UHGV virus genome: UHGV-1355782
Direction: 5' to 3' (one strand)
DNA: 43,206 nucleotides
DNA from: a virus
Below, piece by piece: positions 1-43,206 of the stretch. The notes under the pieces are model-generated. The model was not told where the DNA came from, searched no databases, and saw only the letters and a list, made by a program, of their open reading frames with translations. The position numbers and the translations under genes were made by a program. Numbering within the stretch: position 1 is the first letter of the stretch; every line of letters starts with the position of its first letter.

Positions 1-24
1 TCAACCTGAACAAAGCCTCCGGTG

Positions 25-213
25 ATGGTCATGAAAGCGCCTGAACCAGTAGTGATTGATGGCGTCCTGTGGAAACCATACTCTGTTAACCATATCGACG
101 CCGACGGGAAGAAGTTTAGCTTCTACATTTTTGCGATTAGCCGTGAGCACGCAGCCTGTGTGGTCGACGATATACGAGAAACGGCGTGGTTAGGCGATGA
201 GATAGTGGGGTAG
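25..213 (+). CDS. hypothetical small protein
   Basis: ORF-track frame opens after TGA at 7-9; ATG at 25 or 31; first of a run of short plus-strand ORFs. Confidence 0.35.
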   Translation: MVMKAPEPVVIDGVLWKPYSVNHIDADGKKFSFYIFAISREHAACVVDDIRETAWLGDEIVG

Positions 214-215
214 TT

Positions 216-386
216 ATGTTCAGTGACATTAACGCAGCAATTGAAGAGGCAATCTGGCGTCGCTACAACGGCGAGCAGCAACGGCACTTCTGCCTGGTGC
301 AACGTGGGAACATGGTTTCCGTAGTGCAGGACCGCGATAATAAATATCCGAATGCGATGTGGACAACGAGGAATTTCTTAGGATGA
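216..386 (+). CDS. hypothetical protein (56 aa)
   Basis: ATG 216 right after stop of previous ORF; stop overlaps next start as ATGA at 383-386; below ORF-track size cutoff. Confidence 0.3.
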   Translation: MFSDINAAIEEAIWRRYNGEQQRHFCLVQRGNMVSVVQDRDNKYPNAMWTTRNFLG

Positions 387-619
387 TTACCAGCATTCCG
401 AACCTGATTAAAGAATATGGCACGATGGCGGAGACATGCCGACAAACCGGCATAAACGAAATGACGATTGCGAAGTATAGCAAAGACGTTGATTGCGAGC
501 GCCACGTAATTTATAACAATCGTCTGATGACGCACGTTAAAACAAGCCCGGTGTTATTCACGCGCCGCGGTATTACTAAAACTGAACAACGCATTGCTAA
601 AGGGGAGAGTGGGGAATGA
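383..619 (+). CDS. hypothetical protein, possible HTH DNA-binding
   Basis: ATG 383 coupled by ATGA to upstream ORF; RBS GAGGAA upstream; HTH-like segment TGINEMTIAKYSK. Confidence 0.4.
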   Translation: MITSIPNLIKEYGTMAETCRQTGINEMTIAKYSKDVDCERHVIYNNRLMTHVKTSPVLFTRRGITKTEQRIAKGESGE

Positions 620-795
620 TTATCTTGAAATTACTTAATAACATCGGTGACCTGGTGTTTTGGCTGGCGTTTCTAGTAGCTTTCACTGCCTACAGTGATG
701 TATTTTACAATTTGCCACGGTATATCTGGTGGCCCATGGTTTTAGGCATGGGGCTATCTGGTATCGCAGGCATCCTTTTGTGGTTCTTCAAATGA
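616..795 (+). CDS. small membrane protein (59 aa, two hydrophobic segments)
   Basis: ATG 616 overlaps stop of previous gene (ATGA); hydrophobic translation MIILKLLNNIGDLVFWLAFLVAF...; followed by terminator. Confidence 0.35.
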   Translation: MIILKLLNNIGDLVFWLAFLVAFTAYSDVFYNLPRYIWWPMVLGMGLSGIAGILLWFFK

Positions 796-898
796 GACTA
801 CTAATCATACCTAACGCTTGGGTTATCGCCGTAGCCAACGACCATTATGGCGGCGATGGTAAAAGAGCACCACGACACGGCCTATATAACTGATACAA

Positions 899-918
899 GC
901 CCTCTACGGAGGGCTTTT
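899..918 (+). terminator. rho-independent terminator
   Basis: hairpin GCCCTC-tacg-GAGGGC followed by TTTT. Confidence 0.6.
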
Positions 919-919
919 C

Positions 920-949
920 TGTACATACAGCCCAATCCCCTTATATAAT
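920..949 (+). promoter_or_regulatory. putative sigma70-type promoter upstream of terS
   Basis: TATAAT at 944-949 with weak -35 (TGTACA/GTACAT) 17-18 bp upstream. Confidence 0.3.
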
Positions 950-1014
950 CCCTTTAGACGCGTAGGGCGCGTCTGGTGCGCTCTGATGGTCAGACGCATA
1001 TGCAAGGGGATTCT

Positions 1015-1524
1015 ATGAAGCTGAAACTCAAGCAGCCATCGCCAGAGGTGGTGCAAGCTGCACATGAAGAAGCTGTTAGCGCAAACCGTCGCCGTAAACG
1101 ACCGCGCGGCAAACAGAGCCTTTATCAATCATCCCGTAATTCCGCCGCGCTGTGGGACCCGGACTATTGTGACGAATTAATCGAGTTCTTCGACCGCACG
1201 TCGTGGGAGCTTGTGCCTACGTCTAAGGGTGACGAACGCCCACTGATTCAGGATAAACCACCGTCACTGGCCCGCTTCGCACTACACATCGGCGTCACTA
1301 TCCCAATTATTAAGCTGTGGCTGCGCGAGATTCCTGCATTTGCAGAAGCCTGGGAGACAGCCCAGGCACTGGAAGAGGCCTATTTCACTGAGACAGGAGC
1401 CGCTGGCATCTCTGCTACGTTTGCCGCAGCTAAGCTGGGGTTGAATAAAACTGTTACCGCCGAAGAAGTACGTGACGAGCCAATCAGTGAAGTAACCATT
1501 AAGGTGGTGTCCGGTGAACGTTAA
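1015..1524 (+). CDS. terminase small subunit (putative)
   Basis: position immediately upstream of terL with overlapping stop/start; basic N-terminus RRRKRPRGK; RBS AAGGGGA before ATG 1015 (ORF track starts 976). Confidence 0.5.
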   Translation: MKLKLKQPSPEVVQAAHEEAVSANRRRKRPRGKQSLYQSSRNSAALWDPDYCDELIEFFDRTSWELVPTSKGDERPLIQDKPPSLARFALHIGVTIPIIKLWLREIPAFAEAWETAQALEEAYFTETGAAGISATFAAAKLGLNKTVTAEEVRDEPISEVTIKVVSGER

Positions 1525-2785
1525 TATCACGGCAACGGAACCGCAAGGCGCGTTTCTCGGCATGCATTGCAAGTTCCCTGCCTTCGTAGCGGGCTTCGGT
1601 ACGGGTAAATCCGAAGTTATGTGTAACTCTGCACTACTCGACAGCATGGAAGGTGGTAGCGATTCTATCATTGCCATGTATGAGCCGACCTATGACCTTG
1701 TACGCCTTATCCTTGCTCCCCGTATGGAAGAGAAGCTGACAGACTGGGGTATCCGGTACAAATACAACAAGTCTGACAACATAATATATACGTCATCCGG
1801 ACAATTCGGGGATTTTGTTCTGCGTACGCTTGATAACCCCGCACGAATCGTTGGCTACGAATCGTTTCGGGCAAAAATCGACGAGTTAGATACCCTTAAC
1901 ATGGAGCACGCAGAACACGCGTGGAACAAAGTCATCGCCCGTAACCGCCAGTTACCACGGACATATAAACCTATTACGCCAAAACCGGCTAACACCGTTT
2001 CCGTGTTCACTACGCCGGAAGGATTCCGTTTCGTGCATGACCGCTGGGTTGTTAAAAAGAATCCTGGTTACGAGATGATTCAGGCGTCCACCCTGTCTAA
2101 CCCGTTCCTGCCAGAAGATTATGTGCAGTCCTTACGAGATACCTACCCCGGGCAATTGATTGATGCTTACATTAACGGCGAGTTCGTAAACCTCACGGCG
2201 GGGACGGTCTACTACGCTTACGACCGCAGGAAAAACAGCAGCCGCGAAACAATCAAGCCTGGCGAGACTCTGTATATTGGGCAGGACTTTAACGTAGGGC
2301 ACATGGCGAGCACAGTTTACGTGCAACGCGGTAAGGTCTGGCACGCGGTTGCCGAGTTGGTGGATATGTTCGATACGCCGGATGTAGTGCGGGCCATAAC
2401 CGAGCGCTGGAAAAGTAAGGGCCACTATATCGTTATGTACCCGGACGCCAGCGGCAAGAACCGTAAAAGCAACAACGCCAGTACATCCGATATTGCTCAG
2501 TTACAGCAGGCCGGGTTCGAAGTGCGTGCAAAATCGACAAACCCACCGGTTAAAGACCGCGTATCGGCGATGAATAAGGCGCTTGAATCTGGTATGGTCA
2601 TGATTAACGAGCAGGCTTGTCCGGTTACGGCGCGATGTCTCGAGCAACAGGCTTACGACAAGAACGGCGAACCGGATAAATCAGGTGGTGTGGACCACCA
2701 GAATGATGGAACCACATACCCTATCGCGTATGAAATGCCGATTCGCAAACCAGTTATTAACGTCCCGGTGACTTTCGCACTTTAA
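1514..2785 (+). CDS. terminase large subunit
   Basis: 423 aa; Walker A-like FAGFGTGKSEV near N-terminus; GTG start with RBS AAGGTGGTG; size and position typical of PBSX/Terminase_3-type TerL. Confidence 0.85.
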   Translation: MNVNITATEPQGAFLGMHCKFPAFVAGFGTGKSEVMCNSALLDSMEGGSDSIIAMYEPTYDLVRLILAPRMEEKLTDWGIRYKYNKSDNIIYTSSGQFGDFVLRTLDNPARIVGYESFRAKIDELDTLNMEHAEHAWNKVIARNRQLPRTYKPITPKPANTVSVFTTPEGFRFVHDRWVVKKNPGYEMIQASTLSNPFLPEDYVQSLRDTYPGQLIDAYINGEFVNLTAGTVYYAYDRRKNSSRETIKPGETLYIGQDFNVGHMASTVYVQRGKVWHAVAELVDMFDTPDVVRAITERWKSKGHYIVMYPDASGKNRKSNNASTSDIAQLQQAGFEVRAKSTNPPVKDRVSAMNKALESGMVMINEQACPVTARCLEQQAYDKNGEPDKSGGVDHQNDGTTYPIAYEMPIRKPVINVPVTFAL

Positions 2786-2797
2786 GAGGATTATTCA

Positions 2798-4273
2798 ATG
2801 TTAACTATGAACGGTCAGAATCAGGGTGTTAAGACAAAACACCGGGAATGGCTGCATCACTTCGATAAATGGCAGAAGGTACGCCACGCACTGGAAGGCG
2901 ACCTTATTCGCTATCTTCGCAACGTCGGGAAGAACGAACCGGACCCGGCCTACGCAGCACAGCGCCAGGAAGAATACGAGAACGGCGCTATCTGCTACAA
3001 CTTCACTAAGAGAACGCTGGCGGGGATGGTCGGGTCCGTAATGCGCAAAGACCCCGAGCAAATTATCCCGCCTGAACTGGAGTACCTGCTACGCAATGCC
3101 GATGGTTCCGGCGTCGGGCTGTGGCAGCACGCGCAGGATACGTTAATGGAGATTGACTCGGTGGGCCGTGGTGGGTTGCTGGTGGACGCCCCGGAGACGG
3201 CCGCGGCAACGGCGGCAGAGCAGAACGCGGGATTATTAAACCCGGTCATCGCATTCTACACCGCAGAGAACATCATCAACTGGCGGCTGACTCGCGTCGG
3301 TTCTGTTAACCGCGTGACGATGGTCGTGTTGCGTGAGGCATGGGAATACTCGGAACCTGGTGCAGAGTTTGAAACAAAGTTCGGCGAGCAGTATCGCGTT
3401 CTCGATTTGATTGACGGACGCTACCGCCAGCGCATTTACCGCTTCGATGCCGAAGGTGGTGCACAGGGCCAAGTAATCGAAATCTTCCCGGAACTTGGCG
3501 AACAGTTGCGCGGCAAAATCCCGTTCACGTTCATTGGGGCAAGCAACAACGATGCAACCATTGACGACGCACCTTTGCTGCCGTTGGCTGAACTTAATAT
3601 CGGGCATTTCCGTAATAGCGCGGACAATGAGGAGTCCAGCTTCGTTGTTGGGCAACCAACTCTGTTCATTGCCCCCGGCGATAACATGAGCATGGAGCAG
3701 TGGAAAGAAGCCAACCCGCACGGCGTGCGCATGGGGTCGCGTTCAGGCCATAACATCGGGTACGGCGGCAATGCGTTTCTGGTTCAGGCGGGAGAGAACA
3801 ACCTGGCTAAGCAGAATATGCTGGATAAGGAGAACCAGGCCATCCAGATTGGTGCTCAGCTTATCACCCCTACACAGCAAATCACCGCTGAATCGGCCCG
3901 CCTACAACGCGGCGCGGATACGTCCGTTATGGCAACAATCGCACGGAACGTAAGCATGGCGTACACCGATGCGTTGCGCTGGGCGGCGGCGATGCTTGGG
4001 CTACGTGAAGGCACAGAAATTGAGTTCAAGCTGAATATGGAGTTCTTCCTGCAACCGATGACTGCGCAAGACCGTGCTCAGTGGATGGCAGACATTAACG
4101 CAGGCCTGCTACCAGCTACCGCTTACTACGCGGCGTTGCGTAAGGCGGGGGTGACTGACTGGACCGACGAGGACATCCAGAATGCTATCGAGGATGCGCC
4201 TCTGCCGTTGGTTACACAGACTACCGGGGAGATTCCGGCTACAGCGCAGCAGGATGAAGAGGCGGAGCAATGA
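2798..4273 (+). CDS. portal protein
   Basis: 491 aa directly downstream of terL; RBS AAGAGGA; acidic C-terminal tail; synteny. Confidence 0.8.
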   Translation: MLTMNGQNQGVKTKHREWLHHFDKWQKVRHALEGDLIRYLRNVGKNEPDPAYAAQRQEEYENGAICYNFTKRTLAGMVGSVMRKDPEQIIPPELEYLLRNADGSGVGLWQHAQDTLMEIDSVGRGGLLVDAPETAAATAAEQNAGLLNPVIAFYTAENIINWRLTRVGSVNRVTMVVLREAWEYSEPGAEFETKFGEQYRVLDLIDGRYRQRIYRFDAEGGAQGQVIEIFPELGEQLRGKIPFTFIGASNNDATIDDAPLLPLAELNIGHFRNSADNEESSFVVGQPTLFIAPGDNMSMEQWKEANPHGVRMGSRSGHNIGYGGNAFLVQAGENNLAKQNMLDKENQAIQIGAQLITPTQQITAESARLQRGADTSVMATIARNVSMAYTDALRWAAAMLGLREGTEIEFKLNMEFFLQPMTAQDRAQWMADINAGLLPATAYYAALRKAGVTDWTDEDIQNAIEDAPLPLVTQTTGEIPATAQQDEEAEQ

Positions 4274-5325
4274 GCCAGCTATCGCAGATGATTATCAGCC
4301 ATCAAATATGGCTACAGAGACTCGGAACGCAAACAGCGTCGCTGTCCGTCCCCTTCGTCAATAAGATGCGGGCTGAGGTGCGCGACGCGGTGCTTAGGTT
4401 CGGTGACGACGCGCGAACAGTGAAGAAGCTGAATAAAATGCTGGCAAGCCTGGATGGCGTCCTGGATGACGTCACCAGCGACTGGAAGAGCACGATAGAG
4501 AAGAGCCTGCGCGAGATTGCCGACTACGAGAATAAGTGGTTTATCCATACGCTGGGGGCCAACACGAAGCCAAAAACGTTCATTACTGGACCTACGGCTG
4601 AAGAACTGTGGTCGCGTATCAAGTTCGCACCACTGGCGCTGGGTAACGCACCTGTTGGCGTTATGGACCTGATGTCCGGTTGGGCGCAGACTGAGCGTAA
4701 CCGCCTTGTGCGTGGCGTACAGACCGGCTTTGTGCAGGGACAGACAACCCGCCAGATTGTCTCTGCCGTTGCAGGCCCTGGCGGCCTGGCTGATATCTCT
4801 GAGCGCAACGTAATGACGGTAGTCCGAACAGCAGTGAGCCACGTATCGAACACGGCGCGAGATTCTGTGTACGACAGCAACAGCGATATTGTGCGCAAAT
4901 ATCAGTGGGTATCTACGCTCGACAGCCGCACTTCGACTGTATGTAAGTCGCGCGACGGCCAGAAATATGACGTAGGTAGAGGGCCTATGCCCCCTGCACA
5001 CCCAAACTGCCGCAGTACCACTATCCCGGTAATCGAAGATGACTTCCTGGACTTTCTAGACGAGGGGGCTAAGCGGGCGGCTAAGGGCGCAGACGGCGGT
5101 ACTCAGGTAAGCGCAGATACAACCTATTACGAGTTCCTGAAACAACAGCCTGCATGGTTTCAGGACCAGGCTCTAGGACCTGTTCGCGGTAAGATTTTCC
5201 GCAACAGCGGTATATCGCCGGAAGAGTTTCGCGTAATATCTGTAGATGGTTTCGGGAACCCGCTCACGCTTAAGCAGATGGCGGAACTCGATAAACGTGT
5301 TGCTGATTATCTGAAAGGGGAATAA
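4270..5325 (+). CDS. head morphogenesis protein (Mu F / SPP1 gp7-like)
   Basis: ATGA coupling to portal; Phage_Mu_F-type motif ...TVCKSRDG...PPAHPNCRST. Confidence 0.8.
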   Translation: MSQLSQMIISHQIWLQRLGTQTASLSVPFVNKMRAEVRDAVLRFGDDARTVKKLNKMLASLDGVLDDVTSDWKSTIEKSLREIADYENKWFIHTLGANTKPKTFITGPTAEELWSRIKFAPLALGNAPVGVMDLMSGWAQTERNRLVRGVQTGFVQGQTTRQIVSAVAGPGGLADISERNVMTVVRTAVSHVSNTARDSVYDSNSDIVRKYQWVSTLDSRTSTVCKSRDGQKYDVGRGPMPPAHPNCRSTTIPVIEDDFLDFLDEGAKRAAKGADGGTQVSADTTYYEFLKQQPAWFQDQALGPVRGKIFRNSGISPEEFRVISVDGFGNPLTLKQMAELDKRVADYLKGE

Positions 5326-5786
5326 TGATGGGCTTTTTCAAAATTACTGATGTACCGTCGCGTCGCGTAGTCCAGTTTGCCCGTGTGTCTGGCTCTGGCG
5401 AGAACGTGGTGTTTATTGAGGATGAAAGTGAACTGGGTACGCCGGTAGATGATATGCCGTTTGCGGACAAGACTGGTATTGCGCTGCCCGCGGCGGGCAT
5501 GCTATATGAGATTCCGTATCTGGCTGACGCGGGCGATGTGTATTTCTCTGCGCAACCAAAAGACACTGAACTGACCGACGGCAGCGCAACTATCGCTGTC
5601 GAAGTTAAGGCGGGCAAAGCGCCGTATGTGCTGACCTGGTACAAAGACGGCAAAGAAGTGGTAAACGCCCCGGAAGAGGCCTTGTCTCTGACTGTTAACG
5701 CAGTTGGTGAATACTTCGTTAAAGTTACTGATGCCGATGGTGTAGAGGCGGTAAGCAAAGCGGCGAAGGTCACTAAGCCAGAATGA
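5325..5786 (+). CDS. Ig-like domain protein (possible capsid decoration/accessory)
   Basis: C-terminal Ig-like segment YVLTWYKDGKEV...GEYFVKVTDADG; RBS AAAGGGGA. Confidence 0.4.
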   Translation: MMGFFKITDVPSRRVVQFARVSGSGENVVFIEDESELGTPVDDMPFADKTGIALPAAGMLYEIPYLADAGDVYFSAQPKDTELTDGSATIAVEVKAGKAPYVLTWYKDGKEVVNAPEEALSLTVNAVGEYFVKVTDADGVEAVSKAAKVTKPE

Positions 5787-5789
5787 TAA

Positions 5790-5816
5790 AAGGCCCCTTA
5801 CGGGGCCTTAGTTTTA
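5790..5816. terminator. bidirectional rho-independent terminator
   Basis: AAGGCCCC-ttac-GGGGCCTT with T-run on plus strand and A-run upstream (T-run on minus strand). Confidence 0.7.
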
Positions 5817-6098
5817 TTGCTTTCCTAATGCTTTCTTAATTGCTCTGCTGGCCTGATTTAATGGATGGTCTTCATGGCAATCATCGGAGGATACCTCGCA
5901 AACATCCTCGACGTAATCGCGAAGCTGGCGAAGTGCTTCGAGTAACTCTGGTGCCGAGGAAATAAGTTTTGCGTTAGCCAATTTTACTGAGTCATTTTCC
6001 CGCACACTCATTACCTCGGCCACATAAACATGTCCTGCCCAGATAGCCGTTCCGCGATTAACCCATGCACCGTCTGTACCTTTAAATTTGTGTGTCAT
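5814..6098 (-). CDS. hypothetical protein (94 aa), moron-like
   Basis: ATG 6098 with RBS AGGAG 7 nt upstream on minus strand; own operator-containing promoter; ends at bidirectional terminator. Confidence 0.5.
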   Translation of the reverse strand: MTHKFKGTDGAWVNRGTAIWAGHVYVAEVMSVRENDSVKLANAKLISSAPELLEALRQLRDYVEDVCEVSSDDCHEDHPLNQASRAIKKALGKQ

Positions 6099-6125
6099 TT
6101 TCCATCTCCTGTTTAAGTTAACTGA

Positions 6126-6154
6126 ATAGTACCCTATTATATTGGTGTGTGCAA
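6126..6154 (-). promoter_or_regulatory. class-1 promoter TTGCAC-N17-TACTAT with embedded palindromic operator (6124-6139)
   Basis: minus-strand -35 TTGCAC, 17-bp spacer, -10 TACTAT; spacer carries TAATAG-N4-CTATTC; same element at 15189, 37750, 39057. Confidence 0.5.
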
Positions 6155-6220
6155 ACTATTTGTTTACGTATTCCTGTTATTCCACCTAATTGTAAATGTT
6201 GGAATAAACTATTCGAATAG

Positions 6221-6249
6221 TTGACTTTTCACTAAAAATGTGCTAAGCT
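6221..6249 (+). promoter_or_regulatory. strong sigma70-type promoter (TTGACT-N17-TGnTAAGCT) driving structured leader RNA copy A
   Basis: -35 TTGACT 6221-6226, extended -10 TG-c-TAAGCT 6242-6249; near-identical promoter at 37441. Confidence 0.55.
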
Positions 6250-6253
6250 CCAC

Positions 6254-6363
6254 CTGAGCTTGTGAAGTATGAACAAGCGACCGCGGCGCGGGCAGGTAAC
6301 GGAGCGGGACGTAAGTCCTGAGTGTAGTTACGCTGACGCGTTCGGAAGGGCCATAGTCTATTG
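6254..6363 (+). ncRNA. conserved promoter-proximal structured RNA element, copy A (candidate cis-acting leader or small RNA)
   Basis: no ORF; about 110 nt highly similar to 37473-37584; conserved stem GCTTGT/ACAAGC; hairpin GGGAC-gtaa-GTCCT replaced by GTGCC-atta-GGCAC in copy B. Confidence 0.35.
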
Positions 6364-6429
6364 CTTGTGTAAAAAGTAACTGGTTTACGGAGATTACGCC
6401 GTTTCTATGTTTAAATGATAAGGACTAGC

Positions 6430-6449
6430 GCCCCGCTTTAAGGCGGGGC
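6430..6449 (+). promoter_or_regulatory. GC-rich hairpin (weak intrinsic terminator/attenuator) between leader RNA and spanin RBS
   Basis: GCCCCGC-tttaag-GCGGGGC followed by short TTTACTT. Confidence 0.3.
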
Positions 6450-6473
6450 TTTACTTATCGAGAAAGGAGAAAC

Positions 6474-6860
6474 ATGAATCTTAAAGCAACTGTCGTAGCG
6501 GGAGCATGTTTCATCATCCTGGCCTACGCACACGGCATCTACCAGTATCGCAGCGGCTGGGGCGAAGGCCGCGCTAATCTCGTTTCGCAGCAACAGCAGA
6601 AAGCACAGGCTGAGTTAGCGAAGAAAACACAACGGCAGCAGCAGGACGAATCGAAGGCCGCAGCCGCTGACAACGAAGGCAAGACGAAATCGGAGGTGAT
6701 TACCCGTGAAGTCGTTAAGTACATTAAAACGCCTGGCCGCAGCGTGTGCACTTTCGACGATGCTCGCGTCCTGCTCAAGTCCCGCGCTGTCACCAACGCC
6801 AATTCCATCCCCGGATACGACGATGATGCAGCCGCCGTGCAAACTGGCGCTGCCAAGTAG
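6474..6860 (+). CDS. i-spanin (Rz-like)
   Basis: N-terminal TM segment LKATVVAGACFIILAYAHGIY, Q/A/E/K-rich coiled-coil periplasmic region; RBS AAAGGAG; o-spanin overlaps in another frame. Confidence 0.65.
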   Translation: MNLKATVVAGACFIILAYAHGIYQYRSGWGEGRANLVSQQQQKAQAELAKKTQRQQQDESKAAAADNEGKTKSEVITREVVKYIKTPGRSVCTFDDARVLLKSRAVTNANSIPGYDDDAAAVQTGAAK

Positions 6861-6969
6861 CGACTCGGACGAGGATTTAGCTATCGACGTTCAGAACGCT
6901 GAATGCATACGGCAACTAAGACTGAAAGTGTTCATGCTGCAGGATTACGTGAGGAATATTCTGGAATAG
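6706..6969 (+). CDS. o-spanin (Rz1-like lipoprotein), overlapping i-spanin in +1 frame
   Basis: GTG start with strong RBS GGAGGTGA; lipoprotein signal with lipobox LASC; proline-rich mature region. Confidence 0.65.
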   Translation: MKSLSTLKRLAAACALSTMLASCSSPALSPTPIPSPDTTMMQPPCKLALPSSDSDEDLAIDVQNAECIRQLRLKVFMLQDYVRNILE

Positions 6970-7050
6970 TTGCCTTGCATGTTGGAATAATTTATTCTTG
7001 ACATGTAAATCCGGGGGGCCGGGTTCCAACGTCCAGGGGACATACTGACT

Positions 7051-7752
7051 ATGAATCGTTTTTTACGTTACCCGTTCCAGGAAGAAGCTGGGGCAGAAGA
7101 TAAAGCTGGCGGCGGTGGCGCGCCAAAAATGTTCACCGCTGAAGAAGTTCAGGCGCTGATTGAGAAAGAAGTTGCCGGGCTTAAGGCCAATCAGGAAGCA
7201 TTGCTGGCGGAGAAAAAAGAAGCCGCCCGTAAAGCAAAAGAGGCCGAAGAAGAACGGCAGCGCGCGCACCAGGAGGCATTAAAAGCTGCTGGTAAGATGG
7301 ACGAGTTCGAAAAGACGATTCGTAGCCAGTATGACCCGGTGTTAGCTGAGAAAGATGGTCGTATCTCCAGAATGGCAGAGCGCATCCTCGGCAGCGAACG
7401 TAAAGCGGTGTTAGGTTCTTTCGCAGGTGACTTTATCACCCCGGAAGCAGTGGACATTCTTGCACCGTTCGTTAAGACTGAGTTCGAAGGCGATGACGTG
7501 GTTACTAAGTTTGTTGGCGCAGATGGCAACGTAATCACGACTGACACGGAACAGTTCCGCAAATACCTGCGCGAACACAAAGCGTTTTCGCATTTGATTA
7601 AAGCAAATGCAGCTTCCGGCGGCGGGGCTTCCGGTAGCAAAGGCGGCGGGGCCGCACCAGCGTTTAAAGACATGAGTGAAGCAGAGCGTTTAGCCCTGCA
7701 TAAATCGAACCCTGCCGAATTTGAACGGCAACTTAAAGCCCTGAGGAAATAA
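7051..7752 (+). CDS. scaffolding protein (putative)
   Basis: 233 aa, Ala/Glu/Lys-rich coiled-coil, immediately upstream of major capsid gene. Confidence 0.6.
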   Translation: MNRFLRYPFQEEAGAEDKAGGGGAPKMFTAEEVQALIEKEVAGLKANQEALLAEKKEAARKAKEAEEERQRAHQEALKAAGKMDEFEKTIRSQYDPVLAEKDGRISRMAERILGSERKAVLGSFAGDFITPEAVDILAPFVKTEFEGDDVVTKFVGADGNVITTDTEQFRKYLREHKAFSHLIKANAASGGGASGSKGGGAAPAFKDMSEAERLALHKSNPAEFERQLKALRK

Positions 7753-7754
7753 TA

Positions 7755-8804
7755 ATGGCAATTACCACTATCGGCGATATCGTAACTGGCAACATCCCGG
7801 TCCTGGCGTCTTACATGACCGAGGACCCGGTAGAAAAAACCGCGTTCTTCCAGTCCGGCATTCTGACCCCGACTCCGTACGCTGCCGAGATTGCCCGCGG
7901 CCCGTCCAACATCGCTAACATTCCTTTCTGGAAAGCGATTGATACCTCTATCGAGCCAAACTACTCGAACGACGTATACCAGGACATCGCAACCCCACGT
8001 AACGTGCAGACCAGTGAGATGATGGCGCGCGTAGCGTATCTGAACGAAGGATTCGGTCAGGCTGACCTGACTGTTGAACTGACCAGCCAGAACCCGCTGC
8101 AATCAGTAGCGTCCCGTCTGGATAACTTCTGGCAGCGCCAGGCACAACGCCGTCTGATTGCTACCGCGCTCGGCCTGTACAATGACAACGTAGCCGCTAC
8201 CGACGCATACCACGAGCAGAACGACATGGTAATTGACGTGTCCGCTACTCTTGGCTTCGACGCTGGAGCATTCATCGACGCTACCCAGACTATGGGCGAC
8301 GCACTGATGGGTAATGGTGGCGAAGTGCTCGGCGCTATCGCGATGCACAGCTTCGTTTATGCACAGGCGCGTAAACAGCAGCTTATCGACTTCATCAAAG
8401 ACGCTGACAACGACACCTTGTTCGCCACCTACCAGGGCTACCGCGTGATTGTTGACGACAGCATGACCGTAGTCGGTACTGGCCCGAGCCGTAAGTTCAT
8501 TTCCATCATCTTCGGTAACGGCGCTATCGGTTACGGCGAAGGTTCTCCGTCCAACCCGCTGGAATACGAGCGCGAAGCGTCTCGCGGCAACGGTGGTGGC
8601 GTTGAAACTTTGTGGACTCGCAAGACCTGGTTGCTGCATCCGTTTGGTTACAGCTTCACCAGCGCAGTAATCACCGGCAATGGCACCGAGACCGTAGCAC
8701 GCTCTGCTTCCTGGCAGGACCTGGCGAACGCCTCCAACTGGAACCGTGTGGTTGACCGTAAGCATGTACCGATTGCCTTCCTGGTAACTGGTGTAGGGGC
8801 TTAA
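7755..8804 (+). CDS. major capsid protein
   Basis: 349 aa after scaffold gene; RBS GAGGAAA; followed by strong terminator; synteny. Confidence 0.8.
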   Translation: MAITTIGDIVTGNIPVLASYMTEDPVEKTAFFQSGILTPTPYAAEIARGPSNIANIPFWKAIDTSIEPNYSNDVYQDIATPRNVQTSEMMARVAYLNEGFGQADLTVELTSQNPLQSVASRLDNFWQRQAQRRLIATALGLYNDNVAATDAYHEQNDMVIDVSATLGFDAGAFIDATQTMGDALMGNGGEVLGAIAMHSFVYAQARKQQLIDFIKDADNDTLFATYQGYRVIVDDSMTVVGTGPSRKFISIIFGNGAIGYGEGSPSNPLEYEREASRGNGGGVETLWTRKTWLLHPFGYSFTSAVITGNGTETVARSASWQDLANASNWNRVVDRKHVPIAFLVTGVGA

Positions 8805-8820
8805 GGTTAAGCTATAATCG

Positions 8821-8847
8821 AGAGGGACTTCGGTCCCTCTTTTCATT
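8821..8847 (+). terminator. rho-independent terminator after capsid gene
   Basis: AGAGGGAC-ttcg-GTCCCTCT followed by TTTCATTT. Confidence 0.65.
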
Positions 8848-8865
8848 TACTAAGAGGATTCCTAA

Positions 8866-9207
8866 ATGGCAGACGTATTGAAGCGACGCATCACCGGCGT
8901 CTCCGCTGATACCCCGGGTGCTAAGATTGACATGGCTACTATTTCTCCTGCGTCTTTCTCATCCGCGCTGGCGGCTACTACCACAGTAACCGCGGGTGAA
9001 ACCATGACACTGACCGTAACCGTAACCGGCGGTCTGGAGCCGTATTCCTACCAGTGGTACAAGAATAACAACGCCATCGCCGGGGCAAACGCTGCTTCCT
9101 ATGCTAAAGCGTCGACCACTACCGCCGACTCCGGCACGTATAAAGTGGTTGTTCACGATGTGTATGGTAATATTATCTCCAGCAGCACTGTAGCAACTGT
9201 GTCTTAA
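8866..9207 (+). CDS. Ig-like domain protein (possible head decoration)
   Basis: RBS AAGAGGA; Ig-like motif YSYQWYKNNNAI...SGTYKVVVHD; resembles C-terminus of 5325-5786 product. Confidence 0.5.
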   Translation: MADVLKRRITGVSADTPGAKIDMATISPASFSSALAATTTVTAGETMTLTVTVTGGLEPYSYQWYKNNNAIAGANAASYAKASTTTADSGTYKVVVHDVYGNIISSSTVATVS

Positions 9208-9243
9208 TACAACGGCCCTTCGGGGCCGTAATAAGGAAAGGTC

Positions 9244-9423
9244 ATGGCAGATAATTATGTAATCCGCGAAAAGTACACCCACGTCGATATTGTTGACGGT
9301 CAGGTGATGCCTGTTCGCGGTGTGGTAGAAGCGGATGAACTGGTTGCGACTCAACCGGACAACGAAGAAGCGCACAACAACGGCGGTGGTACTAAGCGTC
9401 GTCGCCGTAAGTCAGAGGAATAA
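9244..9423 (+). CDS. hypothetical small protein (59 aa)
   Basis: ATG 9244 with RBS AAGGAAAGG; basic C-terminus KRRRRK; below ORF-track cutoff. Confidence 0.35.
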   Translation: MADNYVIREKYTHVDIVDGQVMPVRGVVEADELVATQPDNEEAHNNGGGTKRRRRKSEE

Positions 9424-9426
9424 TTT

Positions 9427-9939
9427 ATGCCGCTAATCGTGGAAACTGGGGCAATCGTCCCGAATGCCGACAGTTACGTTAGTCTGGCTGACGCCCGCGC
9501 GTTAGCGGCTAATTATGGCCTTGAACTGCCGGAAGACGATACCGCCGCAGAGGTGGCCCTGCGCAACGGCGCTACGTATATCGGGCTTGCAGAACCGCAG
9601 ATGTGCGGTCGTCGTGTATCCGCTGAACAGTCTCTGGCGTATCCTCGCACTGGTGTTACGCTAAACGGGTTCCCTGTAGCGAACAATGCCATCCCAAAAC
9701 AGGTTATTCTTGCGCAGGTAATCGCCTCTGCTACATATGGTGCGGGTACAGAAGTGCGGGCTAACTCTGATGGGCGTTCCGTGCAGACCGAGCGCGTAGA
9801 AGGTGCAGTAACAGTGACCTACTTCAACAACGGCAACAGTGGCACTACAACCGCGATTACCGCTGCTGACGACGCTCTACGCCCGTTATTGTGTGGTGGT
9901 CTTAACAATGGCTTCTCGTTTAACGTGTACCGGGGTTGA
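9427..9939 (+). CDS. head-tail connector/structural protein (putative)
   Basis: position in neck module; translationally coupled to following genes. Confidence 0.45.
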   Translation: MPLIVETGAIVPNADSYVSLADARALAANYGLELPEDDTAAEVALRNGATYIGLAEPQMCGRRVSAEQSLAYPRTGVTLNGFPVANNAIPKQVILAQVIASATYGAGTEVRANSDGRSVQTERVEGAVTVTYFNNGNSGTTTAITAADDALRPLLCGGLNNGFSFNVYRG

Positions 9940-10556
9940 AAATGGCGAAGACAAAAACAGAGATGTTTACCCTTATCGGCGCGAACCTCCCCGATAACAC
10001 CACCGGACTTATTACCCCCGCGAAACTACGCGAGGTAATGACGCAGATGGCTGACTCACCTATTTACGCCACTCCTGGCGTTAAAGAGGTTGAAGTTCTC
10101 CGCGCAGCGTCGACCGTAGCACAAGTGCCATCCGCAGTGGACACAGCGTTGCAGTTAACTTTCGGCTCCGCTCAGGGAAGCGCATCTGACCCGGTAATGA
10201 TTAATGCCGCTGGGCTGGTTACGTTTAACACCGCGGGTAACTACGCCGTTCGCATCAAGTTACAGGCCGGGCGTACGGGGGCGAGTGGTACATCAATCCT
10301 TTTATCACGCATTCTCCTTAACGGCGCTCAGTACGGCTCCCCCGCAGCTACTAAACTGGTCAGCGCCGACGTAACGATTCCGATTGAATCCCGCGTCGTT
10401 ATTAACCCGACAGCAGGCCAGACGTTTGCCGTTCAGATTATGCGAGATAGCTCCGGAAGCAACTACGGTGGCGTATACCCGCAAGCGGCTACCGTAACCG
10501 CATGGGGCACTGCACCGTCCGCGCTACTGGTTATCTCTAGACTGGAGGCCGCCTGA
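9936..10556 (+). CDS. structural protein (putative)
   Basis: ATGA overlap with upstream gene; within head-tail joining module. Confidence 0.45.
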   Translation: MKMAKTKTEMFTLIGANLPDNTTGLITPAKLREVMTQMADSPIYATPGVKEVEVLRAASTVAQVPSAVDTALQLTFGSAQGSASDPVMINAAGLVTFNTAGNYAVRIKLQAGRTGASGTSILLSRILLNGAQYGSPAATKLVSADVTIPIESRVVINPTAGQTFAVQIMRDSSGSNYGGVYPQAATVTAWGTAPSALLVISRLEAA

Positions 10557-10915
10557 TGAGCACCGCTTTCAGTAAACGTATGCAAGGCGTTGGCACACGC
10601 CTGCTAACCAAATTCGGCAGCACGGTATCTCTTGTTCGCGCTGGTTCGAAAGTATGGGATGAAGTTCTCGGTGAGTACGTCTGGTCTGCGGATGAAGTGC
10701 TGCCGTTGAAGGCCGTTCCGGTTCCGGTAAACGCGGGACTGGTAAACGGTACGACGATTCAGGCCGGTGACATGATTGTTAAAGCCGATTACCGCGTCGT
10801 ACCGAAGATGGAAGACAAGGTACAATTCGGCGGCGAGCAATGGTCTATCGAAGCTATTGAGAAGAAGATGGTTAATGATGATGTCGTAGCCTACTTTATT
10901 CAGGTAAGAAAATGA
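10556..10915 (+). CDS. head-tail joining protein (putative)
   Basis: coupled start; size and position. Confidence 0.45.
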   Translation: MSTAFSKRMQGVGTRLLTKFGSTVSLVRAGSKVWDEVLGEYVWSADEVLPLKAVPVPVNAGLVNGTTIQAGDMIVKADYRVVPKMEDKVQFGGEQWSIEAIEKKMVNDDVVAYFIQVRK

Positions 10916-11310
10916 CACCATTTGAACAGTCTATTCAGAATTTTATAAAGAAGGCCAAAAAGAACCCTGAACTGGTGGTTCGCCAGGTCACGATTAAATT
11001 ATATTCTCAGATTATAATGGCAAGTCCCGTTGACACGGGTAGATTCCGGATGAATTGGCAGGTCAGTAATAACACGCCAGCAACGGGTGTTTTAATAGCC
11101 AACGACCCTTCCGGGAGCAGAGCCATAGGTCGGATGACAAGTTACGTTATGTCATCTCCTGAGTGGGAAAATTTCTGTTTTACAAATAATTTGCCATATG
11201 CGGAAAGGTTAGAATATGGGTACTCACAGCAAGCACCTCAAGGCATGGTCCGTGTGACTGTCGCCAGATTCCAACGTCTACTCAACGAAGCTGCGGCGAG
11301 GGCAGATTGA
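10912..11310 (+). CDS. neck protein, HK97 gp10-like (putative)
   Basis: motif AERLEYGYSQQAPQG resembling the LEYG signature of HK97 gp10-type proteins; synteny. Confidence 0.5.
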   Translation: MTPFEQSIQNFIKKAKKNPELVVRQVTIKLYSQIIMASPVDTGRFRMNWQVSNNTPATGVLIANDPSGSRAIGRMTSYVMSSPEWENFCFTNNLPYAERLEYGYSQQAPQGMVRVTVARFQRLLNEAAARAD

Positions 11311-11723
11311 TGGGCTATTTCGAGGACTTAACAAAAGCGTTCGATGTGCCGCTGGTAGCCTTCGGAACAACCAACGGCATCAAGGTTGCGCTTGAAAACA
11401 TCGACACACCGACGTCAACCGACACACCGTATCTGGCAAGTTACATGTTACTTGCGGACACCGAGCAGGCGGATTTGTTCTTCACGGAACAACGCTCTGG
11501 TATTTATCAGGTTGACATTAACTACGCATCGGTGAAAGGTAGCGCGCCAATCAATAAAATGGCAGACTTACTTAACACGGCGTTTAAAGCAGGTAAGTCA
11601 TTTTCACGTAACGACATCTGCGCCGAGGTTCAATCGGTTAGCCTGGGGCCGCTGATTGTAGAAAACGGATGGGCCAAACGGCCATTGTCAATTAACTTTA
11701 TCGCATTCACCAAGAGGCTGTGA
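11307..11723 (+). CDS. tail terminator/completion protein (putative)
   Basis: position immediately upstream of major tail protein; coupled start. Confidence 0.4.
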   Translation: MMGYFEDLTKAFDVPLVAFGTTNGIKVALENIDTPTSTDTPYLASYMLLADTEQADLFFTEQRSGIYQVDINYASVKGSAPINKMADLLNTAFKAGKSFSRNDICAEVQSVSLGPLIVENGWAKRPLSINFIAFTKRL

Positions 11724-11725
11724 AT

Positions 11726-12763
11726 ATGGCTACAACTCCTTTTAAGGGCGCGAATACCGCGCAATTCTATGTGGCGGAAGTGACCCCGGGCGTAACACCA
11801 AGTAACCCGGTCTGGTCGCCGTTGCGAAACACCGGCGGCGTTCCTGCGGTAACCCGCGACGCGCTGACCTCCAACGAACTGGACGGCAGCCGTGAAACCA
11901 CATCCATCCGCACCGGTAACAAGCAGGTTAGTGGTGAGTACGCAATCGAACTTAGCTCACGTAGCCAGGATGATTTCCTCGCAGGCGCGATGACGTCTAC
12001 GTGGCAGGATGGCGTAACCTTAACTGCGGTAGGTATTACGGTAGACCCGGTAGCGAAAACCTTCACCCGCGCCGCCGGTAGCTTCATTACCGATGGCGTT
12101 GAAGTCGGCGACCTTCTGTACTTCGACGGCTTAACCGGAGACAACGCCAAGCCGTTTATCGTTACCGCGGTAACTGCTACGGTTGTTACGGGTGCGGGTA
12201 TCCAACACACCCTGACCGCCGAAGGCCCTATCGAGACCGACGGTAAAACGGGTGACAAGCTGGAAACCGGTAACGCGTGTAAGACATTCTCCATCCTGAC
12301 GTGGTTCAAAGGACAGTGCGGGAACCCGGACGCGTACATGTTGACCAAAGGTGTGGAAATCTCCGGTTTTACTATCGAGCAAGCCGTAAATGCGATGGTA
12401 ACCGGCAGCTTCCCATTCATCGGTCTGAGTCAGGAGATTCTTACCGCGGCGCCAGCAGGTTCCGACTTCTCCCAGGTCACATTCACTGACGAGCCGTTCT
12501 CTTCTGTAGATGTGTCTGTGTTCGACGGTTCTACGCCGTTGCGTTGCGATACTCTGACCATCACCAACGACAACGGTGCTTCCGCGCAGTTCGAACTCGG
12601 CAACAGTAGCGTCGCGTTCGTGGAACGTGGTCGCGCAGCTAACACCTTCTCCATCTCTGGTAAGCTGTACGACATGGCGATGATTCAGAAGTTTATCAAC
12701 GAGCAGCAGGTAGAGATTAACTCTATTCTGGCGGGGGTAAACGGGCTATGTCTTTCAGTTTAA
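11726..12763 (+). CDS. major tail protein (putative)
   Basis: ATG 11726 with RBS AAGAGG (ORF track starts at GTG 11720); Thr/Gly/Val-rich; followed by strong terminator. Confidence 0.55.
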   Translation: MATTPFKGANTAQFYVAEVTPGVTPSNPVWSPLRNTGGVPAVTRDALTSNELDGSRETTSIRTGNKQVSGEYAIELSSRSQDDFLAGAMTSTWQDGVTLTAVGITVDPVAKTFTRAAGSFITDGVEVGDLLYFDGLTGDNAKPFIVTAVTATVVTGAGIQHTLTAEGPIETDGKTGDKLETGNACKTFSILTWFKGQCGNPDAYMLTKGVEISGFTIEQAVNAMVTGSFPFIGLSQEILTAAPAGSDFSQVTFTDEPFSSVDVSVFDGSTPLRCDTLTITNDNGASAQFELGNSSVAFVERGRAANTFSISGKLYDMAMIQKFINEQQVEINSILAGVNGLCLSV

Positions 12764-12898
12764 AACGCGCAGAGCTTACGGCGGTCACACCAGAAATATC
12801 TGGCCCGGAATCAATTACCCAAAGCATAGAAGGACAGTCCACAGGCAACCAGTATCAGTCGTCTATCGTAATTCAACGTATTAGTTACGTATAAAACT

Positions 12899-12923
12899 AA
12901 GGCCCCGAAAGGGGCCTTTTTCT
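12899..12923. terminator. bidirectional rho-independent terminator
   Basis: AAGGCCCC-gaaa-GGGGCCTT flanked by T-run downstream and A-run upstream. Confidence 0.7.
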
Positions 12924-13099
12924 TACTCACTTTTGAACGGCATTTCGTAGAAGTTAGTTAACTGGCCTCGGTCACTTCGTTCTGTCATTTCTTTCGAGGC
13001 CTCTTCCTTGCTACCGACAGCATAAATATCAACCCACTCATCCCATTCTTCGTCATATACACGGATTACATATATTGTTTTCATAATATTTTCACTCAT
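12923..13099 (-). CDS. hypothetical protein (58 aa)
   Basis: ATG 13099 with RBS AGGAG 8 nt upstream; last gene of antisense island. Confidence 0.4.
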   Translation of the reverse strand: MSENIMKTIYVIRVYDEEWDEWVDIYAVGSKEEASKEMTERSDRGQLTNFYEMPFKSE

Positions 13100-13322
13100 C
13101 AATATTACTCCTGTACTCCCGTAACTTCTCCAGACTTTCAATTGCTTCTGCTAAGTCGGTTCCGGTGTCTTTGTGACCGCGCAGACCCATACACAGCAGT
13201 TTCTTTAACGCATGCTGTAGCGCCGGGTCACGGATATCGAAGGCGCGTAGCACATCATAGACGTCTACTGTCATGGTGCTGCCGTGGGTGTTTGTCATTG
13301 TGCGGTTGTATTTTGAAGTCAT
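13092..13322 (-). CDS. hypothetical protein (76 aa)
   Basis: ATGA coupling to upstream HNH gene; RBS GAGAGG. Confidence 0.45.
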   Translation of the reverse strand: MTSKYNRTMTNTHGSTMTVDVYDVLRAFDIRDPALQHALKKLLCMGLRGHKDTGTDLAEAIESLEKLREYRSNIDE

Positions 13323-13792
13323 TTTCCGTGCCTCTCAGTAAAGTCTTTCTTTTCTTTGTAAAAACCTTCGGCATATCTTACGGCGTCTTCTTTGTTGTCG
13401 AAACGCTTGGCTATTCTATTTCCGTTATATTGAATTTGAACTACCCACTTACCGTTATATGTTTTACTAACCCCGGTAACGCCAGACGAGTTATCCCTGC
13501 GCTTTGCTGCATTTTTGCAGTTTATGCGCCGGTCACACAGTCGAAGATTCTCTATACGGTTATCGCTTTTCACACCGTTTATATGGTCAATCTCCTTGCC
13601 TTCTGGTATAGCTCCGTTAAACATTTCCCATATAATTCTGTGGGCGAATGTCATTTTTGACCCTAGTTTAGTTCTTACATACCCTCGTTGGTCCACATAC
13701 CCTACTTTACGTCCTTTCGGGTACTTAGGGTTTACGCTGTCCTTAGCGTAAAGATTCCCGTTTTCGTATTCGTAAACATCATTCCATGTCAA
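13319..13792 (-). CDS. HNH homing endonuclease with AP2-like DNA-binding domain
   Basis: HNH motif EIDHINGVKSDNRIENLRL; C-terminal AP2-like GVTGVSKTYNGKWVVQIQYNG; TTG start coupled (TTGA) to upstream gene. Confidence 0.75.
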   Translation of the reverse strand: MTWNDVYEYENGNLYAKDSVNPKYPKGRKVGYVDQRGYVRTKLGSKMTFAHRIIWEMFNGAIPEGKEIDHINGVKSDNRIENLRLCDRRINCKNAAKRRDNSSGVTGVSKTYNGKWVVQIQYNGNRIAKRFDNKEDAVRYAEGFYKEKKDFTERHGK

Positions 13793-14928
13793 TTTATACC
13801 CCCTATCATTTCTGGTGATATTGTTAAACGTGCCACCTCCCCATATTCGGCACTATAAGTTATCACGTTAGCACTACGACCGGACATCCAGCCCCCTCGC
13901 GATGCGTAAGCATCTTTCGCAGCCAGGGTTCGGTGTTGTTCGACTACCATATTGCGGCTTTCTACTAATTTCTGATGATGTAGATGCCCTACATGAGCGT
14001 AGCTGTATGTGCTTTCTCCAAAAGCCTTACGGAATTTAGAAATCATTACTGACTCTATGGCGTCGAATCTCGCACGGTGTCCATGATGCATGAATAGCGT
14101 AGTTTTCCCGTGCTGGACCATCTTGTATACGTCTGGGGAGGTGTCCACAAATACGCGAGGTTCGTTGTCGTACAATGTACAGAACATTTCGGCGAGCCAT
14201 ACAGAGCCTACAGGGTCGTGGTTACCTTGAACTATTAAAAGTTTGACTGTGTGATGTTTAACAAGCGCCATATCGACAACACGACGCACCATACGAATCA
14301 TGTAGCGAACTAGTTTCTGATAGCGAGTATCGGCGTCTAACACATGACGCGACTCAGGGGTAACGGCATCAAGACTATCGAAGTGCGCGAAGTCGCCCAG
14401 CAGGTTAATAACCCCAGTCCCCGCATCCGGTGCTTTCTGAAACGCGGCATCGAACCAGCGGGAGAACAGGTCTTCTGCAATCTTCATATCCCAGTCATCG
14501 CCGCTCTCGTCAGCCCATGCAAGCATACCGAGATGGAAATCAGATACAGTGTAGAGATTGAGCAGTTTATCGTCACGTTTGGCGCGAACAGGTTTAACAG
14601 GCGCAACCGGTGTAATCTCTGACTTCATACCTTCAATCACGGCTTTCATCAACTCGACCTGACGTTCGGCATCGGTGTCGGTCTTAACCCATTGCAACTT
14701 AGTGTTGCCAAACTCGTCCACCAGGGACGACGTCCCTTTAATCTTGTAGCCGTCCGGTACAAGGTGACTAACATCACGCCCGTGACCTACGCCTTTCTTT
14801 GCCAGCTTCGCTTTACGGATACGAATTACGCGGTCTGAGATGCCGTATTTACGGGCGATGTCTACATTCTTCATCCCGGCGTTCAATTCTTCCTGTAACT
14901 GTTCGTCGGTTATTTTCTTCTGGGCCAT
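13789..14928 (-). CDS. HTH-domain protein fused to calcineurin-like metallophosphoesterase
   Basis: N-terminal HTH (VDIARKYGISDRVIRIRKAK); metallophosphatase motifs LLGDFAHFD, VQGNHD, HHGH; RBS GAGGAAG. Confidence 0.7.
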   Translation of the reverse strand: MAQKKITDEQLQEELNAGMKNVDIARKYGISDRVIRIRKAKLAKKGVGHGRDVSHLVPDGYKIKGTSSLVDEFGNTKLQWVKTDTDAERQVELMKAVIEGMKSEITPVAPVKPVRAKRDDKLLNLYTVSDFHLGMLAWADESGDDWDMKIAEDLFSRWFDAAFQKAPDAGTGVINLLGDFAHFDSLDAVTPESRHVLDADTRYQKLVRYMIRMVRRVVDMALVKHHTVKLLIVQGNHDPVGSVWLAEMFCTLYDNEPRVFVDTSPDVYKMVQHGKTTLFMHHGHRARFDAIESVMISKFRKAFGESTYSYAHVGHLHHQKLVESRNMVVEQHRTLAAKDAYASRGGWMSGRSANVITYSAEYGEVARLTISPEMIGGIN

Positions 14929-14966
14929 GCTTACTTCCTCGTGTTTAGGATTTGTCCTATACTAGC

Positions 14967-15158
14967 TCACTTCTCGTTAACATTCGAGTTGCACGCCCAG
15001 ATTAAAATAAATACCCACGGCAGCAGAACCCAACCAAGAAACAGGTTAGCCATAAATATTGCCAACTTCGCTTTATGGTTGCGGAAATACGCAACCAGGA
15101 AAGGCGCGAAATAAGCGAGAAGTGCAAACAGAATTAAGGAAACTGGTAAACTTGACAT
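14967..15158 (-). CDS. small membrane protein, superinfection-immunity-like (Imm family-like)
   Basis: two TM segments with motif NLFLGWVLLPWVFILIWA; RBS AAGGGG before ATG 15158 (ORF track starts 15173). Confidence 0.5.
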   Translation of the reverse strand: MSSLPVSLILFALLAYFAPFLVAYFRNHKAKLAIFMANLFLGWVLLPWVFILIWACNSNVNEK

Positions 15159-15188
15159 TTTAAACCCCTTCATTGTTGGTGTAAGTGA

Positions 15189-15217
15189 ATAGTACCCTAT
15201 TATATTGGGGTGTGCAA
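15189..15217 (-). promoter_or_regulatory. class-1 promoter TTGCAC-N17-TACTAT with palindromic operator (15187-15202)
   Basis: near-identical to element at 6126-6154; directly upstream of antisense island. Confidence 0.5.
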
Positions 15218-15325
15218 GTAATGTGATAGAATAATTTTGCGCCTAGTGTCGCACACGAAAAGCGGGTGGTTCCCGTCTGGCGCATTTACCTTTAACCTGT
15301 AACCTCTTAACCAAAGGATTAAAGA

Positions 15326-15745
15326 ATGAAACTTTCTGATTTTTATTTCGAAGAGAAAGCACTGGTAGGCAAGAAGATGCCGATTCTGCTACCGAACGGC
15401 GAAGACTCAGGGGAGTGGCTTAACGTTGTAAGCCCTGATGCGGATGCCGCCGTTAAAGCAGGGCGTGCTTTCATTATCGCGTACCGTCGCGGGTTGGCAC
15501 GTTTCGAAGAACTGGAAAAAGCAGCCAAAGAATCCGGCGACTATACTGAATATAACCTGGCTGTTAATGAACTGGCGGAAGACCTCAACAGACAACTCGC
15601 GGCAGAAGTAGTAAACGGCTGGAGTTTTGACGACGAGCCTTTCTCTAAGGATGCGTTTAACAAATTGCTGGACCAGTTCAAAGGGCTTGGAACCCAGGTG
15701 GCGTCGTTCCATAACGCTGAGCGCAAAGCATTACAGGAAAAGTAG
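15326..15745 (+). CDS. tail assembly chaperone (G-like)
   Basis: 139 aa acidic protein between major tail protein and tape measure; RBS AAAGGA; open -1 frame overlapping its 3' end. Confidence 0.55.
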   Translation: MKLSDFYFEEKALVGKKMPILLPNGEDSGEWLNVVSPDADAAVKAGRAFIIAYRRGLARFEELEKAAKESGDYTEYNLAVNELAEDLNRQLAAEVVNGWSFDDEPFSKDAFNKLLDQFKGLGTQVASFHNAERKALQEK

Positions 15746-15921
15746 ACGCGCTGTACAGGTTCGCCACCTACGAGTTTGTGGATAAGCATAAAATCAGAGA
15801 GTTTGATTCTATAGCTGACGGTCACGAGCAGGCGCTTATCGCGATGGGTGTAATCGATAAGAAAAAAACGTGCAGCGCGACGGGGTGGGCCAGAATGCCC
15901 GCCCCTTTTTATATCCACCTT
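15721..15921 (+). other. candidate -1 programmed frameshift extension (GT-like) of tail chaperone
   Basis: -1 frame is open from 15721 (after TGA 15718-15720) to stop at 15922-15924; putative slippery heptamer G GAA AAG at 15736-15742 just before the G stop codon. Confidence 0.3.
15882..15912 (+). terminator. rho-independent terminator-like hairpin between chaperone and tape measure genes
   Basis: GGGGTGGGC-cagaat-GCCCGCCCC followed by TTTTTAT. Confidence 0.5.
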
Positions 15922-16103
15922 TGAGACGTATTGCGACATTAAGTTTACGCGACACGTGCGCAAGGACGCTGTAGTATTGTTTGCAAGAGAATCCGTTACG
16001 TGGCAAGACCTGAAAGCCTATCTCGATGTTACGCAAAAACAGCTTAGCCTGTTCGAGATAGACATTATCATGGGCTTAGAAGCAATCTTTGAAGGTAGAA
16101 ATC

Positions 16104-18374
16104 ATGGCTGATATCGCTAGCTTGATAGTACGAGTATCCGCAACCGGCGTCGATAAAGTCACATCACAACTGAACGGGCTTACTAAAGCCGCAGGCGCCG
16201 CCGCGGCTGCCGTCGTCAGTCTGGAAACCGCTAAGCAGGTGTTCAGCGCGCTGGTGGACTCCCAGCGCAACTTCGATAAGCTGAACTCCGGCCTAATCAC
16301 AATGACCGGGAGTGCTGAGAACGCGGCTAAGGCTTTCAGCGTCCTGCAACAGTTCGCGAAAGAAACCCCATACGGGCTTAACCAGGCGGTGGAAGGCTTT
16401 ACTAAGCTGGTGGCTCTGGGTCTGAACCCCAGCAAAGAAGCGTTAATCTCCTACGGCAACACCGCAGCGGCTATGGGTAAAGACCTTAATCAGATGATTG
16501 AGGCCGTGGCGGACGCCAGTACCTTTGAGTTTGAGCGGCTGAAAGAGTTCGGCATTAAGTCGTCACAGCAGGCAGATACAGTTTCGTTCACGTTCCGCGG
16601 CGTTACCACCACGGTTAAAAAGAACTCCGAAGAGATTCAGAAATACCTGCTAAACATCGGCAATACTGATTTCGCCGGGGCGATGGAGACGCGCTCGAAG
16701 ACATTAGATGGTCAGTTGTCGAGCCTCGCCGACTCCTTCGACGGCCTTGTTCTTGCCGTAGCGCAATCAGGTTTTGGCGACGCCGTAGGCGAGCAAGCTG
16801 CAACAGCGGAAGATGCTATCACGTCACTCACCGACGCCATAGCGTCTAATGAGATAGTCGCCACGCTCCAGGATTGGGTGACACTGTTCAATGAATCGTT
16901 CAAGTTTATTTCTGATGCCTTGAACGACCTGGCATTTGACACCGAGGACAAATCCGCAGATATGTCAGACTCGCTGGGAACTATCCCTGATGCCATCAGG
17001 GAGTGGTTGCCTGACATCCAGCAGACATTCCACGAGGTTATCGCGTGGTTCCAGCGTATTGACGATTACGCCGTAGCGTTAGGTCAGACCCTTGCTGATG
17101 TGTTTGACCCGAGCAAAACGGCAGCGCTCACATTTAAAAACCTTACCGCAGAGGCTGATGCCGCATACGATGCCAGCATAAAACGGGCGGAGGCCGAGTC
17201 GCAGGCCATTACCAACAGGTCTAAGCAGCGTAAGAAAGAAATTGAGGAACAACGCAAGCAGTATGATGAGCGCAAGAAGCAAGAGATTGACTTAGCCAGC
17301 CTTGTTAATAAAAAGGGTGAAAATGGCGGAGCCGGAAACACCAACGACAAAGACGCGAAAGCCGCGGCTAAGAAAGCGGAGCAATTGCGTAAACAGGCGC
17401 AAGATTACCTCGATACTCTGGCCCGTCAGAATAACGACGAGTTAAAGGCTATTGACGCGCAGGAACAGCAGAAACTGGCTAAAGCAAAAGAGTTCTACAG
17501 CCAGGGCGCGTTGTCGCTGAAAGAATACGAGCAAGCAAAAACGGCTATTGTCCTCGAAGCCGGGCAAGCACGGCAGGAAGAGCTGGATAAGCGAGAGAAA
17601 GAACGGCAGGAAAAGCAACAGAAAGGTGACGACTTCATGGCTCAGATTATGGGCCAGAACGCTACTGAGCTTGAGCTTCTCGACATCCAGGAACAGCAGA
17701 AACTGGCGGTAGCCGATAAATACCGCGAACAGGGTCTGATTAACGAGGAACAGTATCAGGCGGCGCTTAACGCTATAAATGAGCAGTATGCCACGAAACG
17801 TGCAGATGCTTTAGGTAGTTCTTTCGGTGACATGGCGGCTAATGCTAAAACTGCATTTGGCGAGGCGTCCACCGCGTATAAAGCGTTCGCTATTGCACAG
17901 GCCACTATCGCCACGTACACATCGGCTATTGAGGCATATAAGTCAACGGCTGCCATCCCTGTTGTCGGCCCATTCCTGGCGCCGGTTGCCGCAGCTACTG
18001 CCGTTGCCGCGGGGCTGGCTAATATCGCCAAAATCCGCTCGGCACGTGAGCAGGGCGGTCAGTTATCAGCGGGGCAGATGTCTACCATCGCAGAACGCGG
18101 CAAACCGGAAGTTATCATGCCTGCTGGCGCATCGCGCGTACGAACTGCGCAGCAGATGAAAGAGATTATGGGGCAAAACGGCGGCCAGTCCGGCGGTGAT
18201 AACGTCACTATAGTTAATAACACTACGGGGCGCGTAGATTCTGCTGTAACAGAACGTGATGACGAAGGGCGTTTACGTATTATAATCAGTGAAACAGTAG
18301 CGTCGCAGTTACAGGATAACAACTCACCGATTTCTAAAGCTCGCCGCTCTACTCGCGGTCAGCCGGGGTATTAA
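16104..18374 (+). CDS. tail tape measure protein
   Basis: about 757 aa, Ala/Gln/Glu-rich with long coiled-coil segments; ATG 16104 (ORF track starts at TTG 16089). Confidence 0.8.
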   Translation: MADIASLIVRVSATGVDKVTSQLNGLTKAAGAAAAAVVSLETAKQVFSALVDSQRNFDKLNSGLITMTGSAENAAKAFSVLQQFAKETPYGLNQAVEGFTKLVALGLNPSKEALISYGNTAAAMGKDLNQMIEAVADASTFEFERLKEFGIKSSQQADTVSFTFRGVTTTVKKNSEEIQKYLLNIGNTDFAGAMETRSKTLDGQLSSLADSFDGLVLAVAQSGFGDAVGEQAATAEDAITSLTDAIASNEIVATLQDWVTLFNESFKFISDALNDLAFDTEDKSADMSDSLGTIPDAIREWLPDIQQTFHEVIAWFQRIDDYAVALGQTLADVFDPSKTAALTFKNLTAEADAAYDASIKRAEAESQAITNRSKQRKKEIEEQRKQYDERKKQEIDLASLVNKKGENGGAGNTNDKDAKAAAKKAEQLRKQAQDYLDTLARQNNDELKAIDAQEQQKLAKAKEFYSQGALSLKEYEQAKTAIVLEAGQARQEELDKREKERQEKQQKGDDFMAQIMGQNATELELLDIQEQQKLAVADKYREQGLINEEQYQAALNAINEQYATKRADALGSSFGDMAANAKTAFGEASTAYKAFAIAQATIATYTSAIEAYKSTAAIPVVGPFLAPVAAATAVAAGLANIAKIRSAREQGGQLSAGQMSTIAERGKPEVIMPAGASRVRTAQQMKEIMGQNGGQSGGDNVTIVNNTTGRVDSAVTERDDEGRLRIIISETVASQLQDNNSPISKARRSTRGQPGY

Positions 18375-18377
18375 TTA

Positions 18378-18872
18378 ATGAGCGATTTGAGATTCCCAAT
18401 GTCCCTTCGCCCGATAGTGTCGAAGGGGTACTCCCAGACCAGGGGGAGTAATATCTGGCGCACCGAGGTTCAGGGTGGGTTACCTCGACAGGGGAGGGAC
18501 ACGTACTTCGAACCGGTTCCTATTAGTGTAACGCTCGTCGTGTCTTCTCTCGGGCGCCAGGCGTTTTATAGCTTCCTGAACAACATCGACGGCGGGGCGT
18601 CCTCGTTTATCATGCCGCATGATACAGGTATGGGCATCGAGGACCACCAGATACTCATCACGTCGACGATTAGTGACAGCACCGACGACGGAAAGAACTG
18701 GGTGATTACGTTCACTGCTACGGCAGAGAGAACAGCGATTCAGGAAGATACATGCCTTACTAAGAATCTACCGGATTTGTTCGGCTGTTATGGGGATTGC
18801 TTAGGCGGATTCCTTAAAGCATACGGAACCGCGCAATCAACGTTTCCACGAATTTGGGACCCGATGCAATGA
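18378..18872 (+). CDS. minor tail protein (gpM-like, putative)
   Basis: first gene after tape measure; size and synteny. Confidence 0.45.
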   Translation: MSDLRFPMSLRPIVSKGYSQTRGSNIWRTEVQGGLPRQGRDTYFEPVPISVTLVVSSLGRQAFYSFLNNIDGGASSFIMPHDTGMGIEDHQILITSTISDSTDDGKNWVITFTATAERTAIQEDTCLTKNLPDLFGCYGDCLGGFLKAYGTAQSTFPRIWDPMQ

Positions 18873-19384
18873 GTCAGGAATCAGTAGAAGCTGCATATCG
18901 CCGTAAACTGGCATCAAACCCAGACGGCGAACTGGATTACATTACGCTTGAAATAACACACCCGCTTCTCTCAAAGCGGTGGTTGCTTGTGCGCGGTACG
19001 TCTGACCTTACCGCTACGCTTGAGACTGGCGAAACCGTTACGTTCGAGGCCACGCCTATGGACGCCAAGAACGCCGCGAACAATAATGACATGGACCAGA
19101 CAGCGTCATTCTCGCTGCCGGATGTCCTTAACATTCTCGATGAAGAGATGGACCGCATCCCCTACAGCAACACAGAGTTGCCTAAATTCATATTCCGCCG
19201 CTACGTAAGCACGGACCTGTCGTACCCGTGCGACGGCCCAGTGGTATATGAGTTGCAGACGTTGACGCAAGAAAAAGGCGTGTTCACCGCCGAGACCGGA
19301 ACGCCTATGCTCAACCAGCGGCAGACCGGAATCCTGATGACACCGGAAGAAATACCGCTGCTGCGTGGGGTACTTTTGTCATGA
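18869..19384 (+). CDS. minor tail protein (gpL-like, putative)
   Basis: ATGA coupling at 18869-18872; synteny. Confidence 0.45.
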   Translation: MSQESVEAAYRRKLASNPDGELDYITLEITHPLLSKRWLLVRGTSDLTATLETGETVTFEATPMDAKNAANNNDMDQTASFSLPDVLNILDEEMDRIPYSNTELPKFIFRRYVSTDLSYPCDGPVVYELQTLTQEKGVFTAETGTPMLNQRQTGILMTPEEIPLLRGVLLS

Positions 19385-19746
19385 GTATCACCGATTATAC
19401 GGGCACCCCTTATGACTTCCGTCGTTACAATTGTTGGCATCACGTGCGCAGGGTGCGCGGTGATGTTGGCCTATCTACGCCCGCTTTCGACGTAACATCA
19501 CCAACTGCAATACCCGCGGCGTTTGATGCTGGGCACTCCAACCCTAAAGGTCTGGAACGCACCACCAGTCCGCAGAATTATGATGCCGTGTTGCTGGGCA
19601 CTTATCACAGAGGGCGTGTAGTGTGGCATGCAGGCGTGTATTATGATGGAATGGTGAGCCACTGTGAGTTAGCATCCAGACAAGTGCGTCTCGACCGCCT
19701 TGACGATTTACGCGACACATATCAGGAGATTGAATTTTGGCGATAG
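19381..19746 (+). CDS. tail assembly protein (gpK-like, putative)
   Basis: 121 aa with Cys/His-rich segment YNCWHHVRR; synteny. Confidence 0.4.
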   Translation: MSITDYTGTPYDFRRYNCWHHVRRVRGDVGLSTPAFDVTSPTAIPAAFDAGHSNPKGLERTTSPQNYDAVLLGTYHRGRVVWHAGVYYDGMVSHCELASRQVRLDRLDDLRDTYQEIEFWR

Positions 19747-22286
19747 TCATCCACTACACCCGCAACGAAGACGGGACGTTCTCGCAAAAACGGCATAACG
19801 ACTCGCCGCTGAATTTCGTCGTAAAACATATCCCTGATGGTGTGCCGTTTCGCGTTTTCCTCGAAGAGATAGGAGAGGATAACGACGTAACAGAAAATTT
19901 CGACGCGTTAAAACAGGATGCTGTTTTCCACGTCCTGGAAGGTGCTGGCGGCGGTGCTATCAAGGGTGTGATGAAAGTGTTCAGCATAATCCTTAAACCT
20001 CTAGCTAAATTACTCACACCGTCAACAAAGGGCGCGTCTAACAATCTCGCTAACCAGCAAGCGGACTCGCCGAATAACAGCCTGACAGACCGGAATAACA
20101 AAGCTCGCCCGTACGAGCGAACTTATGACATCTGCGGTAGGGTGCAGACAATACCTAATAACCTTATGACCACTTATAAGGTTTTCGATAACGCGGGCCG
20201 CATCATTGAGTATGGCTACTATGATGCCGGGCGCGGGTATCTTGACGTTAAAGCAGAAGACATCACCGACGGTGACACCAAAGTCCAGGAGATAACCGGA
20301 ACTTCTGTCGCGGTGTATGCCCCGTACACATCACCCAATAACACAAGCTCCCCTCAACTTCTTGTTGGCGAACCTATCGACCAAAAGTTGTATACCACCA
20401 TCGCATCTAATGAAGTAGATGGCGCGGTACTGAAAGCGCAAAACGGCATAAGGGTAAACCCCAGCGATACCGGTGAGATATCGCTGCAAGGGACAACGGG
20501 TATTGTACGTGACGCGACCGGAGATTCCGCGTTTACAGAAATTCTGTCAGTTGGCGATGTGGCTGTTTTCAATCTCATTCTGGTAAAAGATGTCGCTAAC
20601 GTAAGCGGTAATTATGTGGTCACTTACGTCGATGATTTCGAGGTTAGAGTCGCTGTAGGTGGTATGCTCACCGAATGGCAGAAGTTGCCGTCTGGTTTCA
20701 CACGGCTGACACAGGGTAACGAGGCGTGGATTTCACCCTCAAACACATATGATAAGTCATTAACGGACTGGACTACGCTTAACCGTCTGCCGGTAGAGCG
20801 CATCGTCGCCAATATCGCCGCCGCTAACGGCATGTATAAAGACAACGGCAGTAAACTAAGGGCTTCCGTTACCGTCGAGTTGCAGTACCAGTTACTCGAC
20901 GACACCGGAACACCCTACGGGCCTGTATATAGTAAACAAGGCACTATCTCCGGGCGCTCCTCGGATTACACAGGCGTGACAATCTACGCTGACCTGCCAT
21001 CACCGTCTAACGTTCGTGTACGGGCGCGCAGGGTGACAAACCTTGACCTTGCTTTTGAGGGTACAGTAGTGGACGAGGTTTCTTACATAAACCTGTACGG
21101 GCAAATACGCGACACCACACCTAACTTCGGCAACAGAACCACCGTGCATTCCGCACGTAAACAGACGCCACGGGCCGCAGAGGTTAAACAACCACAATTG
21201 CGAATGGTAGTAACTGAGATGGTATACAAGTACCTCGGTAACGGTGTTTTTGACTCCGTAAGAACGCCAAACACGCAAGCGGTACAGTCCCTGATACGGC
21301 TTGCTCGCGACCCGGATGTCGGCGCGTTGAATCTGACAACGGCAAATATGGATAAACTGTTAGCGGTACAGAGCGAAATTGAAAGCTATTTCGGAAGCGC
21401 ATCCGCCGGTCAGTTCTGCTACACATTCGACGATTACAAAACTACGATGCAGGACATAGTAACCACGATAGCGGAAGCAATTTTCTGTACCCCATATCGG
21501 AGAGGTGCAGATATTCTTCTGGACTTTGAACGCCCGCGGATTGGCCCTGAGATGGTATTCACCCACCGCAGCAAAACTACCGCTACGGAGAAGTGGACGC
21601 GCACGTTTAACGATGCCCAGGTATACGATAGCCTTAAGTTTTCATACATCGACCCGGATACTAACGTCAAAGAGACAATCAGCATCCCGGCCGAAGGTGG
21701 GGTTAATACTGAAACGTACGACTCTAAAGGTATCCGTAATTATCGACAGGCGTACTGGGCCGCATATCGTCGATACCAGAAAAACCTGCTGAAAAAGGTC
21801 ACGGTATCTTTCACGGCTACAGAAGAAGGGATTTTTGCGATGCCAGGACGTGCCGTAAGTGTGGTGAAAGGTTCTCGCATAGCCCCTCAGGATGGCTATA
21901 TAATCGCCGTTAACGGGCTGACGCTTACGTTATCACAGCCGGTTACGTTTACCTCCGGGGATGACCATTCACTCATCCTTAAGAAGCGTGATGGCGGAGT
22001 TCAGAGTGTTGCAGTTGTGCCGGGGAGTCACGACCGTGAAGTGATTATGTTATCGGCGCCTCAAGAAGCGATTTACACGGGGAATAGCGCGCTAAAAACT
22101 GAGTTTTCATTCGGCAACGAAGCAAGGCATAATGCTCAGATGATTCTCGTTTCTACAGTTGACCCCGGAGATGACAGAACAGTTAAGATTACCGGGATTA
22201 ACTACGAAGCGGATTTCTATAAATACGACGGCGTCGCGCCATACGGCAGCGGTTTCTCCGACGGATTCGGCAATGGTTTTAATTAA
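19737..22286 (+). CDS. tail tip / central fiber protein (J-like host specificity protein)
   Basis: 849 aa downstream of the K-like gene; RBS AGGAGA before TTG 19737. Confidence 0.55.
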   Translation: MAIVIHYTRNEDGTFSQKRHNDSPLNFVVKHIPDGVPFRVFLEEIGEDNDVTENFDALKQDAVFHVLEGAGGGAIKGVMKVFSIILKPLAKLLTPSTKGASNNLANQQADSPNNSLTDRNNKARPYERTYDICGRVQTIPNNLMTTYKVFDNAGRIIEYGYYDAGRGYLDVKAEDITDGDTKVQEITGTSVAVYAPYTSPNNTSSPQLLVGEPIDQKLYTTIASNEVDGAVLKAQNGIRVNPSDTGEISLQGTTGIVRDATGDSAFTEILSVGDVAVFNLILVKDVANVSGNYVVTYVDDFEVRVAVGGMLTEWQKLPSGFTRLTQGNEAWISPSNTYDKSLTDWTTLNRLPVERIVANIAAANGMYKDNGSKLRASVTVELQYQLLDDTGTPYGPVYSKQGTISGRSSDYTGVTIYADLPSPSNVRVRARRVTNLDLAFEGTVVDEVSYINLYGQIRDTTPNFGNRTTVHSARKQTPRAAEVKQPQLRMVVTEMVYKYLGNGVFDSVRTPNTQAVQSLIRLARDPDVGALNLTTANMDKLLAVQSEIESYFGSASAGQFCYTFDDYKTTMQDIVTTIAEAIFCTPYRRGADILLDFERPRIGPEMVFTHRSKTTATEKWTRTFNDAQVYDSLKFSYIDPDTNVKETISIPAEGGVNTETYDSKGIRNYRQAYWAAYRRYQKNLLKKVTVSFTATEEGIFAMPGRAVSVVKGSRIAPQDGYIIAVNGLTLTLSQPVTFTSGDDHSLILKKRDGGVQSVAVVPGSHDREVIMLSAPQEAIYTGNSALKTEFSFGNEARHNAQMILVSTVDPGDDRTVKITGINYEADFYKYDGVAPYGSGFSDGFGNGFN

Positions 22287-22298
22287 AGAGGACTCTAT

Positions 22299-24386
22299 AT
22301 GTCAAGCGGATGCGGTGACGTTTTAAGCCTGGCGGACTTACAAACCGCCAAGAAACACCAGATTTTCGAGGCCGAGGTTATCACGGGTAAATCCGGCGGC
22401 GTTGCTACGGGCGCCGATATTGATTACGCAACTAATCAGGTTACGGGACAGACCCAGAAGACGTTACCCGCCGTGTTGCGTGATGCTGGTTTTTCTCCTG
22501 TATCGTGGGATTTCTCCACTGGCGGTACGTTAACAGTTAATGACCGCGACAAAGTGGTGTACGACCCTGTGAGTAAAACGTGGTACTCGTATGCCGGGAC
22601 TCTGCCTGTAGTAGTTCCTGCAGGACTTAACCCAGTAGGAAACGCGGACTGGAAGCCACAGACTGACCCAAACCTGCGGAATGATTTAAGACTGGTATCC
22701 GCTTACTTTATGGAAGTGTCCGAGATATCTACCGCCGATATTAGTGCTATCTACGATACTGTATGTGTTGGGTCTCGCTACGTATATTCCAGGTCCACCG
22801 GAGCGGTTGACGGGATTACAAAAATAGCATCCGCCGATGGGGGCGTGTGGGAGTTAACATCCGCGACTGGGATATACGCGTCTGATTTTTGTACGGATAC
22901 CACTTCTCTTATGAAAGCGTACACCGCATCCGTTGCACTAGCGTGCGATTTTATTATTGATAAAAATATGACGGGTCTGATGGCATCTACAGATGACCCT
23001 GTAAGCCCAGGTAATAACGCCTTTAAGTCAGTTATTTGTTGCGTTAGCAACTCAACAATACGTTTCGTAGGTGATGGCGCACTACGTCTGGCTAATCAAG
23101 GCAGACCTCAAAGCCACATCATTTACGTCGCAAATGGTGTTCAAAACGTAAATATTTACAACCCTGTACTAGAGGGGGACAGGCTCACAAACACCACAAT
23201 AGGGGAACATGGCTGGGGGCTTACAATACTCCAATCTTCCAACATCCGAGTTATAGGCGGCACCTTCACAAACATGTTCGGAGATGGAATATACATCGGC
23301 ATGAAATGGGGCACGACAGACGGCACAGTACCTGGAAACATTTACATAGAAAAACCAGTCATACGACAATGCCGCCGTAATGGCATAAGCCTAACTTCTG
23401 GAGAGAATGTCCTGATAGTTAACCCCGAGATTTATAACATAGGTGACTATGGTGGGGTAACGGGTGCCATGCCGAAATCTGGTATAGATATTGAGCCGGA
23501 AGCAGACGAAGGAACCCCGGGATATACTGTTCCGCGGTTAATTAACTGCGAAATTTCAAACCCGTATATTAACGGCGCGTATACAGGTCTTGAACTTAAT
23601 ATTTTCCCAAACAGTCTTGTTGCCGATGTGGTGGTATCAGGTAACACAACATTGGTTAACGTGACTAATAGGGGGGTAACAGCTACCAGAGTTCAGCCTA
23701 ACGGTATAGGGAAAATATTTATTAACCGTGTGGTATTTAAAACACTTCCAATCGATTTTTGTGTTTTTGAGATGTTAGGTAATGATAGACTTTTTGTAGA
23801 AATAGGTGAAATTTCTGACGAGAGCACAACCGCTGGCGGTGACAGGAATATACGGCTGTTACCTAGAACGGCAGACCCTGTCGGGCAAGGTCTGTCCCGA
23901 AACTTTAGCAACATAAGCGTAGGTAAATGTTCGTCAAAAATATCTACATTCACGCTACTAGCAGGTATAAGCCTTGAACAATACTTCCTCGACATAAATA
24001 TAGGTCAGAAAAACGACCCTATAGTGACGTCTCTTGCTTATACGGCAGGCGACACCGGGCCAGCTCAAATGCGAGGTTTTATAGGGGGTGTGTACACCAC
24101 AACCAATACCACCGGTATAAAGAGCAAGTTATACAACAGCACTATACGCTGCAACACTTTAGCTCAATCCGGCAACATAACGGTAGACACCACTGGCGAT
24201 TTTCGGGAATTGACAGTCGGTAAGTTTCCTAACTCTGACGTGGTAAATAGCGTTTATGTTTCCGGACTTAACACACCCAGCGGTGCTTCCATGCACAGCG
24301 CTGATTTTTCAGCAAGACTAACGTTCAAGAACAATGAGGGCACATTTTCAGAAATAATAAGCTCATACGGGACATGGGTGGTATAG
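22299..24386 (+). CDS. tailspike protein with parallel beta-helix-type central domain
   Basis: 695 aa; RBS AAGAGGA; repetitive beta-helix-like segments (NIRVIGGTFTNMFGDGIYIG, RRNGISLTSGENVLIVNPEIYNIG); last structural gene before terminator. Confidence 0.65.
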   Translation: MSSGCGDVLSLADLQTAKKHQIFEAEVITGKSGGVATGADIDYATNQVTGQTQKTLPAVLRDAGFSPVSWDFSTGGTLTVNDRDKVVYDPVSKTWYSYAGTLPVVVPAGLNPVGNADWKPQTDPNLRNDLRLVSAYFMEVSEISTADISAIYDTVCVGSRYVYSRSTGAVDGITKIASADGGVWELTSATGIYASDFCTDTTSLMKAYTASVALACDFIIDKNMTGLMASTDDPVSPGNNAFKSVICCVSNSTIRFVGDGALRLANQGRPQSHIIYVANGVQNVNIYNPVLEGDRLTNTTIGEHGWGLTILQSSNIRVIGGTFTNMFGDGIYIGMKWGTTDGTVPGNIYIEKPVIRQCRRNGISLTSGENVLIVNPEIYNIGDYGGVTGAMPKSGIDIEPEADEGTPGYTVPRLINCEISNPYINGAYTGLELNIFPNSLVADVVVSGNTTLVNVTNRGVTATRVQPNGIGKIFINRVVFKTLPIDFCVFEMLGNDRLFVEIGEISDESTTAGGDRNIRLLPRTADPVGQGLSRNFSNISVGKCSSKISTFTLLAGISLEQYFLDINIGQKNDPIVTSLAYTAGDTGPAQMRGFIGGVYTTTNTTGIKSKLYNSTIRCNTLAQSGNITVDTTGDFRELTVGKFPNSDVVNSVYVSGLNTPSGASMHSADFSARLTFKNNEGTFSEIISSYGTWVV

Positions 24387-24400
24387 CGTAAGAAGTGATT

Positions 24401-24424
24401 AGGCCCCAAACGGGGCCTTTTCTC
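24401..24424 (+). terminator. rho-independent terminator after tailspike
   Basis: AGGCCCC-aaac-GGGGCCT followed by TTTCTC. Confidence 0.65.
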
Positions 24425-24561
24425 TACTCTTCAGGTAACTTCTCCAGTACAAACGCCAGTTGCGCATTAGCGGCGTCTCTTTGTTGCCGTAGCCGTAGAA
24501 CCTCTTCTTCAAGTTCCTTGATACGTTTTTGCAATGCTGGAATCGGGGCTATGATGTTCAT
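24424..24561 (-). CDS. hypothetical coiled-coil peptide (45 aa)
   Basis: ATGA coupling to upstream gene; same junction sequence TTCATTTCTTACCT as at 24739-24754. Confidence 0.3.
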   Translation of the reverse strand: MNIIAPIPALQKRIKELEEEVLRLRQQRDAANAQLAFVLEKLPEE

Positions 24562-24743
24562 TTCTTACCTTCGCTTTTCTTGAAACTGCGCTTTATGTCC
24601 GGCAGCGTGTAGCAGCGTGACTTTTCGTATTTACCGTCCGAGCTTACCAAAACAAAGCTGTTGCCGTCTTTCGATATGTACTCGATGGTGAAAGTATTGA
24701 ATGAGTGTATGCTGTATATCTCATCGCCAACATTAAGTTTCAT
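24558..24743 (-). CDS. hypothetical protein (61 aa)
   Basis: ATGA coupling to helicase stop; RBS GAGGTAAGAA. Confidence 0.45.
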   Translation of the reverse strand: MKLNVGDEIYSIHSFNTFTIEYISKDGNSFVLVSSDGKYEKSRCYTLPDIKRSFKKSEGKK

Positions 24744-26164
24744 TTCTTACCTCGTCTCTTCATGTAATTAAGCAATTCTTCCTGCACCGATTTCTTCTCG
24801 TCGGTACGCGCGGCAACAACCTCGTCCAGCGTGTCTTTAGCTACGATGTGATACAGGAACACCGGGCGCTCATGGCCTGCCTGTTTCTGGCGTACTGGGC
24901 CTATACGCTCGACAACCTGCAAATAGTGCTCAAGGTTCCACCCTTGTGAAATAAACGCCAGATGATGCCCGCCGTCCTGTAAATTCAAACCATGCCCGGC
25001 TGATGCGGGATGCACACACAAAATCTCGATTTCACCGCGGTTCCACGCTTCCATCTGCTTATTGCCCTTAGCGCCTTTTGCAAACGCCTGGGCCTGTGGG
25101 AATCGCTTAAGGATACGCTCCAGTTCATGCTTGAACTGATAGGCCACCAGTAACGGCGCGCCCTGTAACTCCTCAACAATGGACTCCAGCGCATCCAGTT
25201 TCGTGTCGTGCACTTTCTCCCATTCTTTCGTTGCTTCACCATCCGGCCCGGACACATATACGGCACCGGATGCAATCTGCAAACACTTCGACGTCTTCGC
25301 CGCTGCGTTAGCCGCTTCAACTTCCCCGCTCTCAAGTTCAGCGAATAACTTCTCCTCCATATCGATGTACGCCTGACGTGCTTTCTTCGGCAGGTCAATT
25401 TCCACCGGCACGATAATAGGTGCTTCACAACCGAACCACTCGGCAGCATCAATCGTAAGACTGATGTCCTTCATCTTCTGGTGAATCTCATTATCAGCAC
25501 CAGGGCGGGCATGGTACTCACGCGCCATAGCCGATTTGCCTTTCTGTACAGAGTTAAACCATCGGTCGGTGAATGCCGTGTATGAAGAACCGAGGCGCTC
25601 GCCAGCGTCAATAAACCAGTTCTGCCCCCACAAGTCTTTGAGGCCGTTCGGCGACGGTGTTCCCGTAAGGTTTATCAGCCGCTTAACATTTCTAAATGCT
25701 ACTTTACTAAGCGCCTTTGCCCTCTTGCTCCCGCCAGAACGGCTACGGTACGATTTCAACTTTGTACTTTCATCGTTAACTATCACAGTAAAGGGCCAGT
25801 CATCTACCCCGTAATAGTCGATAAGCCACTCTATAACCTCATAGTTAATACAAATTACATTAGCGTCTGACTCCAGCGCCGCGATGCGGCGCTTCTCTGA
25901 ACCGGTAGCATCGACGACACTCAGGCATGGGAAATTCCATTTCTCTTGTTCTGCTGGCCATGTGCCAGACGCAACACGTAACGGGGCGAGGATTAACACG
26001 CGGTCCTCGTCATTAAGCTGCCCGTTTCGGAACAGTCGGTTTAATGCCCACAGTACGCTGCCAGTCTTCCCGGCGCCCATGCTTGCCCATATGTTGCAGC
26101 GATGGTGTTGCAACATGAACGAGGTCATGAGTTTCTGGTACTCGCGTCTTTGAAACTTAGACAT
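24740..26164 (-). CDS. SNF2/DEAD-like superfamily 2 helicase
   Basis: Walker A MGAGKTGS, DExx box VNDEST; start at ATG 26164 with RBS ACGAGG (ORF track extends to 26287, overlapping the methyltransferase). Confidence 0.7.
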   Translation of the reverse strand: MSKFQRREYQKLMTSFMLQHHRCNIWASMGAGKTGSVLWALNRLFRNGQLNDEDRVLILAPLRVASGTWPAEQEKWNFPCLSVVDATGSEKRRIAALESDANVICINYEVIEWLIDYYGVDDWPFTVIVNDESTKLKSYRSRSGGSKRAKALSKVAFRNVKRLINLTGTPSPNGLKDLWGQNWFIDAGERLGSSYTAFTDRWFNSVQKGKSAMAREYHARPGADNEIHQKMKDISLTIDAAEWFGCEAPIIVPVEIDLPKKARQAYIDMEEKLFAELESGEVEAANAAAKTSKCLQIASGAVYVSGPDGEATKEWEKVHDTKLDALESIVEELQGAPLLVAYQFKHELERILKRFPQAQAFAKGAKGNKQMEAWNRGEIEILCVHPASAGHGLNLQDGGHHLAFISQGWNLEHYLQVVERIGPVRQKQAGHERPVFLYHIVAKDTLDEVVAARTDEKKSVQEELLNYMKRRGKK

Positions 26165-26840
26165 GATTAGCCTCGTAAACTGCTTTTGCGAAACCCCGAG
26201 GAGTAAGGCTGCGGATTGTTTTTGTCCGCACTGATTTACCGCCAAGTTTGTTGTGCTGGTCAGAATACCCATCACCCACGGCAACACCTGACTTAACCGG
26301 CATTACGAAACCATTACCCGTCCAAAGACATGTCTTTTTAGGGTACGCGTCTCGGGGTTTTATGTATTCAGGGAACATTGGATGCGTATCGTCTTCCGGT
26401 AGATAGCCGCCGTATTCGTAAGGATTGAACACATAATCGGGCTTACGCCACAAAGACGAGAGGACGCTAACTGGGTTCTCAATCATATAAGGTACGTTAT
26501 ACCTTTTAGCCAGGCGTGCCGCCACTTTGCATGTGATAACAGCCTCTACCTGAAACGTTGGGTTCTTCTTACGCTTCGTTTCGAAATGCGCCGCGCCACT
26601 AACGGCTAAATCTGTGCAAGGAGGGAACGCAAAAATAATATCTGGCGAAACCTCGAAGTCGAACTTATTATCAATCCACGCGTTTATATAGTGGATGTTC
26701 TCGTGTTCAACTTTTGCGCCCAATCGCGCGTAGTCGCCGTGGTCGGCACCATCGTAGTTGAAACAATAGCAAGTATGGCCCGCTTCTGCCCACGGTTGGG
26801 CCATAAGGCCCGAACCGTCAAACAATGACCAGACAATCAT
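26157..26840 (-). CDS. DNA cytosine-C5 methyltransferase (putative)
   Basis: motif I FDGSG, motif IV FPPC, ENP motif MIENPV. Confidence 0.65.
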   Translation of the reverse strand: MIVWSLFDGSGLMAQPWAEAGHTCYCFNYDGADHGDYARLGAKVEHENIHYINAWIDNKFDFEVSPDIIFAFPPCTDLAVSGAAHFETKRKKNPTFQVEAVITCKVAARLAKRYNVPYMIENPVSVLSSLWRKPDYVFNPYEYGGYLPEDDTHPMFPEYIKPRDAYPKKTCLWTGNGFVMPVKSGVAVGDGYSDQHNKLGGKSVRTKTIRSLTPRGFAKAVYEANHV

Positions 26841-27028
26841 TTTGCCACCAGCACCAGCTCTTTACGCCCGAACGCCGTAACGTTACCAGTTACATCTTCG
26901 ATAACCAGTTTACCGTTCGACTCGACGAACACCGTATCAACGGCAACAGGGCGACGTGTCTTAACGTTGAAAATCATGTCGCCAGGTACGATGTCACGTG
27001 CTGGTTTACGGTCATATTCGTGTTTCAT
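26837..27028 (-). CDS. hypothetical protein (63 aa)
   Basis: RBS AAGGA before ATG 27028; first gene downstream of class-2 promoter. Confidence 0.5.
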   Translation of the reverse strand: MKHEYDRKPARDIVPGDMIFNVKTRRPVAVDTVFVESNGKLVIEDVTGNVTAFGRKELVLVAK

Positions 27029-27058
27029 TTCTCAATTCCTTATATTGTTGGTGTATGG

Positions 27059-27346
27059 CTAACTATAATAGTTCGCTATTAGGTCGTCAACCTGTTTAAA
27101 CGAACCAACGACAAAAACATTTGCTCCACGTTTACGCATCCGCTCGTGCTCTCGTAGCTGGTGTGGGTCTGGCTTCGTGTTTTCGTCTTTCTTAACCTCG
27201 ACGAACCAGATGATGCCGCCGGGGAGAATTACCAGCAGGTCAGGAGCGCCCGCTCTATTTTCGTACGACAATTTGCGTACGAGGCCGCCGATAGCCTCGA
27301 ATCGCTCTTTTGCGTATTTCTGGATGCGCCCCTCAGGCGTACTCAT
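27059..27346 (-). CDS. VRR-NUC domain nuclease
   Basis: PD-(D/E)XK-type motif GAPDLLVILPGGIIWFVEVKK; C-terminus ...IANYYS encoded by the promoter/operator repeat. Confidence 0.65.
   Translation of the reverse strand: MSTPEGRIQKYAKERFEAIGGLVRKLSYENRAGAPDLLVILPGGIIWFVEVKKDENTKPDPHQLREHERMRKRGANVFVVGSFKQVDDLIANYYS
27062..27090 (-). promoter_or_regulatory. class-2 promoter TTGACG-N17-TATAGT with palindromic operator (27066-27081)
   Basis: minus-strand -35 TTGACG, 17-bp spacer containing TAATAG-cgaa-CTATTA, -10 TATAGT; lies inside the 3' end of the VRR-NUC gene. Confidence 0.5.
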
Positions 27347-27548
27347 CTATGCACCCCTCCCGTTTCGTATGCTCGATACCACAGCGCGGGCAGATTCGAC
27401 AGTCTTCTTCGTAGAACCAGTAAATTTTCATTCCATCACCCACAGATGAATTGCGATGAACATACCTAATACAGCAGCCATCATGCCGTATTGGCCCTCG
27501 TGACAGTAGACACCGGCAGCAAACCCTGCCAGTACCGCTATAATCAGT

Positions 27549-29753
27549 TTACTTGGCATAACGCATCATCTCCGCGCCTTCTGCTACAAGAGGGAACCCC
27601 TCGGCCCACTCCGGCAATGCGCACATTAATTTTTCCAGTTCGGCCACCGTGTACTCAGGTGTGTCGGGAGTTTCACATACCAGTTCATCGTGTACCGAAA
27701 GCACGATGGGGTACCCGCCACCCTCAACATTAATCATCGCATACGCGAGTAAATCACGACACAACGCCTGGACAATGTTTTCGCAGGCTTTGCCGCCATG
27801 GGTGTACAGGGTAGTCCATTGGCGGGTTAACTGGTTTTCACCCTGATACTTGATTCGCACATCCGTGTTTACCCGTCCGCCTTCGTCTGTTTCCTTTGTC
27901 ACAGTCACACTAACGCCTATTCCTGGATACGAGAGGATACGGCCTGACGGCAGCTCCATACACAACCACCAACCAGGAACCTTCCTGCCGGATGAATCAA
28001 ATTCTACAGTACGCCATATACGGATAGCCCTTTCCCCATTCCTGCGCAAGTGTGCCCCCGCCCAAAATTCACGGCCAGGATTACGCACAGCGGCTAAAAT
28101 TCCGTCTTTAAGGTCGCGCCAGAACGCTACTGTTTCCGGGTGTGACTCGCGCCACATACGCTTGATAGCATCACAAGTACGCCATACTTTTTTATCAAGA
28201 ATATACGATGGCCTATCGTCCTTTTCACCTGGATGTGGGGGGCGCTTGGCTTCCTGGATGCGCGCCCATTCATATCCTCTCGCGGTAGCGGCCCAGATGT
28301 GGTCAGGGAAAGTCCCGTCCATTGTTTTTGCCATCTCAATAAGGTCAAGACCTAAGTTTTTAGCAAACGTAACGAACGCTCCGACACCCCCCTCGTAGCC
28401 GAGGCCCAGTTCGCAAGCCTTGCCTATCTGTCTGATTTCCTTAAAGTTTTTCTTAATATCGTCAGGGTCCATGCCAAACATCTTACCTGCGGTTACACAG
28501 TAAATATCCAGTCCGGCACGGAACGTATCGAGCGCGGTTTCTTCTCCTGCTAACCACGCTAACCCACGACCTTCGACGTTAGAGTAATCAGCTACGACAA
28601 ACTTGTGCCCGGCTTCCGGTATGATGCAGCTACGGACCGTCGATGCCGTCAGCTTGGCTACGTCAAATCGGCGGTGAGCACGACCCTTAAGTAACGCTGA
28701 AATGCCTTTATCCAGTTCATCATCATGATAGTACCCGCGGGCCAGGTTCTGCGGCTGAAAGCCTTTACCCGCCCACCGCAAAGTACGTTTTGCCCCGCCG
28801 TACTGTAAACAACCGCGGCGTCGGTCGTCCGACGAGCGGCCCAACAGCAGCGGGTTATATTTCGTTGACGCTGTGGACGCGGCCCCGAGGCGCATTTCGA
28901 TAATCGTGCGGGCGTCGTCAGGTAAATCATCGTCCACCAACAGGTCGTTAAGCGTCGACTTCTGCGCATTGTGTATGTGGTGCGCTGGGGCAAGTTCACG
29001 CAGAATCGGCAGAAAGTCTTTACCCGTAAGCGAGCCGCCGTATTTGCGTTGGGCTTCTTCCTGTAACTGTGCTTTGTGTTTCTCCACGGCTTCAATCGCG
29101 GCTTCCGCCAGTGCAACGTCAACCTTAAACCCACGGTCATTGATTAACTGGTCCAGTTCCAGTACACGGTCTTCAAACTCAGAGTTACCCCACCGCGGAA
29201 GCTTATGGAAGACTTCACGCATAGCAGTAATGTCACTCACGGCGTACTTGATGAACAGCGCCCACTCGTCAGGGTGTGTTTCGGCGGTGTAGCGGCGAAT
29301 TTTGTAGTTCTTCGGTGTCGGTTTAGAGAAACGCTGAATCAGCGCCTTGCCGCGTTTGTCTTTCGCATTATCAGCGGACACGCCAAGCACTTCACACAGC
29401 GCATCAAGTGAACCTGGCAGCGCGTGACGAAACGCCCAAATCATCGTGTCAATGGTGTTGCTTACCGGTATATCGAAGCCCCAGCAGTGTTTCATGATTA
29501 GGCGATCGAACATTAAAAAGTTATGGCCCACGATTTTCATACGTCCACGCATAACATTACGGAGAGCCACACGGAGGCTTATCGGCATTACTGATTCGGA
29601 AGTGCAATCCCATACTTCTACAGGACCGTCATCAACGGCATACGTACAAATTATAACCTCTGTCGTTGGGTGCTCCGCATACGCATACGACCCGACTTTC
29701 TTTAAGTCTGCTTCGGAGAATGTCTCGGTATCCAGGTACAATAAACTAGTCAT
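27549..29753 (-). CDS. DNA polymerase, family A, with N-terminal 3'-5' exonuclease domain
   Basis: Exo I-like LYLDTETFS; pol motif A DYSNVEGRGLAWLAGEE; motif B RQIGKACELGLGYEGG; motif C VHDELV. Confidence 0.85.
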   Translation of the reverse strand: MTSLLYLDTETFSEADLKKVGSYAYAEHPTTEVIICTYAVDDGPVEVWDCTSESVMPISLRVALRNVMRGRMKIVGHNFLMFDRLIMKHCWGFDIPVSNTIDTMIWAFRHALPGSLDALCEVLGVSADNAKDKRGKALIQRFSKPTPKNYKIRRYTAETHPDEWALFIKYAVSDITAMREVFHKLPRWGNSEFEDRVLELDQLINDRGFKVDVALAEAAIEAVEKHKAQLQEEAQRKYGGSLTGKDFLPILRELAPAHHIHNAQKSTLNDLLVDDDLPDDARTIIEMRLGAASTASTKYNPLLLGRSSDDRRRGCLQYGGAKRTLRWAGKGFQPQNLARGYYHDDELDKGISALLKGRAHRRFDVAKLTASTVRSCIIPEAGHKFVVADYSNVEGRGLAWLAGEETALDTFRAGLDIYCVTAGKMFGMDPDDIKKNFKEIRQIGKACELGLGYEGGVGAFVTFAKNLGLDLIEMAKTMDGTFPDHIWAATARGYEWARIQEAKRPPHPGEKDDRPSYILDKKVWRTCDAIKRMWRESHPETVAFWRDLKDGILAAVRNPGREFWAGAHLRRNGERAIRIWRTVEFDSSGRKVPGWWLCMELPSGRILSYPGIGVSVTVTKETDEGGRVNTDVRIKYQGENQLTRQWTTLYTHGGKACENIVQALCRDLLAYAMINVEGGGYPIVLSVHDELVCETPDTPEYTVAELEKLMCALPEWAEGFPLVAEGAEMMRYAK

Positions 29754-30219
29754 GGCAATAAAATTCCTTATGCAGTTTTTCTCTTAATTTCTTTACAGCG
29801 CTTTCTGCTTCTTCAAGAGTTCCGTAGCTACCAGCGTTATAACTTTTGTAGTTAAAATGTACACGCCCATAAAACCGGTTGCCGTTTTTAACTACTCCCT
29901 TAACTCCCGTTCTAGCTCCCTTATTTTTAGCGTTTCGCACATTATCCGCTGTGGTTGCTTTCCTTAGGTTAGAAATCCTATTGTCTAACCTGTCACGGTT
30001 TATATGGTCAAGAGGCCCCTCAGGCCATTCGCCGTACTCGAAAAACCAAGCAAGCCTATGGGCCATGTAGTATCTACCCATGTAGGGTATGCGCCAGTAT
30101 CCGCTACTATTCATACATCCCGCAATGTCTCCGGGTCTCCCTCGTCTGTACGTAGGTTGTATCCATGTGAATATTCCGGTTTCTCGGTTATAACTAAGAA
30201 AATCTTTTATATGTTCCAT
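29746..30219 (-). CDS. HNH homing endonuclease with AP2-like domain
   Basis: HNH motif DHINRDRLDNRISNLR and AP2-like GVKGVVKNGNRFYGRVHF; start taken as ATG 30219 because the annotated TTG start at 30243 lies inside a terminator hairpin. Confidence 0.65.
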   Translation of the reverse strand: MEHIKDFLSYNRETGIFTWIQPTYRRGRPGDIAGCMNSSGYWRIPYMGRYYMAHRLAWFFEYGEWPEGPLDHINRDRLDNRISNLRKATTADNVRNAKNKGARTGVKGVVKNGNRFYGRVHFNYKSYNAGSYGTLEEAESAVKKLREKLHKEFYCHD

Positions 30220-30230
30220 TCTGACTCCGG

Positions 30231-30254
30231 TAAAAAGGCCCAATGAAGGGCCTT
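30231..30254 (-). terminator. rho-independent terminator (minus strand) after SSB-like gene
   Basis: minus-strand hairpin AAGGCCC-ttcatt-GGGCCTT followed by TTTTT. Confidence 0.6.
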
Positions 30255-30273
30255 AGTTAAATTGGTTCAGATA

Positions 30274-30900
30274 TTAACGGCGACGACGTTCGCGGCGCGG
30301 TGCTTCATCTTCTTCGTCGTCTTCCAGGTCCTCGACACTCGCAGCTACTTTAGAACCACCAAACGCTTTACCTTCACCAACGTACTTAATTGCCAGCAGG
30401 TTAACACCGAGTACTTTGTATTTCTGGCTGAACCAGATTTCAACGCTTACGTTAGCGACGCAGCCGCTGTAAACCTGTTCGCCTTCAATCTGTTCGCCGT
30501 CTACATTGAAATCCTGCTCTACCTGAGTCTCACCTTTTTTAGATGTTACAATCAGCGGTTGTTTCTGTGCCTTCGCTTTGAAGTAGAAGCCTTCAGGGAA
30601 GTCTTCAAACGGATTGTCACGCTCGGCAATATCTTTAATCGCGCATTTATCCATGTGCTTACCTTCGCCGTAGTTGGACTTCATCCATTTCTCGGCGGCG
30701 GCTGCACCTAACGCTTCTTCAACTACAGCGTAAACAGTGTCGTAGAGTGCGTCGATTTGAGCATGGCCAGACTGCAGGATGATAGTCGCGCTGTACTGGC
30801 CTTTAGTGATTGAGCCATCATCGTTTTCACGGTCTTTTTCGCGTTCAAATACGTTAACCCATGCAGTGTTTACTTTACGCAGATTTAATTTCAGTCCCAC
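30274..30900 (-). CDS. putative ssDNA-binding/recombination-associated protein
   Basis: acidic C-terminal tail VEDLEDDEEDE; own class-2 promoter; GTG start with RBS GAGGG; function inferred weakly. Confidence 0.35.
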   Translation of the reverse strand: MGLKLNLRKVNTAWVNVFEREKDRENDDGSITKGQYSATIILQSGHAQIDALYDTVYAVVEEALGAAAAEKWMKSNYGEGKHMDKCAIKDIAERDNPFEDFPEGFYFKAKAQKQPLIVTSKKGETQVEQDFNVDGEQIEGEQVYSGCVANVSVEIWFSQKYKVLGVNLLAIKYVGEGKAFGGSKVAASVEDLEDDEEDEAPRRERRRR

Positions 30901-30960
30901 AGTTCAGCCCTCATTAAGTTTAGATTTTAAGTTTACTCCGGGAACTGCCCGGCCAGTGAT

Positions 30961-31461
30961 TTAACTATAATAGTTCGCTATTCGGTAGTCAACTTCTTTT
31001 AGCAAATTACTTTCAAAATTCTTTCTCGCCACGTTAGCCTGTTCAGGAGTTTCGAATAGTCCAAGGTAACGATATTGCCCGTTTACGGTAATTCCAGCCT
31101 GCCATTTACCATGGCTTTTGCGCCAAAACACGCCAGTGTACCCGCTTTTGTTATGACTTCTTCCGGTTTGAATGCCGCCTTTAGCCACATTATCGCTATG
31201 AGCGATTAACTGGAGATTCTCTATCCTGTCATCATTTCTTATCGCATTTATATGGTCCACCTCAAACCCTTCAGGTATAGGGCCGTTGTGGTACTCCCAT
31301 ATTAAACGGCTTCTTTGGTAGGACTTACGATTAATGTAGATCTGCACATACCCTGAATGGTGGAGGCTTCCTGCCTCCTGACCAGCTAACATTCTTTTTG
31401 TATTGTGGCGATAGATTAGTTTCCCGTTTTCATAAATGAAACGCTCCCGAACTAAACTCAT
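30961..31461 (-). CDS. HNH homing endonuclease with AP2-like domain
   Basis: HNH motif DHINAIRNDDRIENLQL, AP2-like GYTGVFWRKSHGKWQAGI; ATGA-coupled start at 31461; C-terminus ...IANYYS. Confidence 0.7.
   Translation of the reverse strand: MSLVRERFIYENGKLIYRHNTKRMLAGQEAGSLHHSGYVQIYINRKSYQRSRLIWEYHNGPIPEGFEVDHINAIRNDDRIENLQLIAHSDNVAKGGIQTGRSHNKSGYTGVFWRKSHGKWQAGITVNGQYRYLGLFETPEQANVARKNFESNLLKEVDYRIANYYS
30964..30992 (-). promoter_or_regulatory. class-2 promoter TTGACT-N17-TATAGT with palindromic operator (30968-30983)
   Basis: same architecture as 27062-27090; lies inside the 3' end of the HNH gene 30961-31461. Confidence 0.5.
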
Positions 31462-32723
31462 TCCAAATCCTCCTCTGTTACCTGATTCCACTCAGGCCGT
31501 TTGTCATCTGCCGTTGTGACGCACGGCGCTCCTGGCTTACGAGTAATGAAGTCTTTCAGTTCTTCTTCCGGCACAACTTTAACAGCTTCGGTTGGCGTCA
31601 TGAGCACTACCTTTTGCAGCATAGTACCGTACTTCTCGAATACCGCATCAGTGTCTTTCCATGCACGATTACCCGGGCGACCTTCAACCAGCTTGTACCC
31701 CGGAACTTTCTTACCCGAATGCAGCGCGGCAGCCATAGCTTTCTCAACCTTGTCGATGTGCTGGCGCAACAACGGCAACTTCTCATACTCAGCTACGAGT
31801 TGCTCAGGTGTCATTTCAAGAGCAAAGTCGTCCTCCAGTTCTTCCGCCAGTACCGCGTTAACGGTTTTTGTACGCGCTGCGCACTGTTCTGAGAACCGAC
31901 ACCACTGACAACCATCTACCGACGGCTTGAAGTCCGACGCTTTCAGGTTCTTCTTACCGCGGAAATACGCATCAAGCGCTAACAGTGCGCGCTTCTGGGC
32001 GAACTTAGCGAACAGTTCCAGACCTTCAACCGAGATGTCCCACTCCGACGCACCGCCCGCGTACGGCTGGAAGATGACCAGACGAACGGTTGTTATGTTA
32101 TAACGTCTCTTGAGTCGGCGATAAACACCGAGAGCGTAAAGCATAAGCTGCTTGTTTTCTTTCGCTTCGACACGATGCCGTCCGGTTTTCAGGTCGCCGA
32201 TAATTAACATGTGCTCATCAGTGTTGGCCAGTTCCTGCACGGCAACAAGGTCAGCGGTTCCGAAGGTTTGAATTTCTTCTTGCCTCCCACCGGGGCTATG
32301 GATGTATCCCGGATGCAATACCTCAGTAAGATTGACACGCATTTCCAGCTTGGCGTAAGTCGCTACATCGATAATCGGTTTACAGTAGTCGGTATACTTG
32401 CGCACCTGCTCAATCATGTCAGCCGTAATCAGTACCGCACCTTTCATCGGACTGATTAGTGCCTTAATCTGTCCTTTACCCTCATCCAGCACGTACGCAC
32501 CGACTTCACGCTCTAACGGCAGCGCAGTGCCTTTGATGTACTGGTTTAGATGTACCTCAGCTATTGTGTGACACGCTGTCCCCGTAACGGCGGATTTACC
32601 CGACGTGTTAGGAATATCTTTTTCACAAGCCAGCGATGCGGCGCAACTTAGCCACTTCTTAGCGCCTGACGGCGACAGTAAAGCGTGTACGTCGTTATTG
32701 CCGCCGCGTTCCTTTAAAATCAT
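31458..32723 (-). CDS. PD-(D/E)XK exonuclease, Cas4/RecB-like with cysteine cluster (putative)
   Basis: LSPSGAKKWLSC N-terminal motif; D...IIGDLKTG nuclease motif; C-terminal CQWCRFSEQC; start ATG 32723 (ATGA coupling). Confidence 0.55.
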   Translation of the reverse strand: MILKERGGNNDVHALLSPSGAKKWLSCAASLACEKDIPNTSGKSAVTGTACHTIAEVHLNQYIKGTALPLEREVGAYVLDEGKGQIKALISPMKGAVLITADMIEQVRKYTDYCKPIIDVATYAKLEMRVNLTEVLHPGYIHSPGGRQEEIQTFGTADLVAVQELANTDEHMLIIGDLKTGRHRVEAKENKQLMLYALGVYRRLKRRYNITTVRLVIFQPYAGGASEWDISVEGLELFAKFAQKRALLALDAYFRGKKNLKASDFKPSVDGCQWCRFSEQCAARTKTVNAVLAEELEDDFALEMTPEQLVAEYEKLPLLRQHIDKVEKAMAAALHSGKKVPGYKLVEGRPGNRAWKDTDAVFEKYGTMLQKVVLMTPTEAVKVVPEEELKDFITRKPGAPCVTTADDKRPEWNQVTEEDLE

Positions 32724-32992
32724 ACCCTGTTCTCCCACTGGTCAATTAAATGTTGTGTCTGGTGCTGGCGGTGCATAGCCCATCCATACATCGACTCGAA
32801 GACATAAAAGTCAGGTTTGGCGAAAGTCGTGCGCTTAATCTGCGACACGTGACGGCCTATATCTTTAGGCCGCGGTACTTTGCCTAAGTACGCCATCTCT
32901 TCCATCTGGTGTGCACCGGACGGCGCACGCAACAGCCATATCGCCTCGGTGTTATCCCGCCTGTCGATGGCGCGGTATAGTTGATAAATCAT
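32720..32992 (-). CDS. hypothetical protein (90 aa)
   Basis: start ATG 32992 preceded by GAGGGTCGGAAAT, the same RBS box as gene 33004-33240. Confidence 0.45.
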   Translation of the reverse strand: MIYQLYRAIDRRDNTEAIWLLRAPSGAHQMEEMAYLGKVPRPKDIGRHVSQIKRTTFAKPDFYVFESMYGWAMHRQHQTQHLIDQWENRV

Positions 32993-33003
32993 ATTTCCGA
33001 CCC

Positions 33004-33240
33004 TCATTCAAAACTATCAAAGTCAAGTTCGTCCAGCATAGCCTCCGCCTCATCCGCTGCGGAAATAAGCGCTTTAGCAAGTTCTCTCGCCATATCAGGA
33101 GTATATTCCATGAACGAAAGCCCGTTCATCTCATCCGCAGGGTCGAAATCTAGGGTTACTCTTTTCTGCTTTCCCTGTATCGTGTTGCGAACCTCAAGGC
33201 TAACTCTGGCTTCATCGTTGTTAATATCTTTAATAATCAT
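33004..33240 (-). CDS. hypothetical protein (78 aa)
   Basis: RBS GAGGGTCGGAATT before ATG 33240. Confidence 0.5.
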   Translation of the reverse strand: MIIKDINNDEARVSLEVRNTIQGKQKRVTLDFDPADEMNGLSFMEYTPDMARELAKALISAADEAEAMLDELDFDSFE

Positions 33241-33283
33241 AATTCCGACCCTCAGTTAAAGCGACCCGAAGGCCGCGAGATAG

Positions 33284-33784
33284 TTATTCTTCTTCGAAAT
33301 ACTTGTTCTTGATTGCTGTCAGACGCTTCAGGTACTCGGCCAGGTCTTCGTCTTTAATCGCGGCAATCTTCATCTTCTTGCCGGTGAACTCTTCCAGCAG
33401 TTCATCGGAATCATCGCACGCGGCATCGCTCGGGCCTTCGTTAATGGCATCATCGATAGCCTGAATCTGGTCACGAAGAGACTGGTAATCTACCTCTTCT
33501 TTCACTTCTTCCGGCTCTGGCGTTGGTTCCTCTACTTTAGCTTTACGCGGCTTGCGTTTAGGCTTCTCGTCTTCTGTCGGTTTGGTGTCAACGACGTCTT
33601 CGCCTTCAACCGGGATTTCTTTTGTTTCTTCTTCGGCGCACTCGGCTACCGCTTCTTTGGTATACACTACCGTCTCTACTTCCATCGGTGCGGAAGCCTG
33701 AACAACTTGTTTCGCACTGTTCGCAGCAATCAGTTCATGCGCAACTACGAAACGTTCCAGTAATTTTAAGAATTGTTCTAACAT
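33284..33784 (-). CDS. hypothetical acidic protein (166 aa)
   Basis: RBS AGGAG; Glu/Lys/Pro-rich low-complexity centre; N-terminus MLEQFLKL paralogous to next gene. Confidence 0.5.
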   Translation of the reverse strand: MLEQFLKLLERFVVAHELIAANSAKQVVQASAPMEVETVVYTKEAVAECAEEETKEIPVEGEDVVDTKPTEDEKPKRKPRKAKVEEPTPEPEEVKEEVDYQSLRDQIQAIDDAINEGPSDAACDDSDELLEEFTGKKMKIAAIKDEDLAEYLKRLTAIKNKYFEEE

Positions 33785-33799
33785 TATTTGTTCTCCTGT

Positions 33800-34003
33800 T
33801 TATTTAGTTTCAATAATCTGTGCGTTTACTTTAGAAAGAAATTCTGATGTTATCCCGTGCTCTGCTTCGAATTTATCTGCGGTGAAGTCGTATGCCTTAA
33901 GAACGCCATTAACCCAGTTGAAGGTCATTGAAAATGGGTTGCCACCAATGAACCATACTGCAACGAACTGTTTTTCAGGTAATTTCAAAAATTTCTCTAA
34001 CAT
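33800..34003 (-). CDS. hypothetical protein (67 aa)
   Basis: RBS GAGAGGAGAGAA; first gene of leftward operon downstream of switch promoter. Confidence 0.5.
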   Translation of the reverse strand: MLEKFLKLPEKQFVAVWFIGGNPFSMTFNWVNGVLKAYDFTADKFEAEHGITSEFLSKVNAQIIETK

Positions 34004-34034
34004 TTGTTTCTCTCCTCTCGTTTGGTATTGGTTA

Positions 34035-34064
34035 ACTATAATAGCGAACTATTCATGTTGTCAA
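34035..34064 (-). promoter_or_regulatory. class-2 promoter TTGACA-N18-TATAGT with palindromic operator (34039-34054), leftward early promoter
   Basis: minus-strand consensus -35 TTGACA; operator TAATAG-cgaa-CTATTC in spacer. Confidence 0.55.
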
Positions 34065-34068
34065 TGGG

Positions 34069-34097
34069 CTTTTCTAAAATAATTAATATGGTACTAT
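34069..34097 (+). promoter_or_regulatory. putative rightward promoter for Cro-like gene with operator-like site (34084-34099)
   Basis: -10 TACTAT 34092-34097 preceded by TAATAT-ggta-CTATTC; poor -35. Confidence 0.35.
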
Positions 34098-34128
34098 TCA
34101 CGTATCAACTGACTAAGGAGTAACTGAC

Positions 34129-34344
34129 ATGCAACCATCAGAACTAGGTATCCGTGTAGAACAACGCCGCAAAGAACTCGGCATCTCCCAGCGTCGTCTG
34201 GCTGTCCTGGCCGGGGTTTCCCAGGGCGCGATTAACCAGCTTGCGCTCGGGGTAACTCAGGACGTCCGCCCGGCAACGCTGTTTAAACTGGCGGAAGTGC
34301 TGCAAGTAGATGCTAAGTGGCTGGCGTTCGGTGAAGGGGCTTAA
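34129..34344 (+). CDS. Cro/CI-type (XRE family) HTH transcriptional regulator
   Basis: HTH motif LGISQRRLAVLAGVSQGAINQLALG; RBS AAGGAG; divergent from early operon; followed by terminator. Confidence 0.7.
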   Translation: MQPSELGIRVEQRRKELGISQRRLAVLAGVSQGAINQLALGVTQDVRPATLFKLAEVLQVDAKWLAFGEGA

Positions 34345-34359
34345 CGCCCCTTTCTTTTT
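34334..34359 (+). terminator. rho-independent terminator after Cro-like gene
   Basis: AGGGGC-ttaac-GCCCCT followed by TTCTTTTT. Confidence 0.6.
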
Positions 34360-34555
34360 ATTGCACCTTTATCGGGTATCTTTTGCGAAACTTACCTAAC
34401 CCGCAGTACACGCTGTAAGCCTCTGTGTAACTGAACACAACATGATACCCGCGCCCATAAGGAACTACGTTAAGAACTTCTACTACTTCGCCTCTGTGGT
34501 TGGTGTATTTATTACCTTTCAGTTCGTCGCTTACTTCTTTAAATTTACCGCTCAT
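34358..34555 (-). CDS. hypothetical protein (65 aa)
   Basis: strong RBS AGAGGAGGATTTGGA before ATG 34555, identical to the junction upstream of HNH gene at 31461. Confidence 0.5.
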   Translation of the reverse strand: MSGKFKEVSDELKGNKYTNHRGEVVEVLNVVPYGRGYHVVFSYTEAYSVYCGLGKFRKRYPIKVQ

Positions 34556-36819
34556 TCCAAATCCTCCTCTGTCACTGTCAACATTTCATTCGGTTCGTAT
34601 ATTGTCTTCGGAATCTTGTTATCAGTTATTCGGGTGTTCAGCCTGTAACGACCAGGGATTATCTGATTGTTTTCGTCAGTACCCGGAACAAGATACCCGG
34701 CCTCAACCATTTTCTTAATCTTCCCGCGTTCTATAGCTTCTTTGGAGTTAAACGCCTTCGCGTTGGGGTCAGACTGCGCGAGCTTATTCGCTGCAGCTAC
34801 CGTGATGCCTTCGTTGCCGCTGTAGGTTCCTTCTGCCAGCTCAAACGCTGCCAGTATCGTGGCCTCCGAACTGTTGACGGCGTTCTCTACGGTTTTACGT
34901 ACGTTTTCTTTACCTTCCTTTGTCAGCCCTTCTTCCCGCTCTTTCTCCTCGTCAGTCTTGAACGGCTCGAAGCCCCACGGCATCAGCACAAGCGCCTTGT
35001 GCGGCTCAGGCAGGTCGAGGTTTACGATTGTGCCGTATTCCTCTGTGCTACCGATGAACTCAACCGCACGGTACTCTTTCGGCGGCGGTGCTTCACGGAA
35101 CTGTACCGACTCCAGCACCATGCCAACCGTCTTCTGTTGAGGCCCGTGCTTAAATTTAGAGTGATATACGTTTATCTGGCGGTCGGTTGCGCGTTCAATT
35201 GTCAGTTCCACGTCGACACCAGCATACAGCGCCCCACTGCCACGGGCTTTCTTTCCGCCTTTCGGCGTATGATGGACAACGCCTACCGCGGCTTTAGTCG
35301 CGTCACGCACTTCTTTAAGGATGGCGATAACTTTACCCATGCCGATTGCCGTTGATGAACTGTTCTCGTCGAACTTATCAATCGTCAGGGCCAGCGTCTG
35401 GTTTAGTGTGTCGAACGCGACCATGCCAATAGGTTCATCTCCCGCGGTTTCGCGCATTAGCTTAATCAGGCTCTTCAGTTTGCCGACCTCACCCATATCG
35501 ATGACGTGTACATAATCTTTACCTTCCACGCCGTATTTAGCCGCTAGTGCGTCGATACGGGTGCGCGTAGCGGCACCACCCTCACCGTCGATATAGAAGT
35601 GGTGGCAACGCTGGGTATCAGCCCCTGCGAACCGGTATCCCGCCGCGCTAAGGTACATCATACCCAGCGTATAGAACGATTTGTACGTGCCTGATTCCCC
35701 GACAATATCCCATATACAATCCGACGGCATGTACCCTTCAACGACGAAATCAGCCTTTACCGGTTCCGGTAACTCGTCCTCCTCTGAGTCATCCTCGTCT
35801 TCCAGGTCGTCAAGGCTGCATGAAACAGATTCACGCGCGCCCCACCCTATAGCCTCAGCCACTTCACTGAACGGCAGCCCGGTCGCATCACACGCGTATT
35901 TCCACACCTCTTTCGGTGACATGCCTTCGGTTGCCGTAATGTCGGTGTCGTGAATCATGGTTACGTTCGGCGCTTCGTACCCTTCACGCGGGAAACACAG
36001 CAGGAAGTCATCCGGGCGCGGCGTAGGGTCGCTGTAGTTCTCTGCGTGTTCCGGTGTAGCTGGCATCTTAAGGCCGCGCGGCGTCATGACGCCGCCGTAC
36101 TCAAACGCCAGCGCTTCGAACGCGTCTGTAAACGCTGTGCGCAGTTCTTCCGGTATCTGGTAATCCGATGCGCTGCTAACGTCAACGGCGGTGGCGCCTT
36201 CCAGTAATTCGTCCGGGTCAATCAGGTCGTTGCGGCGCGACCAGATAACCTGAGAGCCAACCGGTGGTAGGTACATCGGCTGCGACAGAGTAAACCCGCT
36301 GCGGTCCGCACCCATGCCTTTGAAGAAGTGTTCCAGCAATCCGTGGCGAACACGGATGATATCACCACCCTCAACCGGGCGGGCCAGCGGCATAACGACG
36401 CGAAAGCGCGGCGACTCATCGGTATGTGATGCCGTGGTGTAGAGACACATCGCCCGGCGGCTGCGATTAACCTGGCGCACCGCTTCCTGGTACTCTTCCG
36501 GTGTTGCACTGTCGAAGTCCAGATACGCCAGCGACGATTTGCTCACAGACGCGTCACAGCGATAGAAGAAGCCTTTACGCGCTTGTTTAAAGCCACCGGT
36601 TTCCGGGTCTTTTACGGTGCTGTGTGTAGAATCGCACGCGGCCGTGATATAACCGGCCGCAGTCTTGGGGTTAATCCCGTCACGAACGGCATCGAGCGGC
36701 TTGATTAGCTCTTTCAGGTCGTCCAGTGTTGCCGTGTGTGTGGTTCTGACGTTTATATCCTTTTTCTCTGCTCGCGCGTTGCGGCGTGACCACGAGTAGG
36801 ATAAAATTACATCGGACAT
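34552..36819 (-). CDS. primase-helicase (N-terminal primase-like region, C-terminal P-loop ATPase)
   Basis: 755 aa; Walker A GESGTYKS; RBS GAAGGAA; C-terminus ...VTEEDLE shared with exonuclease. Confidence 0.6.
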   Translation of the reverse strand: MSDVILSYSWSRRNARAEKKDINVRTTHTATLDDLKELIKPLDAVRDGINPKTAAGYITAACDSTHSTVKDPETGGFKQARKGFFYRCDASVSKSSLAYLDFDSATPEEYQEAVRQVNRSRRAMCLYTTASHTDESPRFRVVMPLARPVEGGDIIRVRHGLLEHFFKGMGADRSGFTLSQPMYLPPVGSQVIWSRRNDLIDPDELLEGATAVDVSSASDYQIPEELRTAFTDAFEALAFEYGGVMTPRGLKMPATPEHAENYSDPTPRPDDFLLCFPREGYEAPNVTMIHDTDITATEGMSPKEVWKYACDATGLPFSEVAEAIGWGARESVSCSLDDLEDEDDSEEDELPEPVKADFVVEGYMPSDCIWDIVGESGTYKSFYTLGMMYLSAAGYRFAGADTQRCHHFYIDGEGGAATRTRIDALAAKYGVEGKDYVHVIDMGEVGKLKSLIKLMRETAGDEPIGMVAFDTLNQTLALTIDKFDENSSSTAIGMGKVIAILKEVRDATKAAVGVVHHTPKGGKKARGSGALYAGVDVELTIERATDRQINVYHSKFKHGPQQKTVGMVLESVQFREAPPPKEYRAVEFIGSTEEYGTIVNLDLPEPHKALVLMPWGFEPFKTDEEKEREEGLTKEGKENVRKTVENAVNSSEATILAAFELAEGTYSGNEGITVAAANKLAQSDPNAKAFNSKEAIERGKIKKMVEAGYLVPGTDENNQIIPGRYRLNTRITDNKIPKTIYEPNEMLTVTEEDLE

Positions 36820-36877
36820 GTTGTATATTCCTTCAGCAAGTAATTTGGCCTCGGCGCTCTAACGTCGGGGCTTTCTT

Positions 36878-37168
36878 TTATCTTTTAGCCAGACATTCCA
36901 TCAAATGTGCGTACTTACGATAATAATCTGCGACAATCTCATCACCGAAATACTGATAAACGTAGGATAGGTGGTCGGAGACATCGATGGAAGCCGACAT
37001 TGTGCTGAGTCTTCGGAGACTAATCAACTGCAATTCTTCTGTAACGCAAAACGGCAAATATGAGTCCAGTTTACAGGAAACGTTGAAACACAACGCGTAT
37101 TCACCTTGCACTAAATAAACCATATAAGCATTGTCGTTCTCTTTATCGTGGAAAATTACACCTTTCAT
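36878..37168 (-). CDS. hypothetical protein (96 aa)
   Basis: RBS AAGGAG; ATGA coupling to upstream HTH gene. Confidence 0.5.
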   Translation of the reverse strand: MKGVIFHDKENDNAYMVYLVQGEYALCFNVSCKLDSYLPFCVTEELQLISLRRLSTMSASIDVSDHLSYVYQYFGDEIVADYYRKYAHLMECLAKR

Positions 37169-37333
37169 TTCACGTTCTCCTTAATCCATGCTTCAACTTT
37201 ATTACGGTCAAATGTTCCTGGCATCCGGCGGCCCATTACTTTAACGCTGCAATCAGGAAACTTTCCACTCTTAATCCAGTTATTGATTGTCTGGCGGGTG
37301 ACGCCGATTAATTCTGCAACTTCATTGATAGTC
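37165..37333 (-). CDS. AlpA/excisionase-type HTH DNA-binding protein (putative regulator)
   Basis: MTINEVAELIGVTRQTINNWIKSGKFP helix-turn-helix; start ATG 37333 with RBS AGGAG (ORF track extends to 37425). Confidence 0.6.
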
Positions 37334-37440
37334 ATTTCGCGCTCTCCTGTGTAAGATGTATCGAAGTATAAGGCGGTAACTTTGTAAAAGCAACCAAAAC
37401 ACCACACAAAGTTACTAAGATGCAAAAGATGCTACTAGTA

Positions 37441-37469
37441 TTGACTTTTACTTAAAAATATGCTAAGCT
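37441..37469 (+). promoter_or_regulatory. strong sigma70-type promoter (TTGACT-N17-TGnTAAGCT) driving structured leader RNA copy B
   Basis: -35 TTGACT 37441-37446; extended -10 TG-c-TAAGCT 37461-37469; matches promoter at 6221. Confidence 0.55.
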
Positions 37470-37472
37470 TCA

Positions 37473-37584
37473 CTGAGCTTGTGAGATATCGCAAGCGACC
37501 GCGGAGCGGCAGGGAACGCAACGCGTGCCATTAGGCACTTGAGTGTAGTTCCGCTGACGCTTTCGGAAGGGTCAAAGTCTATTG
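37473..37584 (+). ncRNA. conserved promoter-proximal structured RNA element, copy B
   Basis: non-coding; aligns with 6254-6363 with compensatory hairpin change; followed by GC hairpin GGGGTGGGC-taac-GCCCACCC at 37670-37690. Confidence 0.35.
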
Positions 37585-37749
37585 TTAATCCCGCCTAAAT
37601 ATCCAAGTCACTGATAATTAAAAGTTTCTATAGTTGCCGTGAGCAAGGTAGAGAGTACTTCACTCCGCTGGGGTGGGCTAACGCCCACCCACTGCGTTGC
37701 GTACTCTTTTAAGAAACGAAAGAATCACAACGGCAACGTAACTATTCTC

Positions 37750-37779
37750 TTGCGCACCCCAACCATAATAGGATACTAT
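37750..37779 (+). promoter_or_regulatory. class-1 promoter TTGCGC-N18-TACTAT with palindromic operator (37766-37781)
   Basis: upstream of first rightward small gene. Confidence 0.45.
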
Positions 37780-37813
37780 TCACTTATTGGAACGAGACAG
37801 AGGAGTGAGGGTT

Positions 37814-37996
37814 ATGTTTAAGAAGGGTCAGTTGGTTAAAATTAAAGAGACCAAAGAACTCTCGGTTATATTCGCGTCCCACAAAGAAAATAGATATTAT
37901 TTTGCTGCATCTTTAACAGGATCGTATCTCACCGTTTTATACGCACAGGATATGGAACTCATCGGCAACAATTTTAAATTCAAAGGGGTGAAGTGA
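37814..37996 (+). CDS. hypothetical protein (60 aa)
   Basis: ATG 37814 with RBS AGGAG. Confidence 0.45.
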   Translation: MFKKGQLVKIKETKELSVIFASHKENRYYFAASLTGSYLTVLYAQDMELIGNNFKFKGVK

Positions 37997-38202
37997 TGGA
38001 AGAATTATTTGAAGATCTGAAACATCATAGACTGGAGAAAGTGCATTTCATAACTAACAATTACAAGGTTACTTTATTAGGGGGTTCAACTATTTCTTCC
38101 TGGGCATGTGAAGATTTGCTGAAAGTTTTACGAGCACTACGCACGGCATCTAATCATGATGCTCGTGCCGACGACTCTGATGGAGGTTGCCGTGTTAAGT
38201 AA
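37996..38202 (+). CDS. hypothetical protein (68 aa)
   Basis: start overlaps previous stop; RBS GGGGTGA. Confidence 0.45.
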   Translation: MEELFEDLKHHRLEKVHFITNNYKVTLLGGSTISSWACEDLLKVLRALRTASNHDARADDSDGGCRVK

Positions 38203-38443
38203 ATACCGCATAGTTAGCGAGGAGTGGGTTACCGCCTTCGGTGAGAAACGCATTACGCCCGCGGTACAGGTGCGGGTCGGGTTGTTCTGGTGGGTTACTC
38301 TGACCCGTTGTGAAAGCGTAAAGCAGGCGCGCTACTACATTGAGCATGGTTGCACCAGGCGCGAGAAATCTAAAGTTATCGGAGTTATTAGTTATGAGAG
38401 AAGCATTCGAACGGTGGGCCGTCGTCGAGGGGCTGCCGGTTAA
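38192..38443 (+). CDS. hypothetical protein
   Basis: GTG 38192 preceded by RBS GGAGG; overlaps neighbours in other frames. Confidence 0.35.
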   Translation: MLSKYRIVSEEWVTAFGEKRITPAVQVRVGLFWWVTLTRCESVKQARYYIEHGCTRREKSKVIGVISYERSIRTVGRRRGAAG

Positions 38444-38537
38444 CAAGGGTTCAAAGAAAGAGTACCTGAACGTTAAGACGCGTCTCGCGTGGCGGGCGTG
38501 GAAGGCTGGTGTGTTGTCTGTTGCGAATCCGAGGTGA
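38394..38537 (+). CDS. hypothetical protein (47 aa)
   Basis: ATG 38394 with RBS GGAG; alternative to the 3' part of the overlapping ORF. Confidence 0.3.
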   Translation: MREAFERWAVVEGLPVNKGSKKEYLNVKTRLAWRAWKAGVLSVANPR

Positions 38538-38540
38538 GAT

Positions 38541-38753
38541 ATGGGCGAGTGGATTAAGTGTAGCGAGCGGATGCCGCCTAAAATTACGGGCGTTCTTGTA
38601 GCAACGGAGTTCGGACATAAAGGTGATTGGCGTATGAAGTGGGCTACCTATATTCCGGGGCACCCTGATGCCGATGATGGGTGGTTAATTCCCGGAGCTT
38701 CGTGGAAGCCATCACACTGGATGCCGTTACCAGAGCCGCCATCGCTGGTGTAA
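38541..38753 (+). CDS. DUF551-like phage protein
   Basis: Trp-rich pattern W..CSERMP...W..W...WMPLP typical of small enterophage proteins; RBS GAGGTGA. Confidence 0.5.
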   Translation: MGEWIKCSERMPPKITGVLVATEFGHKGDWRMKWATYIPGHPDADDGWLIPGASWKPSHWMPLPEPPSLV

Positions 38754-38787
38754 CAGGTCAATAGTTTACTATTTGGCTTTGTGACTT

Positions 38788-38816
38788 ACGCTGCTACACA
38801 GCAGCGTATCATTTTT
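38788..38816 (+). terminator. rho-independent terminator
   Basis: ACGCTGCT-acac-AGCAGCGT followed by T-rich ATCATTTTTCTCATTTTT. Confidence 0.6.
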
Positions 38817-38878
38817 CTCATTTTTGTTCTATTTCACCAAACGCAACAATCGAAGCGACTATTGCAGGAGATGCAACA

Positions 38879-39048
38879 ATGAAACTGAATGACATCGTAA
38901 CCTGGACCGGTAGAAACGGAGAAAAGCGATTCGGGCTTATTGTTGAGTCAGACGGCAACAAGTACCGTGTTATGCGATGGCGTCAGTGGGCACGCCGCCC
39001 GAGGTACTACTGGATTCGCAGTGAACGATTATCTTTAAAACACCAATA
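38879..39048 (+). CDS. hypothetical protein (56 aa)
   Basis: RBS GCAGGAG before ATG 38879. Confidence 0.45.
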
Positions 39049-39056
39049 AAATTTAC

Positions 39057-39085
39057 TTGCATGCTAAGATAGAATAGGCTACTAT
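39057..39085 (+). promoter_or_regulatory. class-1 promoter TTGCAT-N17-TACTAT with palindromic operator (39072-39087)
   Basis: fourth copy of the TTGCAY/TACTAT element. Confidence 0.45.
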
Positions 39086-39116
39086 TCATTTACACAAACG
39101 AGAGGAGAGACGGAAG

Positions 39117-39254
39117 ATGGGCGGGTACGGTAGCTGGACTTTAGGCGAACTGGTAGATGCTTACGAAATAATGGGCAGCACTTCGGTGTGCAACGGAGAC
39201 ACTAAATCGCTTCTAGTCGGGGCGGATGAGAAAATGGGTGAAGCTGATGAGTAA
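39117..39254 (+). CDS. hypothetical protein (45 aa)
   Basis: RBS AGGAGAGA before ATG 39117. Confidence 0.35.
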   Translation: MGGYGSWTLGELVDAYEIMGSTSVCNGDTKSLLVGADEKMGEADE

Positions 39255-39579
39255 CAAAAACGAAGTATTCGAGTACCTGATCGACCAGCTACGGCAGCAG
39301 GTAAATAACAGCCGGAGCGAAGACCTGGCGCATGAGGTGCAGTCACTTAAGAATCAGTTACGTGATGCGTCGGCGCAGATTAAGGAGCTGCAACTGGCGC
39401 TGGCCCAAGCTACTGGTGACGTGGAGGCGTACAAACTTATCCGCAAGGGTGCGCTTGGTCACGAGCAATCCGGTTGCCGTAAATGTGGTGTGGCTAAACC
39501 TGAAGAATGCGAGCACGAATGGCAATTTTACGGAGTAGGATTTCCGTGTATGTGCGTTAAATGCGGGTTAAAGAAATGA
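39247..39579 (+). CDS. coiled-coil protein with C-terminal Cys-rich zinc-ribbon-like motif
   Basis: ATG 39247 overlapping previous stop; CRKCG...CEHEW...CMCVKCG. Confidence 0.45.
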   Translation: MSNKNEVFEYLIDQLRQQVNNSRSEDLAHEVQSLKNQLRDASAQIKELQLALAQATGDVEAYKLIRKGALGHEQSGCRKCGVAKPEECEHEWQFYGVGFPCMCVKCGLKK

Positions 39580-39779
39580 CCAGCATCTTATTTATCTGGG
39601 TATTGTCCGCAGGCCAGATGCAACTAGCGGCAGCAGAAACGTTTTACTCAATGGAGGCGTGCCAGTCAGCGGCACGCGCCGCGGAGAACGCGCACTTTCT
39701 GTTTCAGGGTGACAAGCCAAACGATTCAGAGGTACGTGCTATCTGCTCACCTAAGCGACTTGGTAAACAGGAGAAGTGA
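39576..39779 (+). CDS. small secreted/membrane-anchored protein (putative signal peptide)
   Basis: ATGA coupling at 39576-39579; N-terminal hydrophobic segment MTSILFIWVLSAGQMQLAAA. Confidence 0.4.
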   Translation: MTSILFIWVLSAGQMQLAAAETFYSMEACQSAARAAENAHFLFQGDKPNDSEVRAICSPKRLGKQEK

Positions 39780-39781
39780 TT

Positions 39782-40030
39782 ATGATTAAATTATACGCAG
39801 AGCGCGATTTAGAAATGCTCGACATGACTAACAATTACTATTCAAGACATGTGATGGCAATGACCGGAGAAGGGTTAAACAGCAAATCGGCTATCGCCGC
39901 GGAGTTGGCGTATCGCGACTGGATTATTGACGAACAGCAAAAAGAGTTACAGAAATACAAGGACCAGTTCCCGGATTATGTAGAGTGCGCGAACTGTGGG
40001 TCGGTCACACATGTGGAAGGGGTGGAGTGA
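39782..40030 (+). CDS. hypothetical protein (82 aa)
   Basis: ATG 39782 with RBS AGGAGA. Confidence 0.45.
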   Translation: MIKLYAERDLEMLDMTNNYYSRHVMAMTGEGLNSKSAIAAELAYRDWIIDEQQKELQKYKDQFPDYVECANCGSVTHVEGVE

Positions 40031-40335
40031 TGATTGACGCATATATCTATTGGAGCGGGATAGCTTTTAATTTTACCCTTGTCGCTGCGGTTCTTTGGGT
40101 GCTTTGGTGTTGGGTACTGTTCCCCGCCGTAGAAGCGGCCAGCATGGCGCGGTACTACCGAAGAATCGGAAAAGCGCACAGGATTAAAGTACACAACTGG
40201 TTAAGGCTATTCCTCGCTAACTACGAATTGTTTGGGCGCACGTTTACGGCGCAGCGGTGTGCTTACGGCTACTGGGAAGGAGTAGGGCTATGGGAAGTAT
40301 TTCCTGCGGAGGATGAAAATGAGCCTGGCAACTGA
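40030..40335 (+). CDS. hypothetical membrane protein
   Basis: ATG 40030 overlapping previous stop; TM segment IAFNFTLVAAVLWVLWCWVLF. Confidence 0.45.
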   Translation: MIDAYIYWSGIAFNFTLVAAVLWVLWCWVLFPAVEAASMARYYRRIGKAHRIKVHNWLRLFLANYELFGRTFTAQRCAYGYWEGVGLWEVFPAEDENEPGN

Positions 40336-40612
40336 CATCCTGAAGCGAAGCGGCCTTGTGCCGCTGTCGCCGAGAGCTAAAACACGAATATACAAGCGCC
40401 GCCGTAATGCGCTGTACCCCGAGATTCAGGCCAGACGCAAAGCTGTCCGTGCCTGCGGATTCCAGAACGGGAAGGCCGTGAATCTCGGTGAGTTTAAAAC
40501 AAAGGAACGCGCAGCAATCGCTAATCGGCTATTTAAATACTGGAAATCGCTGGGATATGAAGATATTCCGACGAAACCGCAGAGACGACAATACATCTGG
40601 AGACATAAATGA
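40319..40612 (+). CDS. hypothetical basic protein
   Basis: ATG 40319 6 nt after RBS GGAGG; Arg/Lys-rich. Confidence 0.45.
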   Translation: MSLATDILKRSGLVPLSPRAKTRIYKRRRNALYPEIQARRKAVRACGFQNGKAVNLGEFKTKERAAIANRLFKYWKSLGYEDIPTKPQRRQYIWRHK

Positions 40613-41049
40613 CTACTATCGCGTTTGACGGAAAGACGATGGCATGTGACACCCGTGTTGTGAGTGGAAGTAACTATTACAACACAGACACAAAGATATA
40701 TGAGAACGAATTTGTTGTTATCGGGGTGGCTGGTGATGCTGGGGTTGGAATCCTTTTAGTGAAGGACGATAGTATTTTAGTGCCTAAGCATTATGATTTT
40801 GATTTCTCTGCTTTGGTGTGGGTTAAAGACATCGAAACGTTGTGTAAGGTGGAGTTCTACAAATCATGGGATTGTGAGCTTAGTTCGGTTATTCCGATCG
40901 CAGACGGCTTTGCCGCCGTCGGCTCCGGTGCGCCTTATGCGCTAGCGGCTATGGAATGCGGGTATTCTGCACATGGTGGCGTAGCTGTGGCGTCGAAGTT
41001 TAACACTGACACAGGTGGCAAGATTATTACCAAACAACTATTAGGATAA
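40609..41049 (+). CDS. HslV/proteasome beta-subunit-like Ntn-hydrolase peptidase
   Basis: N-terminus MTTIAFDG with Thr after Met as in HslV MTTIVSV; GSGAPYALAAMECG resembles HslV GSGGPYAQAAARAL; recalled family resemblance, not a search. Confidence 0.55.
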   Translation: MTTIAFDGKTMACDTRVVSGSNYYNTDTKIYENEFVVIGVAGDAGVGILLVKDDSILVPKHYDFDFSALVWVKDIETLCKVEFYKSWDCELSSVIPIADGFAAVGSGAPYALAAMECGYSAHGGVAVASKFNTDTGGKIITKQLLG

Positions 41050-41063
41050 ATCCTAACCGTGCT

Positions 41064-41103
41064 ATCCTCCAGTTACTGCATACTTAATACGCACCTGGAG
41101 GAT
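41064..41103 (+). promoter_or_regulatory. inverted repeat sequestering the holin ribosome-binding site
   Basis: ATCCTCCAG (41064-41072) perfectly complementary to CTGGAGGAT (41095-41103), which contains the holin SD GGAGGA. Confidence 0.4.
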
Positions 41104-41108
41104 TCATC

Positions 41109-41417
41109 TTGGATAAATTTACTGAAACAGTGACGGGGTGGCTTCTGGCTGCCGCACTAGCAGGAGGGGTAATCGGGCTACGACAACATAAGTCCGTTAT
41201 TTCTGGCCCTATCGACGGCTTCTGCTTTATCGCAACTGGCTTCACCTGCGCCGTATTTGGCGCACCCCTCGCGGCTCAATGGTTCGGCATTACCGGGGAA
41301 CGCGAGATAGCTGGCCTCGGATTTATCATCGCTGTCCTCTGGATGCCCATCTATTCCCGCCTTTCTGGCATCGTCGCCGGAGAATACATCGCACGTCGAG
41401 GAGGCCCGGATGAATGA
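41109..41417 (+). CDS. holin (putative, three TM segments)
   Basis: TTG start 7 nt after RBS GGAGGA; three hydrophobic segments; charged C-terminus; precedes endolysin. Confidence 0.55.
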   Translation: MDKFTETVTGWLLAAALAGGVIGLRQHKSVISGPIDGFCFIATGFTCAVFGAPLAAQWFGITGEREIAGLGFIIAVLWMPIYSRLSGIVAGEYIARRGGPDE

Positions 41418-41682
41418 GTTATTCTGGTTCGGCGGTATGCTGGCAATCGGAGGCACATCGCTGTTTAATGTTTATCACCCCAGCGTGGACGACGGGCTGT
41501 TCGGTCGGGTGCTCTATATCCTGACAGCTATCGTCTGCGCCGCCGGATGTATCCACCTGTTACAGGGCAGCATGTCACCAACGCTGCCTGAGACATTAAT
41601 CACATTAGTTGCGCTGCGCCAGATTCGCCAGGCGTGGCTGTCATACGGAGGACATAAGCGTGTCTCGAAACATTTCAGATAA
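41410..41682 (+). CDS. second holin-like membrane protein (possible antiholin)
   Basis: RBS GAGGAGG; two TM segments; overlaps holin stop and endolysin start. Confidence 0.4.
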   Translation: MNELFWFGGMLAIGGTSLFNVYHPSVDDGLFGRVLYILTAIVCAAGCIHLLQGSMSPTLPETLITLVALRQIRQAWLSYGGHKRVSKHFR

Positions 41683-42166
41683 TGGATTGCAGTTCAAGAA
41701 AGCGTGGGAGAAGTTTCGCGGAACTGCATACAAAGCCACAAAGAACGAGAAATACTGGACTATAGGCTGGGGCCATACCGGGCCGGATGTGTATGAAGGG
41801 CAGAAGATTACTGAGGGTCAGGGGCTTCTGCTACTGAACCGCGATATGCAGTGGGCTGTGAAAGCAGTCGACGAGGTAGCGCACCCCTCACTGACCCAGG
41901 CCCAGTTTGATGCTGTTGTTGACCTGGTGTTTAACGCAGGAACTGGCGTTATTGCTGCTAATACCGGAACCGGTAAGGCACTACGTAGCGGGGACATCCC
42001 CACCTTACGGCATAAGTTGAGCCAGTTCATCAACCAACGCAACCCGAAAACCGGTAAACTCGAGCCTGTGCTTGGCCTACGCCGTCGCGTAGCCGGACGT
42101 CTGGCACTGTTCGACGGTAAACCATGGCGGGAGGCAGAAGCTATCGGGCGCGCGGTGAAAGGTTGA
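41660..42166 (+). CDS. endolysin, T4-lysozyme-like (GH24) muramidase
   Basis: catalytic-region motif EKFRGTAYKATKNEKYWTIGWGHT; GTG 41660 preceded by RBS GGAGGA (ORF track starts 41609). Confidence 0.8.
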   Translation: MSRNISDNGLQFKKAWEKFRGTAYKATKNEKYWTIGWGHTGPDVYEGQKITEGQGLLLLNRDMQWAVKAVDEVAHPSLTQAQFDAVVDLVFNAGTGVIAANTGTGKALRSGDIPTLRHKLSQFINQRNPKTGKLEPVLGLRRRVAGRLALFDGKPWREAEAIGRAVKG

Positions 42167-42233
42167 CACCTGAGAGTAATCAGACGATACTTAAAATCAC
42201 CTCCTGCTCCATCCCTCTGCTCTCCAGTTTTAT

Positions 42234-42265
42234 CCCGGCCCTGACCCAGCCGGGTATTTTTTTTT
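42234..42265 (+). terminator. rho-independent terminator after lysis genes
   Basis: CCCGGC-loop-GCCGGG followed by a 9-nt T-run. Confidence 0.7.
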
Positions 42266-42287
42266 ATCTATTTTCTGCAATGACTAG

Positions 42288-42316
42288 TTGACTATTACCA
42301 TCGACCCTACTATATT
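42288..42316 (+). promoter_or_regulatory. sigma70-type promoter TTGACT-N17-TATATT
   Basis: good -35/-10 with 17-bp spacer, upstream of the small-ORF run. Confidence 0.45.
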
Positions 42317-42384
42317 TACTCCATCAACAACGAGAACGGAGTAGAGAAGATGAAGCGTTACCAGAGAAAACGGTAGAGCAGTTT

Positions 42385-42546
42385 ATGGAGTACCTTAACG
42401 AGATGGGTCTTTCTGTTTACGGGCCGAGTATGACACCAGAAGGAGAAGAAACAGGCGCACTAATGGATTATGACGTGGATACGGTAGTGGCTCGCTATAA
42501 ATATATAACTAAAGGCACTTTACGTAAGTTTGGGGGTTACGAATGA
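42385..42546 (+). CDS. hypothetical protein (53 aa)
   Basis: ATG 42385; weak RBS; stop overlaps next start. Confidence 0.3.
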   Translation: MEYLNEMGLSVYGPSMTPEGEETGALMDYDVDTVVARYKYITKGTLRKFGGYE

Positions 42547-42692
42547 AAATCACAGATATAGAAGCATTCAAAGACGCACAACTGATGGCACGCATCGCCG
42601 TTAGTAACCTGAGCAACAGCATCCCGGCGGCCGCGTTCTGGTTCGCTGCGATGCAGACACTGAAAGCAGCTTATGCAGGAGAGAAGAAATGA
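42543..42692 (+). CDS. hypothetical protein (49 aa)
   Basis: ATGA coupling; RBS GGGGG. Confidence 0.35.
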   Translation: MKITDIEAFKDAQLMARIAVSNLSNSIPAAAFWFAAMQTLKAAYAGEKK

Positions 42693-42844
42693 GCGAACAA
42701 GGTCCAGTTAGCCAACCATTACGAGTAGGCCGTAAAGTCAGTCACACTCCGTTCCCGACACGTGAGGAACTGATGAAACGCAACAGTTTCCAGGGGCCAG
42801 ACAAGAACAAGTATCTCAATCGCATGTGGGGAGAGAAGAAATGA
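42689..42844 (+). CDS. hypothetical protein (51 aa)
   Basis: ATGA coupling; RBS CAGGAGAGAAGAA, same junction as next gene. Confidence 0.35.
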   Translation: MSEQGPVSQPLRVGRKVSHTPFPTREELMKRNSFQGPDKNKYLNRMWGEKK

Positions 42845-43041
42845 AAAGCAAAATGAAGATGATGGTACGTGCGTACGACAAAGAACTTAAGATATTTACA
42901 GACCTAAAGAACAACAAGCGGATGCGCCGACAGTTAGCGCGAGTAATGGCGATTGAGTGGGGCGACGGCGACTACGATATCGACTGCCAGGATGATGCGG
43001 ATGAGTTCGCCCGTGATGATATTTATTATTTGATTAATTGA
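42841..43041 (+). CDS. hypothetical protein (66 aa)
   Basis: ATGA coupling at 42841-42844; RBS GGGGAGAGAAGAA; ORF track 42826-43041. Confidence 0.45.
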   Translation: MKSKMKMMVRAYDKELKIFTDLKNNKRMRRQLARVMAIEWGDGDYDIDCQDDADEFARDDIYYLIN

Positions 43042-43052
43042 GGCGTAAGCAT

Positions 43053-43206
43053 ATGACCGACCGTGAATACGAAAAGATGATGGTGGAGGCCGTTAATAGC
43101 GGTGTAGACATTAGCCACGTGATGCACGTCCTGAATACTAAAATCGCGGTAGCTGAGCAAATGGTTGAGTCGCTTTATGAGACGCGCCGTGAACTGATTA
43201 ACCGCT
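43053..43206 (+). CDS. hypothetical protein, 3' end truncated by window
   Basis: ATG 43053, open to the end of the window. Confidence 0.3.
   Translation, partial: MTDREYEKMMVEAVNSGVDISHVMHVLNTKIAVAEQMVESLYETRRELINR

Follow-up and report, generated by a model that had tools for sequence, protein, structure and literature searches.

The window, the whole stretch of 43,206 nucleotides analyzed here, carries the dyad AATAG-N4-CTATT at about ten sites, and because all of these but one are promoters, the regulatory unit appears to be a genome-wide regulon and not a local switch. We consider it rather probable that a 434-Cro-type dimeric repressor acts on this dyad, and that perfect sites are shut first and imperfect sites last. 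An initial annotation of positions 34,035–34,344 had described two palindrome copies at a pair of divergent promoters; that they belong to a genome-wide set was missed.

Identity and completeness of the genome

The window belongs to an E. coli phage of the genus Kagunavirus (Guernseyvirinae). A nucleotide search with an 8-kb query around the switch region gives 88–92% identity over 74–84% to many Kagunavirus records, among them those of the Escherichia phages phiEc3/4, K1G, and fFiEco02/03. The genes are ordered as in the annotated K1G and Salmonella phage SETP3 genomes. A related IMG/VR contig (L005, 8924/8925) joins the end of the window directly to its start, with no gap, and the genome of 43,206 bases is therefore complete and circularly permuted. 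The initial annotation had named an integrase/CI module just outside the window as a finding that would overturn it; a lysogeny module in that position is ruled out, as the sequence closes on itself in related contigs and has no outside in which such a module could lie.

The reported absence of cI, integrase, and attachment site is borne out. No integrase is annotated in the window or in its relatives (K1G, SETP3, and other annotated genomes), a search of all six-frame ORFs of the complete genome with an XRE-family HMM turned up no further XRE/CI paralogue, and the window contains no tRNA. No Rfam families were found in the window, and PHROG scans of the submitted unassigned ORFs return only an excisionase-like HTH_17 protein, a methylase, HNH endonucleases, and an endolysin. 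In terms of the marks of a temperate phage, there is neither an integrase nor a plasmid-partition function, and prophage copies in hosts are lacking, with 0 matches across 5,426 complete E. coli genomes. This zero count and the treatment of the family as virulent agree with the earlier designation as a lytic phage, but a strictly lytic status is made less certain by one paper on turbid plaques and episomal “lysogens” of a Jerseyvirus (PMC8790156) and by a Kagunavirus “plasmid” record. Excisionase-like, Ant, and Imm genes have been described as temperate relics in Jerseyvirus, a genus deemed strictly virulent (PMC9409062).

The divergent promoters and their candidate operators

The switch region comprises the following features.

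33800..34003, minus strand: 67-aa gene (phrog_6314, function unknown) at the head of the P_L operon
34035..34064, minus strand: promoter P_L, TTGACA (34064–34059)-N18-TATAGT (34040–34035), 11/12 match to consensus
34040..34053: candidate operator O_L, AATAGcgaaCTATT, a perfect dyad lying between the −35 and −10 of P_L (about −25 to −12)
34085..34098: candidate operator O_R, imperfect dyad AATATggtaCTATT with one mismatch (AATAT), over the −10 of the HTH gene's promoter at about −19 to −6
34089..34097, plus strand: predicted HTH-gene promoter P_R, extended −10 TGgTACTAT without a −35, read by eye
34129..34344, plus strand: Cro-like XRE-family HTH gene, 71 aa, a single-gene transcription unit (Pfam HTH_3)
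34333..34353, plus strand: intrinsic terminator of the HTH gene, overlapping the stop codon, which sits in the loop

The leftward promoter lies exactly where the initial annotation had placed it, and a consensus scan ranks it as the best promoter-like site within 30000–43206. Its targets are the 67-aa gene and the recombination/replication cluster, and its −10 and −35 are unchanged in 38 unique relatives. The rightward promoter proposed for the HTH gene, for which no hexamers had been given, was recovered in part: the extended −10 is readable, but P_R has no −35 and is not listed by the consensus scan. In Jerseyvirus, the position of P_R is occupied by TTGCAC-N17-TACTAT.

Both palindrome copies are present and overlap the two promoters as had been described, within 17-nt motif copies at 34039–34055 (TAATAGCGAACTATTCA) and 34084–34100 (TAATATGGTACTATTCA). 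Among relatives, the center of O_L reads CGAA, CTAA, TGAA, CAAA, CGAG, CTAG, or CCAA, with invariant half-sites. The G-to-T imperfection of O_R is found in all 38 Kagunavirus loci examined and in K1G. The T of AATAT is the T in the TG of the extended −10, and it would thus be under two constraints, as the same base serves the half-site and the TGn element.

The dyads overlap both divergent promoters at positions where binding would repress, and autoregulation by the HTH protein is plausible. To this extent the Cro-type autoregulatory, temporal switch of the initial annotation stands, but the dyad set to which the two sites belong appears to be a genome-wide regulon. The region is not a two- or three-operator switch of the lambdoid kind, as each promoter has a single operator and the distance from O_L to O_R varies among relatives. 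The HTH gene forms a transcription unit by itself, closed by a terminator of its own. The O_L–O_R spacing is 44–45 bp in Kagunavirus versus 56 bp in SETP3, and because it differs between genera, cooperative pairing of O_L and O_R was considered and judged unlikely. Activation of P_R by protein bound at O_L (centered at about −57.5) would be a low-probability speculation.

The 71-aa XRE-family protein

The “Cro-like” description given to the HTH gene proves fair for the size, fold, and closest relative of its product. The match of the 71-aa protein to PF01381 (HTH_3) scores 48.1 bits, well over the curated cut-off of 23 (E = 1.2e-12), which places it in the XRE/Cro-C1 family, and its PHROG matches are to transcriptional repressor and regulator families. 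By sequence, phage 434 Cro, also 71 aa, is the best match among all PDB chains (E = 4.9e-7, end-to-end alignment), followed by the DNA-binding domains of 434 repressor and P22 C2. An AlphaFold (AF2) model (pLDDT 79) folds into five helices, at residues 5–17, 21–28, 32–39, 48–57, and 62–66, as is expected of the XRE fold with its helix-turn-helix made of helices 2 and 3, and compares with 434 Cro at 40% identity and a TM of 0.73–0.79. The top Foldseek matches are the SinR N-terminal domain, 434 Cro, and 434 repressor (probability 1.00, TM 0.72–0.79); the model also superposes on HipB and restriction-modification (R-M) controller proteins. Like a 434-type Cro, the protein is a small single domain that lacks a C-terminal oligomerization or peptidase domain. 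The gene is the sole XRE-type ORF in six frames by the family HMM; with no second XRE/CI ORF and no tripartite operator arrays, there is no CI counterpart on common operators of the kind that makes a bistable switch.

A strong AAGGAG ribosome-binding site precedes the gene, and the SETP3 counterpart of its terminator is annotated as rho-independent. On the minus strand this terminator has no U-run, and leftward transcripts therefore probably read through it; transcripts of the helicase-primase operon would then probably traverse the HTH gene in antisense. The gene is monocistronic in both Kagunavirus and Jerseyvirus, where it runs antisense within the leftward replication cluster, between two leftward gene blocks. 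Its product is 93–100% identical within the genus, with promoter, Shine-Dalgarno site, and terminator intact, and the gene is under strong purifying selection. Homologues are present in about 570 phage records. A wider homologue search returned only Guernseyvirinae-type contigs (77–99% identity) and no close relative in a temperate context. A toxin-antitoxin reading of the XRE gene is ruled out, as it has no co-directional partner gene. Klebsiella phage klb_E has an HTH protein that is 45% identical.

The dyad recurs in promoters throughout the genome

The dyad AATAG-N4-CTATT is found in 8 perfect copies versus 0.05 expected (a maximum of 1 in 300 Markov simulations), starting at 6125, 15188, 27067, 30969, 34040, 37767, 38760, and 39073; for the 17-nt pattern, the window has 8 matches versus 0.29 expected. 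One-mismatch dyads are located at 34085, 42283, and 6216, all conserved, and a further copy at 21377, within a tail gene, is probably due to chance. An unbiased survey of inverted repeats built from 5- or 6-mers and spaced by 0–8 ranks the dyad first both in the window (8 copies) and in SETP3 (5 copies), and the other families are terminator hairpins only. The perfect dyads are all intergenic or at most 25 nt from a gene end. Of the 8 perfect and 3 conserved imperfect dyads, all except 38760 fall within promoters, where they cover the −10, the spacer, or the −35; for the perfect copies, this promoter faces a gene. Outside the switch region, the sites are as follows.

6125..6138: candidate operator, class I promoter (TTGCAC-N17-TACTAT) on the minus strand, drives a 94-aa accessory gene (5814–6098)
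6216..6229: imperfect dyad AATAGttgaCTTTT, class III promoter on the plus strand, over the −35 of TTGACT-N17-TAAGCT
15188..15201: candidate operator, class I promoter on the minus strand, Imm-like/SbcD-like exonuclease/HNH island within the structural block
27067..27080: candidate operator, class II promoter (TTGACG-N17-TATAGT) on the minus strand, methylase and SNF2 helicase genes
30969..30982: candidate operator, class II promoter (TTGACT-N17-TATAGT, 30992–30964) on the minus strand, DUF2815 SSB and DNA polymerase genes
37767..37780: candidate operator, class I promoter (TTGCGC-N18-TACTAT) on the plus strand, rightward block of small early genes
38760..38773: perfect dyad standing alone, without a recognizable promoter, just upstream of a terminator (38787–38808)
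39073..39086: candidate operator, class I promoter (TTGCAT-N17-TACTAT) on the plus strand, second rightward block
42283..42296: imperfect dyad ACTAGttgaCTATT, class III promoter on the plus strand, over the −35 of TTGACT-N17-TATATT (42288–42316)

Three promoter classes were read by eye from the sequence. In class I (TTGCAC-N17/18-TACTAT), the dyad spans about −19 to −6; the members are 6125(−), 15188(−), 37767(+), 39073(+), and 34085, the last without a −35. In class II (TTGAC[A/G/T]-N17/18-TATAGT), it spans about −25 to −12; the members are 27067(−), 30969(−), and P_L at 34040, all three of which drive leftward recombination/replication genes. In class III (TTGACT-N17-TATATT or TAAGCT), the dyad is imperfect and covers the −35; the members are 42283, which follows a terminator and precedes the terminase/structural genes, and 6216, which precedes a structured leader RNA and the capsid genes.

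The register of the dyad relative to the −10 moves by 6 bp from class I to class II, and in class III the dyad shifts to the −35. Since its sequence is kept while its register to the −10 and −35 changes, the dyad is an element separate from the promoter consensus. All of its positions would block RNA polymerase and therefore point to repression. A point against the repressor model is that class I promoters match the sigma-70 consensus poorly (about 7/12) and might need an activator, a role that the dyad binder could fill.

Conservation among relatives

The comparison covered 51 IMG/VR loci, four loci from other assemblies, and the K1G, SETP3, and Cornellvirus genomes, about 60 related genomes in all. 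Dyads are found at equivalent positions in 34 Kagunavirus and 12 Jerseyvirus loci, and in these, in K1G, and in four loci whose HTH protein is 77–79% identical, the half-sites are essentially invariant and the central 4 bp free. Columns that never change among 38 unique switch-region sequences are those of the −10, the −35, and the half-sites (four in number); the operator centers and flanks vary. Imperfect dyads stay imperfect: ACTAGttgaCTATT and AATAGttgaCTTTT are identical in K1G, and ACTAGttgaCTATT is identical also in genomes with an HTH protein only 77–79% identical. The sites at 27067, 30969, 37767, and 39073 are conserved in relatives including K1G, that at 15188 is conserved in K1G and SETP3 (a BPROM promoter in SETP3), and the dyad at 38760 is found in some relatives only. 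As judged from these alignments, purifying selection acts on the dyad sites across genera.

Proposed mechanism

Most of the phage's recognizable host-type promoters carry the dyad. In the preferred model, the early, accessory, and repressor promoters are those of class I, the leftward recombination/replication promoters those of class II, and the packaging/capsid promoters those of class III. Host RNA polymerase would fire all dyad promoters after infection. The accumulating protein would then occupy the perfect operators first, such that early and replication promoters shut, and the imperfect operators (that of its own promoter and those of the class III late promoters) would be occupied last. 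With the imperfect operators filled last, supply of the repressor would continue and then self-limit, and structural transcription would outlast early transcription. The gene, its fold and family, the promoter consensus match, the number, placement, and symmetry of the dyads, and the purifying selection on them are read directly from the data; the identity of the binder, repression by binding, the filling order of the operators, and their temporal role are what the model would add.

Time-course RNA-seq of the Kagunavirus K1B4 places Imm, the methylases, and the polymerase, which lie behind perfect-operator promoters, in the “late” class (PMC12645636), and this does not fit a simple early shut-off. 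Sampling extended to 120 min with a latent period of 30 min (PMC12645636), so infection cycles were mixed and the data are too coarse for the model. The same study lists an HTH gene as early and, as middle, a “specific DNA binding” gene beside an AAA (helicase-primase-type) gene (PMC12645636); we take the latter to be the XRE gene. The perfect dyad at 38760, which has no promoter, counts against the model.

It is conceivable, if improbable, that one Cro-type protein and graded operators in nearly every promoter constitute the whole transcriptional program of the subfamily, without a phage sigma factor, RNA polymerase, or CI, and that high occupancy could hold a silent, non-integrated carrier state. 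If true, this would account for the scattered turbid-plaque and “plasmid” reports.

The dyad binder and alternative explanations

The only DNA-binding candidate other than the XRE protein is encoded by the following gene.

37165..37335, minus strand: HTH_17/excisionase-like gene, 56 aa from the ATG at 37335

We infer that the 71-aa XRE protein is the dyad binder: no other XRE protein is encoded in the genome, two dyads flank its own promoter, and 434 operators are 14 bp long, equal to the 5-4-5 dyad. In a GC-rich phage contig with an XRE protein 48% identical, four TGTAG-N4-CTACA dyads of the same geometry surround the XRE gene. The dyad might instead be a real operator read by the HTH_17/excisionase-like protein or by a host protein, with the XRE protein regulating only itself or something else, a reading that we regard as distinctly unlikely. 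It can draw on the listing of HTH_17 as the one annotated early gene in the K1B4 RNA-seq data (PMC12645636), on its 79% identity in Jerseyvirus, which has the same dyad, and on the recognition helices of the XRE proteins, which differ (SQGAINQ in Kagunavirus, SQSLITH in Jerseyvirus) despite the common half-site. However, Cornellvirus, which lacks HTH_17, retains an XRE gene (40% identity) and, in place of the exact dyad, a related promoter-embedded motif, ATTAG-N4-GTAWT, at the same promoter positions. This motif is not a clean palindrome, so an argument from co-variation of helix and operator is weak. Dyads cluster at the XRE promoter, whereas none (with up to two mismatches) is found in 37100–37700, the HTH_17 promoter region. 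A 56-aa excisionase-type winged helix would moreover be an atypical reader of a 5-4-5 dyad, and we know of no E. coli factor with an AATAG-N4-CTATT site.

Two further readings concern what the dyad is for. It might involve no regulator at all and be a phage-specific promoter consensus copied around the genome, the HTH gene being a relic of a temperate ancestor, which we hold to be very improbable. Sigma-70 reads nothing in a promoter spacer, yet the left half-site lies there and is invariant; the right half-site does form part of the −10 in class I. PHIRE analyses have listed the motif as seven “phage RNA-polymerase promoters” with the consensus tgAATAGTa-ccTATTat-T (PMC9825357) or as a “regulatory element”, TAATAGTACCCTATTATGTT (PMC8790156), but the phage encodes no RNA polymerase. 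A promoter consensus also leaves the symmetry of the dyad unexplained and fits poorly with a register that differs by promoter class, with a promoterless copy, and with the strong conservation of the HTH gene and its expression signals. Alternatively, the same circuit might mainly silence the genome, giving a CI-less, integrase-less carrier or episomal state (pseudolysogeny) with superinfection immunity. This reading, which we think unlikely, differs from the preferred one in purpose alone: the repressor's own promoter, with the weakest operator, would stay on while the others shut. Operators on most promoters, including late ones, are what a prophage repressor would have, and excisionase-like and Imm-like genes are present in the genome. 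The Jerseyvirus SGP-C (94% identical to SETP3), in the report of which a Cro-like ORF49 is named, is reported to form turbid bull's-eye plaques and immune, phage-releasing “lysogens” for which an episome was proposed (PMC8790156), but this evidence is weak, consisting of PCR and patch tests only. One PLSDB entry, labeled as a circular “plasmid” (44,086 bp) from the blood isolate of an E. coli strain, is a whole Kagunavirus genome, a mere anecdote for occasional carriage. Against silencing, the phage has no partition, plasmid-replication, or integration genes, is absent from the E. coli genomes searched, and belongs to a group whose clear lytic growth is documented in many publications (PMC9787291, PMC9825357, PMC9409062). 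The predicted leftward helicase-primase promoter and the 37448 copy of the RNA promoter have no dyad, so the genome would not be fully silent, and no positive feedback that would stabilize a repressed state is evident.

Previous reports and significance

Published genome papers list both parts, the motif under the label “phage promoter” and the gene under that of “repressor”, but none of the papers searched links the two. In the RefSeq record of K1G, the type phage of the genus, the HTH gene is unannotated, and elsewhere in GenBank it is named “transcriptional repressor (DicA)”, “XRE family”, or “hypothetical”. Phages of Kagunavirus and Jerseyvirus are widely isolated for therapy and biocontrol, and their gene regulation is essentially unstudied; such phages are also used as small engineering chassis, and the BASEL paper cites phage CM001 (10.1101/2024.09.12.612763). 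The link between motif and repressor would give a specific regulon map of about ten operators, three promoter classes, and conserved weak sites. If true, it would describe a compact lytic program timed by a single autoregulated repressor and operator affinity alone, and it would provide a ready set of orthogonal repressible promoters. Carrier states could be supported by a function of this kind, a global repressor in a phage that lacks an integrase, and this bears on the “strictly lytic” label.

Comparison with known systems

The present system is reminiscent of 434 Cro in the 71-aa length and five-helix XRE fold of the protein, whose nearest relative of solved structure is 434 Cro in sequence, with 434 Cro also among the top matches in fold, and in a 14-bp dyad as candidate operator that, placed at the gene's own promoter, would allow autoregulation. 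As with 434 Cro, and also P22 Cro/C2 and lambda Cro, the gene is divergent from the leftward promoter of a recombination-gene operon, and in Cornellvirus the HTH gene resembles lambda cro in heading a same-strand rightward replication (helicase-primase) operon. In contrast to 434 and other lambdoid phages, there is no CI, no P_RM, and no tripartite O_L/O_R array here, but a single operator per promoter. The half-site is AATAG-N4, whereas that of the 434 operator is ACAA-N6. The operators are spread, unlike those of 434, over about ten sites (one of them not a promoter) on a 43-kb genome, and the Kagunavirus/Jerseyvirus gene is monocistronic and antisense to its neighbors.

Dispersed sites are known from temperate phages whose repressor maintains lysogeny, namely P1 C1, with its many operators, and mycobacteriophage L5 gp71, with its “stoperators”. 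These sites are asymmetric, and the L5 stoperators act within transcription units. The likeness lies in one small repressor with scattered sites that would control many transcription units; here, in contrast, the sites are symmetric and nearly all in promoters, and integration and plasmid-maintenance genes are lacking. Virulent derivatives may also retain a cro-like gene, as in Streptococcus thermophilus Sfi19 versus Sfi21, where it is a local leftover of a deleted lysogeny module. The phage studied here resembles such derivatives in combining a lytic lifestyle with a Cro-type gene and retained lambdoid accessory genes (NinX/NinH/NinZ-like, DUF2737, DUF551, and excisionase-like), but its candidate operator is spread to promoters genome-wide and conserved in at least two genera. 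The R-M controller proteins C.AhdI and C.BclI are small stand-alone XRE proteins, structurally similar to the 71-aa protein, that bind dyads at their own promoter and exert time-delayed, concentration-dependent control. They act at one promoter with paired sites and activate before repressing, whereas here no site is at an activating position and the target promoters are many.

Context of the XRE gene in related genomes

The XRE gene and its surroundings were compared with two further loci.

vB_CECAV_044 (Cornellvirus) 10587-13631: XRE and helicase-primase region, compared with window 34129-37425
IMG/VR contig 3300034072_001152 (L053; 56.5 kb, GC-rich) 9878-10310: longer XRE homologue with dyads

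The helicase-primase block of Cornellvirus lies directly 3′ of the XRE gene and in the same direction. Relative to this arrangement, Kagunavirus and Jerseyvirus have the block in the opposite orientation, which makes the XRE gene convergent with it. Annotation of the locus is uneven: the Cornellvirus XRE ORF has been over-extended to 149 aa, and the RefSeq record of K1G, type phage of the genus Kagunavirus (NC_027993.1), carries at 33428-33640 a Cro-like gene 98.6% identical to that of the window with no annotated CDS; an HTH_17 CDS is likewise absent from this record. The homologue on the GC-rich contig is 48% identical over residues 19-70. It is oriented divergently from a second HTH gene and is flanked by four TGTAG-N4-CTACA-type dyads arranged as two pairs. 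The locus resembles a classical immunity region whose operators share the 5-4-5 geometry of the window's AATAG-N4-CTATT dyad.

A predicted promoter without a dyad and a dyad without a recognisable promoter

Window 37364-37392, minus strand: predicted leftward promoter TTGCTT-N17-TATACT of the HTH_17/p96/helicase-primase operon
Window 38760-38773: perfect AATAG-N4-CTATT dyad without a recognisable promoter

The first of these was identified by reading the sequence only. Since no dyad is found near this predicted promoter, the operon may escape control by the proposed repressor. The promoter-less dyad is positioned between the stop codon of a 70-aa ORF on one side and a terminator (38787-38808) on the other, and is present in only some relatives; a roadblock, a looping partner, and a relic are candidate roles for it.

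Repeated coding sequences

Window 13319-13792, minus strand: HNH endonuclease gene
Window 30961-31491, minus strand: HNH endonuclease gene
Window 31458-31481 and 34552-34575, minus strand: two copies of a 25-nt repeat

The HNH genes are paralogous, with a common stretch of 74 nt at 73% identity. The gene at 30961-31491, whose 3′ end contains a class II promoter with its operator, is missing from several relatives, which is the pattern expected of mobile homing endonucleases. The 25-nt repeat, with copies 96% identical, encodes a common acidic C-terminus, ...VTEEDLE, in two proteins, the 426-aa PD-(D/E)XK exonuclease and the 755-aa helicase-primase; the Cornellvirus helicase-primase ends in ...SEEDDLEN. 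In T7, acidic C-terminal tails dock replication proteins to the polymerase, and the ...VTEEDLE tails recall these.

A repeated promoter and structured RNA

Window 6221-6374, plus strand: promoter and conserved RNA, capsid-side copy
Window 37448-37595, plus strand: promoter and conserved RNA, 37-kb copy

Each copy consists of a TTGACTTTT-N-TAAGCT promoter followed by a conserved RNA of ~130 nt, which had no match in Rfam. The consensus structure of 11 versions (RNAalifold) has 24 pairs, 7 of which show compensatory double changes, one pair occurring as CG, UA, and AU. A search with a covariance model scored 125 bits for the capsid-side copy of K1G and gave a weak match in the Jerseyvirus SETP3 (E = 2e-4); the 37-kb copy is restricted to about half of the Kagunavirus loci. 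Possible identities for the RNA preceding the capsid genes are a leader, an antitermination-type RNA, and an sRNA.

A Kagunavirus deposited as a plasmid

CP088689.1, deposited as “plasmid” pC16EC0033-2 of E. coli C16EC0033, is a complete circular Kagunavirus genome of 44,086 bp. This record could reflect either carrier-state carriage or contamination; the element is recorded as non-mobilisable, and its source is a human blood isolate.

Follow-up and report, generated by a model that had tools for sequence, protein, structure and literature searches.

A structured 5' leader RNA heading two operons of a Kagunavirus-like phage

We describe a structured RNA element of about 110 nt at the head of two transcription units of a phage genome, and we conclude with high confidence that it belongs to a family of structured 5' leader RNAs of Guernseyvirinae that had not been described before. 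The window, by which we mean the whole stretch of DNA analysed (43,206 nucleotides; virus genome UHGV-1355782), is the genome of a ~43-kb Kagunavirus-like siphophage of E. coli from this subfamily, and a 1-kb query around 37441-37690 matched 235 phage records, for the most part of Escherichia Kagunavirus and of phages of Salmonella. Few E. coli and Salmonella phages are isolated as often as Guernseyvirinae, which are used in therapy and food safety; to our knowledge, nothing is known about the control of their late genes. Literature searches returned no description of this leader, and promoters and terminators are not mentioned in the sole Kagunavirus transcriptome paper that was found. A structured, cis-acting phage leader RNA is familiar as a kind, while as a family the present one appears undescribed and unrelated to the put (polymerase-utilisation) RNAs of phage HK022, which have also been reported in HK639 and some prophages. 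As to its role, we tentatively favour, by analogy with put, a nascent-RNA element that would act in cis on RNA polymerase and promote read-through.

Two promoter-leader copies and their fold

An earlier note on this DNA had reported a second copy of a promoter and an element of about 112 nt, on the same strand, with the element at 37473-37584, and these coordinates proved accurate. Promoter P_B (37441-37469, plus strand) consists of the -35 hexamer TTGACT (37441-37446), a 17-nt spacer with TG at its end (37461-37462), and TAAGCT (37464-37469), giving an extended -10 of the form TG(C)TAAGCT and a predicted start site at ~37475-37476. Its twin P_A (6221-6249, plus strand) has the same TTGACT, 17-nt spacer and TG(C)TAAGCT, and the 29-nt promoter pattern occurs twice in the window (6221 and 37441) against 0 expected occurrences. 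Promoters of the P_B type are kept in relatives. Because TAAGCT matches the -10 hexamer at only 3 of 6 positions, neither P_A nor P_B was listed by a simple sigma-70 scanner; a -35 close to consensus, a spacing of 17 nt and the TG of an extended -10 nevertheless lead us to infer that both are host sigma-70-type promoters. The two loci align from the promoter to ~37584 and ~6363. A covariance model built here from the leader RNA element (R1), which was used to count copies in the window and in relatives, matched exactly twice in the window, at copy A (6254-6364; 139 bits) and at copy B (37473-37585; 91 bits, E=1e-21). Both matches are on the plus strand, which is also the strand of the genes behind them.

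Single-sequence folding gave the same architecture for both copies: a short P1 hairpin begins 2-4 nt past the predicted start and is joined by a linker of 2 nt to a long irregular hairpin (SL2), after which comes a single-stranded tail. In copy B, on the plus strand, P1 is formed by the pairing of 37477-37483 with 37490-37496, and SL2 (37499-37566) comprises P2, P3, P4 and an apical P5 (37525-37538), with the conserved internal loop GCAAC / UUGAGUGUA within it; the tail (37567-37584) reads AAGGGUCAAAGUCUAUUG. The minimum free energy of copy B is -45.2 kcal/mol (z=-3.1). Between the two copies the apical hairpin differs in a compensatory manner, being GGGAC-GUAA-GUCC in copy A and GUGCC-AUUA-GGCAC in copy B.

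Relatives of the element were gathered from IMG/VR, metagenomes and GenBank, which resulted in 43 distinct sequences, and R1 gave 68 matches in 64 related loci. In the R1 alignment of these 68 copies, standard pairs made up 97.5% of the pair cells, changes on both sides were present at 8 pairs (66 cells), and none of 500 shuffles reached the observed covariation score. When the 3' partners were slid by 1-3 columns, pairing went down to 33-45% and the covariation was almost gone. Since the R1 alignment is fitted to the model and favours structure, a plain MAFFT alignment served as a second view. There, one P2 pair was seen as C-G, U-A and A-U, one P4 pair was seen as U-A, A-U and G-C, and variation was present at every P5 pair. 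The fold is therefore real, and the earlier claim of a structured RNA is confirmed. Moreover, copy B is not identical among its relatives, as a recent duplication free of structural constraint could have been, but varies, and does so in a compensatory way. Across types, the internal loop of the element is asymmetric, with the form GRAGC / U(G)AGYGUA, and the tail has the form AAGGGCC...CUAUUG.

Several further features of the element were considered. A small protein encoded within it was rejected, as the 36-codon ORF of copy A (ATG at 6270) lacks that ATG in copy B and its frame is disrupted by 1-nt indels in related loci L007, L013 and L028; an ORF annotated over the leader of Jerseyviruses is likewise disrupted by indels. 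Because indels break its only ORF, the element is noncoding. A pseudoknot in which the 3' side of the internal loop (GAGU / UAGC) would pair with the tail (ACUC / GCUA) seemed compensatory when Kagunavirus and Jerseyvirus types were compared, but was ruled out since the middle tail position can be C, G, U or A while its partner is constant. A kissing interaction of the P1 loop with the tail likewise had no covariation support. When folding was simulated stepwise, a local hairpin, CCGC-GGC-GCGG, formed first and was displaced by P2 after the 3' strand had been made. One variant retains this local hairpin (CCGC-GGN-GCGG) through a double change (CCGU...ACGG), and the hairpin may, on the simulated pathway, be a selected folding intermediate.

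The element did not correspond to known RNA families. Over the whole window, Rfam 15 gave no match at gathering thresholds and only chance-level hits at E<=10, none of them within the element, and ARAGORN found no tRNA or tmRNA. A second covariance model (R2), derived from the putL and putR sequences of HK022, finds both of these sites again (96 and 91 bits) and had no match at 6254-6364 or 37473-37585; its sole match in the window (3552-3619, minus strand, E=1.7) is at chance level.

Distribution and history of the two copies

By blastn, the copy A element was found in 181 phage records, including Salmonella Jerseyviruses, with at least 95% identity in 167 of the 181. Salmonella phage SETP13 shares 75% mean identity with the source genome in aligned parts. 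The noncoding region 6106-6465, which spans a divergent promoter, P_A, the element, the spacer and a hairpin, is 90-100% identical between the two, and the copy A element itself is 98-100% identical, compared with 68-85% for the neighbouring genes. The 181 records contain 224 places, so that ~43 records carry a second copy, and copy B is confined to ~43 Kagunavirus records. Its P1 and promoter are those of copy A in the Kagunavirus form, and it occurs in several subtypes that differ in SL2. Judged from these comparisons, copy A is the ancestral locus, near-invariant and present throughout Kagunavirus and, in diverged form, in Jerseyvirus. Copy B is read as a later duplicate within Kagunavirus that subsequently diverged under structural constraint. 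The earlier view of two copies of one leader thus holds insofar as both head same-strand units, but the two are not equivalent, B being an optional duplicate in a subset of Kagunavirus.

At the B locus of SETP13 the element is absent and other sequence is found, with a hairpin still present. This equivalent of the B locus (L003:35930-36380) has a promoter-like TTGACA-N17-TAAGTT and a leader that is rich in hairpins but different, and ahead of an operator-type promoter there is again a stable hairpin, GCACUUGCC-UUAC-GGCAAGCGC; the B locus appears to accept alternative promoter and leader cassettes. In one metagenomic contig (QZLR01000080.1; L101:417 and L102:1662), one P1-loop substitution, GAAGUAUGA to GAGGUAUGA, is common to the two copies and was not seen elsewhere among the collected sequences. 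Such a shared change points to gene conversion or to co-evolution of the two copies with a trans factor.

Because the scaffold protein is present in 496 records, Jerseyviruses at first seemed to be mostly without the element. With filters off, however, R1 detected a diverged copy upstream of Rz in phage AG11 (39.6 bits, E=7e-9), and this diverged Jerseyvirus form was found in 269 records at the same place as copy A. Its promoter is similar (TAGACT, 17 nt, TG-T-TACGCT). Its P1 (ACGCU-UUC-AGCGU) and the middle helix that replaces P3/P4 (CGCGU / ACCGCG) are different, while P2 (CCG.GGUGCG / CGCAUUCGG), the internal loop (GAAGC / UAGCGUA versus GGAGC / UGAGUGUA) and the tail (AAGGGCC..CUAUAUUGC) are kept. 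Jerseyvirus variants contain more compensatory changes, such as P5 U-A to C-G, and in L120 the internal loop is closed up. A third covariance model, meant to cover the Kagunavirus and the Jerseyvirus type together, was dropped, because MAFFT set the apical parts out of register. Compared across types, the architecture, P2, the asymmetric internal loop and the tail come out as constant, and the sequences of P1, P3/P4 and P5 as free. A more distant leader stands at the same place in Salmonella phage TS6 (L109:250-580), with a shared 5' hairpin, GUAA-capped hairpin and tail GGGGAUAGUCUAUUC; upstream of Rz/scaffold, this TS6 leader shares only short motifs, including the tail GAUAGUCUAUUC. Serratia phage Otaku (L110:1100-1230) has another structured leader upstream of Rz/scaffold, with the shared motif CAUUCGGAAAG. 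The leader family may be broader than R1 detects.

These comparisons also bear on the possibility that the element has no function at the RNA level, being either a duplication of recent date or a signal in the DNA (an operator or a recombination linker, for instance). The tail does contain CTATT, the half-site of a palindrome (AATAG-N4-CTATT) discussed below, and copy A is near-invariant at a gene-module junction, where frequent recombination could yield the same result. This explanation fails, however, to account for compensatory helix changes and for whole helices being swapped with pairing kept, and both the strand and the position relative to the promoter are constant. We consider it extremely unlikely.

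Hairpins and further signals in the two operons

Unit A, behind copy A, is the Rz/scaffold/capsid/neck operon, and unit B, behind copy B, contains small genes, an HslV-like peptidase, lysis genes and terminase. Of the unit B genes given in the earlier note, the HslV-family peptidase (40609-41049) was confirmed and the lysis genes were assigned by synteny with SETP13, and the small genes, called early in the note, can be taken only as putatively early. The proposal that copy B heads this unit needs qualification. A second promoter of an operator-bearing class (37750-37780, plus strand; TTGCGC, 18-nt spacer, TACTAT, with the palindrome AATAGGATACTATT over the -10) lies between the hairpin at 37670-37690 and the first gene (ATG 37814), and copy B is therefore not the sole head of unit B.

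The palindrome AATAG-N4-CTATT has eight perfect copies in the window (6125-6138, 15188-15201, 27067-27080, 30969-30982, 34040-34053, 37767-37780, 38760-38773 and 39073-39086), against ~1 expected. Most of these overlap the -10 of sigma-70-like promoters on either strand (e.g. TTGCAC-N17-TACTAT). From this arrangement, the sites would seem to mark a further class of promoter, one into which an operator for a regulator of the phage, perhaps the early HTH protein, is built. A different palindrome, GAATA-AAC-TATTC at 6202-6220, is located just upstream of the P_A -35 and overlaps CTATTCGAATAG. In the Jerseyvirus leader (L108:761-773), GAATA-N3-TATTC is equally 6 nt from the -35, and there is no equivalent at copy B; the palindrome may serve to bind an activator or a repressor at the A promoter alone. 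Upstream of P_B, a 10-bp inverted repeat (37376-37385 / 37406-37415; GTAACTTTGT ... ACAAAGTTAC) sits where the promoter of the leftward early HTH gene is expected (~TTGCTT-N17-TATACT, minus strand).

Terminator-like sites are present inside the operons (8820-8841 and 38787-38808) as well as at the ends of transcription units (5790 and 12899). The site at 8820-8841 is a strong terminator-like hairpin with a UUCG loop and a T-run, which directly follows the major capsid gene (7755-8804) within unit A and precedes the neck and tail-terminator genes. The tail operon (15326 onward) has, in the region 15220-15325, its own promoter (~TGATAGAAT, extended -10) and a leader with a different GC-rich hairpin, GCGCC...GGCGC; the leader element is absent from this operon head.

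Both leaders run 65-85 nt beyond the element to a stable hairpin. In the B leader, this is the hairpin at 37670-37690 (plus strand) to which the earlier note had drawn attention, GGGGTGGGC-TAAC-GCCCACCC, or GGGGUGGGC-UAAC-GCCCACCC as RNA, with a free energy of -22.6 kcal/mol in context (z=-3.2). Its presence and stability were borne out, but as a canonical terminator it did not hold up: it is followed by ACTGCGTTGCG without a U-run, and the terminator scan did not call it. Of the parts of an intrinsic terminator, it has the stem, and its tail (ACUGCGUUGCG) lacks the U-run. Relatives carry at this position either the same hairpin or an unrelated one, GGUGCC-UUC-GGCACC, with a U-richer tail. The 9-mer GGGGTGGGC, which had been linked to a terminator hairpin elsewhere in the window, does recur at 15882 (2 copies versus 0.19 expected). 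As many copies arise in 3 of 100 shuffles, and the right arms are not alike, so that the sharing is probably due to chance. Just 5' of the B-leader hairpin, a (CTCA)n run of variable length was found in relatives L042, L044 and L047 (~70-100 nt past the element) and at 37645-37660 in the window; other relatives (L015) have complement-like GAGT repeats.

The A-leader hairpin (6430-6449, plus strand), GCCCCGC-UUUAA-GGCGGGGC followed by UUUACUUAU, is weakly terminator-like and passes a loose terminator scan with UUUACUUAUC. It ends 14 nt ahead of the Shine-Dalgarno sequence of the first gene, an Rz-like spanin (6474-6860). The Jerseyvirus hairpin has the same 14-nt spacing and another sequence, GCCCGGC-UUAC-GCCGGGC followed by UUAGCG, and it occurs in compensatory variants with UUCG or GUAA loops. 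Since the U-runs are poor (UUUACUU in copy A, none in copy B, UUAGCG in Jerseyvirus), the leader hairpins are at best weak terminators, and they may be no terminators at all. Two further readings were rejected. Leader-peptide attenuation would depend on a mini-ORF, AUGUUUAAAUGA, before the copy A hairpin, the AUG of which is lost in several Jerseyvirus variants; copy B does not have the mini-ORF. Riboswitch-like switching between the element and the downstream hairpin was dismissed because the two are 65-85 nt apart and conserved complementarity was not found.

The nearest rival to read-through is a leader for mRNA stability and processing, a reading we regard as somewhat unlikely. P1 and the compact SL2 would keep RppH and RNase E away from the 5' end, a cut in the spacer or in the A/U-rich tail would then produce an mRNA that starts with a stable hairpin 14 nt upstream of the ribosome-binding site, and the outcome would be long-lived messages for abundant head proteins. 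The position of P1, 2-4 nt from the predicted 5' end in every type with its sequence free, is consistent with this, and so is the second hairpin, which is fixed at 14 nt from the Shine-Dalgarno sequence in Kagunavirus and Jerseyvirus A leaders, covaries, and combines stable tetraloops (UUCG, GUAA) with poor U-runs; the element, moreover, heads the operon of the most abundant proteins. The layout is also like that of the ompA leader and the T7 RNase III hairpins, with a 5'-terminal hairpin, a second hairpin by the ribosome-binding site, and a long irregular hairpin with an internal loop. Those elements, however, tolerate wide change in their unpaired parts, whereas the loops and tail of the present leader are strict, and its helices, unlike theirs, are GC-rich. 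Stabilisation leaves unexplained why the unpaired GRAGC / UAGYGUA and the tail are strictly conserved across diverged types, and why identity is 98-100% over the whole leader. The copy B hairpin is followed by a promoter and not by a ribosome-binding site, and SL2 is very GC-rich, which, in view of RNase III antideterminants, sets it apart from known RNase III sites.

A promoter, a structured RNA and a stable hairpin are, taken together, the layout of a self-contained small gene, and some phage late-promoter leader transcripts act in trans. The leader could accordingly be a trans-acting small RNA of ~110-200 nt, ending at or cut before the downstream hairpin, with host or phage targets, and its very high conservation would fit such a role. 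A U-run for a terminator-type, Hfq-binding 3' end is absent, however, no homologues of the element or obvious targets were found in 5,426 complete E. coli genomes, and the element is always directly 5' of an operon in the same orientation. We deem this reading very unlikely.

Possible action of the leader on RNA polymerase

The presence of the same leader ahead of two same-strand units had been taken to suggest a shared cis-regulatory mechanism. A shared cis-acting role is indeed the natural reading of a structured RNA that heads both units, with the reservation that the copies are of unequal standing. The closest known system is HK022 putL/putR, with two copies per genome, each just past a host-type promoter and heading a terminator-containing operon, and with a two-hairpin RNA that has conserved bulges and loops. 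As expected for a put-type element, two adjacent stem-loops (P1 and SL2) directly follow the predicted start, and terminator-like sites are found downstream. The put RNAs themselves suppress termination and pausing in cis, need no further factor for this, and depend on the zinc-binding domain of beta'. Both systems operate in an enterobacterial host with no recognisable phage antiterminator protein. The differences are considerable: there is no homology in sequence or structure, R2 being blank at both copies; the leader is ~110 nt long versus ~72 nt for put, its first hairpin being short and its second much longer; its phage is virulent and non-lambdoid; and its copies are in direct orientation, while those of put are in opposite orientation.

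A second comparison concerns the PR'-6S RNA-tR' region of lambda with Q, and Pseudomonas AlpA. Here too, a late operon for lysis and structural proteins stands behind a promoter, a ~200-nt leader and a hairpin, and the first downstream genes are lysis genes (in our case Rz/Rz1 after copy A, and holin and endolysin further down unit B). In the Q/AlpA systems, the signal consists of promoter DNA and a sigma-dependent pause, and leader RNA structure is not required. The present leader differs in that its RNA fold is conserved while the initially transcribed sequence is wholly different between the Kagunavirus and Jerseyvirus forms. The promoter-proximal, -10-like pause element NANNAT is matched by AAGTAT in most Kagunavirus-type copies and is not matched by AGATAT in copy B or by the Jerseyvirus ACATACGCTTTC... 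sequence. No Q- or AlpA-like protein was found among 30 small ORFs and the early HTH protein. The 30 ORFs, taken from the small-gene blocks flanking both leaders as a part of the small ORFs in the window, gave no match to Q, N or other known antiterminators in Pfam and PHROG. The early leftward HTH protein (56 aa) has an HTH_17/excisionase-type winged helix with the HTH at its N-terminus, and an AlpA-like role for it was rejected, as it matched neither Phage_AlpA nor any antiterminator sequence in the PDB. Of the parts of a lambda N/nut site, inspection of the two copies and of their relatives showed neither a boxA (CGCUCUUA-like) nor a boxB hairpin with a GNRA-like pentaloop. An RfaH ops site was also rejected: GAGTGTAGTT has only GTAG in common with GGCGGTAG, and it is absent in other subtypes.

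These searches bear on a further alternative, in which the leader is a putative binding site for a host protein, or for an unrecognised phage protein, that regulates the operon, either as a nut-like site for a factor-dependent antiterminator or as an operator for a repressor of elongation or translation. Conserved unpaired motifs in a covarying scaffold would be in line with such a site, as would the UCUAU motif that is repeated in the tail and spacer. The identical P1-loop change in both copies of one metagenomic phage (L101/L102) points in the same direction, although gene conversion fits too. Many small ORFs have no assigned function and could be candidates, and late-gene timing would need a factor if the promoters are constitutive. 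On the other hand, the scanned small ORFs yielded no candidate protein, boxA and boxB were not seen, and the early HTH protein is Xis/HTH_17-like without detectable similarity to AlpA or to antiterminators of solved structure. Copy A is, furthermore, almost invariant between phages whose proteins differ by 15-30%. We judge a protein-binding site to be unlikely.

For direct action on RNA polymerase, the following course of events can be proposed. The RNA would fold on leaving RNA polymerase and act in cis on the very elongation complex that makes it, with or without the help of a factor from host or phage. This complex would then pass the stable leader hairpin (6430-6449 or 37670-37690) and the intra-operon terminators (8820-8841; 38787-38808), and only transcripts begun at P_A or P_B would efficiently reach the distal head and lysis genes. 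The logic would be that of HK022 putL/putR, with an unrelated RNA. We arrived at this reading because of the two-copy, operon-heading layout, the conserved loops on a variable scaffold, the enterobacterial host, and the lack of a recognisable antiterminator protein. Conserved unpaired loops are expected of contact surfaces according to a structural description of put (PMC9378689). Terminator-like sites lie downstream in both units, and the leader is conserved far more than the surrounding coding DNA, both of which favour read-through.

Other observations argue against it. The leader hairpins are without good U-runs, and the B operon works without the element in most relatives. SETP13 has kept a hairpin at its B locus although the element is absent there, and R2, the put model, has no match to either copy. 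The whole ~215-nt A leader is conserved, and not the 110-nt element alone, which suggests further or different functions. A terminator right after a capsid gene usually lowers downstream expression, and full antitermination would defeat that. Because the tail operon has its own, different promoter and leader, the element is no general late-gene requirement. The more specific proposal, that the leader is a candidate for a second class of nascent RNA, unrelated to put in structure, which alone would make E. coli or Salmonella RNA polymerase terminator-resistant and would drive the head and lysis operons of a large group of virulent siphophages (Kagunavirus, Jerseyvirus), is one that we regard as improbable.

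Whatever its mode of action, the leader is the best-conserved noncoding sequence seen in these phages, above the capsid gene. Should RNA polymerase be its target, the leader would join a single kind of self-sufficient antiterminator RNA known so far, and would provide a compact, portable part for synthetic E. coli operons. If it is a stabiliser or a protein-binding site, it would still define the control point of the head operon.

Follow-up and report, generated by a model that had tools for sequence, protein, structure and literature searches.

A PPH-type proteasome/HslV homologue with a predicted N-terminal threonine nucleophile upstream of the lysis cassette of a Kagunavirus-related phage

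The window, which is the whole stretch of 43,206 nucleotides of viral DNA analysed here (UHGV virus genome UHGV-1355782), encodes directly upstream of its lysis genes a small protein that is best explained as a PPH-type, ATPase-independent peptidase with an N-terminal threonine nucleophile. We put the probability of this reading at roughly 70%. The observation as such is already known and our finding rediscovers existing annotation: the PPH family was described computationally in 2021 (PMC8665760), the PHROG_1040 family is named 'peptidase HslV family', and many relatives in GenBank are labelled. The labels found in relatives comprise 'peptidase HslV family', 'HslV family peptidase', 'ATP-dependent protease', 'protease', 'NTN-hydrolase superfamily protein' and 'hypothetical protein'. 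Targeted literature searches yielded the 2021 paper alone and no published experiments on any PPH, and none of the citing papers that were found deals with phages.

The initial annotation had described an open reading frame for a 146-aa protein which begins with MTTIAFDG and is translationally coupled to small genes upstream, and the sequence confirms both statements. The ATG of the PPH gene (40609-40611) overlaps the TGA of the upstream open reading frame (40610-40612) and is preceded by a Shine-Dalgarno motif. It is also the earliest available start past an in-frame stop and therefore leaves no room for a propeptide ahead of Thr2. Comparison with the Kagunavirus relatives gave dN/dS values of 0.06-0.20 (Nei-Gojobori), and the gene is under purifying selection. 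The upstream gene encodes a very basic protein for which neither Pfam nor PADLOC returned a match. An AP2-type DNA-binding domain was considered for this upstream protein and dropped, as Pfam gave no support. The features at the start of the gene are as follows.

40313-40612, plus strand: upstream 99-aa basic protein (PHROG 9632), overlapping the PPH start
40599-40602, plus strand: Shine-Dalgarno motif GGAG, 6 nt 5' of the PPH ATG, from direct reading of the sequence
40609-40612, plus strand: ATGA start/stop overlap between the upstream gene and PPH (translational coupling)
40609-41049, plus strand: coding sequence of the PPH-type proteasome/HslV homologue, 146 aa, stop codon included

Placing the protein in a superfamily required family-level profiles, since single-sequence searches of Pfam, NCBIfam and the PDB stayed below threshold. 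As a single sequence, the window protein scored 17.1 bits against Pfam PF00227 (Proteasome), whose gathering threshold is 22.4 bits, and phmmer searches of the PDB gave matches at E values of 0.05 or worse. The single sequence did match PHROG_1040 with E=9.4e-35. When 63 diverse family members were used instead, 39 of them matched the Proteasome family PF00227 (best E=2.4e-8), and a profile built from all 63 recovered HslV (9.5e-11), BPH (3.8e-9) and proteasome beta5 (3e-7) from the PDB. The best identity to any PDB entry was 28%, and no solved structure exists for any close relative. Profile and fold searches led to the proteasome/HslV superfamily (MEROPS clan PB, family T1) and to no other family, in agreement with the proposal of an HslV/proteasome-like Ntn-hydrolase with which we started.

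The fold was modelled with AF2. A diverse alignment yielded a model with a pLDDT of 94.8, and an alignment restricted to close homologues (at least 77% identity) gave an unusable pLDDT of 33.7. The predicted structure is an alpha-beta-beta-alpha Ntn fold that can be superposed on proteasome beta, HslV and BPH. DSSP assigned to it a helix of six residues (46-51), no helix between residues 52 and 107, two helices at 108-116 and 121-131 and a last strand at 139-143. According to the model, helix H2 is thus absent and H1 is cut to six residues, helices H3 and H4 are kept, and the C-terminal extension is absent. HslV residues roughly 59-94 (about 25-30 residues) have no counterpart in the PPH alignment.

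These are features by which the PPH family has been defined. PPH proteins were described as proteins of ~140 residues from Caudovirales and prophages that carry no propeptide, and were placed in Group I, where they and HslV radiate from BPH (PMC8665760). Together with their relative RPC, which has a C-terminal extension, they are the only proteasome-like homologues without helix H2; they also lack the C-terminal S12/H5 and retain the catalytic residues Thr1, Asp17, Lys33 and Gly47 (PMC8665760). The window protein agrees with this description in its length, its origin from a tailed phage of Proteobacteria, the missing propeptide, the predicted lack of H2 and of S12/H5 or any extra domain, and the presence of equivalents of all four catalytic residues. 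Judged by these features of sequence and model, we assign it as a PPH and not as an HslV. We found no structural difference from PPH; the window copy has Asn in place of the Asp166 equivalent, and the Kagunavirus clade differs from most PPH by small insertions (residues 55-57, 77-80 and 85-89). Unlike RPC, the window protein has no C-terminal extension; its chain stops just past the last core strand.

The differences from the better-known relatives are larger. Compared to HslV (ClpQ; MEROPS T1B), the dodecameric peptidase (two hexameric rings) of the bacterial ATP-dependent protease HslUV, the window protein is ~30 residues shorter, H2 is missing, H1 is truncated, the pocket for the HslU tail is not intact and no hslU gene accompanies it. 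It is not an HslV (ClpQ) orthologue, since its scores with the equivalog HMMs lie far below the cutoffs (TIGR03692, 12.2 bits with 157.75 required; NF003964, 12.1 with 137 required), hslU is missing, and conservation does not extend to the face that would contact HslU. BPH (PDB 5ovs, 5ovt), which is bacterial and not viral, has ~185-200 residues, complete H1 and H2 helices and a long acidic pore loop, and forms heptameric double rings. In comparison with a 20S proteasome beta subunit of the beta5 type, the window protein is ~60 residues shorter, has neither propeptide nor autolytic activation, and lacks an alpha ring as well as H2 and H5.

To locate the catalytic residues we used a MAFFT alignment of 145 representatives, mutually at most 50% identical, together with E. 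coli HslV. The following codons correspond to the predicted active site; counts refer to the 145 representatives.

40612-40614, plus strand: Thr2, predicted nucleophile after removal of Met (equivalent to Thr1 of HslV and the proteasome); 140 Thr and 3 Ser
40648-40650, plus strand: Asp14 (equivalent to HslV Asp17); 143 Asp and 2 Glu
40693-40695, plus strand: Lys29 (equivalent to HslV Lys33); Lys in 145
40723-40734, plus strand: Gly39-Val-Ala-Gly42 (equivalent to the oxyanion-hole Gly47, Ala49 and Gly50 of the proteasome); position 39 with 115 Gly and 24 Ala, Gly42 in 143
40921-40929, plus strand: Gly105-Ser106-Gly107 (Ser equivalent to proteasome Ser129 and HslV Ser124); conserved in 145, 134 and 145
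41002-41013, plus strand: Asn132-Thr-Asp-Thr135, family motif D-x-x-T/S (equivalent to proteasome Asp166 and Ser169); first position with 137 Asp and 5 Asn in the family

The N-terminal Thr, from which the initial annotation had argued, is therefore retained in the homologues: all but two of the 145 carry Thr or Ser at this position, Thr2 was invariant in a further alignment (A3), and 139 of the best 150 family representatives begin with MT. The resemblance to HslV that had been noticed in GSGAPYALAAMECG was also borne out, as this segment (residues 105-118) can be aligned with GSGGPYA, a motif present in solved HslV chains, and the profile search of the PDB likewise aligned Gly105-Ser106-Gly107 to the GSG motif of HslV. 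The C-terminal motif of the family, D-x-x-T/S-G-G in the alignment of 145, is proteasome-like rather than HslV-like. We take the near-invariance of Thr2, Asp14, Lys29 and Gly-Ser-Gly in divergent lineages to be the signature of what is probably a working active site.

On this basis we propose the following mechanism. Host methionine aminopeptidase would remove Met1 and expose Thr, which would serve as nucleophile and as general base/acid; Thr is an accepted penultimate residue for the removal of Met, and E. coli HslV itself starts with MTT. Lys29 and Asp14 would activate the Thr hydroxyl, the backbone of Gly39 would stabilise the oxyanion, and Ser106, Asn132 and Thr135 would tune the Thr amine, with the roles of the Lys/Asp pair and of the Ser/Asp/Ser network taken from the proteasome (PMC4792962). 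The conserved equivalents of Thr21, Gly47 and Ala49 suggest, by analogy, a peptide substrate that binds in the form of an extended strand. Most of the surface that contacts HslU in HslV, and the alpha ring in the 20S proteasome, is missing from PPH. Most likely, therefore, the enzyme needs no unfoldase, as is the case for BPH and Anbu, and would act on peptides, on unfolded segments or on a single specific target. Active sites of the proteasome family are normally competent only once rings assemble. Among the elements kept in the model are helices H3 and H4, through which the rings of proteasomes contact each other (PMC8665760). The alternative would be an opened-up enzyme with a specific target. 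As to its role, we tentatively regard the gene as an accessory gene whose product modifies host or phage proteins.

Against full activity speaks Asn132, which by analogy to the proteasome would occupy a residue important for efficient proteolysis. In this phage (KFNTDTG) it replaces the family Asp that is equivalent to proteasome Asp166. All 133 motif-matching close relatives read KFD..TG or QFD..TG, most of them with Asn two residues on, and the window phage has Asp two residues after Asn132, so that the two positions look like a reciprocal D/N swap. Among close relatives Asn132 is unique to this phage; Asn was also found in 5 of the 145 distant representatives. The exact window protein is present on three public contigs, and we therefore consider Asn132 a real allele. 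In yeast beta5, the D166N exchange lowers activity by ~60% and Thr1 still reacts with inhibitors (PMC4792962). By analogy, the Asn132 variant probably has lowered and not abolished activity, and its active site may represent a compensated or an attenuated allele.

We next consider how widely such proteins are distributed. With tblastn, PPH was found in 298 phage records, 258 of them from Salmonella phages (mostly Jerseyvirus, ~63-68% identity) and 30 from Escherichia phages. An HMM search of 1.84 billion representatives gave 3,803 matches at E ≤ 1e-3, of which 206 reached E ≤ 1e-10. The majority of these matches are 136-160 aa long and align from residue 1, with a median length of 146 aa for 150 representatives. 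These numbers, together with the match to PHROG_1040 and the low dN/dS, take the gene far past what chance would produce. Relatives lie on at least 412 IMG/VR stretches. In BFVD, matches at E ≤ 1e-3 came from 38 clusters, which include jumbo phages as well as phages of Caulobacter; for some of these matches, the existing label is 'Proteasome subunit beta', 'Ntn hydrolase domain' or 'ATP-dependent protease subunit'. Nothing is said about the gene in the BASEL paper on Kagunavirus. The CiPGr genome-reduction study is uninformative on the dispensability of PPH; its Salmonella siphovirus seszw is a Skatevirus and not a member of the Guernseyvirinae.

Homologues also occur in bacterial genomes. A scan limited to a sequence pattern (alignment A4), and thus biased towards MTTIA[FW]DG N-termini, identified 41 bacterial loci with a PPH homologue. 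About 20 genomes of Roseomonas, Falsiroseomonas, Muricoccus and other Acetobacteraceae carry it on large chromosomal contigs (L086-L110), and by crude calling of open reading frames some of these copies lie beside genes of a housekeeping type (TctC-like and dihydroorotase-like), which are not obvious phage genes. Non-prophage cases of PPH have been mentioned for Pseudoalteromonas and Mesorhizobium (PMC8665760), and the Acetobacteraceae copies may represent another such lineage.

Several members deviate in their architecture. A distant one (P0267) has an N-terminal extension that resembles a Sec signal peptide and ends in FNQSANA, directly followed by TTIAWDG; judged from its sequence, this form of the enzyme may reside in the periplasm, and its catalytic Thr would be freed by signal peptidase in place of Met aminopeptidase. 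Two longer members have Cys-rich C-terminal tails, one with repeated CxxCxGxG-like motifs recalling the zinc-finger region of DnaJ (P0244) and the other with a zinc-ribbon-like CxxC...CxxC (P0242), which could be substrate-binding or targeting modules. The BFVD protein A0A1W6DWU9 has 263 aa and shares 60% identity with the window protein across 131 columns, several other viral matches have 275-279 aa, and the PHROG_1040 profile has 277 positions, of which the query covers 14-155. Some phage members thus possibly have a C-terminal extension of ~120 residues, which may be RPC-like, or are mis-called fusions.

The initial annotation had stated that no HslU-like ATPase is encoded nearby and that the protein could recruit a host unfoldase. 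Our searches agree with the first statement. Pfam scans of all large non-structural open reading frames found no HslU/ClpX-type AAA+ protein in the window, the domains recovered being terminase, SNF2 helicase, PolA, an Enc34-type SSB, a PD-(D/E)XK nuclease and an AAA_25 helicase-primase. A six-frame motif scan of the window revealed no AAA+ P-loop, and among all annotated genes of a close relative there is none for an HslU/ClpX-like AAA+ protein. In the viral PPH loci, only one of 5,499 open reading frames contained an AAA+ type P-loop by motif scan. The description as a phage-encoded HslV/proteasome-like Ntn hydrolase with a predicted N-terminal catalytic Thr and without a cognate ATPase is supported. 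A conserved neighbour was sought in 79 IMG/VR loci, which were reduced to 42 lineages (<60% PPH identity) and in which the genes within five positions on either side were clustered; no neighbour, partner or substrate gene was conserved in more than 5 of the 42 viral lineages. The commonest neighbour family, Mu-F-like head morphogenesis, reached five lineages, and terminase, portal, SF2 helicase and VRR-NUC nuclease were each near PPH in three. No partner gene was seen near the 41 bacterial loci, a result that is noisy owing to crude calling of open reading frames in high-GC DNA.

The second statement was weakened. It amounts to PPH building HslV-like rings that dock host HslU (or ClpX/ClpA), giving a hybrid ATP-dependent protease which redirects host proteolysis. 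HslV is one of the two closest solved relatives, the hosts (E. coli and Salmonella) encode HslU, and with no such ATPase found in the phage, only the host could supply an unfoldase. However, the C-terminal tails of HslU enter pockets between HslV subunits that are formed by Phe54 and Phe57 (H1), Ala79 and Lys80 (H2) and Gln114 (PMC6429459), and in the model of PPH the helices that carry the first four of these residues are deleted (H2) or truncated (H1). Canonical docking or recruitment of HslU is therefore unlikely. As the protein moreover falls far short of the HslV equivalog cutoff (TIGR03692) and its family has a C-terminal motif closer to that of the proteasome than to that of HslV, we consider a hijacked host unfoldase rather unlikely.

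Another reading keeps the chemistry of Thr1 and gives it a purpose other than degradation: PPH might be a connectase-like, sequence-specific transpeptidase or ligase, or else an amidohydrolase whose substrate is a non-protein amide. Connectase (PDB 6zw0, 8jtu) resembles PPH in being a proteasome-like Ntn enzyme off the ring-protease paradigm that misses part of the first helix pair. We regard this reading, too, as unlikely, with a slim chance of being correct.

The position of the gene raises the question of a role in lysis or virion maturation, in which PPH would process holin, endolysin, spanin, or scaffold or capsid proteins. As the initial annotation had it, PPH sits just before the lysis cassette, and the next three genes indeed encode two holins and a Phage_lysozyme endolysin.

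41064-41103, plus strand: 9-bp hairpin ATCCTCCAG...CTGGAGGAT in the spacer between PPH and holin (RNA fold -21.3 kcal/mol, z=-2.97)
41109-41417 and 41410-41682, plus strand: two overlapping holin genes (PHROG 2359, E=5e-29; PHROG 2508, E=2e-33)
41609-42166, plus strand: endolysin open reading frame, true start probably downstream of 41609 (Pfam Phage_lysozyme, E=5e-24; PHROG endolysin families)

The region is 84-89% identical at the DNA level to Kagunavirus phages (Guernseyvirinae) of E. coli, and the order of the small genes, PHROG 9632, PPH, the two holins and the endolysin is identical in phage vB_VIPECOMC04. In addition to this adjacency, the annotated genome of a close relative contains no dedicated prohead or head-maturation protease, and the above-described neighbour analysis placed head morphogenesis, terminase and portal genes near PPH in some lineages. 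Yet the adjacency to lysis genes did not recur in other lineages; it is a peculiarity of the Guernseyvirinae and not a trait of the PPH family. The gene also lies outside the head module, and PPH has no signal peptide and thus cannot reach periplasmic targets. Many phages with a separate scaffolding protein require no protease.

The spacer between PPH and the lysis genes also argues against a joint function. It extends from the PPH stop at 41049 to the TTG start of the first holin gene at 41109, and the Shine-Dalgarno motif of the holin, GGAGGA (41097-41102), sits in the 3' arm of the hairpin. This hairpin is invariant across Kagunavirus loci. Jerseyvirus loci have in the same place an unrelated, terminator-like hairpin, AATCTCCGAA...TTCGGAGATTTTTT, whose 3' arm also holds the Shine-Dalgarno motif of the holin. 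That two unrelated sequences share one architecture suggests that RNA structure gates translation of the holin and that PPH closes a transcription unit. Taken together, we consider a function in lysis or maturation very unlikely. PADLOC gave no match and thus no similarity to known defence proteins.

Finally, a non-catalytic mimic with a vestigial site, which would poison host HslV rings by co-assembly or titrate a host factor, might be read from the retention of H3 and H4 with their ring-ring contacts and from Asn132, seen in this phage only among close relatives, yet it is highly improbable given the near-invariant catalytic residues in very divergent lineages and the partial activity kept by yeast beta5 with Asn at the equivalent position.

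Within the preferred reading of an ATPase-independent threonine peptidase, we can imagine a more specific scenario, which is possible although doubtful: PPH might act on its own, as a viral threonine protease or transpeptidase with no need of an unfoldase, and hit one specific host or phage protein to favour infection. Its targets could then be a host stress, proteolysis or defence factor, the loss of H1 and H2 would be adaptive in that the active site lies open and not hidden inside a gated chamber, and Asn132 would be a tuned-down allele. If this were true, PPH would be the first proteasome-family enzyme with a defined viral role. The natural Asp-to-Asn variant provides a ready-made allele for comparison. 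PPH is very widespread and is carried by most sequenced Jerseyvirus and Kagunavirus phages, which are candidates for therapy and biocontrol. Being small, culturable and engineerable, these phages represent a practical system for studying a 146-residue relative of the proteasome that would work without an unfoldase.
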